Shown: one piece after another, positions 1 to 64,000 of the stretch
Position numbering within the stretch: the first letter of the stretch is position 1
Layout of the letters: every line of letters begins with the position of its first letter
NCBI RefSeq assembly: GCF_964194025.1
Contig: NC_134475.1
Span: 19,158,001 to 19,222,000 of the forward strand
Direction: 5' to 3'
Origin: Convolutriloba macropyga
Taxonomy: Eukaryota
DNA: 64,000 bases
Made by a program: the position numbers and the translations under genes
Notes under the pieces: generated by a model
The model's input: only the letters and a program-made list of their open reading frames with translations
What the model was told of the DNA's origin: nothing
The model's database searches: none

Positions 1-267
1 ACCGAAGATCAATTAGATTCGGGTGGAGGCATAACTGACTTGGTTTTTGACGCCGAGCACCAAGAAAGACAATCTTGGAGGTTTTGCAATTCGAGATTGC
101 CTCGATCAGAGGTTGTATACTTTACACAAATCATTATAATAATTTTTCTTATAACTGTATCTCTCACCAAGTTGGTTTTTTTCAGTCTTGACTGTGAAGA
201 ATCCACATTTTGGTTTTCACTTCTTTCTTGTACAGTTGGATACGCTCTTCCAAATCCAAAGTTATGA
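1..267 (+). CDS. Small two-TM-helix protein of Polinton/adintovirus type (5' partial)
   Basis: Frame is open from base 1. Hydrophobic YFTQIIIIIFLITVSL and C-terminal WFSLLSCTVGYALPNPKL; stop overlaps the ATPase ATG (ATGA 264-267). Confidence 0.7.
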   Translation, partial: TEDQLDSGGGITDLVFDAEHQERQSWRFCNSRLPRSEVVYFTQIIIIIFLITVSLTKLVFFSLDCEESTFWFSLLSCTVGYALPNPKL

Positions 268-995
268 ATAAAGTTATTTCTACCAATGACCGGTTGTTCA
301 TGGCTGTTTGCGGGCCGTCTTGCTGCGGAAAAACTGAGCTCATTTTCAAAATGTTATTAGTTGGCACATTTTTCCCAGAGTTTCAAACAATTTATTATTT
401 TTATCAGCATGATCAGCCAAAATTCCAATCGTTAGAGAAGAAACTGAACATACATTTTAAAAAATTCTCCAATTTTGAGCTCATTTCAGAGTTAGAGAAC
501 TGCCTTCTTGTGTTCGATGATTCATGTGAAGAAATTTTTAATGACAAAGAATTTTCCAAATTAGCAACCGCAGGGCGACATAGAAACATCAGTGTAATTT
601 ATGTTAAACACAATTTGTTCCAGCAAAGCAGATGGTCCAGAACAATTGATCTAAACACAACACATATCATATTGTTCAAATCACCCCGTGACACACAACA
701 GATTAGTTTTATTGGTCGACAGTTGAATAATGCACAATTTTTAAAAGAAAGCTATGAGCTCGCAACCAAAGAACCGTTTGGTCATTTATTAGTTGATTTG
801 GATCCAAAAACATCAGACGTCTTGCGCTACTGTTCAAATATTGTTCCTCCAGGACCATCAATTTTTTATCTGCCATCAGCTAAAGCCGTTATCACAAATT
901 TGAGCGATGAGAGAGAAAGAAGTTTGTATGCTGGGGCGGCTGCTAGACATATCGGATACAAAACTAAAAGAGAAGATCGAGAGAGCTCCAAATAA
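264..995 (+). CDS. A32/FtsK-like DNA packaging ATPase
   Basis: Walker A GPSCCGKT, Walker B LLVFDD, A32-type GRHRNISVI motif; first ATG at 264. Confidence 0.93.
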   Translation: MNKVISTNDRLFMAVCGPSCCGKTELIFKMLLVGTFFPEFQTIYYFYQHDQPKFQSLEKKLNIHFKKFSNFELISELENCLLVFDDSCEEIFNDKEFSKLATAGRHRNISVIYVKHNLFQQSRWSRTIDLNTTHIILFKSPRDTQQISFIGRQLNNAQFLKESYELATKEPFGHLLVDLDPKTSDVLRYCSNIVPPGPSIFYLPSAKAVITNLSDERERSLYAGAAARHIGYKTKREDRESSK

Positions 996-1206
996 ATTCA
1001 TTAAATTCCTTTGCGAATGTTTGCTCAACATTGTCAATGGTAATGTGCCAATAAGAAAAAGTGTTGTAGAAGGTTATGAAAAATCATTCAGAAAGCTATT
1101 GTCTAGACAAACAAGTTTGAAAGAAAAGAGGCAGATTTTTGCTAGAGAAACAGATTTGGTCAAAATTGTTGGTTTCGCTTGTTATCGATATTTGACAAAA
1201 TCATAA
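928..1206 (+). CDS. Conserved small Polinton protein (CECxxNxxxGN type)
   Basis: FLCECLLNIVNGNVPI resembles the short ORF usually found next to Polinton ATPases. ATG at 928 (alternative 907); TAATG coupling to the next ORF. Confidence 0.7.
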   Translation: MLGRLLDISDTKLKEKIERAPNKFIKFLCECLLNIVNGNVPIRKSVVEGYEKSFRKLLSRQTSLKEKRQIFARETDLVKIVGFACYRYLTKS

Positions 1207-1958
1207 TGCGCACCGAAGAATTCATTTTAATTCCAAAACGAATGTTTGCTTCACATCAACCGGTAAAAAAAGAAGTTTTGGACAATCCCCTTTATAAACA
1301 GAAAGCTGCACAGCTGTCTCTTTTGCAAAGAAACCAGTCCAACTCAATGGAAAAACCAGAGAAAGCATTTGAACCAGTTGAGACTGCAAACAAACTGATG
1401 ATTGAAACAGCAGAAGAGGAGAAAACAGAACCCATGAGCGAAGACAGCGAGATTGAACCGGTAGTGAAAAAACAAAGAAAAAGCGACGATTTCACCTCTA
1501 TAATGATAGAGCTAGAAGTTATGAATAAAAACCAAATCAAAAGATCAAAAATCATACTTGACTTGATTAACCAATCTGAAACAGTCACCATAGAGTCGAA
1601 CGACGTTCTTCACGTTAATAAAGAAACACTGGGCATCAAAGCTTCAACATTTCTGTACAATCTACAGCAACCAACTAAAAAAATTGACATTGAAAAATAC
1701 TCAAAAATTTTATTTGCTCTTAATATCTCACCTCATCTTGTTGCAAATACACATGCCAAGCAAATCTTGGAAGCCTCGTCTGAAAGTGAACAAGAATTTT
1801 TCCCAAGTAGAGAACAACCCAGTCAACAAGAGTTCTCCTCTACTGGAGAACGACTCAGTGGCTCAAAACCAACCCGAAAAAAATATAAAGAAGAAACGGA
1901 CCAAACGCCAGACAAAGAAGAGACCAGTCAAGATGTGGTCTTTCTTTTCCTGAAGTAA
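1206..1958 (+). CDS. Polinton hypothetical protein (about 250 aa)
   Basis: ATG at 1206 overlaps the upstream stop (TAATG); long ORF in the viral cassette; no recognisable catalytic motif. Confidence 0.7.
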   Translation: MRTEEFILIPKRMFASHQPVKKEVLDNPLYKQKAAQLSLLQRNQSNSMEKPEKAFEPVETANKLMIETAEEEKTEPMSEDSEIEPVVKKQRKSDDFTSIMIELEVMNKNQIKRSKIILDLINQSETVTIESNDVLHVNKETLGIKASTFLYNLQQPTKKIDIEKYSKILFALNISPHLVANTHAKQILEASSESEQEFFPSREQPSQQEFSSTGERLSGSKPTRKKYKEETDQTPDKEETSQDVVFLFLK

Positions 1959-1963
1959 AAAAA

Positions 1964-2881
1964 ATGGATCAGTTGTATTTAAAAGAACCAGCTTCGTATG
2001 GAAGCATAAAACGACTACAGACTCAAAGCAAGCTCCCTATAGGCAAAGTCCTGTCCTATTTGGAGACAAAGCCGTCTTTCACAAAGTACCGTTCAATTCG
2101 ATTAAAATTTCCTAGGCTTAAAGTTTTTGTAAAAGACATTAACGAAATTTGGTCTCTAGATTTGGCACACGTTGATAAATTAGCAAAGTATAACCGCAAC
2201 ATCAAGTATCTCCTAGTAGCGGTTGATTGTTTGTCAAGATATTTACGAGTGGAACCTTTAAAAACAAAGTACGCAACAGAAGCAGCTGAAGCATTCAAAA
2301 AGATGATCAAAAACAAACAGCCCGAAAAAGTATGGGTTGACGATGGCACAGAATTTCTGGGAGAATTCAAACAATTGTGCAACAAACGCGGAATTCAGTT
2401 ATATAGTACTTTCAGTGAAAAAAAGTCAGCTTTTGCAGAGAGGAACATTAGATCTCTCAAAAAGATAATTCATCGGTATCTCGAAGAAAAGTGGACCTAT
2501 AGCTACATTGACCAATTAGACCAATTTGTGAAAACAATCAATTCAAGAGTCAATCGAGTAACTAAAATTGCTCCCAACAAAGTTACAAAAAAAGATGTGC
2601 CACGACTAGTTTCATTGACAGTCCAAACAAGCTCAAATCAGAAGCCCAAGTTTTACATTGGAGACTTTGTGAGAATAGTTAAAAAAGATAAAGCATTCAG
2701 GAAAAGTTACAAGCAATCGTTCACAGACGAAGTCTTTGAAATAACGGGAATACCGACATTAAGCCCACCAACATACTCCTTAGTCGACACAGACAAAGAA
2801 CCAATTCAAGGAAAATTTTATCAACCAGAATTACAACTTGTCAGGCTCCCTCTCGTTGAAAATGTCCAACAACCGGTTTGA
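1964..2881 (+). CDS. Retroviral-like (c-int) DDE integrase
   Basis: Catalytic triad in WSLDLA, WVDDGTEF and FAERNIR; C-terminal KFYIGDFVRI...GKFYQPELQ typical of Polinton integrases. Confidence 0.95.
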   Translation: MDQLYLKEPASYGSIKRLQTQSKLPIGKVLSYLETKPSFTKYRSIRLKFPRLKVFVKDINEIWSLDLAHVDKLAKYNRNIKYLLVAVDCLSRYLRVEPLKTKYATEAAEAFKKMIKNKQPEKVWVDDGTEFLGEFKQLCNKRGIQLYSTFSEKKSAFAERNIRSLKKIIHRYLEEKWTYSYIDQLDQFVKTINSRVNRVTKIAPNKVTKKDVPRLVSLTVQTSSNQKPKFYIGDFVRIVKKDKAFRKSYKQSFTDEVFEITGIPTLSPPTYSLVDTDKEPIQGKFYQPELQLVRLPLVENVQQPV

Positions 2882-3673
2882 AGACGAGTTTACAGTTCAC
2901 GTTGTTTCATCCGCTTCAATGGAAATATTGGATTCAAACACACTTGCATCATTTCGAAATTTTTTTAATGACGAAATTCAACTTTTAATGACGTCATTTT
3001 TTTTAATGACGTCATTAAAAATTTCGAAATTTTTAATGACGAAATTATTTCTAGACCTTATAGTGGACAACAATTTAGTTTTATGCCAGGAACCTTTGAT
3101 ACAGTGGCACAACTTCTTGCTACAATTAAGCGAACAATTGGACTGCCCAATTTTTCTTTCAGAGAGTTGAAGAGCTCTGGAAAATATGAAATTTTATTTG
3201 GCAAATATGAGGGAATTACATTTCCCAGCGAGGAAATTCCGAGCATTATTGGATTTAAGGGTATTCCTGACGGTAATGGAATACATATTGGGTACAAAAT
3301 GATTCCCAATGCGAACAGGTTTATGAAAAGTGATGATACGAAAGCTTATTATGGGGAGTTCCCAGCTGATCTTTGTGCTGGAAAGCATCTAATTTTCATC
3401 TACACTAACATAATTGAATATCAATACGTTGGTGACACTAAGGCTCCTCTTTTGCGAGTCATTGATTCAAAACAACGTCTGAAAAACGGTAGTGTTTGTG
3501 AGCTTGAGCCAACTCATCGGATAGTTTTTACAAATTTAGACTATAAGAAGCTCCTAACCAACACAATTCAATCGATTTCAATTGAACTGAGAACGGAAAC
3601 AGGACAATTAGTTCCCTTTTCGGGAACTGGAAAAGTTATTCTAACACTACAATTCAAAAAATTTTCCTCCTAA
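2862..3673 (+). pseudogene. Minor capsid (penton-like) protein, disrupted by deletion and frameshift at about 2975-3046
   Basis: N-terminus MSNNRFEDEFTVHVVSSASMEI...NTLASFRN (ATG 2862) and C-terminus IFIYTNIIEYQYVGDTKAPLLRVI...ILTLQFKK (ORF 3083-3673) lie in different frames, separated by a scrambled palindromic patch. Confidence 0.85.
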
Positions 3674-3674
3674 A

Positions 3675-4097
3675 ATGGATTCTTATTATGCGAATCAAGC
3701 AACGTCTTTGCCTCACTTCTCTGGACATTATCGTCAAAGAGGAAGTGGTTTTGGAGCCCTAGCTGCAGGCATTGGACGTGTTGCGCTGCCTTTAGCACGT
3801 CGTTTCATTTTGCCTACAGCGAAGCGTATCGGGAAAGAGCTTTTGAAACAAAGTGTTCCAGAGATTTTGGATGTAGTCGGAAGCAAAAAATCTCCTAAAC
3901 AGGCGTTTAAAGATACAATCGCAAAAACTGTTAAAAAACAGACTGGGGGATCTCGACGAAATACTTCACGTCGGAGGAATTCAAGTCGAGTCAAGCCACA
4001 GAAAGCGATCAACAAACGCAAAAAAACCATTTCAACGCACAGAGCTCCAAAAAGAAGTCGGTCAGATTTTTTTGCCAGAGTGAACGATGATCGCTAA
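3675..4097 (+). CDS. Basic core/DNA-condensing-like virion protein
   Basis: QRGSGFG N-terminal motif, QTGGS and an Arg/Lys-rich C-terminal half; lies between minor and major capsid genes. Confidence 0.75.
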   Translation: MDSYYANQATSLPHFSGHYRQRGSGFGALAAGIGRVALPLARRFILPTAKRIGKELLKQSVPEILDVVGSKKSPKQAFKDTIAKTVKKQTGGSRRNTSRRRNSSRVKPQKAINKRKKTISTHRAPKRSRSDFFARVNDDR

Positions 4098-5379
4098 TTT
4101 GTTACCATCAGAAGCAACTCACAGTTCTTTGGATTTATTCGAAAAACCTTCTCTTTTAGTAACTTTCGATGGTAGTTTTTGTCAAAAGTTGGGCCCAGTC
4201 TACAGTCCAAATGGACCCATGTTAGAATTTGAAGTCGCCGGTGACCGAAATAATTTTATTGACTTACAGAAAATTTTCTTGGAAGTAAAATGTAAAATTG
4301 TCCAGTCATCAGAAGCTGATTTGAGATATGACGCAGGAGCAGCAACAGATGTTACGAAGACAGATGCTCCCTATTTTTGCAATAATGTGTTACATTCACT
4401 CTTCTCTGACTGTACAGTGTCTGCTAATGGACTAAAAATTTCAAACGCTAACGGAAACTATGCTCATAAAAGTTTTATTGAAGCAGAATTTTCACATAAC
4501 AAAGATGCAAAAAACACCTGGTTGGCATGTCAGGGTTACTCCTACGAAGAAAATCCAGGAGCGCTGTCAACTGCGGAAGTGAACAGAAGGAAAGCCTTAG
4601 TGAGGCAATCAGCTGAGTGCACATTCTACGGTAAAGTTGCAGTCGACTTTTTCACCTGTGACAGACATTTGCTAAGTGGTGTGACACTTCGCATTGCATT
4701 TAGACGGTCAATAGATGATTTTGTTATAATGTCTGACGATGCTACCAAGCACTACAAAGTAAAAATTGTCGAAGCTAATTTGTATGTGCGCAAGATGACA
4801 TTGAACGATGATGTTGTATCGGCTATTGAAAAAACTTTCAATCCCTACCTGGAGACTCTAACAAAAACGTTTCTGGCGTCAACGGGTCTCCACAGTTGGA
4901 AACAAGAAGATATTTTTGCCAGAGAACCGATTCGTAGACTAGCAATTTGTCTGAACACTAACGAAGCGTTTCTTGGTAACAACAGACAAAATCCATTTAA
5001 TTTCCGCAAATTCAACCTTGAGCAGATTTATATTTATCGAAACGGTTTACCTGTGGCAGACAGTCCGATATCAACAAGTGATGACAAACGTCTTTACTTT
5101 AACACAATATCCGATTTAGCTTACATCGACAATGGTCATGGAATAAGTTTGACAGATTACCCAAATCATTTCATAATGGTTTTTGATTTGACCAGCACCC
5201 AACAAGCATCCCACGATTTTATTCATCCTGAGCTCACAAATTCGTCAATTTCTATTGAGTTGAAATTTTCTGCGGCCTTACCGAACAATATAGAAATATT
5301 CATTATTGGCGAAAAAGCTAGCACAATATTTGTTGATAGTGCAAGAAGAGTATCAAAGAATCACATTCTGACAAATTAA
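4087..5379 (+). CDS. Major capsid protein (double jelly-roll, hexon-like)
   Basis: SSLDLFE N-terminus, LEFEV, NNVLHSLFS, NPFNFRKF and FDLT motifs of Polinton MCPs; 430 aa. Confidence 0.93.
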   Translation: MIANLLPSEATHSSLDLFEKPSLLVTFDGSFCQKLGPVYSPNGPMLEFEVAGDRNNFIDLQKIFLEVKCKIVQSSEADLRYDAGAATDVTKTDAPYFCNNVLHSLFSDCTVSANGLKISNANGNYAHKSFIEAEFSHNKDAKNTWLACQGYSYEENPGALSTAEVNRRKALVRQSAECTFYGKVAVDFFTCDRHLLSGVTLRIAFRRSIDDFVIMSDDATKHYKVKIVEANLYVRKMTLNDDVVSAIEKTFNPYLETLTKTFLASTGLHSWKQEDIFAREPIRRLAICLNTNEAFLGNNRQNPFNFRKFNLEQIYIYRNGLPVADSPISTSDDKRLYFNTISDLAYIDNGHGISLTDYPNHFIMVFDLTSTQQASHDFIHPELTNSSISIELKFSAALPNNIEIFIIGEKASTIFVDSARRVSKNHILTN

Positions 5380-5381
5380 TA

Positions 5382-5813
5382 ATGGATGAAGATGATATTA
5401 ATGGTTTAATCCAAGGTTGCAAAACTCTTAAATATAAATTCCATGGTGTGTTTGCGGCCAACAACTTTCCGGAAAAAATGAACAGAAACAGCTTCCTTAT
5501 TGTTAATGCAGCGACTGCTGAAAATATTGGCAGCCACTGGTTACTATTATGCAGAAAAAACAATCAACTTTTGTTTGCCGATCCCCTTGGTCAGCCCATT
5601 TCATCGTACAAACACCTATATCAAAGAATCGTTTCCGTTGGCAGCAATCACAACATCTATCAACTCTTGGAGAATCAACCAATTCAAAGAGCAAACTCTA
5701 AACTTTGTGGACTTTTTTGTATTTATATTGCTCATTTTGTTTTCAATGCTCAAAAACTTGTAAATATTAGCGATAATGAATTGATTCGTTTCGCTTTTCA
5801 TATGATGTTCTAA
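5382..5813 (+). CDS. Adenain-like cysteine maturation protease
   Basis: His in GSHWLL, Asp in FADPLG, oxyanion Gln and catalytic Cys in IQ...LCGLFC. Confidence 0.92.
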   Translation: MDEDDINGLIQGCKTLKYKFHGVFAANNFPEKMNRNSFLIVNAATAENIGSHWLLLCRKNNQLLFADPLGQPISSYKHLYQRIVSVGSNHNIYQLLENQPIQRANSKLCGLFCIYIAHFVFNAQKLVNISDNELIRFAFHMMF

Positions 5814-5843
5814 CCTTACTAACTTGAGAAATTTATTTTTTTT

Positions 5844-6536
5844 TCAAAACTTTACTTTTTCTTCATACACAAAGCGAACACTCAATAAATCAGAATCAAT
5901 ATTCAATTTTCCATATCCACTCATAAAAATATCCATAATTTGACAAAAAGCGCCAGAATGAGGACCATACAAAATTGTTTCAACTCTTCGTAAAGTTTCA
6001 CTATTAACAAAATCAGTTTGAACTTGTTTCGATGGAGGCCGGGCATTGTAGATAGTTTTTTGAGCAACTACTGGCATCTTGGCACTCGGTTTGAGATTGA
6101 CATTTGTTTGTTTTGCAGAGCTGCTTTTCGATAAATTGTTGTGGTTAGCAAAAGCTGGCAGTCGTTTGCGCACTGACTGTGAATCGGTTTTTTCTCCCGA
6201 ACCGTTGAATTCGATTGCCAATTTGAGTTTTGTAAAAACGTCTCCATTAGTCTCCAAGTTTGGTGCAGTCCAAAACAAGAATTTGAAAGCTGTATAAACA
6301 CAAGGCACAGGAAAGCTCTGATATCGTTTCACTGTTTCGTTTTCAAAAGTAGTTGTATCAATCAGAACGTGATAATGACTGTTTACTAAATTGCAAAATT
6401 CGGAATCAAAATGTGCACACACTGCATAAAAATTTCCAATAGAAAAGCTAGGTTTTTCTTCAAGAATGAGAAATTTGAACTGTTTCTGAAATTGTTTAAA
6501 GTAATTTGGAGAACGCTCAAACATCGCCTCAACCAT
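5844..6536 (-). CDS. Hypothetical protein with an HUH-like motif (HYHVLI)
   Basis: 230-aa ORF from ATG 6536, overlapping the end of the upstream PC4-like ORF; contains AVCAH...SHYHVLID. Confidence 0.65.
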   Translation of the reverse strand: MVEAMFERSPNYFKQFQKQFKFLILEEKPSFSIGNFYAVCAHFDSEFCNLVNSHYHVLIDTTTFENETVKRYQSFPVPCVYTAFKFLFWTAPNLETNGDVFTKLKLAIEFNGSGEKTDSQSVRKRLPAFANHNNLSKSSSAKQTNVNLKPSAKMPVVAQKTIYNARPPSKQVQTDFVNSETLRRVETILYGPHSGAFCQIMDIFMSGYGKLNIDSDLLSVRFVYEEKVKF

Positions 6537-6846
6537 CGTTGTTGGCAACTTCTTTTTGAATTTTTGGTTTCTTCGCTAGTGGTGGTTTTGTTGTTGACAG
6601 CTGGTCAGCCACTGAGTTCTGTATTTTGCTAGCTGAGCTGACCAAATTTTCAAACTCTCCAAGAGTTAGAGAAATTCTCTGTTCAAACTCGTAATCGTCT
6701 GTTGCTTTTTTGAACAATTTCAGAAATACATATGTCCCTGTCCTTTCATAGGTTTTCAGCGTTGCTCTGATTAAGCGCTTATCAGTTTTGGAAATATCGA
6801 AATAATAATCTCCAAACTCTGTGTCTTTAGTGGACGTGAAAGGCAT
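6529..6846 (-). CDS. PC4/Sub1-like ssDNA-binding protein
   Basis: YFDIS..KRLIRATL..Y...YVFLKLF...QRISLTLGEFENL matches the PC4 beta-sheet plus ISLTxxxW/F helix pattern; basic tail PPLAKKPK. Confidence 0.65.
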   Translation of the reverse strand: MPFTSTKDTEFGDYYFDISKTDKRLIRATLKTYERTGTYVFLKLFKKATDDYEFEQRISLTLGEFENLVSSASKIQNSVADQLSTTKPPLAKKPKIQKEVANNDG

Positions 6847-7061
6847 AGTGTGCAACTTGTTTTATTATTTTCAAGTGTTATAATGTGTAAAACTCCAACT
6901 CAATGGGGCGGCAAGTTGGGTTTAAACAAGTGTCGTCAAACTGCCTAATTAAATCCAAATGATTTGTGAATACAGGCTCAAGTACGCCTATGGCGTACTT
7001 GAGTCTGTCTGTTGTTCACATATTGCATAATTAATTTCAGCTGTGACCTTAGATAAGACAA

Positions 7062-7366
7062 AAAACATATGTGAACCTAGGTGTGTACTTGGACCAGCAG
7101 TGCACTGTACACTTTTTATTGGAATTATATGCGTACCATATGTTTTGAGAACACAAATGTGAGCCACCCTGGTTGGGTATTTGAACAAGCAGTGCAGTGT
7201 ACACTGTTTATTGATATTATATGCGGACCACATGTTTTGGTTCTATAGAGAAAACAGATGTGACCCTAGGTGTGTATTTGGACCAGCAGTGCAGTGTACA
7301 CTGTTTATTGGAATTATATGCGGACCATATGTTTATAACTTGGAACAGATGCGACCCTGGGTGTGT
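7062..7366. repeat. 3.3-copy tandem array of about 86-103-bp palindromic units inside the Polinton
   Basis: Units start at about 7062, 7150, 7251 and 7344 (partial). Shared core GGTGTGTAYTTGGACCAGCAGTGCASTGTACACTKTTTATTGGAATTATATGCGKACCATATGTTT, with unit 2 more diverged. Confidence 0.9.
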
Positions 7367-7764
7367 GATATAATTAGAAGCACAAGTGAACCTACAGCAG
7401 TAAGGAAATTCTGATAAGAATAAACATGCACCAGCGTACAATGAAATGCTAATAATAAAATACGCTCTGGATAAGAACTGAGTTAGTACACACTATAAAG
7501 TGTATCGACCCATGTATAATAACAAAATTTAGAGCATATATCAGAGCACATACACTACCAAAATTAAAACCATATTTGACCCCAGATATAATTTGTTGAA
7601 TTACACGTTGTGCAATATTACTTTAAAAATAGTTATTCATTTTCTTTAAACCTTGCGTTCAGTGCACTTTGCTTTCTTTAAACAGTTCGTTACCAGACAA
7701 ACACCTACCAACAGTCTTCTATCAAATTGGTTTTAGTTTCTTTCTCAAAATTTGGACAAAAATT

Positions 7765-8460
7765 ATGTCCGTTCAAATACTTGCTGAATCTGTAATTTCC
7801 TTGGAGCGAACATTGGTTTATCAGACAGTGTTCGAAAACTTTGTTGTGCTTATTCAACAGAAGAGACAAGGCGATGTTTGGCAAACTTACCAGCACTGCT
7901 TGATACCCAAGCTTTTCATTAACGCAATTGCTTCTTTACCAGAGAAGACAGAACCAGCAGATTGCAGTGTTATTACATCAGGAGGACATTTACCTCCAAA
8001 AACTTTGCCAACATTTCAACATCTTGGCATGGAGTCATTACCTGACGACGTTAAACGAATTTTGTTTCGTTACGATTGCGACTGTGTGCCTCTGTTTGAA
8101 AACCAGCTAGGGGCTTATCAGGCTTGCGAAAACTTAGCTGACATGTGGGGCATAAAGTCATCACCTTGCTCCCCAGAAAATCAATCCCAATTGGATTCAG
8201 CCAGCTTGCCAGTAACACCAGCAGTTGATCCGAGTCCCAGTTTGACACCGACATCTAGTCCATCTCTCTTTGCGGGAATTCACAAGAACAATTCTACGGC
8301 TCTGTTCAGTGACAACCAGTTTGATACAACGTTACTGTCAGCTACACAATTTCAAACACCAGAACCAGCACGTGTTTTTGGTGTCACAGACACGCCAAAG
8401 ATTTGCAATGCACCAAAGAAACGGCTACCTGAGAATACTTTAATGGACTTATTTGATTAA
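7765..8460 (+). CDS. Polinton orphan protein (231 aa, Ser/Pro/Thr-rich C-terminus)
   Basis: Long ORF with first ATG at 7765; no recognisable domain. Confidence 0.65.
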   Translation: MSVQILAESVISLERTLVYQTVFENFVVLIQQKRQGDVWQTYQHCLIPKLFINAIASLPEKTEPADCSVITSGGHLPPKTLPTFQHLGMESLPDDVKRILFRYDCDCVPLFENQLGAYQACENLADMWGIKSSPCSPENQSQLDSASLPVTPAVDPSPSLTPTSSPSLFAGIHKNNSTALFSDNQFDTTLLSATQFQTPEPARVFGVTDTPKICNAPKKRLPENTLMDLFD

Positions 8461-9989
8461 CTTGAAAACTAAACTTAATGGATCACCACAAAACTTTTAT
8501 ATAGTGAGATGCTAACTTGATTTTGTTTCAAGAATGTGTGATTTCAACTTTTTAAAAGCTGAATTTAACTTTTTAAATCTGTTTTATAGCTTTAAATCTG
8601 CTGAGTCAAAGAAATTAAAACATTGCTACTGATCAAGTTCGAACATGTTCAGAAAAGACTTTCATTATAACGTAAACATTTGTTTCCTAACAAACACTCA
8701 ATTATTACAACTACTATGACGTGGTGAGATTTTTCAATATTATATCCAGAAATACTTTTCCCAATCTGCAAAACTTTTGTTATTATTATATATATTAAAC
8801 ATAAAGTTTAGAGATATAGCCATATATGAGAGTATGCGGTATTGACGCTAATAACATGTTAACTCCATGCCACAGCTGTAGCATGGATTGAATTCCAAAT
8901 TCAATTCATAAGTCGAAGAACTGTTCAAAAAATAAAAAATAATCAAAGAAAATATTTCGAAAAAATGCATTTCAAACGTCAAATTTTGACACTTAATTCA
9001 GTAGATGCCCTCTTCAGCTTACACTAGAATCAACTCTCATTTGTTACTTGGGGATCAATTGAAAAAAAAGAGCATGTTAGTTTGAAAAAAAAACGAAAAA
9101 AACTCAAAAAAAAAATTTTTTTTAACACATGACCTCTGACCTTTGACCCCAAAAAAGAGGGTTCCAAAAAATACTTGGGATGAAACTGATTGTTCAGTAA
9201 GACTCAGCATACTCTAAAGTACAAAACATCTCATCACACTCGTCAAATTTTACTCATCCGTTATGGAGATAATTAGCCTCTAATTAGCGACTAATTAAGG
9301 GTTAATTAACCTAATTACTAATTACTGAAAAAAAATTCAAATTTTTGCAACGGTTTTGTACTCACTGCTTGATGCCCGACATTATTGCTCATAAGCATCA
9401 TCATCAAAAAACGGCTCCTTCACCGATTTTCGAAACATCTGGCAATTAATGTCACATTAACATCTGGCATTAATTAGCATATGAAGTACCCTAAGGAAAG
9501 ATGTTAGATTGGTTTTCTTTAAATTTTTGGACTTTTTGGGCCCTCAGTGTAAATTTATCTCATAACAGCTGTCATCAAAAAAGGCCTCAGAAAAAAGACA
9601 CATGTTTATGTCATGTAATTGTCATGTAATTGTTAATTAATGACTTGATTGACAGAAAAACAAACTTTTTTTCTGTTTATTTTTGAGCAATTTTTTTATA
9701 TGGGTCCTATGTTTTTCGGCACGGGGAGCATTTTTGCTCATCACACTTAAGAACGTAGGACAACTCTAACCATCCGTAATTGAAAATGCATAAAATAGCG
9801 CTTTTTATTACAATTTTGAATATTAGCATGTTTTTCCAGGTTCTCAAAAAAAGTTTTTTGACACAAACGATGATCAGCAATACTCGGTAGGGTTCCCTGT
9901 TGTGGTATATTTTGGCATACGATTGCAATGGAGAGTTGAAAACACATCTTTTTTCTCTCAAAAGTAACAAAATTTCGAAATAAAGGTAT

Positions 9990-10042
9990 GCGCCCAAACC
10001 GACCAATCAGAAAACAGCATTTCAAAACTTCGAATTTGGCGC
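9990..10042 (+). promoter_or_regulatory. Putative PolB promoter with E2F-like, CCAAT and CHR-like motifs
   Basis: GCGCCCAAA 9990-9998, CCAAT 10003-10007, TTCAAA 10021-10026 and TTTGGCGC 10035-10042, 120-170 bp upstream of the ATG. Motif match only. Confidence 0.35.
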
Positions 10043-10161
10043 CTATGCAGTACTGTAGTCTCTAATACTGTAAACCCGAGAAGCCATTTCTTGTTCATTC
10101 GTTTCTACTGTTCGTACTCGAGTTTAACAATTCGTTCTTACTAAAGTTAGACAATTCAAAA

Positions 10162-13100
10162 ATGGGTTTCCAGTGTCGTTATTGTGATTCTATTCTGAGT
10201 ACAAAAGGAAATCGCTCCAGGCATGAGCATAAATTCCATCCTGATGAGATTGGTTTACCCGTATATCAATGCTCATTATGTGAGTTTACTTGTCGGAAGA
10301 TTTCTTTGCTCGAAGAACACATGAAAACTGCACACCAACGATTCACCAATTGCTGTCAAAGCTGCCTACTCGGATTCAACGATTGCCATCTTTACGTACA
10401 GCATATGACTTCCGTTCATCACTTACCCGTCCTAGGTGAACAATTTCAGCCTCGAGACACTCCGTTGGAAAGTGCATTCCATGGAGTACTGAGATCGTTC
10501 GAGTCAACAGCGGCCGAAGAGTCCAATGATCTCGAAAACTTTATGCGGATACAAAAACCCAAAATAGACACTCTAATAAGTGAGCAGTTGACCCAGGGTC
10601 CTCAAAAAGTTCAACTGTGTGCAAAATTGCGGCTTGTCAAAGTTATGTATGATGAGCCAGATATGCCAGAAGATGACCGTATTGAAATATACGCAAACTC
10701 TCTGATGACTCCTGTTTATGCAAACGGACTGTTGGATGAAGCGTATTGGCAAATGGTGGAGAAGATGATGAGCGTATTGACAACATTCAACTCTTTGGGG
10801 AGTGGTTGGACACTCGAAAAAGTTCTCAAAGTTGACGTCAAATTCGCGCGTTTCAGACCAATTCATGGTTCATCATACATCGCGTTGCCGTCAAAAATTG
10901 CCAACTGCAGAGGATTGCTCAACGTTAGGAACCATGAAGATCGAGATTGCTTCAGGTATTGTTTTGTGGCCGCTTATCACATGTATCATCAGATAAGTTT
11001 AGATAGAATTGATCGAAACTATCAAACCGACAAAACTTCACCAACTACATACAATCAACCAGGACTGCATCAACCTCTGGGCGATTTTACTATGCCCATG
11101 GGCTTTGCAGACATTCCTCAATTTGAAACACTCAACAACGTTCAGGTAAACGTGTTTGGATACGATAACGGCCAGTTTTTCCCTCTAAAAATTTCGTCAT
11201 ACAGCTCAGATTTTGTAATGGATCTACTTTTGCTGTACGACTGTGACCGTCATCACTACGTCCTCATTACAAACCTGGTGAAGGTTGTTTGCTACGTGCG
11301 AGGACTTGATTACAGATTCTCCTACAAAGTTTGTCGAAACTGTTTTTTGATTTGTCGAGAAGGACTTGAAAGTTACAACCTACATCTCAATAACTGTTGC
11401 AAAAATGCACCTGCTGTTATTCATATGCCTTCAAGTGAGAACAACTCATACAAATTCACGAACTTGGCTGCTACATGGTTTGTCCCTCTTGTTATCTATT
11501 TTGACTTCGAGTCTTTCTTACGACCCGTGTCTTCTTGCAAGGGACCAAGTGATAAAGCCTTTACACAGGTCAAGGAGATACATGAACCGTGTGGCTTTGC
11601 GCTAACAGTGATAGATCACCACTCATCAAAGCCAATCTTTCATCATGTAGACAGTTCTCCTGCTTGCATGACAAATTTTGTCAAAATGCTTCACAAACTA
11701 GCCAGAGATATTCATCAGCAGAAAAGGAAGCACCCTTTCTTCAAAGGCGATAGACGAAACTTGGGAAAGTCTAACGCTACGCACTGTTGGATTTGTGAAA
11801 AATCGTTTTCAGAAACGGAAGATCCAGAGAACACAATTGACCTGGACCATTGCCACTACAGTGGTAAATTCTTGGGATGGGCACATGAGAAATGCAATCG
11901 CTTGAGACGAAATATCAATTTCACCCCTGTTGTGGGTCATAATATTCAAAATTATGACTTACATCACATTTGTTTGGCACTGAACAACTGCGAGCCAACC
12001 ACAACCATCAGCGTCATACCAGCCACCGACGAAAAATACATATCAATGACATTTGGTGTGCTTATTGACACTTTCGTAACGGAAAAGGGAAAAACAGTGA
12101 AAGTTTACGAATATCTTCGATTCATAGACTCCTTCAAGATGATGAACAGTTCTTTAGAGAAACTTGTTGAAATTTTACCCAATGACCGTTTCGAAATAAT
12201 GAGGGCAATGTTTTCTACATTATCTGATGCTAACCTTCAGCTACTTAAACAGAAAGGCTACTACCCTTACTCTTATGTGACTAGTCGGTCCAAGTTCAGT
12301 GACACCAGTCTCCCGCCACTGAGCAAGTGGGGTAACACTCTGGACGGAGGGGCAGTGAAGGTAACGGAGACTAATTTACAACATGCACGCAGGATGTGGG
12401 AAATTCTGGAATGTGGAACACTGCAGGATTATCATGACTCATACTTGAAGCTCGACTGTGCACTACTCGCATGTGTTTGCGAATTCCATCGACAGTTGAG
12501 TTTCGATACGTATAAACTGGACTGTATGCACTTCTTCACCCTACCCAATATGGCTAAGGAAGCATCACTTAGAATCTGCAAAGCCAATGTCGAGTTACTG
12601 ACTGAGCGCGAACACTTGGACATGATTGAACCCGCAATTCGCGGTGGAGTCACATCTGTCTTTGAAAGTCGGCGCTTCACTGCAAATAACTCCTATATTC
12701 CCAACCACGATAGCACGGAGGAATCCTGTTTTGGTTTCTGCGTCGACGCTAATAACCTTTATGGTGGCGTAATGCAATTAGAGAAACTACCGCTCGCCGA
12801 CTTTTCGTTCAACACAGATATTCAACTTCATGAGATTTTGGACACCGCCGATGACGCTAGCATTGGATACTTTGTAGAGGTCGATATCTCTTACCCGCCG
12901 AGCCTTCATGATGAGCATCGCGATTTTCCGTTGGCGCCCACAAAAGACGTGGTTGAAGATGAGTGGTTGAGCGATTACCAGATCGAATTAAAAGAACAAC
13001 ACAATCTCCCATCTTCCAAAGTAAAGAAACTCCTGCAAACGTTCTTTGATAAAGAGAGATATGTGGTCCACTACAAACTGCTGAAACTTTATGTCCAACT

Positions 13101-14504
13101 CGGCTTGGTAATCAGGAAAGTTCACAGAGTGCTTCAATTTCGACAAGAAAACTGGCTGTCGCCATACATTACACTAAATAGTGAAAAGCGGCAAGTTGTG
13201 TCAAACAAGTTTGAAGAGAACTTTTATAAACTGATGAATAATGCAGTTTATGGTAAAAACTGCGAATCGAAAAGACGCAGAAATAAAATAACAATCTCAC
13301 GAGATGCCGAGCATGCGCTGAAAATAATATCCAGATTTGAGTTTGATCGCTATATGATCTTTGGGGAGAATTTAGCAGCCTTGACCACACGACCAAAGTC
13401 CATTTATTGGAACACTCCAACTATTGTGGGAGCGACTATATTAGATCTTGCAAAATTCCACATGTACTCATTCCATTACAATGTCATGCGCCCCAACTTT
13501 AATTGTCGCCTTCTTTACAGCGATACAGATAGTCTCCTTTATGCGATAAAAAGCGACGATTTTTATACAGAGTTATCGCAGAAGCCTCAGTCAGTATTAA
13601 GTCATTTTGATTTCTCAAATTACCCACCCAATCACTTTCTTTACGATACCACTAACAAAAGAGTCGTCCTCAAATACAAGGACGAATTCGCCGGCGACTA
13701 TATTACTGACTTTATCTGTTTGAAGCCGAAGCTGTACTCCATCCTGTCAAAAAGTAAGTTTATTCTCTCATAAAACAAAATTGTTAGTTGTTGTATAAAA
13801 ATTCGTATTGGGTTAATAGGCATCTGGAAGGTGTTAAATCGTATTATATTTACATAGGGGGTTAGTAATTATAATAGCACCTAATTTTTCTCATTTCTTT
13901 CTTTCTTTTAGGTTGTCGAAAACTTTCAGCAAAAGGGGTGACGAGGGCCGCACAACAACATCTTCGCCACGTCGACTTCCTAAACACTCTCAGCACTGGA
14001 AACCACCTGCGCTCAGAGAACACCAGGATTGTGTCCGACCACCACAGGCTGCAGACAGTTACTACAAACAAAATTTGTCTGTCAGCTTTTGACAACAAGC
14101 GCTATATACTACCCGATGGCACAAAAACCCTCCCGTTTGGCCATTATGAAATTGTCGATTATGCTATCGATGAAATTGATTGGAATAACGACGATGTGGA
14201 ATGGGATTATGACGATTTTAGCGACTTACTTTTGAGCTCTAGCCCAGATTGGGATAACAGTTTTGTACCACATTCCTCTCCAGATACCACCCAAAGCTCC
14301 AACACATGGCAACCACCAGACCCCGGTTTTGTCGCTGCTCAGAATATAAATGATTCGGATATTGAAAGTAGCGATATCGTTGATTTCGATGCCAGTTTTG
14401 AAGAAAACTCTACGCCCGATAATCCGTTCATTAATTTTGAGGCAGAAGAAGCAAGTGAAAGCGAGTCAGAGGGCCCAGTGTGCAAAACTGCAAGGCGATA
14501 TTAG
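10162..14504 (+). CDS. Protein-primed family B DNA polymerase; exons 10162-13753 and 13912-14504 (about 1394 aa)
   Basis: ExoI YFDFES, ExoII HNIQNYD, ExoIII YLKLD, PolA DANNLYG, PolB KLMNNAVYGK, PolC YSDTDS. Splicing GTAAGT(13754)...TTTTAG(13911) joins LKPKLYSILSK-S-CRKLSAKGV in frame. Three N-terminal C2H2 fingers and an EndoVII-like insert. Confidence 0.95.
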
Positions 14505-14639
14505 TGTGCATAATTAAATTTAATTGCCCAGAGAGAGACACGCAAAACTGAACCAGTATTGATTTTGCATGCAGTGTGATATTTGGTTTTAATTTAATTT
14601 GTTTGAGTGTTTTGAAATCAAAAGCAAGCGGCGAGACAG

Positions 14640-14831
14640 AAGGCAAAGTTAAAGGGAAACAAAAGCGGCAAGACTCAAAAGGGAATGATTGAATAGGAGA
14701 GGGATATAAACAGCGGCGGAAAGATTTTATCCCGCCTATCCTATTCCCACTTAACCGCCACTACCTATTATCCTATGGTTAAGAGTCGAATGATAACCCC
14801 CCCTTTCTTTACGTAGGTATTATATACTACT
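14640..14831. repeat. Right terminal region/TIR of the Polinton; predicted 6-bp TSD GTGGTC at 14832-14837
   Basis: Ends in ACTACT. The inner TIR boundary cannot be set because the left TIR is outside the window. Confidence 0.65.
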
Positions 14832-15886
14832 GTGGTCTGTATGTAATAATCTCTAGTGCCGTCATTTCAAATCCCTTTTTGACTTTATATCACACGCACG
14901 GTTAAATGAAGGCAATGTTATCCCGCCGGTTGTCTTGGAGCAATTTGAGCGATTCTGTTTCACATTTTTATGCCAGCCGCACTTTGTTCAGAAACTTTTT
15001 GACTTTTTTGATGGCATCGTTTCAAGAAATTCTTATTTCAAAAAGTAAGAGATAATTTTTGTCCTATTTCAGCCCCCGATTTTTGACTATTTTTGGCATA
15101 CTTTGGCGATTTTCAGAAATTTTGTTTTTAATTAATTTTCCAAGATGGACTACTTCTATGAGATATCATTTTACCGTTAATTTTATTTTAATCTTATTCT
15201 AATAGTTGATATATTGTTTTGGCGGTTTTTTAAAAATGAACTTTATGCTACCTTAATATTTTCGGGCTATTTTAAAAATTGAGGATATCACAGAACCAAT
15301 TGTCTTATTTCATTTCAATGCTTTCTCTGAGCCTACAATTGAACAATCATTATTTCCTTAAGAGTTGCAGTTTCTGAAAAATAATTTATGATGAAATCTC
15401 CGACTAATTTGCAATTTTTTGAAACACATTTTTTCTCATTTTTAACATACTTTCGGAATTTTAATTTATTTATTTCATTAATAAACGTTGTCTTAATGTT
15501 CTCGGCATCCGAATTTGAGTTCACAAAGAAAGGAAATTTTAGTTTTTTAGCAATTTATAAGGAAACTTTTTTTCCATATATTAGACCAGTTTGGTTAATT
15601 AATTAATTTTGGATATTTTGCTTCCTCCTTTAGTCATCCACTCTTTTGGATTTCTCAAATTTAGGGAATGAGATGCATATCAGCTCAAAGTTTTAAAATC
15701 CAGAAGAAAATTTTCTTTCAGAATATTTAATTGGACAGCTTTGTGATATATGGCAGAAAAAAAGCGATATAAAGCAAAACAATTGTCTGTTTCGATTGAA
15801 ATACATAACTTTGAAATATCTAGAGACAAAAGGTTAATGCTGGATTTTTCAGTTCAATTTACCAACTGTAAGCTCAACTTTGATTT

Positions 15887-16222
15887 TTAATTACTCTTGA
15901 ACGAAGTTTATAGCAATTATTGTAAACGTGTTGGTCTTTTTTATGCAATTTTTTGCTTGACCTTTTTTGCGCTTTTCTAGAACATTCTTTGGCTTCTTTC
16001 GTTCTTCATTTTTGAGTGATCTCTATTCCTCTCACTCCGAAGTAAAGCTTGTTGCTAAAATAAAGTCGGTTGCAGCATAGCAACAAGAAGGGCCTGATGG
16101 CCTAGTGGGCAGTGCTTCTGGTTAGGGATCATGAGGTCCATGGTCTGAATCCCGGCGTGGTCAACTGTTTTTCCACCCGTCTGGCATTCGAGAGCAATTC
16201 TTCCGACATTTGTCAGTTTGTT
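15887..16222 (+). mobile_element. HINE-like family A copy with tRNA-like core
   Basis: 5' TAATTACTCTTGAACGAAGTTTATAGCAATTA; 3' TCGAGAGCAATT plus degenerate CCGAC hairpin; core TGGCCTAGTGG...GGTCTGAATCC. Confidence 0.7.
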
Positions 16223-17089
16223 TCGTCGTCGAAAAGAAAAAGGCTAATAGAAAGCCAAGTCCGTTTTGTTGATGGCCATACAAAAACTGGTTGCAAATAA
16301 AACGCTTTTTAGTTTCTCTTTTTGATGGATTAAAATAAACGTGATGTATTTTTCTTAAATTCAATATAATTGACGAAAAAATAATCACAACTCAGTGATA
16401 CTTTTTTATTGCGTAAAACTTCTTTGCTGTGCAGTTAAATTATTTTTTGGTTTGTCAAGTTGATAACAGAACGGGCTTGGTCTTATCCTTTGAATATTTT
16501 TATGCAATTTGATCTAAATGTTTGCATATTTAACATGATGATTCTGGACTCGTGTCACAGCTTGGTTTTCAAAAAAGTCCTCCAATGCTGTTAATAAAGT
16601 AACATCAGTAGCTTAAGTTGATGGTCGAAGCTCATTAGCAATTCAATTATTTTTTACTTGCTCTCAAACTAAGTTTGTAGCAATTATATTAGTCCAGTTG
16701 GTCTTTTTTGAGATTTTTCGCTTGATCAATTATTCGTCTGGCCCATTTGACTTGTCGTCCTTAGAACGGGATAAACAGGAAGCGGCCAGCCGGCTTCAAG
16801 TTTCATAGAGGCCCTCAGCCGCGTTTAGCAGTCCTTCAAGTGCTTAGTGTTATGAAGCTGCAGGGAAGGCCTTATTTTAAGATTAAAAGGTCATTTCTAG
16901 ATGTTTTTGAGCCCACAATGTTGCAATTTTTTGTGTTTTTCGTCCTTGTTTGAAGTTTTTGTTGGACCAGTCTATAATTGAGGCTGGTTAAAGTTGTTAA
17001 AGGTCTTTTTGCAACACATAAGTACTTTTTATGACCGTTTTAAGAGCTATATGTTTTCGTAATCCAAACAAAAACGCAAAACTAAATTG

Positions 17090-18260
17090 ATTTTAACCAT
17101 TTTTCAAGATTTTTGAAAGTTTTGACCTTTTTTTAGCCCTAGGTGTCAAGGAACGTCATCTATTAGATTACTGCTCAGTTTCTAGTGGAAATAGAATGTT
17201 TTTCAACATTTGTCACGAATTTTAGCATTTGTTTCTGACAAAACTTGCAATTTTCAATTATTTTTTTGACATTTATTGTCATTTTTCAAGTTTTTTCCAG
17301 ACACAGGGGCCAGAAAACCTCCTTAAGGTTTTGACAATAAGTTACTGAAAAATTTTTTAGTGGCTATGGAATAGTTTTCAACTTTTAAATATCACAATTT
17401 TCAGCATTTTTTTAAATAAAACTTATAATTTTCAGTTTTTGACATTTATTGTCATTCAGATTTTCTAGCCTCTGGGATCAAAAACCTCCCTTTAGGGTTT
17501 GACAATAAGTTACTGAAAAGGTTTTATTTGCTATGGAATAGTTTTCAACTTTTTATTATCACAAATTTCAGCATTTTTTTGATAGTTTACATTTTTCTGT
17601 TTTTTCTGACAGTTCTTGTCATTATTCAGATTTTGCAGCCTCAAGGGTCAGAAAACCTCCTATAGGTTTTGAAAAAAAGTTACTGGAAAATTTTTGTTGG
17701 CCGTGGAATAGTTTTGAACGTTTTAATATCACGAATTTTTGTTATTTTTGTAGAAAACTTGCAATTTTTTCAAGTTTTTTTTGTATGTTTTTGTAATTTT
17801 TTGTTTATCCAGCCGCAAGAGCCAAGGAACCTCATCTAGTGTTTGATAATAGGTTACTGCTTTGGTTCTAGATGTAATTGAATGTTTTCAAGATTTTAAT
17901 ATCAGGAATTTAAGCAATGTCTTTAAAAAATATTTGCAAATTTTTCTAGTTTGAATATTTGATTTTTTCGTTACCAGGGGCCCAGGGACCTCCTCCGTGG
18001 TTTGGCAATAAGCTGCTACATACTTTTTAGAGTTAAAGGAATGGTTATCAATTTTTTAATGACTCGATATTTCAGCAATTTTATGATAAAACTTGCAATT
18101 TTTTTTATCAATTTTTGAGAATATTTGTTATTTTTTATGTTTCTCCGGCCTCAAGAGTCAAGGAACCTTCTTTAGGGCTTGACAATGGGTTACTGCGTAA
18201 TTTTTTGATGTAATGGAAGGTTATTTAAGATTTTATTATCCCGAATTTAAGCATTTTTTT
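17090..18260. repeat. Diverged tandem satellite, about 7 units of 165-175 bp
   Basis: Recurring GCCTCAAGRGTCARGRAACCTCC...TTTGACAATAAGTTACTG...GGAATAGTTTTCAA...ATCAC-like block at about 17137, 17300, 17468, 17638, 17812, 17972 and 18148. Confidence 0.85.
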
Positions 18261-18330
18261 TAAATTAACAATGCTAGAAAACTAGAAGTTGCAGAGTCGA
18301 ATCTCATCATGGAAAATATTCCTAGAGCTC

Positions 18331-18336
18331 TGTCGC

Positions 18337-18373
<37 letters not shown>
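18331..18373. repeat. (TCGC)n(TC)n microsatellite
   Basis: Directly visible. Confidence 0.95.
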
Positions 18374-19341
18374 GTTGGGGCTGGGGTTTCTTTCCTTGTC
18401 TTTCTCGTTCACCTTTTATCTGTCGCACACTATATCGGTTTTTCCTTGACTCTTTTATTGATGCCGCACTTCAGCTGCTGTTATTTGGCGTGATGTCATC
18501 ATATTTTACCCTCACCTCACGCCCATTCAATTAAGCTAAAGCTAGCCTTACTAAACCGTGGCTATCTACTGACGAATCCAAGCTACTGATAAAGTCAGAA
18601 CAAATTAAATGGTCAAAACACAATAAACAAACAAAATACTTTTCGGGGTTAAAAAACAGTAAAGTTTTGACGATGTTACATAAATTAGAGCAATTTTGGT
18701 TTTGGAAGCATAAAGTCCAACGGTCGAGGGATTGTATGTGGACACCCGTTCACAATCTTGTTGTTCTTTCCGCGATTGTTTAAAGATTCTGCGCTGAAAA
18801 TTCGTTTTGTACAATTTTTGGGGCCTTACAAATCTTTGTGTTTCTTTGGAGCAGTATTGTGCTTCTCCTGAAACAGGCGACTATTAAGAGCAGTTATTGA
18901 CATTTTGTTCTGAAAAAGATTGATTTTCCCATTTCAAGTCTTTCAATTTTGATTATGAGTTCTCCAACGTACATATGTTGACAAAATTTTCAACCATCCT
19001 ATTGCTATATTCAGTAGTATGCTGCTTCTGGCTGAAGAACTACGTTTTTTAGCGCTCTCTTTGAATTAATTGTCTTTTTCTCGTGTTTTTGAGCCAATTA
19101 TTTTTGTCAGAAATGTTTTCGGCTGTTGTGCTTTTGCAAACTTATAGAAATTGATTTGTCAAGTCGACCGCAGTTATCATAATTCGATTATCATTTGAAA
19201 AAAACACAAACACGTGAATTGTAAATTCGGAGCCATGTAATTGGCAGACTCCAAAAGTTTGAGCGCTATATAAACTTTAGCGCGCATTTATCAGAGAAAA
19301 ATTTATGCGTGCACCAACAACAAATTTAATTTGAAATGTAA

Positions 19342-22294
19342 CAACAAGGATGCTCGGTAATGTGCGTAAGCACATAATGTTCCGACCCCGCTCATCCACA
19401 TTCTTAACTTAATTGGCTACCAAATGATGAAGAGATCAAAAACATAGATATCGTTCAATAAACAACAAATGGAATATAATAATGCCACGCTAGAGGGCCG
19501 ATGACAGTTTTTGATAATAGAACTACTAAAAAGGACCATTAAAAAAATCATGAAACAAACATTATTTACAACCACAACTCGATGTCTACAATAAAAGAAA
19601 TCATAAAATCAAACTCGCGTCAGATAAAATCTAAACAAAACAGTTTAATCTATTGGATCTCATGCGACTGGTTAACAGGTCGATAAAAAGTGAAAAATAG
19701 CAAAGAGGTGCAAAGTTAAAAAATACGTTTCTATTTTTGAAAACAGTTAACTTCACAGTTAATGTCATTAGATATCACCTGAAGTCACCGATTTTTTCAT
19801 GTATATCTCCAAAGCAAGCAATTGAGATATACCAGAATCCAATCTTCAATTGCGCAAAAATTTAAAGCCAATGGGACTTACGATTTTTGTTATAAAACCA
19901 AAAAGAAAACCAAAATAGAAAATCCTCTAAAATGTACAAATATCTAAAAATCTCAAACATTTTGAAGTCTCGTAGGAAAAGTAGTAAAAACCCAAGGATC
20001 GAAAGTTTGAAGCTATAACTGTTACCAGGGTTAATTTATAGCTCACTGCAAACGGGTTGTGACATGTGTTTACAAAGACTGAACTACAATTTGACAAAAA
20101 AAACTATTTTAAAAAATGACAAAGCTCAAAAACCCAAATTTGTTTTGGAAACAAATATTTCCAAAGGTCATAACAGATTTAAGATTTCAACAAAAATTGG
20201 GCCTACTAATAATGAGACCACGCCACGACCCAATGAGACAAAATAACAAATACATAACAACCACACAAAGAAGCCAAAACTTCAAACAATTTTACATCAC
20301 ACTCTTCAAGGCACTATACTTATAAGATGTTACTCGTAAGAACTGTAATTCATCTATTACTCCTCATCCTAACATCAATGAGGCTTCCCCATAAAAGGAC
20401 AACGTAGACACGACAACAAAAAGAAACCTGAAAATTGAACAGTATATAAATCTCGAAAAATTTTATTTAAAATAAATGGTCGAAGCAATCAGTCACAACG
20501 TATAACAAAGCGCAATAAAAGTGGATGAATCATCACACGTAACTAAGACTAATAATCAGTGTTATTGAGTTACATGGTGACCAAATTGAAAGCCAAAAGA
20601 TACAGTTGAAAAAAACTGTTTTAAGAAATTCAATTTGAAATTCTTTAAAACAAACAGCTATAAACTGAAATCTTTATCTAGGTGGAGTTATACGTCCTGG
20701 GGAAGCAATTGGGACCTATCGTTATCAGGTGTATGGCGGACAACAACAAAAGGTAAGAGAAACATAGAAAAAACAACAACAAATCCACAAAAATTTGCTG
20801 TATAACTTTAACTCAGCCCAAAAAGCATAAACTATTCAACAAAAACAATTAATATATACAGATACGCATTTTTCAACGCTGTTCAATTTTCCTACTATGT
20901 TTTCTTTCAATTAGATTTGCCAACAATGTGATAATTCGAGAAGGAAACGAAATGGACTCATAAAAATGCAATTATGCTCAAAAATGAAAATGAAATTTTT
21001 TTTTGAAAACACGTAGTATCAAAACAAGGAAAACAAAAATTGAATATAAAATTGTTGCCAACAATAATATATAACTCACACGGAATTGTTGTTTGCCTGT
21101 TTTTACTAAGTCGCCCGAAATTGAGAGAAATAAGATAAAATAGTGGCAAATTTCAAAGACTCACCGATCTTTTCTTAAAACAAATATATTCAAAGTCATA
21201 AGAGACTTTAGATAACAACTGAATGAATTTTCTAGGTTCATCTATACCTAAAAAATTAGCTGCATCTTTGACTGGGGACACTCAGTCGTTGGGCTACAAA
21301 AAGTATAACAAATGAAAGCAAAACTCAAGAAGTCTATAAAATTTTTACGAAAACAATTGGTCAAAGCCATAAAAATCATGAGCTCAACTATTAAAACATA
21401 TTAAAATTTCGTTGGACATCTTTTTTGCAAATAGAATTTGTCATTAAATCAGCCCTGATTTGAGATTCCTATCAGCAATTTACATAAAACCATTTACATA
21501 GCTGAAATGATTTGAAAAAAAGGTCAAGCCCCATTTAAATCTAAAAAATTTTTTATCTTACGGATCCACGGTGAGAACAAGATCAGCCCAGATATTGCTG
21601 CGCATCTAACAAAACAATCAGTTGTTCAAATGATTGCGAAATAGATCAATTTTTAAACGAAATTTTTAGTTCGTCAAAAAAAATAATGTTTTATTTGTAA
21701 TTATCGAGTTTAAGTTTGCAAAAAACTTGCAAAATTATGATCCAGAAGACTCATAAAGCCAGCGGGGTTACAATTAGATCCTTTCTGAGCTTAAGAAGAT
21801 TTCCACCGCATTTTTAAGGTTTCTACTTCCAGCAAATTTAAAGCAGGTGGGCTAAAAAAACAAATGTCATATTTTTCTCGAAAAAAATGTAGCATAAAAT
21901 CTAGCATCTTGATTTTTGAAAAATTTCGCATAAATTCTAGCCAAAAAACTCGGATGGAAGAACTCAGCAACCCCCTTTTATCTTAAGAGATGAAATAAAA
22001 AGCAGTACGGTTAAAAATTTTTCATTTTTGCAAAATTGACAAAAATTTGGTCAAAAATACTGAAAATGTGAATAAAAACAGCAATTATTCACAAACCCTT
22101 AAACCTCGATAACTCCCTATAAAAAGCGAAAAATGAAAAAATCTTTTTAATTCCTTATTTGACGCTGAACTTGCTTTCTAATGATACCACTCACAACTGT
22201 CTACGATGATTATATCCATCGGCCAAAATTGACTGAACAAAAAAACCCATTTAAATATATAGTTACTCCCCCCACAATTGGGGTCGGAGCAATT
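19342..22294 (-). mobile_element. HINE-like family B element
   Basis: Subterminal inverted repeat TTCCGACCCC / GGGGTCGGA; hairpin ATGTGC-GTAA-GCACAT near the 3' end; shared GATACCACTCACAACT...CTACGAT block; non-coding. Confidence 0.75.
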
Positions 22295-23282
22295 ATACGA
22301 CACAGATAGATCAGTTTAATAGCTTCGAAGTCAAGAAAAGTCAGTAAATTGCTTTAAGTGAGCCAGGGAAATTAAATTTCTAGAGGTTTTGAGTTAGCTT
22401 TTATTGATGCCGCACTTCAGTTGTGTTATATGGCGTGATGTCATCATATTTTACCCTCACCTCACGCCCATTCAATTAAGCTAAAGCTAGCCTTACTAAA
22501 CCGTGGCGAGCTACTGACGAATGCAAGCTACTGATAAAGTCAGAACAAAAGAAATGGTCAAAACACAATAAACAAACAAAATACTTTTCGGGATTAAACA
22601 GTAAAGTTTTGACGATGTTACATAAATTAGAGCAATTGTGGTTTTGGAAGCATAAAGTCCACCGGTCGAGGGATTGTATGTGGACACCCGTTCACAATCT
22701 TGTTGTTCTTTCCGCGATTTTTCAAAAATTCTGCGCTGAAAATTCGTTTTGTACAGTTTTTGGGGCCTTACAAATCTTTGTGTTTCTTTGGAGCGGTATT
22801 GTGCTTCTCCTGAAACAGGCGACTATTAAGAGCAGTTATTGACAATTTGTTTTGAAAAAGATTGATTTTCCCAATTCAAGTCTTTCGATTTTGATTATGA
22901 GTTCTCCAACGTACATATGTTGACAAAATTTTCAACCATCCTATTGCTATATTCAGTAGTATGCTGCTTCTGGCAGAGGAAGAACTACGTTTTTTAGCGC
23001 TCTCTTTGAATTAATTGTTTTTTCTCGTGTTTTTGAGCAAATTATTTTTGTCAGAAATGTTTCGGCTGTTGTGCTTTCGCAAACTTATAGAAATTGATTT
23101 GTCAAGTCGACCGCAGTTATCATAATTCGATTATCATTTGAAAAAAACACAAACACGTGAATTGTAAATTCGGAATCATGTAATTGGCAGACTCCAAAAG
23201 TTTGAGCGCTATATAAACTTTAGCGCGCATTTATCAGAGAAAAATTTATGCGTGCACCAACAACAAATTTAATTTAAAATGT

Positions 23283-26242
23283 AACAACAAGGATGCTCGG
23301 TAATGTGCGTAAGCACATAATGTTCCGACCCCGCTCATCCACATTCTTAACTTAATTGGCTACCAAATGATGAAGAGATCGAAAACATAGATATCGTTCA
23401 ATAAACAACCGATGGAATATAATAATGCCACGCTAGAGGGCCGATGACAGTTTTTGATAATTGAACTACTAAAAAGGACCATTAAAAAAATCATGAAACA
23501 AACATTTTTTACGACCACAACTCGATGTCTACAATAAAAGAAATCATAACAAAATCAAACTCGCGTCAGATAAAATCTAACAAAAACAGTTTAATCTATG
23601 GAAAAATTTTGGGACCAGTTCTCAATGCGACTGGTTAACAGGTCGATAAAAAGTGAAAAAATAGCAAAGAGGTGCAAAGTTTAAAAATACGTTTCTATTT
23701 TGAAAACAATTAACTTCACAGTTATTAATGTCATTAGATATCACCTGAAATCACCGAAATTTTCATTTATATCTCGATAGCAAGCAATTCAGACATACCA
23801 GAATCAAATCTTCAATTGCGCAAAAATTTAAAGCCAATGGGACTTACGATTTTTGTTATAAAACTAAAAAGAAAACCAAAATAGAAAATCCTCTAAAATG
23901 TACAAATATCTAAAAATCTCAAACATTTTGAAGTCTCGTAGGAAAAATAGTAAAAAACCCAAGGATCGAAAGTTTGAAGCTATAACTGTTACCAGGGTTA
24001 ATTTATAGCTCACTGCAAACGGGTTGTGACATGTGTTTACAAAGACTGAACTACAATTTGACAAAAAAGAACTATTTTAAAAAATGACAAAGCTCAAAAA
24101 CCCAAATTTGTTTTGGAAACAAACATTTCCAAAGGTCATAACAGATTTAAGATTTCAACAAAAATTGGGCCTACTAATAATGAGACCACGCCACGACCCA
24201 ATGAGACAAAATAACAAATACATAACAACCACACAAAGAAGCCAAAACTTCAAACAATTTTACGACATCACACTCTTCAAGGCACTATACTTATAAGATG
24301 TTACCCGTAAGAACTGTAATTCATCTTTTTCTCCTCGTCCTAACACCAATGAGGCTTCCCTATAAAAGGACAACGTAGACACGACAACAAAAAGAAACCT
24401 GAAAAATGAACAGTATATAAATCTCGAAAAATTTTATTTAAAATAAATGGTCGAAGCAATCAGTCACAACGTATAACAAAGCGCAATAAAAGTGGATGAA
24501 TCATCACACGTAACTAAGACTAATAATCAGTGTTATTGAGTTACATGGTGACCAAATTGAAAGCCAAAAGAGACAGTTGAAAAAAACTGTTTTAAGAAAT
24601 TCAATTTGAAATTCTTTAAAGCAAACAGCTATAAACTGAAATCTTTATCTAGGTGGAGTTATACGTCCTGGGGAAGCAATTGGGACCTATCGTTATCAGG
24701 TGTATGGCGGACAACAACAAAAGGTAAGACAAACATAGAAAAAACAACAACAAATCCACAAAAATTTGCTGGATATTTTTAACTCAGCCCAAAAAGCATA
24801 AACTATTCAACAAAAACAATTAATATATACAGATACGCATTTTTCAACACTGTTCAAATTTCCTACTATGTTTTCTTTCAATTAGATTTGCCAACAATGT
24901 GATAATTCGAGAAGGAAACGAAATGGACTCATAAAAATTGCAATTATGCTCAAAAATGAAATTTTGAAAACGCGTAGTATCAAAACAAGGAAAACAAAAA
25001 TTGAATATAAAATCGTTTCCAACAATAATATTTTACTCACACGGAATTGTTGTTTGACTGTTTTTACTAAGTCGCCCGAAATTGAGAGAAATAAGATAAA
25101 ATAGTGGCAAATTTCAAAAACTCACCGATCTTTTCTTAAAACAAATATATTCAAAGTCATAAGAGACTTTAGATAACAACTGAAAGAATTTTCTAGGTTC
25201 ATTTATACCTCCTAAAAAATTAGCTGCATCTTTGACTGGGGACACTCAGTCGTTGGGCTACAAAAAGTATAACAAATGAAAGCAAAACTCAAGAAGTCTA
25301 TAAAATTTTTACGAAAACGATTGGTCAAAGCCATAAAAACCATGAGCTCAACTCTTAAAACATATTAAAATTTCGTTGGACATCTTTTTTGCAAATAGAA
25401 TTTGTCATTAAATCAGCCCTGATTTGAGATTCTTGTCAGCAATTTACATAAAACCATTTACATAGCGGAAATGATTTGAAAAAAAGGTCGCGCCCCATTT
25501 AAATCTAAAAATTTTTTTATCTTACGGATCCACGGTGAGATCAAGATCAGCCCAGATATTGCTGCGCGTCTAACAAAACAATCAGTTGTTCAAATGATTG
25601 CGAAATAGATCAATTTTTAAACGAAATTTTCAGTTTGTCAAAAAAAATTATGTTTTATTTGTAATTATCGAGTTTAAGTTTGCAAAAAACTTGCAAAATT
25701 ATGATCCAGAAGACTCATAAAGCCAGCGGGTTTACAATTAGATCCCTTCTGAGCTTAAGAAGATTTCCACCGCATTTTTAAGGTTTCTACTTCCAGCAAA
25801 TTTAAAGCAGGTGGGCTAAAAAAACAAATGTCATATTTTTCTCGAAAAATCTGATTTTTGAAAAATTTAGCATAAATTCTAGCCAAAAAACTCGGATGGA
25901 AGAACTCAGCAACCCCCTTTTATCTTAAGAGATGAAATAAAAAGCAGTACGGTTAAAAATTTTTCATTTTTGCAAAATTGACAAAAATTTGGTCAAAAAT
26001 ACTGAAAATGTGAATAAAAACAGCAATTATTCACAAACCCTTAAACCTCGATAACTCCCTATAAAAAGCGAAAAATGAAAAAATCTTTTTATTTCCTCAT
26101 TCGACGCTGAACTTGCTTTCTAATGATACCACTCACAACTCTCTACGATGATTATATCGATCGGCCAAAATTGACTGAACAAAAAAAACCCCATTTGAGT
26201 ATATAGTTCCTCCCTCCCCACTAAAGTGGGGGTCGGAACAAT
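23283..26242 (-). mobile_element. HINE-like family B element (duplicate copy)
   Basis: Same termini and body as 19342-22294. Confidence 0.75.
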
Positions 26243-28090
26243 AAAGGCAATATGTCGACGTGCTTTCCAGCAGCCCTTGTAAATTTTTCTGTGTTTCCTG
26301 GCATTAGGCGCGTATGGTTTCTTTACATAGCGCGCAAGCTAAAACTTTCTGGCAATTCTTTCAACTTTTTTTTTGTTGGGTTTAGATTTTTGAATTGAAA
26401 GGCCTTTTATTTTTTAAAGGTTTTTTTACTGTATGGTATTGGCATTCGGTAGTGTTATGAAGACAAACACTCCGCCTGTAAAAAGTGCAAAAATAAATAT
26501 TCCTAATTTTTGAATTGATTGTCTTATGTACGTTAATGTTGTAATATACGGTAATGTTATATGTAATGTTGGGGTAAAATTTTCCACCTGCTGTTCACGA
26601 AACAGATTTTTTTGGCTTTCATTCCGTTGGATATTTGAATTTGTTAAATTTTTGAATTTGACAAAAGCGAAATGCAAAGACAGGAAGAACGATAATACGC
26701 GTCCGAAAACGTCGATGACGAAATGTTTTCAAAAACTTGATTTGGAAATGGTTTCCATTACTGAAATTTGTTTTTAGCCCTACCTTGCAGCCAGTTTTTT
26801 CCTCGGAGCCTGTTGTAACAAGTTTTTGGGTTGAATAAATACCTTGTGCTGCATTGAATATCACCTTAATGCACTGATGCTATGCATTGTTGTTGTTTTT
26901 TAAGAGGTTCCTTTCCTTTTTGTTTCTGTAGGTCTTCATGAGTTTGAAAAGTCTCATTGTATTGAGCTTGATTGCCAGTGAATTGATTGGATGGCATTTT
27001 TTGACTTGTCCTTCAAAGTTTTTTTTATGTATTTCTCTTTCTGACGAACAGTTGGTCGCTCTCAAGAAGTCACACTTTCTTTCGAGACTACTACCAACAA
27101 CATTGAAAATCGCGTCTGACGTCATTTGCTACTCCTTGTATAAGTTTTAAGGTCAATTGCGTGATAAATGGTTAATCCTAAATTTGATTCGAAAGTAAAG
27201 ATCGAGGTGGAATTTTTTTGCGTAGCACGTATTTTGTGCTTGGTGTTAGAGATTTCTCTTCTCTTGAAAAGTCTCTTGGACTAATTCGAAAAAAATCATC
27301 AGACTATTGAAGAGGTTGATTAATACAAAAAAGGTGCGAATGGAAGCGCTTTCACCGCAAATTAGTGAAAATATCTTGTCATATACAGCACCAGCACATC
27401 TCTAATAGTTTTGTAATCACGTCCTAAAAATGCACCTAGTGCATTTGTTTCATTCGCAATTTCGAATAAAGAGAGCTTCTACTTTCGAGCACAAGACTTT
27501 TCTGGTATTCAAAGTGAGTGGCATCCCAAATCAGTAAAATCGATTATAGAGGAAAACAAAGCAATCATCTAAAAATGAAAATTCGGATTTTGGCGTTCTT
27601 CAAATTTCTACTTTGTTAAACGTCGACAACCGCTGTGATCATCTACACCACACAAGATATATCATCCGAAAAATTAGACCATTAAAAAATTGAATAAATG
27701 CGAGGGTGTCGCAAATGAAACAATTTTCGAAAATTATTCTAGGAGAGTATTCAATGATCAAAAACCTTTGTGTAAGATCGGAAATTGAAAGTATAACAAC
27801 AGGTGAGCGGTCCAGTCACGACCAGTCTTTCGTTGGAATATAAAAGCAGAGAAGACTCGGTCTTAAAGGAGTTCAAAGGTTCAACTCGAGTTTTTAACGA
27901 ATCACTGCAGTCTATCGTTATCAGTAGATAAGCAAAATTCCATGTTGCCTTTGTTCTCTTTGAAATTTTTTGTTAGAATACAATCCACCAAAAATAAATT
28001 ACATTTTTATGAATGGTTGTAATAGGTCTTTGTTACAGCAGAAAGAGATCCTTATAGTTTGCATGAATAGAATTCCTTTGAAAGATCAAT

Positions 28091-30551
28091 ATGAATCATC
28101 AACAAGCCCAGATGATGAGAAACCGATCCATGGTGCCTCCAAATGCTGCTCAAGTTCCTCCAAATCAAAACATTTCAATTGCTAATATGCCACAGTATTA
28201 CGATCAAAACCCACCCAATACAAATCAACTCCCGATGTCTGCGTCAATGCAAACAAATCTCCAACCTGGTATGGGTCAGTACCAACAGCAGCCTGCAAAT
28301 ATTAGCAATGTTCCACAAAGCCAATCACATTTAGGTGGTCAGTCGCAGCATCAGCAACAGCAGCAACAGTCTACTAATGTGCAAGGTCACCCTAATTCCT
28401 CGTCAAGTCATGGTGCAAGTCAGAATACCACGTCCTCAAGTGGCAGTGATTCGAACGCAGCTAAAGCAACCGACGTTGTTAATAGATTGAAAGTTTTATC
28501 TGATCGACATTTGAAAGATTCCTTGAGCAAGTTGATGACGTGTTGTGTGATGGCTGTGAATAACCAAGGAGGGAGAGATAATGGTGCTACTGACGTGAGT
28601 TCTAGCACCAGTGGAAGTGCAGTGACTTCGTCCTCGGGTGGTGAAAAGGACCCCGCGAACGAATACAGCAACGTCGCTTTGGGTCAAGCTGCCGAAGAAT
28701 GCATGGTGAGTTTTAGTTTTTCCAGTAGTTAAAGTTTGGTAAATATAAGGAGGGTATCAGAGGGAATTATATCAGTGTGTATATTGTTGTTATAAAGAAA
28801 TATTCAGAAAAGATTTTTATGGTGGAAACTGAGTGGATGAATCCCTGGCAATTCTAAGGTTTCTTTATTAGTAGCCGGAAAGCGATAGCGAAGCAATTGT
28901 TGCTCTTACCGTAGATTTTTTTCAAATGCAAAGAATTTGAATTGTTTTGGGGAGCTGTCTTTTGAATCGAAGAGTATGCTTTCTACGGGTTTTTTTTAAA
29001 ACCGGAAGTACTACATTCAAGTGGCGTTTTGACCTTAAAAGCGAAAGTGAGTAAATTTATAGTGTGAACTAGCATCTTCTGAGCTAGATAACTGTTTTGT
29101 TCACTGTACTTGTTGAGTAAATGAGTTTTTGACTTCGAATAGTTCCTCCAAAAGAAGGTGCATTTAGCTAACCGTTTTAGCCGTTTTTCGTCGAGTTAGC
29201 TTATTTTTTGGAAAAAAATAATATTTGATCCAGGCTGAAGATATGCAGATGTTCTCTGCAGTTCATTTTACGGAGCCCAGTAATACGTTCCAAGAAAAAA
29301 ATGGCTAAATTTTGTTTTTTTTTTCAATAAGTGACCTTTTTCTTTAATCAGTATGGCAAGGACATTTTATTAAATTTACCATTGCTCTCCTGAGTTTTTG
29401 TATTTACATGAGTTACTTTTCTTTTTTAAAAAAATAAATTTATATATATTTTTCTTATAATGTTTTTGGTTCAACTAGAATAAACATTTGCATGCACCGC
29501 CAATTTTGTGTTGCTGATAATCCAATTGTTTTTTAAGTGCGTAAAATTCAATGGAAAAAGGTTCAAAATGTTGTTCAAACATTATTCTGACATTTTTGGC
29601 ATTTGATCTTAGCTATGTACACATTGTCTTATTGAGTCAAGATAATGAACTCACATTGGTTTAATGAATAAGGAGAAAAGCCGTGGCTGAATGAAGAATT
29701 TTACCTTTTTCTATTTTGTTTTCTTGTTGTTTTTCAAATTGTTTAAGAGCTTACTATTTTTTTGCTAAGTGTTCGTAATCTATTCTTAACATTTTTGGAT
29801 GCTGTTTGTTTCTTTCAAATAAAATCTGTTTAGCATAGTGACCATAATGTTGAGTCTTAATTGCTCTGCATTATCAGCATTTAACAATTTCTTCAATTTG
29901 CATTCCTTTTTGTTGAAATTTTCAGTAATGTAGTGCAATATAATGTAATGTCGTCCTAAGAATGCGATGGGATTAGCATTTCATTTTGAGAGTTTTCATT
30001 TTGGCTTTCAATTTCAATCTTTTTCTTTTTATTTTGCATTCCGTATTCATTTTCGAATTAATTGAAGTAAGAAGTCACCGATACTGGAATTCGAAATATT
30101 GGTCAAGCTCTTTCAACAGTTTCAAAAAGAGTTCTAGAAATCAATGATTTTTGCTTCCTTTCAAATACAATTCTTAAATTTGCTTGTAATGAGTCGTTGC
30201 TCAAATTGATAATCCCTTTAGGCATTGCTGGACCAAATTGAAATGAACCTGCAATTATCTATCGACTGGACAAATCAGCTTAAAATCATGGACAAATTCT
30301 GCTCACCTCAAATGAGTCAATTATCTCCTCAGGATCAACAATACAGAAATATTACTACCGAAGATTTCCTCAGTGGCTACGCTGTCCATAAAGAGTACTC
30401 CGACAAAATGACAGCAACTATTGATGATTTTTTCAAGCAACTTTCTTCGATATCATCTAATGAGCATTTGTCATCGACTGATGGAATGGGAACTACTGAT
30501 AGTCATGATTCAAACAATGTCAACAGTTTTGCGTGTTCGGCTCTGCTTTGA
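28091..30551 (+). CDS. MED29: Mediator subunit 29 (Intersex); exons 28091-28705 and 30222-30551 (about 314 aa)
   Basis: Q/N/P-rich N-terminus, then DVVNRLKVL...LKDSLSKLM...EECM|ALLDQIEMNLQL, matching the MED29 core; GTGAGT donor at 28706, TTTAG acceptor at 30221, phase 0. Confidence 0.8.
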
Positions 30552-30959
30552 AAACGTAATGAACTGTTTTTGTCTTTCTATTTTGTTTAGATTTGTTTTG
30601 ATTCCAAAATTGAACTGATGTTTCGATTTTTTTTCAATCAGAGCGTAAGATAAATTGTTAATGTAGGCCTTTTTATGCGTGCTTATTCCGCTGACCGATA
30701 TCCTTCTTCGATTAAATTTTTTGTGATGATTTTTAATAATGAATTTGACGTTTTTAAATTCAATATCTGATCGTTTTTACTGGTTCTAACCCATTGAGAG
30801 CAGTCCTTCTAACAATAGTCACTCATACCAAGGAAGCGGAAGAGCTCCTGCAACTGTTACCGGTTACTTATCAGTTAGGGGTGATCTGTTGTCCAATTAT
30901 ACCAATTTACGGTGAGAATTATTGTTTTGATTTCTAACACTTGGACATAGAAAGCGTTA

Positions 30960-31427
30960 TTAATTGCTCTCAAAAGTAGTTTGTTGCAATTATTAATTGC
31001 TCTCAAATGAAGTTTTTAAGCAATTATATTATTTCTGGTTTTGTACACGATTTTTCGCTTGACCGATTTTTCGTCTGACCCTTTAACTTTTCCTTAAAAA
31101 CGGGTTAAACCTGTAAAGACAGGAGGGCATTGAGTGATTGAGCAGCTCTCTTAGGGCCTTACTAGTCTCTGAGTATGCTATTCACCAAAACTGTTTCTAG
31201 GAGACTTTCATGGTGTGAAGGGAGGTTCCTTATCTTAAAATTTTGACCCCTCAGTCACGCCCCCCACCAATTTTCCACCGGGCCTCCCTCCACCTGGAAA
31301 TTTGGACCCCCTCTCGTGCAGCCCTCCCAACCCTGCCCCAACGCTTGCCCACCCTACTACAGAAGCTAACCGTTAGCCTGTCGTTTGAGAGCAATTCGCG
31401 CTGCATTCGTCGGTTATGTTTTTTTTA
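30960..31427 (+). mobile_element. HINE-like family A copy with C-rich core and doubled 5' end
   Basis: TAATTGCTCTCAAA...GCAATTA twice in tandem; 3' TCGTTTGAGAGCAATT...GTCGGTTATGTTTT. Confidence 0.75.
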
Positions 31428-31599
31428 GCCATATGGTCTTTACGGGTAGTATGGATCTGAGTATTTGTCCTAAACTATTCTCATAGTCAGTTATTAATTG
31501 CTTTTCTTGAAACCTTTTTAAGACACCATAAGTTACGAGAAAACGGAAAGTATATATACTGAGCATTTGAGAGATATGTGATTACATTTCAACAGGTAT

Positions 31600-33490
31600 T
31601 GGAAATGTCTCAACCTTACCGGAGATCAAGCAAAAATACAACGGAAAAGCATAATTGGAAACGGAAAAGCATAAAAGCATAATAAAAGCAAGAAAGAAAT
31701 ATTATGAACAGAAGTTCCCAAAATGCATCGGAGACACATGAAAAGTTTATAGATTATAGATTTTTAAATGAACTTGAGGGGGTTGCTTCTAGAAACAGTA
31801 GCCTTCCTTACCTACTGCAAGATGGTCGACGAACTGATGAGAACCTAAAAATTCCAAACGAGCTTAAAACTGTTTTTGTACGTATTGGACAAAAACTAAA
31901 GGAACACAACCCAAATGAGATCTGTTTTGGTTGTTTAGTTAATAATTTGACGAGTGTGTGGTTTAATTTAAAAAATTGCACAAAAATTTTGCAATTAATC
32001 CAGAATCTTAAAAAATAGTCATCTTCGGGAGTTAATGATGTCAGTCCATTTTTAATGGAGAAAACAAGATCCTTAAATTGTAAGCATCTTGTTCATCTTA
32101 TAAATAAGTCTCTTTTAAACACTAATTTCCCGAGTATTCTGAAACAAGCTGAAATTGTGCTTCATCATAAAGAAGAGGCGAAAGATGAAATAAACAACTA
32201 CAGAGTGATCTAACTTTTCATTGTGTGAAGTAAAATTTTTGAACGCGTTATGTATAGTGTAATATACGCGTACGTTGAAACGTTCGATTTAATTCATCGT
32301 AGTTATTCATCCTAGCACAACTGATACCCTTGCTAAATTAAAGGAAACTGTTTGTGAGAACCATGAGCAACCACATTTTCGGTGACTTAAAAAAGCCTTT
32401 GATACAACTGACTACAAGATCCTTTTAAAGCTTGATCTATTTGGTGTAAGAGGGGTTTGCCTAAGTTGGATTAGTGATTTTTTCGAAAAGAAAGAGTTGT
32501 GTATCAGTCAATAATTGCATTTCCAGCTGGCTAAAGCCATTCTGTGGTGGTCTACAAGGCTCAATTCTCGGTCCACTGTTTTTTATATACATAAATGATC
32601 TACCAGACGTGTGTCAAGTCTGCAGAACTTCTCTTCACAGATGATGCCAACTTAACAACAGACTACAGTGATTTTGAATCAATACAAAAGGATTTGCGCA
32701 ATGTAGAGAAATGTCTCACTGAGAAAAAGCTGTCCCTTAATCCTAAAAAGTTATCAAATGAATATAAAAATAGGTAACAGTGCCTCTAATATCATTGTTT
32801 TTCAGTTTTTGAAATAATTTTTGTAATATAGTTGAATCTGAAATCTGCATGTATCTTGGAGTGCGTTTGGATAAATAGTTGAAATTTTCAGAGAGTTTTT
32901 AAGTTGAAATTGTCATTGATTCAGTGTGGAATAGTGTCAAAATTAAAGTATTATGTTTCCAAAAGCGTTCTACTCCGGTTTTTTCATCAAACACAAACCG
33001 ATCATTCAATACGGTGTGTTGATATATGGATCTGTCGAGTTTACCGCCCTTGAAACAGTGGTTCATTTGCAGAAATAAATTTTAAGAAATGCACTGAAAG
33101 TTTAACTGACCCGTCTTGTGAAATAAAAGAATATAACCGCGCACGAATTGCACGTTTAAGAACTCCCTAAGTTAGCAATTAAATAAGTGAATAAATTGCA
33201 CACAGATACTTATATCAATGAATTGTTTACTTTTGAATCCCGGTCAAACAATTCAACACAAAGATGTTTGAAATTGTTGTTGAGATTACCAAACCCTGAA
33301 CGAAAATTCGAACAGATTTCACTGATATACAGAGGTGGCATATTACTTACTTTTTTAAATGGAAAGCAATGTGTTGCCATCAATTAGTAATCAGCTTTCG
33401 GAAAATTTGTTTGTCAGTTTGGTGCGCAAGCTCATGGGTAACTACATTTTGTCGAATTTTGAGTTAACAAAAACAATCTTACTGATACCT
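31600..33490 (+). pseudogene. Decayed non-LTR retrotransposon (LINE) reverse transcriptase
   Basis: Fragments (D)LKKAFDT at about 32385, GLQGSILGPLFFIYINDLP at about 32548, LFTDD (YADD equivalent) at about 32631, YLGV at about 32851 and QYGVLIYG at about 33007, with many stops and frameshifts. Confidence 0.85.
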
Positions 33491-34480
33491 TGGATGCAGC
33501 TATTTCATGTTGTTAAAAAATAAAATGAAGGACATCATATACTGCTTGAATTTAGTGCTGCCGGGGATCTCGAAATGTATGAAAAATTTGGTCAAAAATT
33601 GAAAATTCCTTTAATTGAAAATTTTATCTATTATTTACCGCGTTTTTTAATCCGATCCAATTGGATCCTTGAACTGTCCTCTCTGATTGTATCCTGTTTT
33701 TCGATCTAATGAAAATGTGATGCACGGACGCTTTCTGATCTCGAAGTCTAAAAATTTTTGCCATGTTATTTTTTTGATGTTCATTTTTACTCGGAGGAAA
33801 TAACTCCATCTCTCTCAAACAAAATTTGTAGCATTTATCAGAGTCCTCCTGCCTTTTATTGCATTTTTTTATTACCGATGTTTCGTTTGATAGTTGTCGT
33901 CACCTGACCATTTGACTTTTGGGCCTCAAATTCAGCGAGCATAACGATATAGCCGAGAAGAGAAATAGCCATCACTAAAAAGTAATTTGGAATGATTTTG
34001 CGTTGGTGTGCTCCGCCAACTAATTTCCGGTAAACATTCTGCTACAAGGTTCTCTTTTATATTTCGATTTTCTTCTAATAGTTGTTTTGTTGTGTGTGAT
34101 TTGTAAGAACTTGTTTGTGCGTTTACAACATGTCTGTCTGGATTTCCTATAGATTTTTCCTAGAGATTTTGACAACTGATATTCTTGATTAATTTTTTCC
34201 CAAACAACTTGTGAAGCCATTGCGGTTGTCGAGTATCTTCTAATGTAACAATTGTTTGAAACTTTCCCGATTGACTGTATAGTCCTTGAATTCTTTTGTT
34301 TCGCATGTTTCAATTAACTCAATTCTAAGCAGCTGAACTGTACCAACTTTAGTTTACTACTAAAATTCAAATGAAAAGTTTGCGGAAATTGTTTTCCATT
34401 TTGTTTTTTAATTAATTGCATTGATCTCTGGGATCCTTTCCGTTTGTCCCTCCCTCAAGTAAGTTTTGCTTCCCCAGTTA

Positions 34481-34573
34481 CAGAGCACGTGCCATTATAT
34501 AGTATATTATATAGTATATTATATAGTGTATTATATAGTATCATTTTGTAAAAATATGGCACGTGCTTCTGGG
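34481..34573. repeat. Short inverted-repeat element with an internal TATATAGTATAT tandem
   Basis: CAGAGCACGTGCCAT ... ATGGCACGTGCTTCTG flanking about four 12-bp repeats. Confidence 0.75.
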
Positions 34574-35357
34574 GGTTGAAAAGGAAATAATATGCACCCA
34601 CTAAGCTGATAGGGGCACACCGAAAAGATCCGAACTATAATGGGCTCTAATAAAATTATTTGAAGCGTCTAAGTTTATTTATTGCCCCCATACTGTGAAG
34701 TCTACATTGAAATCAAGCTTACGCCTATCATTCGAGTGCGAGCGGTCCTAGTTTATAATTTTTGTTTTACGGCGATAGCTTGTTTTAAAGGTCCTGATCG
34801 ATTGTTTCAGCAACAATGGGCGAACGTTTACGAACGGTATTTCTCCTTGGTTTGTTTTATTTGATGGCTGGAGAGTTGTTTCTCCAGAAGTCTTAACGGG
34901 TTCTGGGGTACGTAACATAGATGACGAAGTAATATTTTTCACCGTTTCAGACGGGGATAGATACAAGAAACAAATGTCTATTAAAATTGGATTTTGTTGG
35001 CTTGTTTTCTGTGAGAATGATTTGTATACTGATCGCATCTTGAGCTTGAATCGAATATTTCGGCATTAATAGTAGTGCAACATCGTTATTTTAAGCATTA
35101 TATGAATCAGTTATAATTGCTGTCTAATTTTACATGTGGACATTTCAAAATCAATGGAGGAAGTTTGTACACAGCCATAATTGTTAACTAGATTTGATTA
35201 TGAAAATTTGAAATTAATTTTTGTCGCATTTCCATGTGGTACGCTTGCTCGGGTCGTTTTATGAGCTACTTAGCTAATCTAGCAAGTCAGTCAAGTTCAC
35301 TGTTTTTTAAAATAGTGGGGTGAGACATCTGACTTAGTGATGCCCTATTTCAGTTTT

Positions 35358-38300
35358 ATGGTACTTCAATCGTCGTTCAATGCTGGAGTTCAATGTAGGA
35401 CTCTCTTCAGAAAAGTTCCAAAGCGGGGTAAAGTGAAATCTTCAGAACTGCTGCGTCATTATCTATCTGTGCACAACTATCCACCTTGGACTGCGTTTTT
35501 TGTGCTTCAGAAAGACATTAATGACGACCATTATCCCAAAGCGCACTACAATTTCTCGATAGTTGATACAGTTGAAACGGAAGTCAATTATCATGTCCTG
35601 AGAACACGCTGCTATCCTTTTGTCAAATTCCATTGTTCGAAGCGAACACCACAGGTTAGTTTGTATTCTAGCGTTTTTTGCTTCGTTGCTCCTATGCATT
35701 TTAAGCTCAGAAACATTACTGAAATTTTCTTGCATCAAGTATGATAGAACATCTCTTGCAAAATAGATTTTTTTTATATTCAGAGGCCGGTAGTGCAGAT
35801 GAGGTGGTACAGTTTATGCTGTAGTCTGTTGCTATCAGTCGTCACACACCGGTCCGTCTGTAATTAGTATGTCTAACAATTGACAACGTAGTTTGACTTG
35901 GTTCTTGATGTTAAGTAACTCTCCTTTCAATAAACATTCACAACGTTAGTATTTCCAACGTTGAGGTATGAACAATTGTACCTGCAAATTGGCCCAGCCA
36001 TCAGTCAAAATAAAAAGCGATGTACCGTCAGGCTCCTGAAAGCCCTAGCTTATGATTGTGGATACGAAGCTCAACAAAACTGCACTACGTCAACCTATAA
36101 CCTTTTGGAAATTAAAACGGAACTGTTTGGATAGGAAACAACAATTGAAGTTAGAGGTCGAAAATTACCTAAGATGGTAAAATCTTTCGATGTGGAAACA
36201 CCTTTACTCCAAAACAAGCAGAAATACTCAGCTACAGGACGCCGCAGGCCTAAAATGTAAAAAGACACTTCGCAAAAAACTGGTAATCTGCAAACACTCA
36301 GGAAATGTAAATTCTAGATAGAGACGTCTGTTTTAGCATCAAAACATTGTTTTTTTTTCAAGATGCTGCGAAAAAGGTGAAGTTATTTAGCTGAAGTTTG
36401 AAAGAGATACAACAGGGGAAAATATTTGAGTTCTCAGAGGAAACAAAAAGCCTGAGTGGGTAACCTTCAATTACGAAATACTTAGTTGCATTTAAATTAT
36501 GATAAATTTTATCAAAGAGTTTTTATAAAATATGTTTTGACTATACGCGAACTCTTTAGTTTGATTTTTTTTGAATTATACACGATTTTGATTGAGCTTC
36601 ATCAGTATTTATCCATAACTCTTTGAGAAATAAATTTTTTTTACATCTCAAAGTAAATTCATGACCTCTGATTCAAAGGTAACTTTTTTCATATTATACT
36701 TTTCCCAACAAGAACATTTTGGTCGAAAACAGGGGTAAATGTGGCTGTAGAAGCTTCTTCAGTCTAAATAAAACTAATATTCTCATGTTTTATTAGAGTA
36801 ATCTAAAACGAACCCAAAAATCATTAAGCAAACAGCAGCTCCAAGTCACGTGTATTCAGTGAAACCCATTCGCTAACTTTCACCAGCTGAGGGGCTGGCA
36901 AAAGTTAGCAATTGTGATTTGATTGTTCCAAAAAATGCCAATTTTTTACTGCTTTAGATATTAAAATACAAAGCATAAAAAATATTTAAGTCTATTTTAG
37001 GACAAAGTAGCAGTAAAAGTTATGCAATCTTAAAAAGAAAGAGCTGTTTTCTTCTTCAGACCTTTTTCTATCTGACAACAATGATTTAATATGAAGTTTT
37101 TGGTAGCTTCTATATACCCGTGAACTTAAATGTGAAAGCTCTCTGAGGCAGCTTAAAAAATTGTAATAGTTTTATGCTGTAGTTTTGGTTTAATTAATCC
37201 GCTAAGGAATATATTTTATTAATATATCTAAAAGTTTAAATTGTCAAAAAATTCAAAATTCCATAGAACCATCAGCTACGTAAAAAAAGTTCAAAAGAAA
37301 GACGTTATACTTTACTAGAGAGCATTTCAGACGTCCTAGTTTTTGGACAGAAAGGCGAAACGTTCATCAAAAGAGAACTAAAAAATTCAAAAACTGCGTT
37401 AAGATGATTAACAACATAGAGAGACCGAACATTTGAAGTAAGAATTGTTTTAAACTGCTTTAATATAAAAATGAAAAGATCATGCCCGAACAAAATTTCA
37501 AAAGTAAAATGATGTTTTGAGAAATGTGTCGTTTCTAAATAGGTAATCTCCATAAAAATAACTGAAATTGAACGCACTAAAGCTGCCTCTTTCCAATACG
37601 AACTGTCATCATTAATGATAATCAGGAGAGCTGCCAAAAAGCACTATGAGAAGGAGAACTAGAATAATGTCGACAATTTTTTAAAAACAAATATTTTTTG
37701 AAGTAAAAAAATTTATCATAATCGTAAGAGGCGAATCACACAGTTGAAGCTAAGCACTTATCGAAATAGTTGGTTGGTTTTTAATAACAGTGGTGAAGAA
37801 TTCTGATCATAGTGGTGAAGTCAGCAAAAGCTCGCGAACATTTTCTCTTATCGCCAAAAAAGCCGTTCGATTTCTGAAGCTTAATGTTGTTTGTTTCCAC
37901 CTGTGCTACCTCAGTTGAGTTAACTTTTCTGCTACCTGATGTGCCCCATCAAGTGTGACTTCGAATTGAACTTCAGATCAAAAATTGTGAAGACTTCCTT
38001 AAAAAACATTCTAAATTATGAAATTAGAACTCAATTACAGCTGACGGAGAACGTGGAGCTGCTCCTAACATCTCATATTTGTTGTTGTTCGGATGAATGA
38101 CACAAATATGAGAAAAAAATCATAAGCGCCTCAAAGGCGATCAAAATTTCAAAAATGTTGAAACAAATTCTGATTTTTTAATGTGCCAGTGTAGTCCAAA
38201 AGAGTGAAAATGTACACAATGCAGAAGAAGTCCTTGTTCATTCGTGGAGGTAAATGCTTGCGTTCTTATGATCTTGTGCTGACTTTACAAAATGGCAGTG

Positions 38301-38534
38301 CTGTTTTAAGGAGACTAGTGTTGGTGATCTGAAAAAAATTGGTTTCAGGATTTGTCGGTGGAGAATTATCTATTCACAGTCCTGAAGATTTTGAATTTTG
38401 GGTTTCCTTGTCTGCTGTACGGACTAGCGGGTCGCTTTCTAGCTAAATACGAAGAGTTTGTCTTCATAGAAACAACTGAGCAAACTGTTCGTCTGTTATT
38501 TTGGTACAAGGAAGACAAAGGCAGTCCTTTCTAG
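35358..38534 (+). CDS. C15orf61: C15orf61-like (DUF4528) protein; exons 35358-35654 and 38349-38534
   Basis: SSELLRHYL...PPWTAF...NYHVLRTRCYPFVKFHCSK...Q|DL...LKILNFGFPCLLYGL...KEDKG matches the family; GTTAGT donor, TTTCAG acceptor, phase 0. Alternative ATG at 35340. Confidence 0.88.
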
Positions 38535-38543
38535 TGTGGAACA

Positions 38544-39793
38544 ATGTCGGAAACAGGAAATGTTACAATATGTCTTCTCTGTGGTTTACCAGGTTTGTTG
38601 ATTTCCCTGTTTTGTTTGTGAATTCCCTGAAAAATAATTATTTCACTTGTTTTTACCTGAAGACCCTAAATTGAGATTATTCTGAGTATCAAAATCAATC
38701 GCGCTTTCTTGCCCAGTTTCGACTTGGTGTAAAGCTGTTGTCTTTAATACTAAAGTTGAATGGTGTGTGAGTGCATCCATATTCAGTTACTGTGCGTACC
38801 GATTAATTGTTTGGTGCATAGTAATTTTATAAGCTGTCAAAAATTGCCTGTGTTTAGCTTGTTCGTCTCTATAGAGTTCACATCGTTTCAGGAGCTGGTA
38901 AAACGACGTTAGCTCGGCAACTTGTCGATAGATTGTCGGCGATGTTTAGTTTTACTTTGTATCATTATGATGACCTTATTAGTGTCAACTCTGATCTCAG
39001 CCTCAGTTCATGGAAAGAGCGCCGTAACGAAGTATTGAGAAAGTGTCGTAACGATATTGAGGATTCAAATGCGACTGAAACGAAAGCTTCTCGTGTGTTT
39101 CTAATTGATGACAATATGTACCTGCAAAGTATGCGATACAGCTATTTCCAACTTGCGAGGTTTTTGACTGTTGGTTTTTGTCAGATTTTTATCGAATGTC
39201 CTGAACAATTGCTGAAGCAGAGACTTAGAGAAAGAAACAAATCGAAAGAGTTTGAGCTAATGGGAATTTCGGAGGAAACGTTTTCGCGAATGTCTATAGC
39301 CTTCGAACCACCAAAAGTGCAAGTCAATGGGTGGGAATCGAACACGGTTACCGTGGAACCAGATAAGAAAATTGAGACAACTTTGGCAATGGTCGAGGGA
39401 TTATTTTATCACTCTATGAAATATCCAGTTCAACCTGTGCCTGATCGAGAAAAGATTGTTTGTGGGGTCGACTCTTTTCACCACCGGGCAGATCTTTTAT
39501 TGAGAACTATAATTAAAGCTAGAATAGAAGAGAGCGACCCAAAACTGAGAGGAAACATTGCGAAGAGCTTGACTGAGAACAAAAAATTGTTGCTCGAGTC
39601 ACTTCGAAAGAAATCGTTGGCTGATTTTTATCTATGTGAACATTTGGACTCTGTGGACCAAATATGCAGAGATAAAGTTATGTATGCTTTGGAGGTTTTG
39701 GACTGGCCCTTGGATAAATGGGACCCACCGGATGTTTGTGAACAAGTTGTGACTGAATGTTTTGTAACATTGACGGGAAATAGCTCATCTTAA
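38544..39793 (+). CDS. PSTK: L-seryl-tRNA(Sec) kinase; exons 38544-38592 and 38892-39793
   Basis: Splicing builds Walker A CLLCGLPG|AGKTT; also YDDLI, LIDDNMYLQSMRY...LAR...GFCQIF, FEPP...WE and HRADLLLR. Confidence 0.9.
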
Positions 39794-39925
39794 TACGAGT
39801 AATATCACTCAATTGAATATAATATCAGATATCATCTTTAAAATTTAGTTATGGATAAATTTTGCATTTATGATAAATTTTAGTGTCAGTAGTATATTTT
39901 TTCTAGGCATGTTAGTTTTCTATAA

Positions 39926-40266
39926 TTAATTGCTCTTGAACGAAGTTTATAGCAATTATTGTTAACGTGTTGGTCTTTTTGATGCAATTTTTTCGCTAGC
40001 GCATTTTGCGCTTTTCTTCTAGAACATTCTTTGACTTCTCAAGTGACTTTTTCACGCTTTCGTTCTTCATTTTTGGGTGACCTTTATTGCTCTTACTCCG
40101 AAATAAAGCTTGTTGCTAATATAAAGTCGGTTGCAGCGTAAAAATCAGGGCCAAATAGTGCAGATGGTTTTGAAGCGGGAGGTCATTGGTTCGAATCCCA
40201 GAGGGGGCAAATGTTTTTCCATCCGCCTGCCGTTCGAGAGCAATTCTTCCGACATTAGTCGGTTTA
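39926..40266 (+). mobile_element. HINE-like family A copy with tRNA-like Pol III A/B boxes, between PSTK and CDC45
   Basis: Family A termini with hairpin CCGAC-ATTA-GTCGG; A box TAGTGCAGATGG 40156-40167; B box GGTTCGAATCC 40188-40198. Confidence 0.8.
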
Positions 40267-40293
40267 TGTTTATATTTGTTTTCAGGTTTAAAA

Positions 40294-43200
40294 ATGCTGA
40301 CAAAAGAACTGAAGAAAGACTTTTATGTGAAATTGCAGAACAAAAGAGTGATAGTGCTGGCAAGCTATGAAGTTGATAGTGTGGCTGCTTGCAGAATTTT
40401 AATCAATCTGTTCAAAACAGATAGTATCCAATACACTTTAGTTCCAGTCTTTACATCTGACAATATAGAGCAAGCTTTTCTGGAACATAATGCGCATTGT
40501 AATGACTTCCTCTTCATCAATTGTGGAGCAACCATTGACCTCTTGGAACTTCTGAGTCCTGGAGGCATGATCAACTTCTACATTATTGACGCTCATAGAC
40601 CTATTAGTGTGACTAACGTGTTTTCTGAGCAGATTCACGTTCTCATTCGTGATTCGGAACCTATTGAGGAGATCCCGAAGTTTGATGACGTTTTCCGCGA
40701 TGACGACGAGGATGATGACGAAGGAATTGAGGAGGATCCCAATGCTGAAGATGGCGAGTCCTCCGAAAATGAAGGTGAAGGCGACGAGAATCGAGATCCC
40801 GAAAGTGCAACTGATCCTAGCACTGGGTTCTCGAGAAGGCGAAAGAAGAAAGGTTTCGACGATGAGAAATATCTCCGATTGGCAAAAAAGCAGCGAGAAA
40901 GGCGTCAATGGGAGGACAAACGAACACAAATTTTACGAACCTACGAAGAGTCAACATTTTTCAGTTGCTCCTCGGCGGAAATATGTTACGAATTGTCTTG
41001 GCTGCTTTCGAAAGATACCAACAATCTTCTGTGGTTAGCTATTATTGGTCTCACAGATCAATACTTCTTGAATCGGGTTTCAAAAAGTGGAACCAACTAC
41101 CTCAACGAACGTGACTTTTTAGGATCACACGTACGTCGTCTCAACAATTGGCTGGAAAATGATTCAAGTTCAATCGTATCTGTTGACTGTATGAAAATAA
41201 GTTCCGAGAAAGAGCTGAGAATTTATCTTTACAGACATTGGACTATATGGGAAAGCTTTTACAACTCACTTTTCACCATGTCTCAATTTAAACTATGGAG
41301 CCTTAAGGGTCAACGAAAGCATTTAGACTTTCTATCGTCTATTGGATTGTCATTACAGAATTGTAAACGTAAGTTTAAGTGTATCGATACGAAAGTGAGA
41401 ACCGAATGCAGCTCCAAAATCATTTCAACATATGAAAGGTTGTTCAGGCAAGGTTTGAAATCGAACATATGGTTTAGTTCGTTCACAGCCCAGTATGGAG
41501 TTATGAACAAGTTCAGTGCCCTGGATGTGACTATAGCTATGAATGCTCTATTGGAGGACCCGGCGACTGTTGCTAGCTCGACTGAGAAGTTCATGAGGGC
41601 ATTAGATGCGTTGTCATATACAAATTGTCAAATGGTGGCTGATTCGATTGACAAAGCCAAATTTCTACTTCAAGCTGTATGTGAACAGGTAAATTTGTTT
41701 CAACGTGTTGCGCTCACAAAATACTATTGGTTCCAGATAGTTTGTATGGTTTGAGAAACTTTTTCTGACTTTCAGCATCGTGTTTATTGGCATCAACATT
41801 TTTTTGTATGCGTGAACAAACAGATTGTCAGTTTTTAAGCATCGTAAGTGTAACTTAAACTTGAAAAAGGATTGGTAATGTGAGAGCACAAGACGTTCCA
41901 AACTTCTCAATGCGGAACCATATATCAAAGTTAGGAGCAAGACAAATTCGTCTGTTAACAGTGGATCTCAAGTGTGAGATGATTTTTAAGGAGGCGAGTT
42001 TCCAAACAACTGATAGAATTCTGAATTGTTCGATCAGTATTAAAATAGCTTTAACTAATCACAAGATTTGAGCTTAACCAAAGCAGTCCACTTCATAATT
42101 AGCTACTGACATGTAAACGAAATATTAAATATTAGAAAATCATGCTATTCGACAAATCTGTAATTAATAAATGTAGTACTAACAAGGAGGCTCGCTAATG
42201 TGCGTTCGCACATAAAGTTCCGACCCCGCTCATCCATATTTTTGGTATAAACGTCTACCAAATGAGGAACGGATAGAAAAACCCCAAAAATTATTTTTCA
42301 AAAGAAAGTGTAAGACAAAACAATTGCCTCCAACGCAAAAAGCTCAGAGGAGTACAAAATGACGCATTAGACTGATGAGATCAGCAATTATTAAAAAAAG
42401 CAAGTTAAGAGGAACAACAAAATCAAACAACAATAACAACAAACATTAATTACATCCAAAACTTATTACCATTAAAAAAAAACTTTTTAACAAGGTCAAA
42501 ATAGCGTCAGATAAAACTAAAACTAAACAAAATAACTTGTACTACAATAAAAAAAAACATATCAGACGACTCCATAATAAGGCTTGGTAACAATTGTAAC
42601 AATTAGACAAAAAAGAACAAAAAAACAGCAAAGTTAAAACGTTGCCTTATAATTTTAAAAACAATTTATTTTTAAGTAATGAAAACCATTAAAAAGTAAT
42701 TGAAAACAGCCAACATGTTTTTGATCAAATACGCTACTACAGGAGGGCATTAAGACCTGTCATCAGTAAATTTTTTATGTGGTTGCAAAAAGAACAAGAA
42801 ATAGGGACAGCAAACAAAAATTCGACTAAAACGCTGTCGAAGCCGTAGCGCCATATTTTGCCCCTCAAAATATGTTCTTTTAAGCCTTCCTCGAAAGCCA
42901 ATAATGTGGTATTCGACCTCCAATTAATAGGAATATGTAATAAGTAGATAAAACTGCCTAAAAATTAAAAAAAATTGTGAAATCCAGTACAATCAAAGCC
43001 AGAAAACCATAACTTAACGCGTAAAACCGAAAAAAAGGTTTAAATTTTAGTTAAGCAGAAAGAAGAGGCATTCTTTGTTTGCTGACACTACAAGTTGACC
43101 AAATTAAGAGTAAAATAGTGACAAAGTTTAATAAGTCACTTTATTTAACCTTTTTAAGTCAAATTAAAACATTTTTAAGTCAAAACGACCATAATCTTTC

Positions 43201-46200
43201 GATTGAAGAAACTAGACATATTAAGTTGGGAATGGTTAGAAATCCAATGGAACCTATCGACTGTGAGCTTTGATTTGAATCGTTCTGTTCTTAACTTAAC
43301 TTAAAAATGAATGAATTTTTTTAAAAAAAGACTGACTGATTACAATCCGAATATTTGAATATTTTTTATAACATCCGATTATAACAGTCCAAGATTGGAG
43401 TAGAACCAGCCCTGCTATTGCTGTTCGTCCGTTAAGAAAACTCAATTTTTTCGAATGTTATATATCTTGATAATTTGTCAGTTAAAAGATCAAAAATAAA
43501 TGCTGCGTTTTTGATAATCACAGAGTAAAGTTAGCAAAAAACGACAAAAATTTAATCCAGACTACTCCCAAAAAAGGCTGAATTTTGAAATATTTATCCA
43601 AAACTTTTGCCATAAAAATTGATTCAAAATAGTCAACAATACTTTATTGTCTTTAAAAATAAAATCAACAGTACTATTGTTAATAATTTTTTCATTTTTT
43701 TAAGCTAAATTGAAATTTTAGGCAAAAATTCCGGAAAATGTGATTAAAATGAACGCAAATCGGTCTAATGTTCACAAAAATTTAAACCACGATAACTCGC
43801 TCTAGAAAAGGAAGTTCATAAAAATCTTTTTAATTCCATATTCTACTCTGGACGGGCTGTTTAATGATACCACTCACAACTCTCTACGATTAATATATCG
43901 ATCGGACAAAATTGTCTGAACAAAAAAACCCAGTTGAGTATAGACTTCCTCCGTCTCCCCCTTAAGAGGGGTCGGAAAAATTATGGAAAAATATAGAAAC
44001 CAGCTAATTTTATTTCAACTGCTTAGCATAATTGAGACATGCTTTGTCAATTTTTTTTACATTGTTTCTATTGAAATGTTATTATTGATTGTTTCCTCAG
44101 ACAGTCAGTCTCTGCAACAAGTTTTTATCTGCGCTCTAAATCGCTGTTATTTTAGTGGAGTGAGTGTTAGTAGAGCTGGACGCCTGGTTCCATTTTATGA
44201 TGAAAGTAGTAGTCATTTTTCCAACTGTTTGAGCTTCCTAGCTGCATAGAGCAGGAGGCAGATTGAAGAGAGCGATTGTGAGCTCGTATATCGTAAAGAT
44301 CTTGTAATCTTTCGTGTGCGGGCAAATTCTTTGTTTAATGCACCTTTGTTTGTTTCAATTGCGGCATTTCAGAACGGCGTACTTCAACTAATTGAAAATT
44401 CTCATGAAGGCAGATCTGTTGCCAATTTTTCTCAACTGTAATTTTAATTTTTTACCAGCATAGGTTTTCTTGAAAAATGAAAGTTTTCGGGACAACATAT
44501 AATTCCGGAGATCTGAAAGTGCTTAGGTGCAGAAGAACTTTACTCTAACCTTTAAGGAGAACAAATAGTGTCAAAGCTCATAAGTTTTACTATTTTACAA
44601 AAACACGTCAAAATTTCAATGAAACTCTAAGACATAGGTTGGAGACTCCAAATGAGGTGATAGGTACCTGTTTAATGAGACAAGGGAAACTCATTAATAA
44701 GATTTGAAATCAGACAACAAAAAGAGGAAAATAACTGGCAAAGCCCAAAAACTAAAATTCAATTAGAGTACTAATGGTCAGTCACGAAAACCAAAAAATA
44801 AATTAAGCACTTGAGAAATATAAACTACTGCTTAAGTAAAGGCCAATTCGAGCTGTCATTATTGGTACCGTGTTAAGAATAAACAGAACAACAGTTGACT
44901 TCAACTCAAAATTTCATGAATGTTTTGGAAATAAATGGCTGTGAAGTTATCAAAAACAGTTAATATTAATTAAAAAGGTAAAGAGGATAAAAAATGACTC
45001 ATCGGAAAACTGTGGAGTCTTGTCATCAATAAGATGAAGTGATTGGTAATACAAACAACAAAAACAGCGAATGCTGCCTATCTTCAAATATTCACAAATT
45101 TTCTATGAAAAAATTGTCAAAGCTACAAAAACCATTAGTTGTCAATTGAGGGATTCAATTAACTGCTCCAATAAAATCTTTTGATCATTTTTGATAGCAT
45201 TCAAGAAAAGTCTGACCGAGAACACGGTAGTCAAATTCCAAAATGTGGACAATGAAATCGCTCTTTAAAGTCGAAAAACTTGAGACGCAGTTTCTCACTA
45301 ATTTGAAAATTATTGCAATAAAATTAATCGCTCTTTGGCTGTCCGAACTTTCTTGCTGTGCCCAGAAACGCCACGCCTATTTCACTATGATCAGTCCAAT
45401 ATGACTTCGAAATTGTAAACAGATCATGAAAAACGCTAGCGCCCCAATACGGTTCAAACTGTTTTATATGATCAAGAGAAGGGGCAATAAAAGCTCTGCA
45501 GAGCTATCGCTATCACAGCAATTAAGAATGACTGGCAGTTCACAGTAAGAGCTAAATTCGATTTTTTCAAAAAAAAATGTTCTCATAGTGAGAAGACAAA
45601 TGTTAAAATTTTCGGCCTCGTTATTTCTCAATAAAAAGTTGATATAATTTTCAGAAGTTTTCAATGATAGCACTTTTTTAAACCTAAATCGGCATGTTGA
45701 TTTTAAAAAGCCATAAAGTTTCAAACATCCAAATTAATTTGGATATAGCTATTTGATTCTACGGGGTCGGAAGGAACAGAAAATTGTGAAGCGTTGAGTT
45801 TTTACTGAATCAAGATGATTTGATTTGCAGAAAACGTACATGTTAAACGGCATTGGACCTGATGACGTTGAGCCAAAAGTGTCGGCTCATTGACGTCGTG
45901 TTTTGATCTTTAATTGCGCTCTAACTATATTTAATTGCGCTCTAACAAGAATTATTGTAAACATTTTGATCTTCTGCAAAGTTTTTGCTTGAACTTTTTG
46001 ACTTTTCGAATGCCTTCTACGCCGTTGAGTTCTAATTTGCTCGGTATAAATTTCACTCTCATTCACACGTGTAAGTAGCTGAAATCAGTGGTGGAAGTTC
46101 AGTACTAAAAGTGAAATGTAATTTAATTGCGCTCTAACGATATATGCAAGCATTTTTGTAAACATTTTGATCTTCTGCAAAGTTTTTGCTTGACCTTTTT

Positions 46201-49200
46201 GACTTTTCGAATGCCTGTTACGCCGTTGACTGTTTTGTTTTGCGTGATATATTTTTCTCTCGCATTTACAAGTCTAAGTGGTTCAGTACTATTGGTCTAA
46301 TGTAAAGTAAGCCAAAATTGGAGTAATTTCTTGCACTTTAATTGTTAGCTGCGAAGCGATAGTGGCTATTATTGGTATTTTTTTAATTCGTCGTCTCCAT
46401 CGATGATTCTTGCGACCATTGATTTTTTCAATTTCACTGACTTCTACTGCTTTGCAGTTAAAATTTGTGTGCGTAATGTCATTTTTTGCTTTTAATTCAA
46501 TTGCGTGATTTACCTGGCTCGAAAAAATGACTTCTAAACTCACCTAATGGATTTAGTGAACATTCGCTAGTTAAAGGTCAATAGTGTGCATCTAAGTAGT
46601 GCCAAACGTATATGCCCTCATTCATAAATGAAATAGTCTTGTGTTTTTGATTTTGAATATTAATTTTGAAAAAGCTCATGGCTTTTTCCGTATAAAGCGT
46701 ATGTGTCTCTTAAAAATGACAGACCGAATCTAACCCAAGACCTCTAGTGGTCTAGTAATGGACTGGTGGTCAATCTGTCCGTCTTATTTCCTTAGTTATT
46801 TCAATTCCATGGAAAGAGATTCAAAAAAGTTTGTCCGAGAAAGCCGTAGTCACATTCTGTAATGTGGACAGTGAAATCGCTCATTGAAAAGCTGGAGACC
46901 CAGTTTCTTACTAATTTGAAAATTGAGAAAAGCAATAAAATTAATCGCTCTTTGACTGTCCTAACTTTTTTGCTGTCCTTAGAAACGCCACCCCTATTTC
47001 ACTTTGGTCAGTCCAATATGACGTACTAAATTCTAAACAGATCTTGAAAAAAGCCAGCGCCCCGATTCGGCTCAAACTGTTTTAAATGATCAAGAGAAGG
47101 GGCAATAATAGCTCTGCAGAGCTATCGCTATTTCAGCAATCAAGAATGACTGGCAGTTCACAGTTAGAGCAAAATTCGAATATTTTAAATCGTTCTCATA
47201 GTGAAAAGACAAGTGTTAAAAATCTCGGCCTTGTTATTTCTCAATAAAAAAATTGATAATTTTTTCAGATTTTCAAAAGTTTTCACTTATAGCACTTTTT
47301 TAAACATCGGTCGGCCCATTGATTTTGGAAAGCCATAAGTTTCTAACCCCCAAGTTTATTTGGATATAATTGTTTGATTCTGCGTTGATGGAAAGATCGT
47401 AAATTAGCGAATCGTTGTGAAGCATTGAGTTTTGACTGAATCAAGATGATTTGGTTTGCAGAAAACGTACATGTTTAACGAATCTCACAGCATTAGACCT
47501 CATGATTTTGAGCCAAAAGTGTTGGCTCATTAACGTCGTGTTTTGATCTTTAATTGCGCTCTAACGATATATGCAAGAATTTTTGTAAACATTTTGATCT
47601 TCTGCAAAGTTTTCGCTTGACCTTTTTGACTTTTCGAATGCCTGTTACTCCGTTGACTGTTTTGTTTTGCGTGATATATTCTTCTCTCGCATTCGCAAGT
47701 TTAAGTGGCCGAACTCAGTGGTGGTTCAGTACTATAAGTCTAATGTAAAGTAAGCCAAAATTGGAGTAATTTTTTGTACTTTAATTGTTAGCTGCGAAGC
47801 GATAGTGGCTATTATTGGGAACATCGTATTTTTTTAACTCGTTGTCTCCATCGATGATTCTTGCGGCCATTGATTTTTTCAATTTCACTGACTTCTGCTT
47901 TGCAGTTAAAAATTTGTGTGCGTAACGTTATTTTTTGCTTTTAATTCAATTGCGTGATTTACCTCACTCAAAAAATGACTGCTAATCTCACCTAATGAAT
48001 TTTAATTGTTATGAAGGTTGCTAGTTAAAGGTCAATGGTGTGCATCTAAGTAGTGCTAAACGTATATGCCCTAATTATTGAGTATCATAGTCTTGGGTTT
48101 TTGATTTTGTATATTAAGTTTGAAAAGTTCTTAGGGTTTTTTCCTTCTAGAGCGTATGTCTCTTAAAAATGACAGTCCGAATCTAACCTAAAACATTTAA
48201 TGGTTTTTAAGGAACTGGTGGTCAATCTGTCCATCTTATTTTTTTATTTGTTTCATTTCCATGGAAAGCCGTCTATCGCGGCTTTTTTCCGACAATTTGC
48301 CGGGTAAGTTTTAGTGTTTATGATGTTATATAATAACTTCTAATGGCGTTTTTTGAAGTCATTTTTTTGAATATAGATGCTTCCCCCTCTCTCATTCCTA
48401 CTTGACCAAATGAAACAGGCTGTAGTAGGTTCCAGCTCCCACTAGTCGTTCCAGAGCAATTCCCGACATTTGTCTGTTAGGTTTGAATCATCTGCCACCG
48501 CCTCCTTTTTTGATATCTTATTTTTAGTACGGTTAGGTTAGTAATTATTTTGCATGATTCTTCGAGTCGTTTCGGTTATTTCACCTGCTGTTTTTTGAGC
48601 TGAAGCAAGTTTGTTCTTGACTTCAACTTTGGGTTTTGTTTTCGAACATTGACTTGTTTTAGAATGTTGACTTCTCTTTGCAAACATTGGATTTCATATA
48701 CAATAATTCATAGCTGCTGTCAGCCTCTCAACGGCTATTGTTTTGGCGCTCTCCTTTCAAAAATTTGCTTATACTTATGATCACGTTTTTCGTTTTACAT
48801 AAGTCACGATTGTCACGTTTGACTTCCGGCTTACCTCACTCATTGCTTCAACTGCGTGGATTTTAATTCTGTCACGCATTGAATTACTCAATGTGGTGAA
48901 TGCTTTCAAAGTCAAAAGAGCGAAATCAAAAGATCGAAAGAAACATGATAAGCATATAAAACTGGGTCATTAAGTCATAGTGCATTAGGTTATCAAAGTT
49001 CATTAAAGCGATTACTAGCTGGAATTAGTATTATGCTGAATAGTGTTCAGTATAGAAGCTGAATTAAGTTTAATTTAAAAATCCCAATGTGCGGTAAGCG
49101 GGTTGACGGTGACTATTTTCCGGCAATTTGCCGGCTATGTTTAGGATTTGCTTCTAATATTCATGGTCGAAAGGATTTTTTTCCATAACAGTCTCTTCTT

Positions 49201-50708
49201 ATTCAAACTACAGATATCCCCACGTACTTGTCCGCCCGTTCCCCTTCCCCCTCCGCCCGCCTACCTTCCAACCACGCCTCAAACTACAGGCACACACCTT
49301 CTCCCCCACCTGCCTGCCCCAGCCCTACCGTACTACCGTACTTACACCTCCTAACTTACCCCTGTTACCTGCCAACCTCCCCTCCAACTACCCCACATAA
49401 CTGCACCTCAATCCTCTAAACTAAAATTCAGTTTTTTTAAAACAATGTTTAGTTTTATGAAGCTATTAATTTCGTTATTTCTTTTCTTTGATTGTTAATT
49501 GCTCTCAAACGAAGTTTGTAGCAATTATATTAGTCCTGTCGGTCTTTTTTTTATGCGATTTTTCGCTTGACCAATTTTTCATCTGACGCTTTTGACTTTT
49601 CGTCCTCAAAAACGGGATAAACAGGTAGCGCCCAGTGGGCATTATGTGCTCTTAGAGCCTTTCAGGTCTGTTTCAGCTCAAACTGTCTTGGAGACTTATA
49701 CTTATGGTGTGAGGGGCGGTTCTTAGAGGTTGACACCCCCCCTTTGTTGACCCCCCCACCCCCACTATTGGCTCCACCCCCCCTCACCGCGCTTCCCCCC
49801 CCCCGTGGCTAGCTACTGACCAAGCCAACCGCTCGCCGGTCGTTTGAGAGCAATTCGCCCGACGTTAGTCGGTTATGTTTCTTATTTTAGGTAAGGATAG
49901 GTTTGTGTTTATATTGCACGAGTCTTCGAGTCGTTACCTGTATTCTATCGGCTATGTTTTTATGCAAAATTTTCTTAAAGCTTGATGCGACTGTGAGCGA
50001 AAGGCAATTAAAGGCTTTGTAATACAGTGGTAAAGATGTCAGGCTGTCAAACATTTTAGAACTACGCCCTCTTCGAAATTAAATTGCCCCCGTCTGTCGT
50101 TCAAGAACAATTGATCCGACTATAGTTTGGGTTTTTTGGGCGTGCTAACAGAGTACTATAAGGGGCGTGGGTATTTAGTACAATAGCGGAAATAATTCAA
50201 AAACTGAAGATTATGAAGTGTTTTAAATTTACACAATTAATAAAAAAATTTAATTTGAATTACAAATCACTGACAATCAAAATTGTTACTTTAGACGAAG
50301 AACGTGCTGTCAACCAACAGGGCAGTAAACACGGGCCAATTTGTTCTCGTTTCTCTCAGCTCCAGCATCAAAGATGCCAAATATTTCTCCAATTTCAACG
50401 CCTTCAAACTCCTGGGCTTATATATTGTCAATTGCATAGTCTCAAGCAACAACCGATTGGGTAATAAAAGTTTTGTCATCACTGCACCTTCTTCGAGCGA
50501 TGAAAATAACACTGTTGTTTTGGGACTACCACCGCTGCTATTAATGGAAGAAAAGTACTCCAACATATTCGGAAAAGCATTTGAAACGGCAGCTGACATG
50601 ACAAAGTCTAGAATTTATCAAAACTATTTTGAAAATAATTATCTGGACATCAGAACGGAAGATCTTGTCAAGTTTTTGGATGCTTTAACAACCATTATGG
50701 CATCCTAA
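40294..50708 (+). CDS. CDC45: Cell division control protein 45; exons 40294-41688 and 50295-50708 (about 602 aa)
   Basis: EVDSVAACRIL, FINCGATIDL, IDAHRP, acidic insert, LLWLAIIGLTDQ, LYRHWTIWES and terminal NIFGKAFETAA...KFLDAL; GTAAAT donor 41689, TTTAG acceptor 50294, phase 0, 8.6-kb intron. Confidence 0.95.
42180..43982 (-). mobile_element. HINE-like family B element in the CDC45 intron
   Basis: AACAAGG...ATGTGCG-TT-CGCACAT...TTCCGACCCCGCTCATCC at the left end; CCCCTTAAGAGGGGTCGGAA at the right end. Confidence 0.75.
45201..48268. repeat. Older tandem duplication (about 45201-46816 and 46820-48268) in the CDC45 intron
   Basis: Shared blocks such as AATGTGGACARTGAAATCGCTC, GCTCTGCAGAGCTATCGCTA and TTCCATGGAAAG; copy 1 has an extra internal duplication of about 200 bp. 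Confidence 0.85.
49495..49880 (+). mobile_element. HINE-like family A copy, C-rich core
   Basis: TTAATTGCTCTCAAACGAAGTTTGTAGCAATTA ... TCGTTTGAGAGCAATTCGC-CCGAC-GTTA-GTCGG-TTATGTTT. Confidence 0.8.
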
Positions 50709-51526
50709 AATTAAATTCTGGTCTTATGTTTTGTTTTTTGAATCCACTTAGTGTTGCGTGTTGTGAGTTTTTGAAAAGTTGTGCAGTTGTTGTTTTTGTG
50801 CTTTTTTGGATTCTAATTAGGTGCTAATTAACGTGCTCTATCACTCAGTATTTCTGACTAAATTGTGTTCTGATTATAGTAGCCTTTTTGGTTGAAAAAC
50901 ATTTGTATATGTACACGTTTTTGTTGAATTTGTAAATCTTATTAATGATTATCTTTTGCTCGTGTCTCGGTTGATAGCCATTTAAAGTTTAATGCGTTTT
51001 GATGTAAATACTGAGTTTAGTTGTCATTAATTTCCCCATTAGTAAATTAAAATGTTTCCCAACATGTCAAAATTTTCGAAACACCCATGTGTGTGAGAGC
51101 GAGTTTATTATCTCTGTCATCAGTCCGAGATTCTTTCTTGTTTTTTTATATAACTCAAGAGAGAAGGTGAATGTATTATTATAATCAGAGTGAACGTAAA
51201 AGAAGAGATAGGAATTCCTGGAATAGGAATTTCGAGGAAAAATTACGTTGAGAAATTTAAGGAGCCCAGAGAGGAGAGTGGTTATTTTGTCCATTGCGAC
51301 AATTGATAGAAAGTTAGCAATAAATGTACAAAAGACTTTGTTTTGCTCAGTGAAAGTAAGTTCTGTTTACATGGGGGTTTTTGAAGCAGTTTTCTATATT
51401 TTGTTGTTTTTGGCTTTACATTCTTCATTATATCGCAAGTGGTTCATTTTTCAAATATTAGTAGAAGTCCTTTCGCACAAAACTGCTTTGAATCGCCGTC
51501 TACTTCTTTTTTTTCGAATTTCTTCA

Positions 51527-51901
51527 TTAATTGCTCGAGAACGAAGCTGGAGGCAATTATTGTAAACGCGTCGGTCTTCTTTATCGATATGTTTGCTTGG
51601 CCGTTTTTGCGCTTTTGATCTAGGGCATTCTTTTTTCCACGCTGGGATTTCCCAATTTTTGCGTGATCTCAATTGATTTCATTCCTATGAAAGTTTGTCG
51701 GTAAAATAAAAGGGATTTTAGCGTTAAAGTTACATATACGAGATAGCTTAGTGGTTAAGATGTCAGAATAGAGGTTGTGGGTGCGAACACCTCCTGGGTT
51801 GAGAATTTTGCAACCATAAAAAACTTGTAATGTCTACCCCCTCTAAATTAAATTGCACCGGCTGTCGATCGAGAGCAATTCGTCAGATGTTAGTCGGTTT
51901 A
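51527..51901 (+). mobile_element. HINE-like family A copy, tRNA-like core
   Basis: TTAATTGCTCGAGAACGAAG...GCAATTA; core TAGCTTAGTGG...GGTGCGAACAC; 3' TCGATCGAGAGCAATT...TTAGTCGG. Confidence 0.75.
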
Positions 51902-53639
51902 TGATGTTAGTTGATTACCTCAGATCCAAGTCAAATCAAGTTTTCTTGCGAGGCATTATATGGGTAATTACTAATTTGCCATTTTCATCTTCAATTATTG
52001 AAGCGAGTTTTTCTTGTTTTTAAATGTTTAAAAAATCTCATTTTTTATCTGATCGATTGTGTTCACAGCTATTTCTGAAAGCGGTAACAAATTCGAAAAA
52101 TTTACTGGCACAAGATGTGCTTTTTGTAAAGTGCTGGTGTTGAATTTTGACCTGTTATACAGCAACATCTGAATTGCGACCTACAATTTAGCACTTTATT
52201 GATCTTGGAGGTATTATGGCTGCATTTCTGTCGTTTTTTTTTGAGAGAATTTAAAATCTTTGCTAAGGTCGAAAGCAATGTATTTTTTCTTCTACAAGTT
52301 TGAATGCCTGTTTGATTTTTTCTGTTGCATTATATTATTTTTCTGCGTGTTTAAAAATGTGATGATTTAGACGTTAATTTTGATTTCGCATTATCGAAAA
52401 TTTGGTTTGTTTTTTGTTAATGAGCTATTGAAATAATCAGTTCGTTGTTTGCAGTAGTTCATTGTTGAAAATTAGCGGAATCTTTTGGCGTTTTGGACTT
52501 TCGAGGTTTTTATTCACTCTTTTTACTATGTAGTTGAAATCGGTTGAGTTAATTTTCGTAGCGGTTTTTGCTCCTGAGGAAAGTTTCACTGTTCTTTGGG
52601 CTACTTTTGAACCAATTGCAGCAGCTTTTGACTTTTTTGGACATGTATAAACTGCAGCATTAAGGTTCGCATAGGTTTTGTTAAAGTGGGATCTCATTTT
52701 TTTCAGATTGTAACAATTTTTCGTTACTGGTTAAAATATTTTTATGTCGACTTTGAAATAATTAATACGTAAAGGTTTTTTGAATTTTATCTGCAACCGT
52801 TAAGGAGTATATATGCTAATGGTGGTCTATGTACTTTTCAAGATACAAGATTTCGAAGATTGAATAATCAGATTTGATTATTCAGAAACAAGAAGTGGAA
52901 GAAGAGCAAGTGTTGTTGATGCGCGAAATTATTTTCCAATAATGCTTAAGCTGAGCGATAATATGTTATCCGAAAGCTCTTCGCACGCAGGATTATGAAT
53001 TCCAGTGTTAGATTTCTATTCTCTTGCGACTTCAAAGAGTACAGGGATCGTTGTTTTTGCTCACGACAGAAATAGTACATATAGCATGTAAAAGTAGAAC
53101 TAATCTATTTCCTCAAAACTGCCCCAGTCAGCGGAAATTTTCATATCTCGGATTTCTTTACAATTTTCTTGAGATTTTAGTCAGAAACCCTATTTTCTTT
53201 AGAACCATCTCACATTGGTAAGTCCTAATCTGCAATTCGTATTCTAAGTCCTCAGAAATAGGTGAGACTTTTATGGAGTCTTTTTCCCATAAAGCGATTT
53301 TTCATGTTTGTTTACTTGATTCGTCGTTAACAGCTAACGCGGAAAACTGTGACCAATTCGAGTTATTTAATCGAAGAAAATTACGTTTTCTGGCGTAATC
53401 TGTATAGATATCTTAGTACAAATTACGTGAGTAGAGTGAGTTTTTGAATACCTGCACCTCTTTAAGTAGATTTTTCATAAAAATGATGGTCCTAGGCACA
53501 GGTTTAGTTTTTGTCGGAGTCGACTCATCGAATCATTTCTCGATTGAATTATTGGGGGGACTAGTTTTAGGTCGTTCTTTTTACTGTACTTCAGATTGAA
53601 GTTCTTAAACGTTGTGACCCAGTCTCTCCCGCTTTCATA

Positions 53640-56600
53640 ATTGTTCCGACCCCTCTTGAGGGGAAGGAACTATATACTCCAATTGTTTTTTTGTTCAGTC
53701 AATTTTGGCAGATCGATATATTCATCGTAGAGAGTTGAGACTGGTATCATTAGAAAGCTTGTCCAGCGTAGAATATCGAATTAAAAAGATTTTTTTTTAA
53801 TTTTCGTTTTTACAGAGAGTTATCGAGGTTTAAATTTTGAGAAAATAGAGTGAATTCCGGTGAGATTTTATTCACACATTCGGGAATTTTTGACTAAAAC
53901 TTCGCCAATTTTGCTAAAATTTGTTGATTTTTTGTAAAGACAAAAAATTTTTTTAGGCTATTTTTATTAATTTTTTTTGTCAAAAATTCTGGCTAAATTT
54001 TTTTGTCAAAAATTCTGGCGAAAATTCTGGCACGAAATAAGTTTCTTTAGTCCAGTTTGATTAGATATACAGGAAATACTAACCCAAACACTACTAACAC
54101 AATCTTTGTAGACTCAAAAGGGGGCTTTTTCCCAATTCCGTTGAGAGTGCTCTGTAATTAAAACTTTGCCGTTTTTTGTTTAATTTACTCGTTGATTATC
54201 AAAAACGCAGCATCTACTTTTGATTTTTTAACTAACAAAATATCAATATCTATAACATTCGAATAATTAAGCTTATGAACAAACAGCATTAGAAGGGCTA
54301 GTTTTGGACCAATCTTGAACTGGTATAATCCAAAAGTAATTCGCATTGTAATCAGTCGATCTTTTTTATGAAAAAAAAATTTGACCTTTTCTACATTAAT
54401 TAAATAACAGAACATTTCAAACCAAAGCTTACCAATGATAGGTCCAATTGGATTCCTAAATAGCTCCACGTTGTCGTATACAGTTGTTTACTTGGAAGCT
54501 TATGGACGTTTTGACTTTTTAAAATATTTGATTTTCAAATAAATTATGACTTATTGAACTTTGCCTCTATTTTTCTCCTATTTTGGTCAACTTGGAGCTC
54601 ATTGTCAGCAATGAAAGAATGATTCTTCTTTCTATCGAAATCAAATTCAATCTTTGTTGCGGTTTTACGCCTTAAGTTATGGTTTTCTGGCTTTGATGTT
54701 ACTAGATTTTACATTTTTAAAATTTTTAAATATTTGCACATTTTTCAGTTTTCTAGTTTTGTCACATTATCACGTTATTGACAGTTCGTATATCACAATA
54801 TTGGCGTTCAAAATAAGGCACTATTGATAATATTAAAATCTTGAAGATATAGTGTATGATTTCAACGGCTTCGACACTACTTTCTCAAAGAATTTATTTG
54901 AATTTGTTGAATTTTGTCTTTAACTGTCCTTTTTACTTTGTCTTTTTAGTCATTTGAAAATTCCAGTACAATGATCCGGTTCCATTGGCTTTTCATGGAA
55001 GAATAGATGATCCGATATTCTGACGTTAGTAGATAGCTGATGGCTTTTATGACTCTGAAAACAATTGTTTTATAAATTAAAAAAAAAAACACTTTGTAAC
55101 TTCGCAATTTTGCTCCTTTTATTGTCGTTTGTTATCTAGTCTCGTTAATAGCGAGCCAAATATGACATTATTGTTTTCAAGGGATGGTTTCAAGAGGGAT
55201 TGTTGTCACACAATCTAATGTTTTTAAAGAATTCGTTGACTTTACTGGCTTCGACACGGAAAAAAGTATTGATTTTTGATTTTGTCATGTTTGACGTTCT
55301 TTTCATAGACGTAAGACATATTCGGGATAATTTCAATTCTCAAGGCCTTGCTTTGGAAGAATAAACAAACCTATTTAATTTTTTCATTCAGTAATTAATT
55401 TCGCTCATGTCTTTGGACATATTTTTTTTCGAAAAAAAATTAGTGTTATTTAATTTTGCATTTTTTTCCTTCTTATCTACTTGTTACCTAGCTAGCTTCA
55501 TTAATGAGAGGTTATATAATGCATTATAGGTGCTCGCAGAAAGTGCAATCGAACTTATTTTGATGGCAATAGTATGGCTTTGCGGTTTCGAAAGCGTTTT
55601 CTGTCAAAGTTTTAATTGATTTTTTGTTTGTTGTTTATTTGTTGTTAATAGCCGCCCTCATCTTCTCAGCCGGCTATTATTGAGGACGTATTTTTTTTTA
55701 CTTCGTCAAACTTTTTTTCGCTTTACCATTTTGCCGCTTTTTCGACATTTTGCGTGAAATCTTTTTGACTTCTCTAGGCTAGTTTCTCTCTTCTCTCATT
55801 CTGCTAAAAGTGAATTTGAACATCAGTTGCTAAGCAAAGCAATTCAAAATGAAAAGAGTCGGTATAAAAAATTGAAGTCAGAAATAGAAACGGGATAAAC
55901 CCATAAAGCCCAATTTTAGATGCCCGCTATTTGAACGTCGTTCCTATAAGTCTTAGTTACCATCTCTAATGCTTATTGGTATTGATAGTAGCCCCTGTAG
56001 CCTCTAAGAAACAGAAGTACGTTATCTTCAACTACGAAATGCCATCAAAATAAATCGCACTTAAAAAATGTTTTAGTACAAAAATCTTTTTCATTATCTT
56101 CTATTCTTTCAATCCCAATCATGCTTATTGGAATCAACGGCGGCTATTTTCCGGCAATCTGCCGGCTATGTTTCTTTTTGTAACCGCATAAAAAATTGAA
56201 TACCAGCAGTTGTTAATTCCTTCTATAGAAGCATTGGTAATCATACACCTATGGGGTTTTTTAGTTGATTTCTAATGGTTTTCCCTAATTTGAAATTAAT
56301 TGTTTTTAAAAAAACTAGCGTGCTTTTCAACTTTACTGTTTTTGTACTTTATTGTCTAATTGTTACCAAGCCTTTTTATTGAGTAGTCCCATATCTTTTC
56401 TGATGGATTAAAAGTTATTTTGTTTAAGAGCAGTTTTATCTGACGCTATTTTGTCTTTGTTATTAAGTTTTGTTTTTTAAATTGGACACGAAGTTTTTGA
56501 TGTATTTAATTTTTGTTGTTGTTGTTTGATTTTGCTGTTCGTTTTGACTCGCTTTCTTAATATTTGCACATCTCATCAATCTATTGCACCATTATTCACT

Positions 56601-56769
56601 CCACCACTGGGTTATTTGCTTGGAGGCTATCTTATCGTTCATACACCAATTTTTAAAAAAAAATACTTGAATTTTTGGGTTTTTCTATGTTTCTCATTTG
56701 GTTGTCAAAATTGTGGATGAGCGGGGTCGGAACCTTATGTGCAATTGCACATTACCGAGTCGCCTTGTT
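53640..56769 (+). mobile_element. HINE-like family B element
   Basis: 5' TTGTTCCGACCCCTCTTGAGGGG; 3' GGATGAGCGGGGTCGGAACCTT-ATGTGCAATTGCACAT-TACCGAGTCGCCTTGTT. Confidence 0.75.
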
Positions 56770-57148
56770 AATATAAAAATTATGCAATTTTTCTTTAGTC
56801 ACCGAGAACTCAAAAATATCAGTACTTGCAGGAATTTCTTGCGATCATTGAAAGAGCTCGAGCATGTCACCATTTGTCAAAATTTACAGTAAGGCGCCTA
56901 GCTCAATCAAGCCAGCTATTTTTGAATCTATTAACAAGTTCATTTTTTCATTGGTAAAATGGTTCATGCAGCATGAGTTGTCTAACCATTCCAATTATTG
57001 CATATTAAAGCAGTAAGTAAATCAATTATAGATGAACATATTGTGCAAAATGAAAGAAGAATTTGACATCTAGCGGTTGCCTGAAATGAGAACTACTGAT
57101 TTTGCATAAGCAATACAGCAAAAGCCAGAACATGCAATTGACGGTGGT

Positions 57149-60100
57149 TTAGGGCGTATGAGCGCAGGAGAGAGTCAAAAGCTTTATCCGGGACTTCTCG
57201 TGCAGAAATAAACCATGTAAGTACTCAAGGTTAGTTAAGCTATTCCGTTCAATGAACCTGCTGCATTCAAGTTGTGCAATACCTGATGTCGAAAATAGTG
57301 GAACGTTTTGCGATTTGTTATATGACTGTAGACCTTGTTTATCGAAGACGACATGGGAACCAACATAACTGCTCAATTGAGCAGCTACACGTGTGAGTAG
57401 ATGACATCCAATTAGATAATAAATTAAAACTGCAAATCGTTAACTTAGAAAATGGTATATTTTCGATGTGGTTTGTTTCTTTTGATGATCCATAAAATCA
57501 GTACTTAGAAATTCCTAGAGCAGGCGTGTATACTTTGATGCTTATATTAATTTTTAAGGGTAGAAACCAAGAGGTGCAACCTTTTTTGCTCAGCGTTTTT
57601 TGACAAAAAGATATTTGACGGAGATGCTATTAGCTAACAAAAGTGCAACGCCTTTCCAAAGGTTTTGGTTCTCAAGGGCTAATTTTTAAAGCAAAAGGAG
57701 ATGCTTAAATTGAATGTTCTATCATGAAATTTTTGCAACTATTACAAAAGTTTCCCGAGTGCTGAATTCCATTCATTTTTAGTCCGGAGTCTTCAATTTA
57801 CTTTGTTCATTTCAAGAAAATTTCAGTGATAAGATGGTTGATGCCAAATGCTACAGGCCGAGTACATTCGTTTAATTGCTCTCAAACAAAGTTGTAGCAA
57901 TTATATTAGTCCTGTTAGTCTTTTTACGCGATTTTTTGCTTGGCCGATTTTTCGTCTGACCTATTTGACTTTTCGTCCTCAAGAACAGGATAACCAGGTA
58001 GCGCCTAGTGGGCATTAAGTGCTCATAGAGCCTTTTAGCTCAGTTTCCAAGTATGCGATTCACAAACTGTTTTGGAGACTTTTACTTCTGGTCTGAAGGG
58101 CGGTTCTTAGAAGTTGACCCCCCCTCCCCCCACCACAAAAGCCCCAATCCCCACCCCTGTGCAGATCGTAAGGTCACCGTGCAGGCAAAGACCACCCTCC
58201 CACTATTGCCCACCCCCACCCCCTGCAGGCCCCCTTTGCAGCCCCTCCTCCCCTCTTGCTGCGCTCACCTCACGCCCCTTCAATTAAGCTAAAGCTAGCC
58301 TCACAACCGTGGCTAGCTACTGACGAAGCCAACAAGTCGTTTGAGAGCAATCACCCGACGTTAGTCGGTTGTTTTTTGTCAGTCTGTAATATTACCTATC
58401 GGCGATCTTTTTTCCCAATTCTTTCCTTTTACAACGAGAATTTGGTTACATTTTTTCGCTAGAACATATGAACCAATTGTTTTTAGTTTTCTGTAACGCT
58501 TCTCCGCTTTGAACGTTACTGATTTTTGTTCCGACCCCACTTGTGGGGGGAGGAACTATATACTCAAATGGGTTTTTTTTGTTCCGTGAATTTTGGCCGA
58601 CCGATATATTCATCGTAGTTTCATGTGAACACTGCATATTTGGTTCACTTTTGTTCACTTTTACCGTTATTTTCGTTCGAATTAACGTTTTTTCTACAAA
58701 AAATTTAATTCAAAACAAGATTTCACGCCAAAAAGTAAATCAATTTTAGGTTTTTAATAGACGAAAGGAGATAATAAAGACTAGTTCTAGTCTTAGAGGG
58801 AAGTTTAATATATAAAAAAAATTCGAATTAGGTTTGGGAGCTCTTTTTTTTTAAGAAACTTTTGCAATTTTTTTGTTTTTTCAAGTCACCTAGAGACTAC
58901 TAGACACTTTGAATATCGAATTTCCGTCAATGACAAACCTCATTTACAATCAAATCGTTTCGAAGGGATCGCTCATGTTTTTTTTTTGGACTCGTATCTC
59001 AAATTTCGTAATTTCAAATGAAATTTTGATTTATTTTTTGAGGTTTTACTAAAGTTTTATAATCCTATGGCATAAACTTGTTGACTAAAGGTGCAATAGA
59101 TTTGCTAATAAGCATTAAGTGAACCTATCTAGTGCTGTGAGTGGACAGCTAATGGCTGTTAAGATTTTGAAAATAAATTTTCGAAAGTTTTTTAAAATTA
59201 GTAAATCATAAACTTATTTTTGTGAACTGTAAGTTCGTCTCAGTAAAAAATGGATTGAATTCCTTCATACCACTGCAACATAAGTTAATCTCATTGGCGG
59301 CTTTATCAAATAACTATTGGTTATACGTCTTCAACGCCACAAGATTTCAAATTTTTTTTAAAAATTTTTTGGACATTTTATTGGACGTTTCATTGGTTCA
59401 TTTTGAAATCTTATCACGTCATCCTAATATTGATGGCTACATCTTCCTTTAGTGAAGACGTCCAAAGGATCATAGATAAAACTTTCTGAGAAAAAAATAT
59501 GGTTTAAATGGCTTCAACACTTTCTTCTCCCTTTTTTCTAAAGAAATTTTGATTTTTGTCTGTATTTGTTGTTTTTTTTTCATAGTCATAAGACATATTG
59601 TGATGTCTTATTGATTACCTAGGCATCATAAAAATCCTTGTATTCACATCGTGGCATAGCTGAGTGTATTCATTGAATTGCTATGAAAGCTTTTGAGTTT
59701 AATGGCTGTTAAGACTTTAAAAATATTTTCTTTATTTTTTTTAACATAAATCTATCTTAAGCTTATTTTCGTGGATTGTAAGTCAGTCTCGGTAATGACA
59801 GAACCGCTTTTTTTTCTACATCAGCAACAATTTATCTAATTAGCGGTTTTGTCTTCTAACTTTTGGTTTTTTTGACTTCGGTGCACGAGTTTTCATAATT
59901 TTTATAATTTTTGGATTTTTTGTAGTAATTTTGGTTCCTTTTGAAATCGTATTACATTATCCTAATATTGATAGCTCCCATTGGCTTAGTGAAGACGTTC
60001 AATGGATCGTTGAAAAAGTTTTCAGAGAAAAAAGCTTATGGTTTAAATAGCTTCGACACTTTCTTCTCTCAATTTTCTACCGAACTTTTGGATTTTGCCT

Positions 60101-60722
60101 GTTTTTGTTGTTGTTTTCATAGTCAATGACTTGTTGTAATGTCTTATTGATAACTTTTGAATGACAAACATCCTAGTCGTCACATCATCTAGGCATAATT
60201 TAGCGTATTAAATGCCTTCCATTGAAAGCTGTAGAATTTTTTGACTTTGATACTATGGGTTTTCTCAAAAATTTCGTGGTTTTGATGTATTTTTCTTTGC
60301 CATACGACTTATTGTGATGAGTTATTGATGTACATGAATGAAACCTATGATTGCTATTTCATCGAGGCAGAATTTAGTGTGTTTAATTAACTTAAAATGT
60401 AGCATTTTTTTAAAATTCAAACATCTATTTTTGTTATCTCTTCATTTGGTTGACAATTAAGTCTAAAATGTAGATGAGCTCGGGTCGGAACATCATGTGC
60501 GAACGCACCTTAACGAGCCGCCTTGTTCAATAGAAAATTAGTGACGCAAGAGTGATTATCCCTGAAAACAAAACGAATTAACGCAAATTTTGTGAAAATA
60601 CTGAAAATGTTATGCAGTGATTTTGAATTTTACTTGTGCTTACCTCTCTTACCACTTGCTCTTTGTATCCTGCAAATTATGTTTGATACTCCTTCTTCCG
60701 TCAGAGATTTTGTGTAAATCTG
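57149..60722 (-). CDS. Probable last two coding exons (60722-60644 and 57384-57149) of an unidentified minus-strand gene
   Basis: TACAG acceptor and GTAAGC donor flank a stop-free 79-nt exon (QIYTKSLTEEGVSNIICRIQRASGKR); its phase-1 junction fits the TGTAG acceptor of the 57149 ORF. No homology recognised. Confidence 0.4.
57871..58378 (+). mobile_element. HINE-like family A copy, C-rich core
   Basis: Family A termini with CCGAC-GTTA-GTCGG hairpin followed by a T-run. Confidence 0.8.
58526..60527 (+). mobile_element. HINE-like family B element with an internal duplication of about 545 bp
   Basis: 5' TTGTTCCGACCCCACTTGTGGGGGG; 3' GGGTCGGAACATC-ATGTGCGAACGCAC...GCCTTGTT; AATGGCTGTTAAGA at 59151 and 59701. 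Confidence 0.75.
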
Positions 60723-61149
60723 CTGTACATTGGTAATCATCAAATGTATAGCTAGCTCAAAGTTGAGCAAGAATGAAGAAAAAAATGAACAAAAACTGCT
60801 TTTAAAGTTACTTTTCGGAACTATACTATCGATCGATTTTACCTTGAACTACGCTTCGGATTCTGAAAAGGTTTAAAAAATAAAAATGAGAAGAAATTTG
60901 ATAAATCTCTGCATGAAAATTTGTTTGAGAATGTTGGGAACAATTAGAGAGTTACAAATTGCTTAAGAAGTGTCCAATTCAACTTAAACACGAAGCTGTA
61001 ACAAATTTCAAAAGAATTACTCATCACTGAGTTCAAACATTGCGGCCTCAACACTTGAATTAATGTCTACCTAGCATGTTTTGGCACATTAGTTTTTGTT
61101 TAGTTCAGTGAGGTGAAATTTGTACCTTGATTCATTCTCCGTGTTTGAT

Positions 61150-62400
61150 TGTATTTTTTATTCCATCGATGGATCAGTAAGAAGAACTGGCTTTTTGAAG
61201 ACAAATGGAAAACACTTCAAATGCTTAAAGTGTAAAACTCAAAATGGTCGCGAAGCTAAACCCTGAACATTTCGGATCAGTTTTTCTGCTGTTATAAAAT
61301 TTTTAGGGGCTTCGAAGTAATCGGCATCTGGAAACCAGCCCTTTCAGCAGTGTGCTTCAAAATTGCGTTTTCGAAGAGAGTGGCTGATTTTTACTAGGAA
61401 TTATTTGCTTTATGTTGTTAACAAATTTCATCTGTTACATTAAAAGAATAAATGGTCTTGAAGGCTAAAATCGAATGGAAGCTATACATTTTATAAAAAT
61501 TCATTGTGCATTTTATACAAATTCATTTTGCTCTGCGGAAGTTTCTCCGCTTTGAATGTTTGTTGTAAAATGAGTGATTTTATTTATTAAGAAGTTTTTT
61601 GCTGCAACCCTCCAAATGTATTCGCCGATTAGAAAATTTTTACCAGTTCGGTCTCAATATTTGTAATCCAAATTTTAGTTGTAAAATAAGCGATTTCAAT
61701 GAGTAAGTAATTTTTCTGCTCCAATCATCGAAATTTATTCGGGGATCAGTACATTTTATCAGCCCGGACTTACAGAGCGCTGTCATTGAAAGATGCTAAA
61801 ACGGTATCATTGGAAAGCCCATAAAACCTGAATTGTTGGAGACATTTTCAATTTGTTGGTTTCCGAAACAGTTTTTGAGGTTCAAATTGCTCATGAATGT
61901 CTCAAAATTAGGATAATAATAAAAGCCTGTTCTTGCTTTGTTGAGTCAATCTTGTGTGTTCACATTTTTTGCGATGACCTGGAAGAGTAGCAAATATGAA
62001 AAGCTCTGAAAAATTTGATTTGATGATTGGTTAGAGATTTTCACTTTATGATATCTTTTGCAAAATTAAGGCTTGGTTTTTTTGAAACCTCCACTGAAAG
62101 TCGGGTAATTCTTTCTTTTCCATTTCTTCATCTTAACTTTCTTCAACATTTTAGCATCCCAGATTGATCTTGATGCCTTACAAAATTGAAATAAGTTTTT
62201 GCTTGTCAATTTCTCTGGAATTAAGCATTTTTTGTAGCCATGACTGGACAAGGAGATTTGGTTTTTTGTAGCCATGACTGGACGATAAGATTTTTTAGTG
62301 TATCTTTTCACGACTTGATGTTTCACTTTGTTTTCGAACCTTGACGCCTGTTCTCAGTGCTTGTTCTTCTAGAGCTATTGGTCCAATGTTTTTTTCCGTT
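61150..62400 (-). pseudogene. Possible highly decayed LTR-retrotransposon pol remnant
   Basis: PVMATK...SRSIWDAKMLKK loosely resembles the gypsy RT SP...K...R...D.R.LN block; many stops. Weak evidence. Confidence 0.3.
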
Positions 62401-64000
62401 GTTTTTTTTTCAAAGTTATCGAGCGTCAAACAATAGGATCAACTGATAATAGAAATTGATCTTAAGCACCTGTCGATTTAAGTAGCAATCAATTTTTTGT
62501 AGTCATTTTTCTTGAAAATCTTGTTCTCTACAAAACTAGATTTCTGTATCAGCTTTATTTCATTTTTCTTGATTACTAATATTTCTTTTAGTGCACAGTT
62601 CCGAAGTTGACGAGATTTTTTATACTGTTATGATTATACTGACTTAAGAATGTGATGATTTTCGACTTTTTTTGAAATTTTCTCATAGTTTTTGGTCGTC
62701 TTTTTTTCTTCAAATTTTTTGTTTTCAAAACCTCCAGTGCCCTCTGCTATTGAATCAAAGATGCAAGGCTTTGAGTTTCTATATTAATGGATTGTTTAAT
62801 GGTTTTGGCTTGTTTCGTAAAATCTAAGCTTCTTGGATTGTTGGGCTGCTGCCTTTATTTTAGGAATCGAAGATATTATTGAGGGTCGTAATAATTAGGC
62901 TGGTAATAATTGGAAATTCAATGTTGTATTGATCTTACTTTCTTTAAAAATAAACATTTCCTTAAGTTTTCTAACTCTAACTTTTACAATTCTCATGATG
63001 TTATACTAATGTTGTTAATATATGTCGTTATAGGTTTTTTATTGTTTTTATTTGTTGTTTTATTTCTTTCGCGTTTGTTTCATGCTTCTGTTGTACTCTT
63101 TGTCTGTTTTGGAATGTTCATTGTTTGCTTTATGTGAGGACGCAATTGAGCTCTATATTGAGTTTAATTTCGAGTCATTCCTGAAGCTTTTCGACACTTT
63201 CAATTTCATTACATATTTTTTGTTGTTGTTTTTCAATTGGAGTTTATTTCGGTTACAGTTTTTTGCCACGCCGAAGTAGCTAAGGCAGTGAAAACTAAAC
63301 TTTTTATGGCGTAATTTTTTTTGAATGGAATGCAAAAAATGGTGTTGAAACACTTTTCCGGTTTTGAGACGATGTTTGCTTATGTACCTGGATTATGATT
63401 GGATTTTCTTGCAATTGCTAATATGTGACATATATCTTCTAAGTGTCGCAGGTTGAAATAATTGAAGATCCTGATATGCATTTGCTGGTTTTTGACGAAA
63501 ACGGTTTTAATTTGAAAATTTTTCAATGCATTTTGAGTGCTGTCTGTATACTTATGTTCTTATTTGTTACCTTGTCCTTTAAGCGTAAGAAAAATATTGG
63601 GTATGTTTTCTGATGATTTATATTTTTTTTTGGCCAATGATTCCAATTATTTACCATTTATCTTAATAAGAGGTTGTTATTTGCGTTTTTTTTTGCATAA
63701 TTTGATTTTTTTGTATGTTGTTTCGGCAACATTATTGAAAGGTGTGGCATGTTTTTTATAACTGGGTTTTATAGGTTTAGATTTCGACAGACAAGTAGGG
63801 ACACCTGTTTTTGTTTGTGAGAGAATAATGAATTTTGAAGCTTAACACGTTTTTCGTAGTCCTTGTTTTATTTGTTTTTAGTTGCATTATTGAAAGGTCA
63901 AATGTACTGTCTAACTTCGGATATTTTTTTGTTTAAAGATTTTAGTATATAGTTATTGAACTTAATGACGTGAGACTTAAACAGTAATTCGCACGGTTCT

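Follow-up and report, generated by a model that had tools for sequence, protein, structure and literature searches.

A shared spliceosomal-type intron in the DNA polymerase gene of Polinton elements of Convolutriloba macropyga

Introduction

The stretch of Convolutriloba macropyga DNA analysed here (64,000 nucleotides, contig NC_134475.1, positions 19,158,001 to 19,222,000; hereafter the window) carries a Polinton whose family B DNA polymerase gene (PolB) is interrupted by 158 nucleotides near its 3' end. An original prediction had read the interruption as a spliceosomal intron in a class of elements whose core genes are described as intron-less. That description is borne out by two sources in their accessible text: the genes of intact Mavericks/Polintons are without introns in PMC8097293, where large insertions called introns by Genewise are taken as decay, and the core genes are intron-less, with introns in cargo genes, in 10.1101/2022.07.12.499685. 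The accessible portions of PMC10748475, PMC8502044, PMC11161782 and PMC4028283 do not mention introns in pPolB, and a literature search (main text of mostly open-access articles) found no description of such a spliceosomal intron, conserved in the polymerase of animal Polintons. The question raised by this locus is whether the 158 nucleotides are a defect of one copy, an intron that is routinely removed, or an element of control.

Polinton element of the window

The Polinton takes up the first 14.8 kb of the window, which is the larger part of the element; the whole extends from G000:C8:19156221 to window position 14831 (16.6 kb). Its ends and its genes other than PolB are as follows.

G000:C8:19156221-19156347: left terminal inverted repeat, 98% identity to the right copy
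14706..14831: right terminal inverted repeat, ending in ...TATACTACT, 98% identity to the left copy over 128 nt
14832..14837: 6-bp target-site duplication GTGGTC, identical to the 6 bp ahead of the left end
264..995, plus strand: packaging ATPase (A32-like), PF04665, E 3e-5
1964..2881, plus strand: retroviral-type integrase, PF00665, E 5e-9
4087..5379, plus strand: probable major capsid protein, named from its size, its position and relatives called 'F54H12.2-like'
5382..5813, plus strand: adenovirus-type protease, PF00770, E 3e-6

The termini of the approximately 126-bp repeat read AGTAGT...ACTACT, and GTGGTC flanks the element on either side as the 6-bp target-site duplication of a Polinton/Maverick; inverted repeats with (AGT)2//(ACT)2 or (AG)3//(CT)3 ends are the mark of these elements in the accessible text of PMC8097293. 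The matches to PF00665, PF04665 and PF00770 each exceed their own curated cut-off, which gives the gene set of a Polinton/Maverick, and PF03175, the protein-primed family B polymerase, is likewise above its cut-off. The ATPase, integrase, protease and probable capsid genes are each a single ORF in the window. The descriptive, non-defining Polinton trait of intron-less core genes is absent here, as PolB is split.

The probable capsid ORF (430 aa) had no match in a Pfam search, and its single-sequence fold reached a pLDDT of only 35; it has many relatives of about 436 aa, part of them named F54H12.2-like, a name which we take to be a Polinton capsid marker. A phage search gave no match. The gene ahead of the probable capsid (2862-3673) is broken into two frames of 102 and 196 aa. 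Because this gene is split and the capsid ORF has 430 aa against 436 in close relatives, the window copy shows some decay. The family itself is large, with 389 candidates in a DNA search, and all 40 scored candidates match the whole 601-nt query at 99-100%; it is young and recently multiplying.

Three 84-nt direct repeats, spaced at 92-97 nt, lie at 7062-7334, in the interval that separates the element's divergent gene blocks. When subfamily C (L291-L294) was compared with window positions 264-13753, the ATPase, integrase and probable capsid were 90-97% identical and PolB 61-75%. As the two are alike outside PolB and diverged within it, gene modules are exchanged between families. Elsewhere in the window, a tandem duplication with a period of ~3.95 kb and 88-99% identity occupies ~18480-26210, with related pieces at ~42-44 kb and inverted ones at ~53-57 kb, and host genes are located at 35340-41754: DUF4528 (35340-35744), KTI12-like (38942-39793) and CDC45 (40294-41754, a 486-aa frame).

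Intron of the PolB gene

The PolB gene of the window is composed of three parts.

10162..13753, plus strand: PolB exon 1, 1197 codons and 1 nt; ORF with PF03175 (DNA_pol_B_2), E 7e-9 on 12400-13752
13754..13911, plus strand: GT-AG intron, 158 nt, phase 1, between the KxY and KG motifs
13912..14506, plus strand: PolB exon 2, 2 nt, 196 codons and the stop; KG motif, last palm strand, thumb and acidic tail

Exon 1 contains an N-terminal Zn-finger-like region, the exonuclease, the palm motifs A, B and C, and KxY (DANNLYG at aa 862, KLMNN at 1023, DTDS at 1121 and KLYS at 1190). A weak Endonuclease VII-like domain was also seen at aa 530-581 (~11750-11905; E 0.002, under the Pfam cut-off). The ORF at 10162-13773 comprises 1203 aa and terminates in KLYSILSKSKFILS, the final six residues being intron-encoded and the in-frame TAA lying inside the intron at 13771-13773. 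The frame from 13914 reads CRKLSAKGVTR...LSAFDNKRY...PFGHY, 196 aa up to the stop at 14506, and ATTAAA is found 3' of exon 2 at ~14513; neither AATAAA nor ATTAAA occurs inside the intron.

All features listed in the original prediction for this phase-1 intron are present in the sequence. The donor GTAAGT starts at 13754, CCTAAT is located at 13880-13885 and is followed by a T/C tract and the AG at 13910-13911, and there is no further AG in 13877-13910. In the joined product, KLYSILSK-X-CRKLSAKGV (X being the split codon), the spacing of the KxY and KG motifs is within 0-1 residue of that in intron-less relatives, in agreement with the expectation that removal restores the normal PolB C-terminus. 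The intron has a GC content of 27%, against 42% for exon 1 and 45% for exon 2. The hallmarks of a U2-type intron, i.e., the GT/GC donor consensus, the pyrimidine tract, the YAG acceptor and a frame-restoring phase, are all found. The CCTAAT motif exists as predicted; its proposed role as the branch point is doubtful, since the sister subfamilies B and C do not keep the motif.

The marks of a group I or group II self-splicing intron are lacking: an Rfam search of the intron gave no match at E up to 1, and no stable RNA fold was found (z-score -0.12). As regards introners, no inverted ends are visible on the intron, and all 40 scored full-length matches of the exon-containing query span both flanking exons. 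The sequence runs X1-X4, all from one study, cover the intron and intergenic DNA alike, which is DNA-like behaviour; they list no 13753^13912 joint and, being DNA-like, have no bearing on splicing.

Distribution of the intron in copies and families

Close copies keep the intron with its GT..AG ends at 30 of 30 fetched loci (one of them the window itself), with lengths of 155-162 nt. The lower-ranking hits of the exon-2 search supplied 20 diverged copies, most of which belong to subfamilies B (81% aa) and C (69% aa); the insertion and GT are present in all and AG in 19. A further 60 loci were found with other relatives as queries and represent 58 distinct copies (L224 = L278, L238 = L279); 55 of the 60 loci show GT/GC..AG in phase 1, one is uninterrupted and four were left unscored. 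When the three locus sets were pooled, proper ends were seen in 102 of the 103 loci with an insertion, out of 110 examined.

The grouping by eye of intron sequences in genome G000 yielded approximately 14 families, down to ~42% protein identity. RefSeq proteins attributed to the acoel Convolutriloba macropyga share 90% clusters with three of the families, and one of these proteins has matches of 96-100% in G000. The survey of related PolBs for the same split placed the intron at the same codon or the next one across these families and in two or three metagenome contigs. The private inactivating insertion, named with the original prediction as the outcome that would overturn it, fails as an explanation because sibling copies and distant families share the intron.

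The introns are unalignable between families, except for A/B/C and G/G2/H. Their lengths are 56-180 nt overall (85-177 nt in the G000 family representatives) and leave all three remainders when divided by three, and the phase is always 1. For family K the GTGAGT donor (150 nt) is likelier than the first donor candidate one codon earlier (153 nt). GC-AG ends occur in three groups, in the strong context AG/GCAAGT. GT/GC and AG were found at phase-1 positions in 16 of 16 family representatives, which are partly non-independent, against a chance of ~1.5% per family with two positions allowed per end.

Of the 112 metagenome and viral loci, 75 could be scored: 67 are continuous across the site, an insertion was seen in three, and the other five proved to be frameshifts or projection artefacts. 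The insertions at the site are 63 nt in L111 and 56 nt in L163, while that of L140 has a degenerate acceptor. An alignment scan of viral contigs returned only distant relatives, none with the intron among those scorable; when the window's PolB or P0068 served as a single query on viral contigs, no relative was found. Many of the 120 database homologues stop just past KxY-S, before the KG motif, as would proteins cut by an intron-blind gene caller. Two database families were not found at high identity in G000: P0011 (best E-value hit 51%) and the FHYK-V family, P0063 (best E-value hit 63%).

Some single loci and clades deserve separate mention. In a copy of a GC-AG family (L258 = L309, G000:C4:41412.6 kb), an imprecise in-frame deletion removed most of the intron; the polymerase frame of this copy is broken further upstream. 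The intron of L249 is enlarged to ~880 nt by T-rich repeats, with the GT and CAG ends kept. The PolB clade of P0059, P0063-P0066, P0068 and P0069 ends at FHYK-V-S/G, which may mark a third site of intron insertion, in phase 0. Several ENA contigs carry members of the P0068 cluster and, at ~15.3 kb, are as long as a free element would be.

Exon 2 as part of the polymerase

The comparison of exon 2 in the spliced frame with subfamily B gave a dN/dS of 0.07-0.08; against subfamilies C and D the synonymous sites are saturated, and dN is 0.11-0.20 over the first 80 codons. Exon 2 is under purifying selection.

The structure model of a related RefSeq protein, P0222, based on a 60-row alignment, has a pLDDT of 92. 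It superposes on phi29 polymerase with Z 20.8 and rmsd 3.1 over 485 aligned residues (71-822 onto 48-575), whereas the best non-phi29 chain reaches Z 11.1. The fold search thus found a polymerase where the sequence search of PDB had returned none. The junction corresponds to residue 765, where the chain turns from the KxY strand (757-762) into the following one (767-771), and residues 766-822, which lie behind it, are aligned to phi29 polymerase, whose residues ~530-575 we take to be the thumb. On this model, the 1203-aa protein of an unspliced, intron-retaining message would lack the last palm strand as well as the thumb and for this reason would probably be inactive. The original prediction of a truncated, probably inactive product is in this respect backed by the modelled role of exon 2; it does not extend to L111, where retention would not truncate because the 63-nt intron is in frame and without a stop.

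Probable splicing of the intron

The RefSeq models P0163 and P0222 (families D and J) cross the junction at the predicted codon. The isoforms P0250 and P0251 join the phase-1 GT donor of a host Mx-like exon (C11:40798965) to the acceptor of a subfamily-C copy (~C11:40781533), skipping 17.4 kb. RefSeq isoforms usually rest on RNA reads; these four models may be predictions. Within G000:C11:40780931-40803512 (L076, L291-L294), the isoform models of the host Mx-like GTPase use Polinton exon 2 as their last exon, so that the modelled Mx protein ends in the thumb and acidic tail of the polymerase.

Judged from sequence features and gene models, splicing of the PolB intron in vivo by the host spliceosome is likely, and constitutive splicing is the most likely regime. 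The explanation which we favour, with good confidence, is that of an old host-type intron, common to related families at one codon, which the host spliceosome would remove as a routine, obligatory step to yield the full polymerase of ~1394 aa.

Second PolB intron

All intron-type sequences fall into one clade in trees built from exon-1 segments (support 0.969 with 101 rows; SH-aLRT 97.9 with 60 rows, i.e., after removal of 41 redundant or distant ones). A second shared PolB intron, in phase 2, was found at codon 332 (NVF-G/R), corresponding to window position ~11155.

Loci L263-L265, L278-L282, L295-L301, L111 and L181: codon-332 intron, phase 2, irrespective of whether the family has the C-terminal intron

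At 21 loci scored for this site, the intron is present in ten (E, J, K, M, L111, L181) and absent from ten (B, C, D, F, G, H), and one was not covered; the family of the window is without it. The G000 families A-D, F, G and H have the C-terminal intron only, and E, J, K and M have both. Other G000 families are continuous at the C-terminal site (30 of 30 loci), and the codon-332 donor was seen in seven of eight loci of families without the C-terminal intron, donors and not acceptors being scored.

This reciprocal pattern, in which every clade family of G000 checked at both sites has at least one intron, is what would be expected if the intron were kept as a licence, the 4.3-kb polymerase message needing at least one intron for export or for escape from HUSH-like silencing. 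The accessible text of PMC8770142 offers a precedent in the silencing of long intron-less transcripts in mammals. However, HUSH is described for vertebrates, and the families were sampled through queries, non-exhaustively. Moreover, more distant Polinton families of G000 are continuous at both sites (L303, in one 1333-aa frame, L304 and L307), as are the database proteins P0013, P0021, P0030 and P0035 inside the clade. The need for such a licence is compatible with routine removal of an old intron, and we regard it as rather doubtful.

Conservation of the intron interior

Subfamilies A, B and C show 46% three-way identity in the intron interior, whereas shuffles (n = 25) have a mean of 16% and a maximum of 24%. 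Four-fold sites are three-way identical far less often, in 27 of 249 cases in exon 1 (11%) and in 6 of 44 in exon 2 (14%). This exceeds the conservation expected of a neutral, constitutive intron, and plain constitutive splicing leaves the excess unexplained. Two blocks stand out in the A/B/C alignment.

13783..13789, plus strand: first conserved TTAGT block (donor-like GTTAGT)
13856..13868, plus strand: conserved AGGGG(G)TTAGTAA block, a G-run with donor-like GTTAGT at 13861, kept in A, B and C

The TTAGT repeats in the conserved blocks are ~26 nt apart. In family J the donor itself reads GTTAGT, and for this reason the blocks could be decoy donors; they also match the binding motifs of Musashi and hnRNP A1. 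In the family D intron two ACTAAC, the opposite sense, are found.

These blocks lend some substance to a regulated switch of the P-element kind, in which germ or stem cells would splice out the intron and other cells would retain it, or piRNAs would control it, with the thumb-less protein as a repressor and the TTAGT blocks and G-run as control elements. RTTAGT occurs two, four and four times in A, B and C against ~0.27 expected, in-frame stops are present in 15 of 16 representative introns, and a retained message of the window's family would have no downstream junction, as this is the sole intron of its PolB gene. A precedent is provided by the P element in the accessible text of PMC7776569. 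However, the RTTAGT count was made after the motif had been noticed, and 12 of the 13 other representative introns lack the motif in their interior, that of family E having one copy. Stops are expected in AT-rich introns, and the L111 intron is in frame without one. The donor GTAAGT is a strong consensus, no Rfam match or RNA fold was found in the intron, the non-coding DNA up- and downstream of the gene is likewise conserved above the shuffle level, and families without the C-terminal intron exist in the same genome. We consider such a switch unlikely. The same low probability applies to its widest form, in which a Polinton lineage would have ceded control of replication to the host spliceosome, with decoy donors toggling between active polymerase and thumb-less repressor and every clade family in the host keeping at least one of two ancient introns.

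Gene conversion was considered as a cause of the intron conservation. The four-fold sites adjoining the intron speak against it, having diverged no less than those further away (three-way identity at 2 of 13 and 0 of 15), but some mosaicism exists, since exon 2 of subfamily B lies closer to that of the window (60%) than does exon 1 (34%).

History of the intron

Continuous lineages are nested within the intron clade and also form its outgroup. Parsimony requires one gain and five losses for an ancestral intron and nine gains for independent origins. The number of losses is soft because the inner nodes of the trees are weak (SH-aLRT 11-30 at several). The intron state of 27 database proteins was called by eye from the ORF end, mostly without DNA, and some of the 'continuous' database proteins could derive from transcripts. 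Two features were not part of the original prediction: the great age of the intron, which extends across the clade, and the second shared intron. The trees point to a single gain in the ancestor of the PolB clade, after which the intron would have been lost about five times.

Repeated independent gains at an insertion hot-spot, a G/G proto-splice site in a surface loop, could also account for the shared position. In its favour, most families have introns that defy alignment, the position of the junction with respect to the flanking motifs varies by one codon from family to family, and the deep nodes of the tree are weak. The first of these points is expected in any case because synonymous sites are saturated between families, and the one-codon shifts match loop-length differences that are also present in intron-less relatives. 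Furthermore, the nine gains stand against one gain and five losses, and none of the 67 continuous metagenome and viral loci (mostly distant, 25-45%) carries the intron. Repeated gains are in our opinion quite improbable.

That the two PolB parts are joined at translation, by a frameshift or ribosome hop, or are made as two proteins is highly improbable: no support for either was found, the insert of 56-180 nt takes all remainders modulo three and yet keeps GT/GC..AG and phase, and there is no ATG in the exon-2 frame from 13878 to the stop at 14506. A disabling insertion or assembly artefact in a dead copy can be dismissed for practical purposes, since, although most fetched copies have frameshifts or stops elsewhere in PolB, the intron is present with conserved ends in all 30 close copies and ~14 families and is seen in independent sequence runs, and the family, being young (99% identical copies), multiplied with it in place.

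Comparison with known systems

An old intron that is removed as a matter of routine would have consequences beyond this locus. Polinton surveys, as described in the accessible text of PMC8097293, take uninterrupted ORFs as 'intact' and intron-like insertions as decay. Active lineages with an intron would be scored as dead or truncated because such surveys demand uninterrupted ORFs. Two ancient intron sites with reciprocal losses in a dozen families of one genome make a compact system for the study of intron loss and retention. If retention were regulated, it would offer a point of control, comparable to that of the P element, at which the unexplained dormancy of Polintons could be tested.

The element resembles the vertebrate and nematode Mavericks/Polintons, as far as these are covered by the accessible literature, in its (AGT)2 ends, 6-bp duplication, integrase, pPolB, ATPase, protease and size of 16.6 kb. 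It differs from them in that their core genes are given as intron-less, whereas here a conserved intron interrupts pPolB in a young family.

Introns within virus-like elements have precedents in the accessible text of two further sources. Group I introns occur in PLVs (PMC12220804), and introners occur in eupolintoviral elements of dinoflagellates (PMC12166617), which as in the present case are introns within full-length Polinton-type elements. The dinoflagellate introners are young, repetitive and transposon-made, of an age similar to or below that of other host copies (PMC12166617). The intron of the window, in contrast, is old, conserved in site over families of ~42% identity and without shared mobile sequence.

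The P element offers the closest parallel to a regulated intron. According to the accessible text of PMC7776569, its IVS3 is, like the intron of the window, the last intron near the 3' end of a key enzyme, its retention truncates the product and donor-like motifs are found nearby. The difference is that regulation, repressor and an exonic upstream silencer are demonstrated for the P element (PMC7776569), whereas for the intron of the window regulation is hypothetical and the motifs are intronic.

With an old inherited intron in their replicase, these virus-like elements would be bound to transcription in the nucleus and to the splicing machinery of the host, as adenoviruses are. In the latter, the E2B polymerase/pTP unit provides a related protein-primed polymerase from a spliced message, and one avian adenovirus transcript with an extra splice encodes a slightly truncated polymerase (both in the accessible text of PMC11304566). 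Adenovirus splicing, as given in the same text, serves mainly to attach 5' leader exons to a single large coding exon (PMC11304566), whereas the intron of the window cuts the polymerase at the boundary of palm and thumb.

Follow-up and report, generated by a model that had tools for sequence, protein, structure and literature searches.

A probable spliced-leader-resolved operon of C15orf61, PSTK and CDC45 in the acoel Convolutriloba macropyga, with an upstream stop codon that coincides with a candidate trans-splice acceptor

In the spacer-less operons of Ciona intestinalis and the minor SL1-type operons of C. elegans, the upstream gene directly abuts the AG at which the downstream message receives its spliced leader (SL) (PMC1488885, in the portions available). 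The same portions report that most Ciona operons have no canonical poly(A) signal, that one molecule is argued to yield only one of the two messages, and that the Ciona cases were shown by cDNA (PMC1488885). In the flatworm Macrostomum lignano, operons called from leader-bearing reads hold two to three conserved housekeeping genes, separated by spacers of about 100 bp that are inflated by repeats, and a threshold of 1 kb after subtracting repeats was applied (PMC8629364, sections available). For acoels, the published record concerns trans-splicing itself: a reported 30.2% of Symsagittifera roscoffensis genes receive a leader by trans-splicing, and the sequence of that leader has been published (PMC9911081 and preprint). 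The accessible text of these two sources contains neither "operon" nor "polycistron", and their pipeline uses trans-splice sites to divide transcription units; the genome paper cites the S. roscoffensis RNA-seq as public (PMC9911081). A 2008 table enters acoel operons as "?" (PMC2481426, part available), acoels appear in PMC12460157 only in the reference list, and our literature search found no papers describing acoel operons. Here we describe an acoel locus, known from its sequence, that would work in the same way as the SL-resolved operons known from flatworms, Ciona and C. elegans (SL1 type) (see also PMC12582326 and PMC7986045, available portions).

The locus lies in a 64,000-nt stretch of the Convolutriloba macropyga genome, referred to below as the window, and all locus coordinates are positions in this window on the + strand, read 5' to 3'. 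The initial annotation had proposed that three co-directional genes, each with an acceptor-like AG just before its ATG, form an operon. Its gene names hold: DUF4528 is matched by both exons of C15orf61, PSTK aligns with named L-seryl-tRNA(Sec) kinase homologues, and CDC45 is likewise confirmed. The AG sites are also where it had placed them, ending at 35353, 38534 and 40285, with the ATGs starting at 35358, 38544 and 40294. The three genes are arranged head to tail on the same strand. Each is single-copy, since a genome search matched only the window's own copy, and the search found no retrocopies of C15orf61, PSTK or CDC45 that might serve as a fossil record of leader addition.

C15orf61 is preceded by the acceptor-like hexamer TTTCAG (35348-35353), a candidate trans-splice site for the first gene located 4 nt 5' of the ATG. 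Its first coding exon (35358-35654, phase 0) ends at a GTTAGT donor at 35655. The second (38349-38534), which was absent from the initial annotation, covers positions 66-126 of the 126 in DUF4528 and ends at the PSTK AG. Joined across a 2.7-kb intron with several donor-like sites inside, the two exons form an open 160-codon frame. PSTK has coding exons at 38544-38592 and 38892-39793, the latter ending in the stop codon TAA, and CDC45 has coding exons at 40294-41688 and 50295-50708, the latter also with its stop codon. Contigs from four sequencing runs of unrecorded kind run through the introns and are uninformative on splicing. Rfam and tRNA scans of the window returned 0 matches, and no leader-like sequence was found within the window itself. 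Elsewhere in the window is a Polinton-like element (198-14504) with Pfam matches to an A32-type ATPase, an rve integrase and an adenoviral-type protease; its long frame at 10066-13773 resembles a protein-primed polymerase. Tandem duplications are present at 18452-22293 and 22398-26242 (3.9 kb, 95% identity) and, inside the CDC45 intron, at 45199-48268 (about 1.6 kb, 81-86% identity).

The junction between C15orf61 and PSTK is exceptionally tight. The stop codon of C15orf61, TAG at 38532-38534, is itself the AG that precedes PSTK, and the hexamer TTCTAG (38529-38534), made up of the last Phe codon and this stop codon, is the candidate PSTK trans-splice acceptor. Only 9 nt separate the two reading frames, and the PSTK ATG is in frame both with the C15orf61 stop and with the phase-0 exon 1. 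The stop lies at a conserved position. From a set of 150 representative C15orf61 homologues, 54 aligned to exon 2; in 24 the alignment extends close to the exon end, and 18 of them terminate at the same place. The PSTK ATG is a conserved start as well, matching the Met of the named S. roscoffensis PSTK. The conservation of both ends leaves no space between the two genes for a 3' UTR or a promoter, and any C15orf61 3' UTR must overlap PSTK. The 45 nt 5' of the PSTK AG hold no AATAAA, and a scan of 38535-40300 showed that the first AATAAA or ATTAAA past the C15orf61 stop comes after about 970 nt, at 39512 inside the PSTK coding region. C15orf61 transcription must run into PSTK in any case.

The second junction is wider, and most of its width is due to an insertion. 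The distance from the PSTK stop to the CDC45 ATG is 500 nt, as the initial annotation had given it, and the mobile element that it had put at roughly 340 bp is a high-copy element of 346 bp at 39926-40271, with borders set by alignment with 11 other copies. It is non-coding, sits in a T-rich site and shows inverted repeats in subterminal position as well as a hairpin at its 3' end; we take it to be a non-autonomous Helentron/HINE-like element. It carries both AATAAA and TATAAA. The host part of the spacer 5' of the element (39794-39925, 132 nt) is AT-rich, lacks AATAAA and ATTAAA and includes one weak donor-like GTTAGT at 39911. The pyrimidine tract and TTTCAG acceptor-like site (40272-40285) lie outside the element, 8 nt 5' of the CDC45 ATG, and an acceptor-like hexamer falls within 22 nt of the element end at 2 of 16 other copies' ends. 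Once the element is subtracted, 146 nt of 78% AT separate the PSTK stop from the CDC45 AG, a spacing that fits the repeat-corrected value of about 100 bp in Macrostomum (PMC8629364, sections available). The junction would be an ordinary short U-rich spacer that was later stretched by a transposon.

SL RNA genes are present in this genome. A 27-nt part of the published S. roscoffensis leader has 2,784 genome matches at up to 2 mismatches, against 0 for a reversed control, and at 1,271 exact matches the next two bases are GT. Thirteen of 20 fetched leader-plus-GT loci have a single conserved body in common, with a donor that reads GTAAGT or GTAATT, and 11 of these 13 SL-RNA-like loci belong to a tandem array on C9. 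In the one copy that was folded, a first hairpin encloses the donor and another one lies past a U-rich stretch. The array occupies 23.14-23.75 Mb of C9 and contains at least 91 SL-RNA-like copies, mostly 1-3 kb apart and on both strands. The host therefore has the leader, GT donor and hairpins that an SL-resolved operon draws upon, with the same leader sequence and the same multicopy gene organization as in S. roscoffensis (PMC9911081, text available). At 12 dispersed loci the leader is joined to varied downstream sequences, and these look as retrocopies of trans-spliced RNAs would.

Retroelements also suggest which hexamers may act as acceptors. The leader stands first in all 30 fetched copies (27 by pattern, 3 decayed; 53 genome matches in total) of the 5' end of one LINE. 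In one and the same ORF1 subfamily, the leader is joined directly to AGATG in some copies and is separated from it by a hexamer in others, the intervening hexamer being TTTCAG, TTTTAG, TTCTAG or, once, TATTAG. The same loss of sequence up to TTTCAG is seen in a second retroelement family (locus L022 compared with L020). The simplest reading is that TTTCAG, TTTTAG and TTCTAG can serve as trans-splice acceptors; TTTCAG precedes C15orf61 and CDC45, and TTCTAG precedes PSTK. The leader-headed LINE encodes an endonuclease and a reverse transcriptase, and the acceptor hexamer often follows its leader, with the ORF1 ATG 2 nt later. This layout suggests that the LINE 5' end is regenerated by trans-splicing from read-through transcripts and not by a promoter. 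Leader-bearing transposable element transcripts have been reported in Hydra (PMC12220107, part available), and our literature search did not find a LINE design with a built-in leader and acceptor.

We compared the AG sites with background ATGs and with control genes. TTTCAG, TTTTAG or TTCTAG occurs within 9 nt of 74 of 3,639 background ATGs (2.0%) and within 30 nt of 186. Three of three genes would arise by chance with a probability of about 1e-5, a figure to be read with the motif set and distance having been chosen after seeing the data. The controls were Sm/Lsm and proteasome genes at 21 loci, with starts picked by eye; L097 and L106 (start not located) and L104 (a second copy) were excluded. 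A hexamer lies within 9 nt in 5 of the 18 remaining gene starts and within 30 nt in 9, one of the 18 having too little upstream DNA. Control starts are thus enriched about tenfold over background ATGs, and a hexamer before the ATG is real yet ordinary for genes of this genome. Because half of the control genes have one, the AG before the ATG suggests trans-splicing and not an operon.

Close same-strand neighbors are likewise found away from the locus. A scan for frames of at least 62 codons took in both strands at 20 of the 21 control loci (96 and 105 frames). An unrelated gene follows on the same strand 173-849 nt downstream at 5 of the 20 loci and on the opposite strand at 1, one same-strand reverse transcriptase match having been left out of the count; the 5:1 strand excess has a binomial probability of about 0.11 in a sample that is small and biased to short genes. 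Such same-strand gaps represent tight packing for a 1.18-Gb genome, within the limits of a small sample biased to short genes. For the five downstream neighbors, a hexamer or close variant lies within 15 nt of the ATG in three and at 33 nt in one, and the fifth has none within 60 nt. As further candidate junctions, an Sm/Lsm-family gene is followed by a TsaD-family gene (173 nt), by V-ATPase AC39 (340 nt), by an AMP-binding gene (384 nt), by a metallo-beta-lactamase-fold gene (a weak match, 801 nt) and by ribosomal L18A (849 nt), each on the same strand. An unnamed 309-codon frame also ends 547 nt before an Sm gene.

Linkage of PSTK and CDC45 appears to extend to relatives. The closest CDC45 relative is 81% identical and falls in a cluster with a named S. 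roscoffensis protein, and among named animals the next ones reach about 40% identity at most, which marks the host as an acoel-like worm; metagenome contigs gave one distant CDC45 match (22%) among the matches listed. PSTK and CDC45 orthologues are found on equal-sized contigs in three other assemblies (639,381, 225,073 and 517,750 bp), and the named S. roscoffensis PSTK and CDC45 both sit on a 78,912,118-bp record. Their RefSeq accession numbers are not consecutive, which is uninformative as a synteny test. From these placements we infer PSTK-CDC45 linkage in at least two other species, in the sense of linkage within hundreds of kb and not of adjacency. C15orf61 has only one close relative, on a 40,638-bp contig whose size matches no PSTK contig, and C15orf61 together with PSTK gave no literature match.

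Taken with the spacing and the leader genes, the arrangement points to a real unit, probably an operon, that would add a new lineage and has one junction of an unusual kind. Same-strand genes at very short spacing, with a candidate acceptor site just 5' of each downstream ATG, are found at both junctions. We consider it probable, on the sequence features described, that C15orf61-PSTK-CDC45 is an SL-resolved operon with one spacer-less, Ciona-like junction. The operon proposed in the initial annotation is strengthened by the presence of leader genes, by a spacing tighter than it had given (9 nt, and 146 nt without the element) and by linkage that looks conserved; its main argument, an orphan AG before each ATG, is non-diagnostic. 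One promoter upstream of C15orf61 would drive a precursor through PSTK into CDC45, and the single leader would be joined at 38535, at 40286 and perhaps at 35354 too. The promoter would probably lie in the approximately 700 bp at 34640-35350, which match no fetched locus. Further upstream on the same strand, a two-exon, 314-codon gene at 28091-30551 has no family match. A suspected resemblance to Med29 was supported neither by Pfam, the Atlas and PDB nor by a genome family search. A duplicate of exon 2 of this gene and of the 4 kb next to it, 88-95% identical, is present about 49 kb upstream. We left this gene out of the unit because 4.8 kb, with repeats and a duplicated segment, separate it from C15orf61.

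At the first junction, the precursor would be cut directly after the C15orf61 stop, with the branch point within the last C15orf61 exon. The product of a single precursor would then be either a C15orf61 message, which stops at the stop codon or continues into PSTK, or a leader-capped PSTK message. The locus resembles the Ciona and SL1-type cases in the absence of a canonical poly(A) signal, in the single leader type seen and in the mutually exclusive outcome expected (PMC1488885, portions available). It differs in that the AG is here the upstream stop codon itself, with no 3' UTR before the cut, an arrangement that the available portions of that paper do not describe; our narrow literature search found no acceptor identical to an upstream stop codon. 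An upstream 3' end that coincides with the downstream AG is allowed by the sequence. The extreme spacer-less form, in which the C15orf61 message would have no 3' UTR, poly(A) would be placed on the stop codon, the branch point and pyrimidine tract would be contained in the last codons, and operons would be widespread in acoel genomes, is possible, though less likely than not. At the second junction the likeness is to Macrostomum, which is of a different phylum, in spacer size after repeat subtraction, in the conserved housekeeping genes and in the number of genes per unit (PMC8629364, sections available).

The sites could instead belong to separately promoted neighbors, with a PSTK promoter in the C15orf61 intron and a CDC45 promoter in the PSTK tail or the element, each gene having its own outron trans-spliced or a 5' UTR exon cis-spliced. 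The AG is as compatible with single-gene trans-splicing or a 5' UTR intron as with an operon, the orphan-looking acceptor of half the control genes says the same, the 2.7-kb intron could house a PSTK promoter, and donor-like sites upstream of the acceptors exist in that intron and, weakly and before the element, at 39911. The AATAAA and TATAAA of the element add to this, and the element could end the PSTK message. Also weighing against the operon are the 2 of 16 other element ends with an acceptor-like hexamer within 22 nt. Set against these points, only 146 nt of host sequence lie between the PSTK stop and the CDC45 AG, C15orf61 transcription enters PSTK regardless, and the linkage appears conserved, so that we regard independent promoters as unlikely. 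The 9-nt in-frame gap and the absence of a canonical poly(A) signal between C15orf61 and PSTK raise a different explanation, in which both are carried on one mature message and the AG is not a trans-splice site. PSTK would be translated by reinitiation 9 nt past the stop, or a fusion would result from stop read-through or from cis-splicing of exon 1, which is phase 0 and in frame with 38535, to that position. The S. roscoffensis PSTK is a separate 318-aa protein with the same start Met, none of the 150 C15orf61 representatives shows PSTK similarity, and the hexamer matches one that the LINE copies suggest for trans-splicing; a shared message is therefore still less likely.

That the AGs arose by chance in AT-rich DNA, with none of them used, is very improbable. 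The motif set was partly picked after seeing the data, the elements insert in T-rich sites, and a second in-frame ATG at 35340 precedes the C15orf61 AG, which could for that reason be unused. The background rate of 2.0% per ATG nonetheless stands against three of three here, and the roughly tenfold enrichment at control starts argues in the same direction.

The preferred reading, an SL-resolved operon with one spacer-less junction, bears on acoel gene expression in several ways. A stop codon that doubles as a trans-splice acceptor, if true, requires the same bases to serve in coding, in termination and in splicing. The overlap of stop and AG also offers a direct test of the proposal that the upstream 3' end is produced by trans-splicing itself. 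Whether such operons are of ancestral or convergent origin has been called an important question (PMC1488885, portions available). Acoels branch deep among bilaterians, and acoel operons, if true, would bear on this question for SL-resolved as well as for spacer-less operons.

Follow-up and report, generated by a model that had tools for sequence, protein, structure and literature searches.

Animals are already known to have operons, some of them intercistron-less, and also dicistronic loci in which the gap is below 20 nt. In the intercistron-less operons of Ciona, the upstream mRNA receives its poly(A) tail on the G of the acceptor AG, and AATAAA is missing in 16 of 18 cases; the authors proposed that a given precursor is processed into only one of the two mRNAs, upstream or downstream, and they left open how the upstream 3' end is formed and whether the upstream mRNA survives as a branched molecule (PMC1488885). 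When repeats are left out of the count, gaps in Macrostomum operons peak near 100 nt (PMC8629364), and those of Schistosoma measure at least 5 nt, with a median of 99 nt (parasitic flatworms, PMC12582326). In Drosophila, CG34140 is dicistronic with Mkp at a distance of 7 nt, which serves here as a precedent for spacing only (PMC4528330). In the acoel Symsagittifera roscoffensis 30.2% of genes are trans-spliced, and the genome is repeat-rich, with 36.7% GC and introns that are few and long (PMC9911081).

Here we analyze a locus in a 64-kb stretch of eukaryotic, AT-rich and repeat-rich DNA (the window), in which genes for a C15orf61-like protein, PSTK and CDC45 follow one another on the same strand. 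We favor, by a modest degree of confidence and from the arrangement of the sequence, the reading that the three genes form an operon resolved by spliced-leader (SL) trans-splicing. A literature search, conducted mostly outside subscription papers, returned no report of a C15orf61-PSTK-CDC45 arrangement, of any acoel operon, or of trans-splicing to an acceptor formed by a stop codon.

Gene models and their surroundings

The features that make up the locus are as follows.

35358..35654, + strand: C15orf61-like (DUF4528) exon 1, 99 codons
35655..38348, + strand: C15orf61-like intron, phase-0 GT-AG, 2694 nt
38349..38534, + strand: C15orf61-like exon 2, 61 codons and TAG, ATG-free in all frames
38535..38543, + strand: spacer TGTGGAACA, 9 nt, keeps the frame, lacks AG and has A at -3 relative to the PSTK ATG
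38544..38592, + strand: PSTK exon 1, 16 codons and 1 nt, encoding the first beta-strand and the first half of Walker A
38593..38891, + strand: PSTK intron, 299 nt, phase 1, within Walker A
38892..39793, + strand: PSTK exon 2 through TAA
39926..40265, + strand: dispersed repeat occupying most of the PSTK-CDC45 gap
40294..41688, + strand: CDC45 exon 1
50295..50708, + strand: CDC45 exon 2 through TAA, for a total of 602 aa

Both exons of the C15orf61-like gene match Pfam DUF4528 (PF15031) above its cut-off of 27 bits (exon 1, match at 35316-35741, E 5e-21, 75.3 bits; exon 2, match at 38328-38531, E 1e-14, 55 bits), and when joined they form an uninterrupted 160-aa frame; the gene is complete. The start at 35358 is probable, with an alternative in-frame ATG at 35340, and the N-terminus, judged by eye, looks like a mitochondrial presequence. 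To place the stop, we used the 34 matches to the exon-2 frame, from which an unrelated 999-aa protein and three matches that fall short of query residue 50 were excluded. The TAG lies no more than 3 residues from the homologue end in 24 of the 30 proteins that align through residue 50 and, as read from these alignments, is the natural end of the family. An artefact or a truncated gene at the junction is ruled out, as the frames are all open and the stop sits at the usual family end.

The DNA reads as originally predicted at the junction itself, where the TAG at 38532-38534 is followed after 9 nt by the PSTK ATG at 38544-38546. That prediction had missed that the spacer, at three codons, keeps PSTK in the C15orf61-like reading frame. 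Its proposal that PSTK exon 1 is needed to complete the Walker A motif is also borne out, since exons 1 and 2 together give an open 316-aa frame that contains GLPGAGKTT. Between 14600 and 38890 only two phase-1 donors follow a G-x-[PAQS] motif, one of which is that of PSTK exon 1. The other candidate first exon has its donor inside the DUF4528 exon and was rejected, as it lacks the hydrophobic strand of PSTK homologues. In the ORF calls of two relatives, similarity ends at the same point of Walker A as the PSTK intron, which fits an intron position conserved in these relatives.

PSTK functions in selenocysteine synthesis, on cytosolic tRNA(Sec). The best NCBIfam match of the predicted protein is the eukaryotic PSTK model TIGR03575 (E 1.8e-27). 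Exon 2 alone scores 96.5 bits against a curated cut-off of 382, and the cut-off does not discriminate here because the named Culex PSTK, at only 125, also falls far below it. The top Pfam match is the related KTI12 family, and a PDB sequence search gave only weak matches (E 0.12 and 0.26) to PSTK entries of archaeal length. The sole named match is the Culex L-seryl-tRNA(Sec) kinase, with which it has DDNMY...SMRY in common. By its best model and named-protein matches and its intact Walker A, the gene is a predicted eukaryotic PSTK. The database ORF call for the same gene (P0001) begins downstream of Walker A, and the model given here is thus relevant to annotation, as P0001 omits that motif.

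CDC45, a third gene that did not figure in the original prediction, lies downstream of PSTK on the same strand. Its product acts in DNA replication, and the named CDC45 matches are all about 35–40% identical. The gene has a single intron of 8.6 kb, and the ORF calls of two relatives (P0009 and P0010) stop at the same place; the lineage is therefore intron-poor, with conserved intron sites. An ATTAAA lies within two bases after the CDC45 stop TAA (50706-50715); it may serve as a poly(A) signal, and the 3'UTR would then be very short.

Human C15orf61 is described in two 2026 preprints as a protein of the mitochondrial inner membrane that binds ATP synthase and limits its multimerization; the two disagree on whether it is stoichiometric (PMC12919160; 10.64898/2026.05.29.728872). 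Animal operons, in turn, frequently combine unrelated genes (PMC1488885). The suggestion that the junction links a selenocysteine-pathway kinase to an uncharacterized protein thus finds no support, and our searches found nothing that ties PSTK, CDC45 and C15orf61, or selenocysteine synthesis and ATP synthase, together functionally.

Of the 211 listed ORFs at least 50 aa long, 122 were scanned against Pfam for further host genes in the window, and none gave a match. A gene of two exons (28091-28705 and 30222-30551), which encodes 314 aa with a long N-terminal part rich in Q, N and S and may resemble MED29, lies 4806 nt upstream of the C15orf61-like gene and was excluded from the operon; Pfam, NCBIfam, PDB and Atlas gave no match and so no support for the MED29 identity. 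Positions 1-14500 contain Pfam matches to an A32-like ATPase, an rve integrase and an adenovirus-type protease, along with a capsid-like ORF and a polymerase-like ORF (in two pieces) that were recognized by eye only, and presumably represent a Polinton/Maverick-like element. Positions 17287-18267 carry a degenerate tandem array whose period is about 170 nt, and a tandem duplication of about 3.95 kb, 95–99% identical, spans 18479-26211 and is either a recent duplication or a feature of the assembly. A broken remnant at 31686-33400, apparently of a LINE, has reverse-transcriptase-like motifs by eye, and its scanned fragments have no Pfam match.

The stop-codon junction and the acceptor-like sites

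An acceptor-like AG is found 4, 9 and 8 nt upstream of the C15orf61-like, PSTK and CDC45 ATGs, respectively.

35346..35353, + strand: acceptor-like site with TTTCAG at its end, 4 nt upstream of the C15orf61-like ATG
38525..38534, + strand: candidate PSTK acceptor, eight pyrimidines and AG, formed by the last codons and the stop codon
40276..40285, + strand: acceptor-like site with TTTCAG at its end, 8 nt upstream of the CDC45 ATG

The motif YTNYAG matches all four modeled cis acceptors, one of which comes from a gene modeled by reading frame only, and is located 0–12 nt before three of the four modeled start codons; the corresponding count for non-coding ATGs is 39 of 688 (5.7%). Under two similar rules the probability of three or more out of four is about 4e-4, a value that overstates the case because the rules and the 12-nt window were set after the sites had been seen. 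The CDC45 site agrees with the strict local consensus. The site before the C15orf61-like gene, which has a branch-point-like CTGAC about 21–25 nt upstream, could be either a trans acceptor or the cis acceptor of a 5'UTR intron, with GTAAGT at 34459 as a potential donor for cis use.

At the junction, the stop-codon AG is the last AG upstream of the PSTK ATG, and the 8-pyrimidine run that precedes it includes the T of TAG. The original description of this stop as acceptor-like holds for the relaxed YTNYAG but not for the strict consensus YTTYAG, which it misses at -4, with C in place of the T found in all four cis acceptors. It also has no branch-point-like motif: YTNAH, a loose motif that is commoner in AT-rich non-coding DNA, is absent within 60 nt of the stop site and present at six of six other sites. 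Scored ad hoc, the stop AG ties the best cis acceptor and falls within the top 4.2% when ranked against non-coding AGs and the top 2.7% against coding ones, and an 8-pyrimidine run is found at 10 of 1352 codon boundaries. Selection of a Y-to-F change or of pyrimidine-rich C-terminal codons for the sake of the acceptor was considered and is unsupported, as random synonymous codons for the residues S-P-F give a pyrimidine run of at least 8 in 33% of draws, and homologue C-termini have a terminal F in 4 of 24 cases and a penultimate P in 3 of 24. From the sequence around it, we tentatively propose that the AG of the stop codon may be the PSTK trans-splice acceptor, which we regard as about twice as likely to receive the PSTK leader as the exon-2 acceptor at 38348.

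The claim that the junction leaves no room for a 3'UTR or a poly(A) signal is true of non-overlapping sequence only, as a 3'UTR could extend over PSTK exon 1. AATAAA does not occur in 38349-38600. This absence is barely informative because unique DNA after the other three modeled stops is also without AATAAA, the only one there (40102) lying inside the repeat.

A 3'UTR that overlaps PSTK is part of one alternative, in which the two are independent overlapping genes and PSTK is driven by a separate promoter, situated in the intron or in exon 2 of the C15orf61-like gene. We consider this unlikely. The stretch 38295-38543 contains no ATG, so that the PSTK ATG would come first on such a transcript, and a donor-like AG/GTAAAT at 38250 within the C15orf61-like intron, a kind of site that non-coding sequence has 11 times in about 45 kb, would possibly allow a short non-coding exon to be spliced from 38250 to 38349. 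Furthermore, FlyBase has many close gene pairs whose 3' gene can use an alternative promoter (PMC4528330). The lack of ATG, however, is not significant under synonymous recoding (P(0)=0.13), and a selected loss of ATG from C15orf61-like exon 2 was rejected on this ground; Met is also missing from this region in 9 of 23 homologues. Among overlapping coding windows of the length of this exon, 77 of 3396 are ATG-free, with this exon counted in. An internal promoter also leaves unexplained both the acceptor-like sites before three ATGs and the scarcity of unique DNA upstream of CDC45.

It is less probable still that a single mature dicistronic mRNA is used, with PSTK translated through termination-reinitiation; leaky scanning is the less likely route. 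The 9-nt gap and the A at -3 of the PSTK ATG would suit reinitiation, but the upstream ORF is 160 codons long, and ribosomes generally reinitiate poorly once they have translated a long ORF. From the stop to the next exon junction there are 58 nt, just beyond the mammalian decay rule of roughly 50–55 nt from stop to exon junction, and no unusual RNA structure was found at the C15orf61-like/PSTK junction (z -0.23). Leaky scanning would have to pass four further ATGs in C15orf61-like exon 1, which are near the chance number (5 including the start, 5.0 expected) and show no AUG depletion. CDC45 is not explained by this model. Precedents do exist, as unrelated Drosophila dicistronic pairs lie 0, 7, 15 and 17 nt apart (PMC4528330 File S1) and reinitiation on a bicistronic mRNA is selectable in yeast (PMC11952965).

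The in-frame spacer brings in one more alternative, to which we give very little probability: a C15orf61-PSTK fusion with a mitochondrial leader, made either by splicing exon 1 to 38535 or by readthrough of the TAG. Because the phase of exon 1 is 0 at its end and the spacer has three codons, both joins would be in frame, although in-frame spacing has a prior chance of 1 in 3. None of 34 matches in the read-through frame has a Walker A or a PSTK-like N-terminal continuation, in a set of mostly single-ORF calls from which spliced fusions could be missed. The inner-membrane location of human C15orf61 (PMC12919160; 10.64898/2026.05.29.728872) also stands against the action of PSTK on cytosolic tRNA(Sec). 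As a variant, a common non-coding first exon could be spliced onto each gene; the GTAAGT at 34459 would provide a donor for this exon or for the fusion, and FlyBase has records of shared 5' exons (PMC4528330).

Linkage to CDC45 and the proposed processing

PSTK and CDC45 are separated by 500 nt, which falls to 164 nt when the repeat (about 336 nt) is removed. The remaining unique DNA consists of 133 nt before the repeat and about 23 nt between the repeat and the CDC45 acceptor, and no donor-like site is present between the PSTK stop and the CDC45 acceptor-like site. Other copies of this repeat family are found near 15887, 16654, 30957, 33802, 47547, 49495, 51527 and 57872; their ends are conserved and their middles variable, with a subterminal inverted motif, a hairpin-like 3' end and T-rich flanks, and we assume the family to be Helentron/HINE-like. 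Three copies contain a stretch that resembles a tRNA but is not called by ARAGORN.

In one relative, PSTK (P0003, 40% identical) and CDC45 (P0010, 78%) list the same longest contig, of 517,750 nt; as a positive control, the PSTK and CDC45 of the window likewise list one common contig value. PSTK and CDC45 are thus probably on one contig in this relative, which at 518 kb is no proof of adjacency. The second pair (PSTK P0002 and CDC45 P0009) lists differing contig values, and the sole close relative of C15orf61 exon 1 (P0128) lists a 40,638-nt contig, unlike the PSTK contigs of both relatives.

Three mechanisms had been offered for the junction, unranked. The surroundings of the junction favor SL trans-splicing because of the acceptor-like sites before three consecutive starts, the 164-nt repeat-adjusted gap and the probable PSTK-CDC45 linkage, and termination-reinitiation is weakened by the length of the 160-codon ORF. 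In the proposed operon, the three genes would form one transcription unit, presumably driven by a single promoter upstream of the C15orf61-like gene, and SL trans-splicing, which we assume to occur in this animal, would cut it into single-gene mRNAs by attaching a spliced leader before PSTK and before CDC45. An Rfam scan and a search with two 12-nt motifs taken from the leader of S. roscoffensis found no SL RNA in the 64-kb window, and the window has no tRNA or Rfam genes. The operon would not require the three genes to have a common function.

The PSTK leader would be joined at 38535 if the stop-codon AG is used; with the alternative site, the exon-2 acceptor at 38348, the leader would be 195 nt long and contain no ATG. 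Use of the stop AG could leave the C15orf61-like mRNA in one of two forms. The mRNA may end at the stop with poly(A) added directly, in the style of Ciona, and have no 3'UTR. Alternatively, it may come from uncut molecules whose 3'UTR runs through PSTK, and each molecule would therefore yield one protein or the other. That the upstream nuclear mRNA has no 3'UTR, carries its poly(A) straight on the UAG and has its branch point in coding sequence seems doubtful to us. Should the operon be real, and the animal be an acoel or a member of another lineage from which operons are not described, this would be the first operon there and a further origin of the intercistron-less arrangement.

Comparison with known systems

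The locus is like the dicistronic loci of Drosophila in that unrelated genes lie 0–17 nt apart within one transcript there; translation in Drosophila is thought to occur from one mature mRNA, unlike in the operon proposed here (PMC4528330). In the 12 supplementary files of that set there is no Pstk, CDC45 or seryl entry, a search by name that could miss orthologues under CG numbers (PMC4528330). The window is broadly similar to the S. roscoffensis genome, with 30–42% GC per 2 kb and 1 intron per modeled gene, a likeness that gives the impression of a possible acoel source; the word "operon" is absent from that paper (PMC9911081).

The SL operons of flatworms and chaetognaths (Macrostomum, PMC8629364; Paraspadella, PMC12460157; parasitic flatworms, PMC12582326) likewise group conserved housekeeping genes in short-gap clusters, and repeats inflate their gaps as they do that between PSTK and CDC45. 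Their gaps, measured up to the next gene from where the previous one ends or has its poly(A) site, are typically about 100 nt, whereas the window has 9 nt from stop to start. The SL1-type operons of C. elegans likewise have minimal or zero intercistronic DNA (PMC1488885; PMC12582326), but the three characterized cases have an upstream AATAAA, which the window junction lacks (PMC1488885).

The closest likeness is to Ciona intestinalis, where same-strand genes abut and AATAAA is usually absent upstream of the boundary (PMC1488885; PMC2760879). In Ciona, cDNA evidence places the upstream mRNA end at the acceptor AG, whereas the boundary proposed in the window is predicted from the sequence (PMC1488885; PMC2760879). 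The boundary in Ciona operon 11 has a C at -4 and TAG, as at the PSTK site (PMC1488885). The main text of the Ciona paper contains neither "stop codon" nor "termination codon", and the boundaries in its Fig. S3, in an untranslated comparison, resemble AT-rich UTRs (PMC1488885). Unlike in Ciona, the candidate boundary at the PSTK junction is the stop codon itself, which would leave no 3'UTR and would place any branch point in coding sequence. This would make the stop-codon junction the sharpest test of how intercistron-less 3' ends are made, as it sets an mRNA with zero UTR against mutually exclusive processing.
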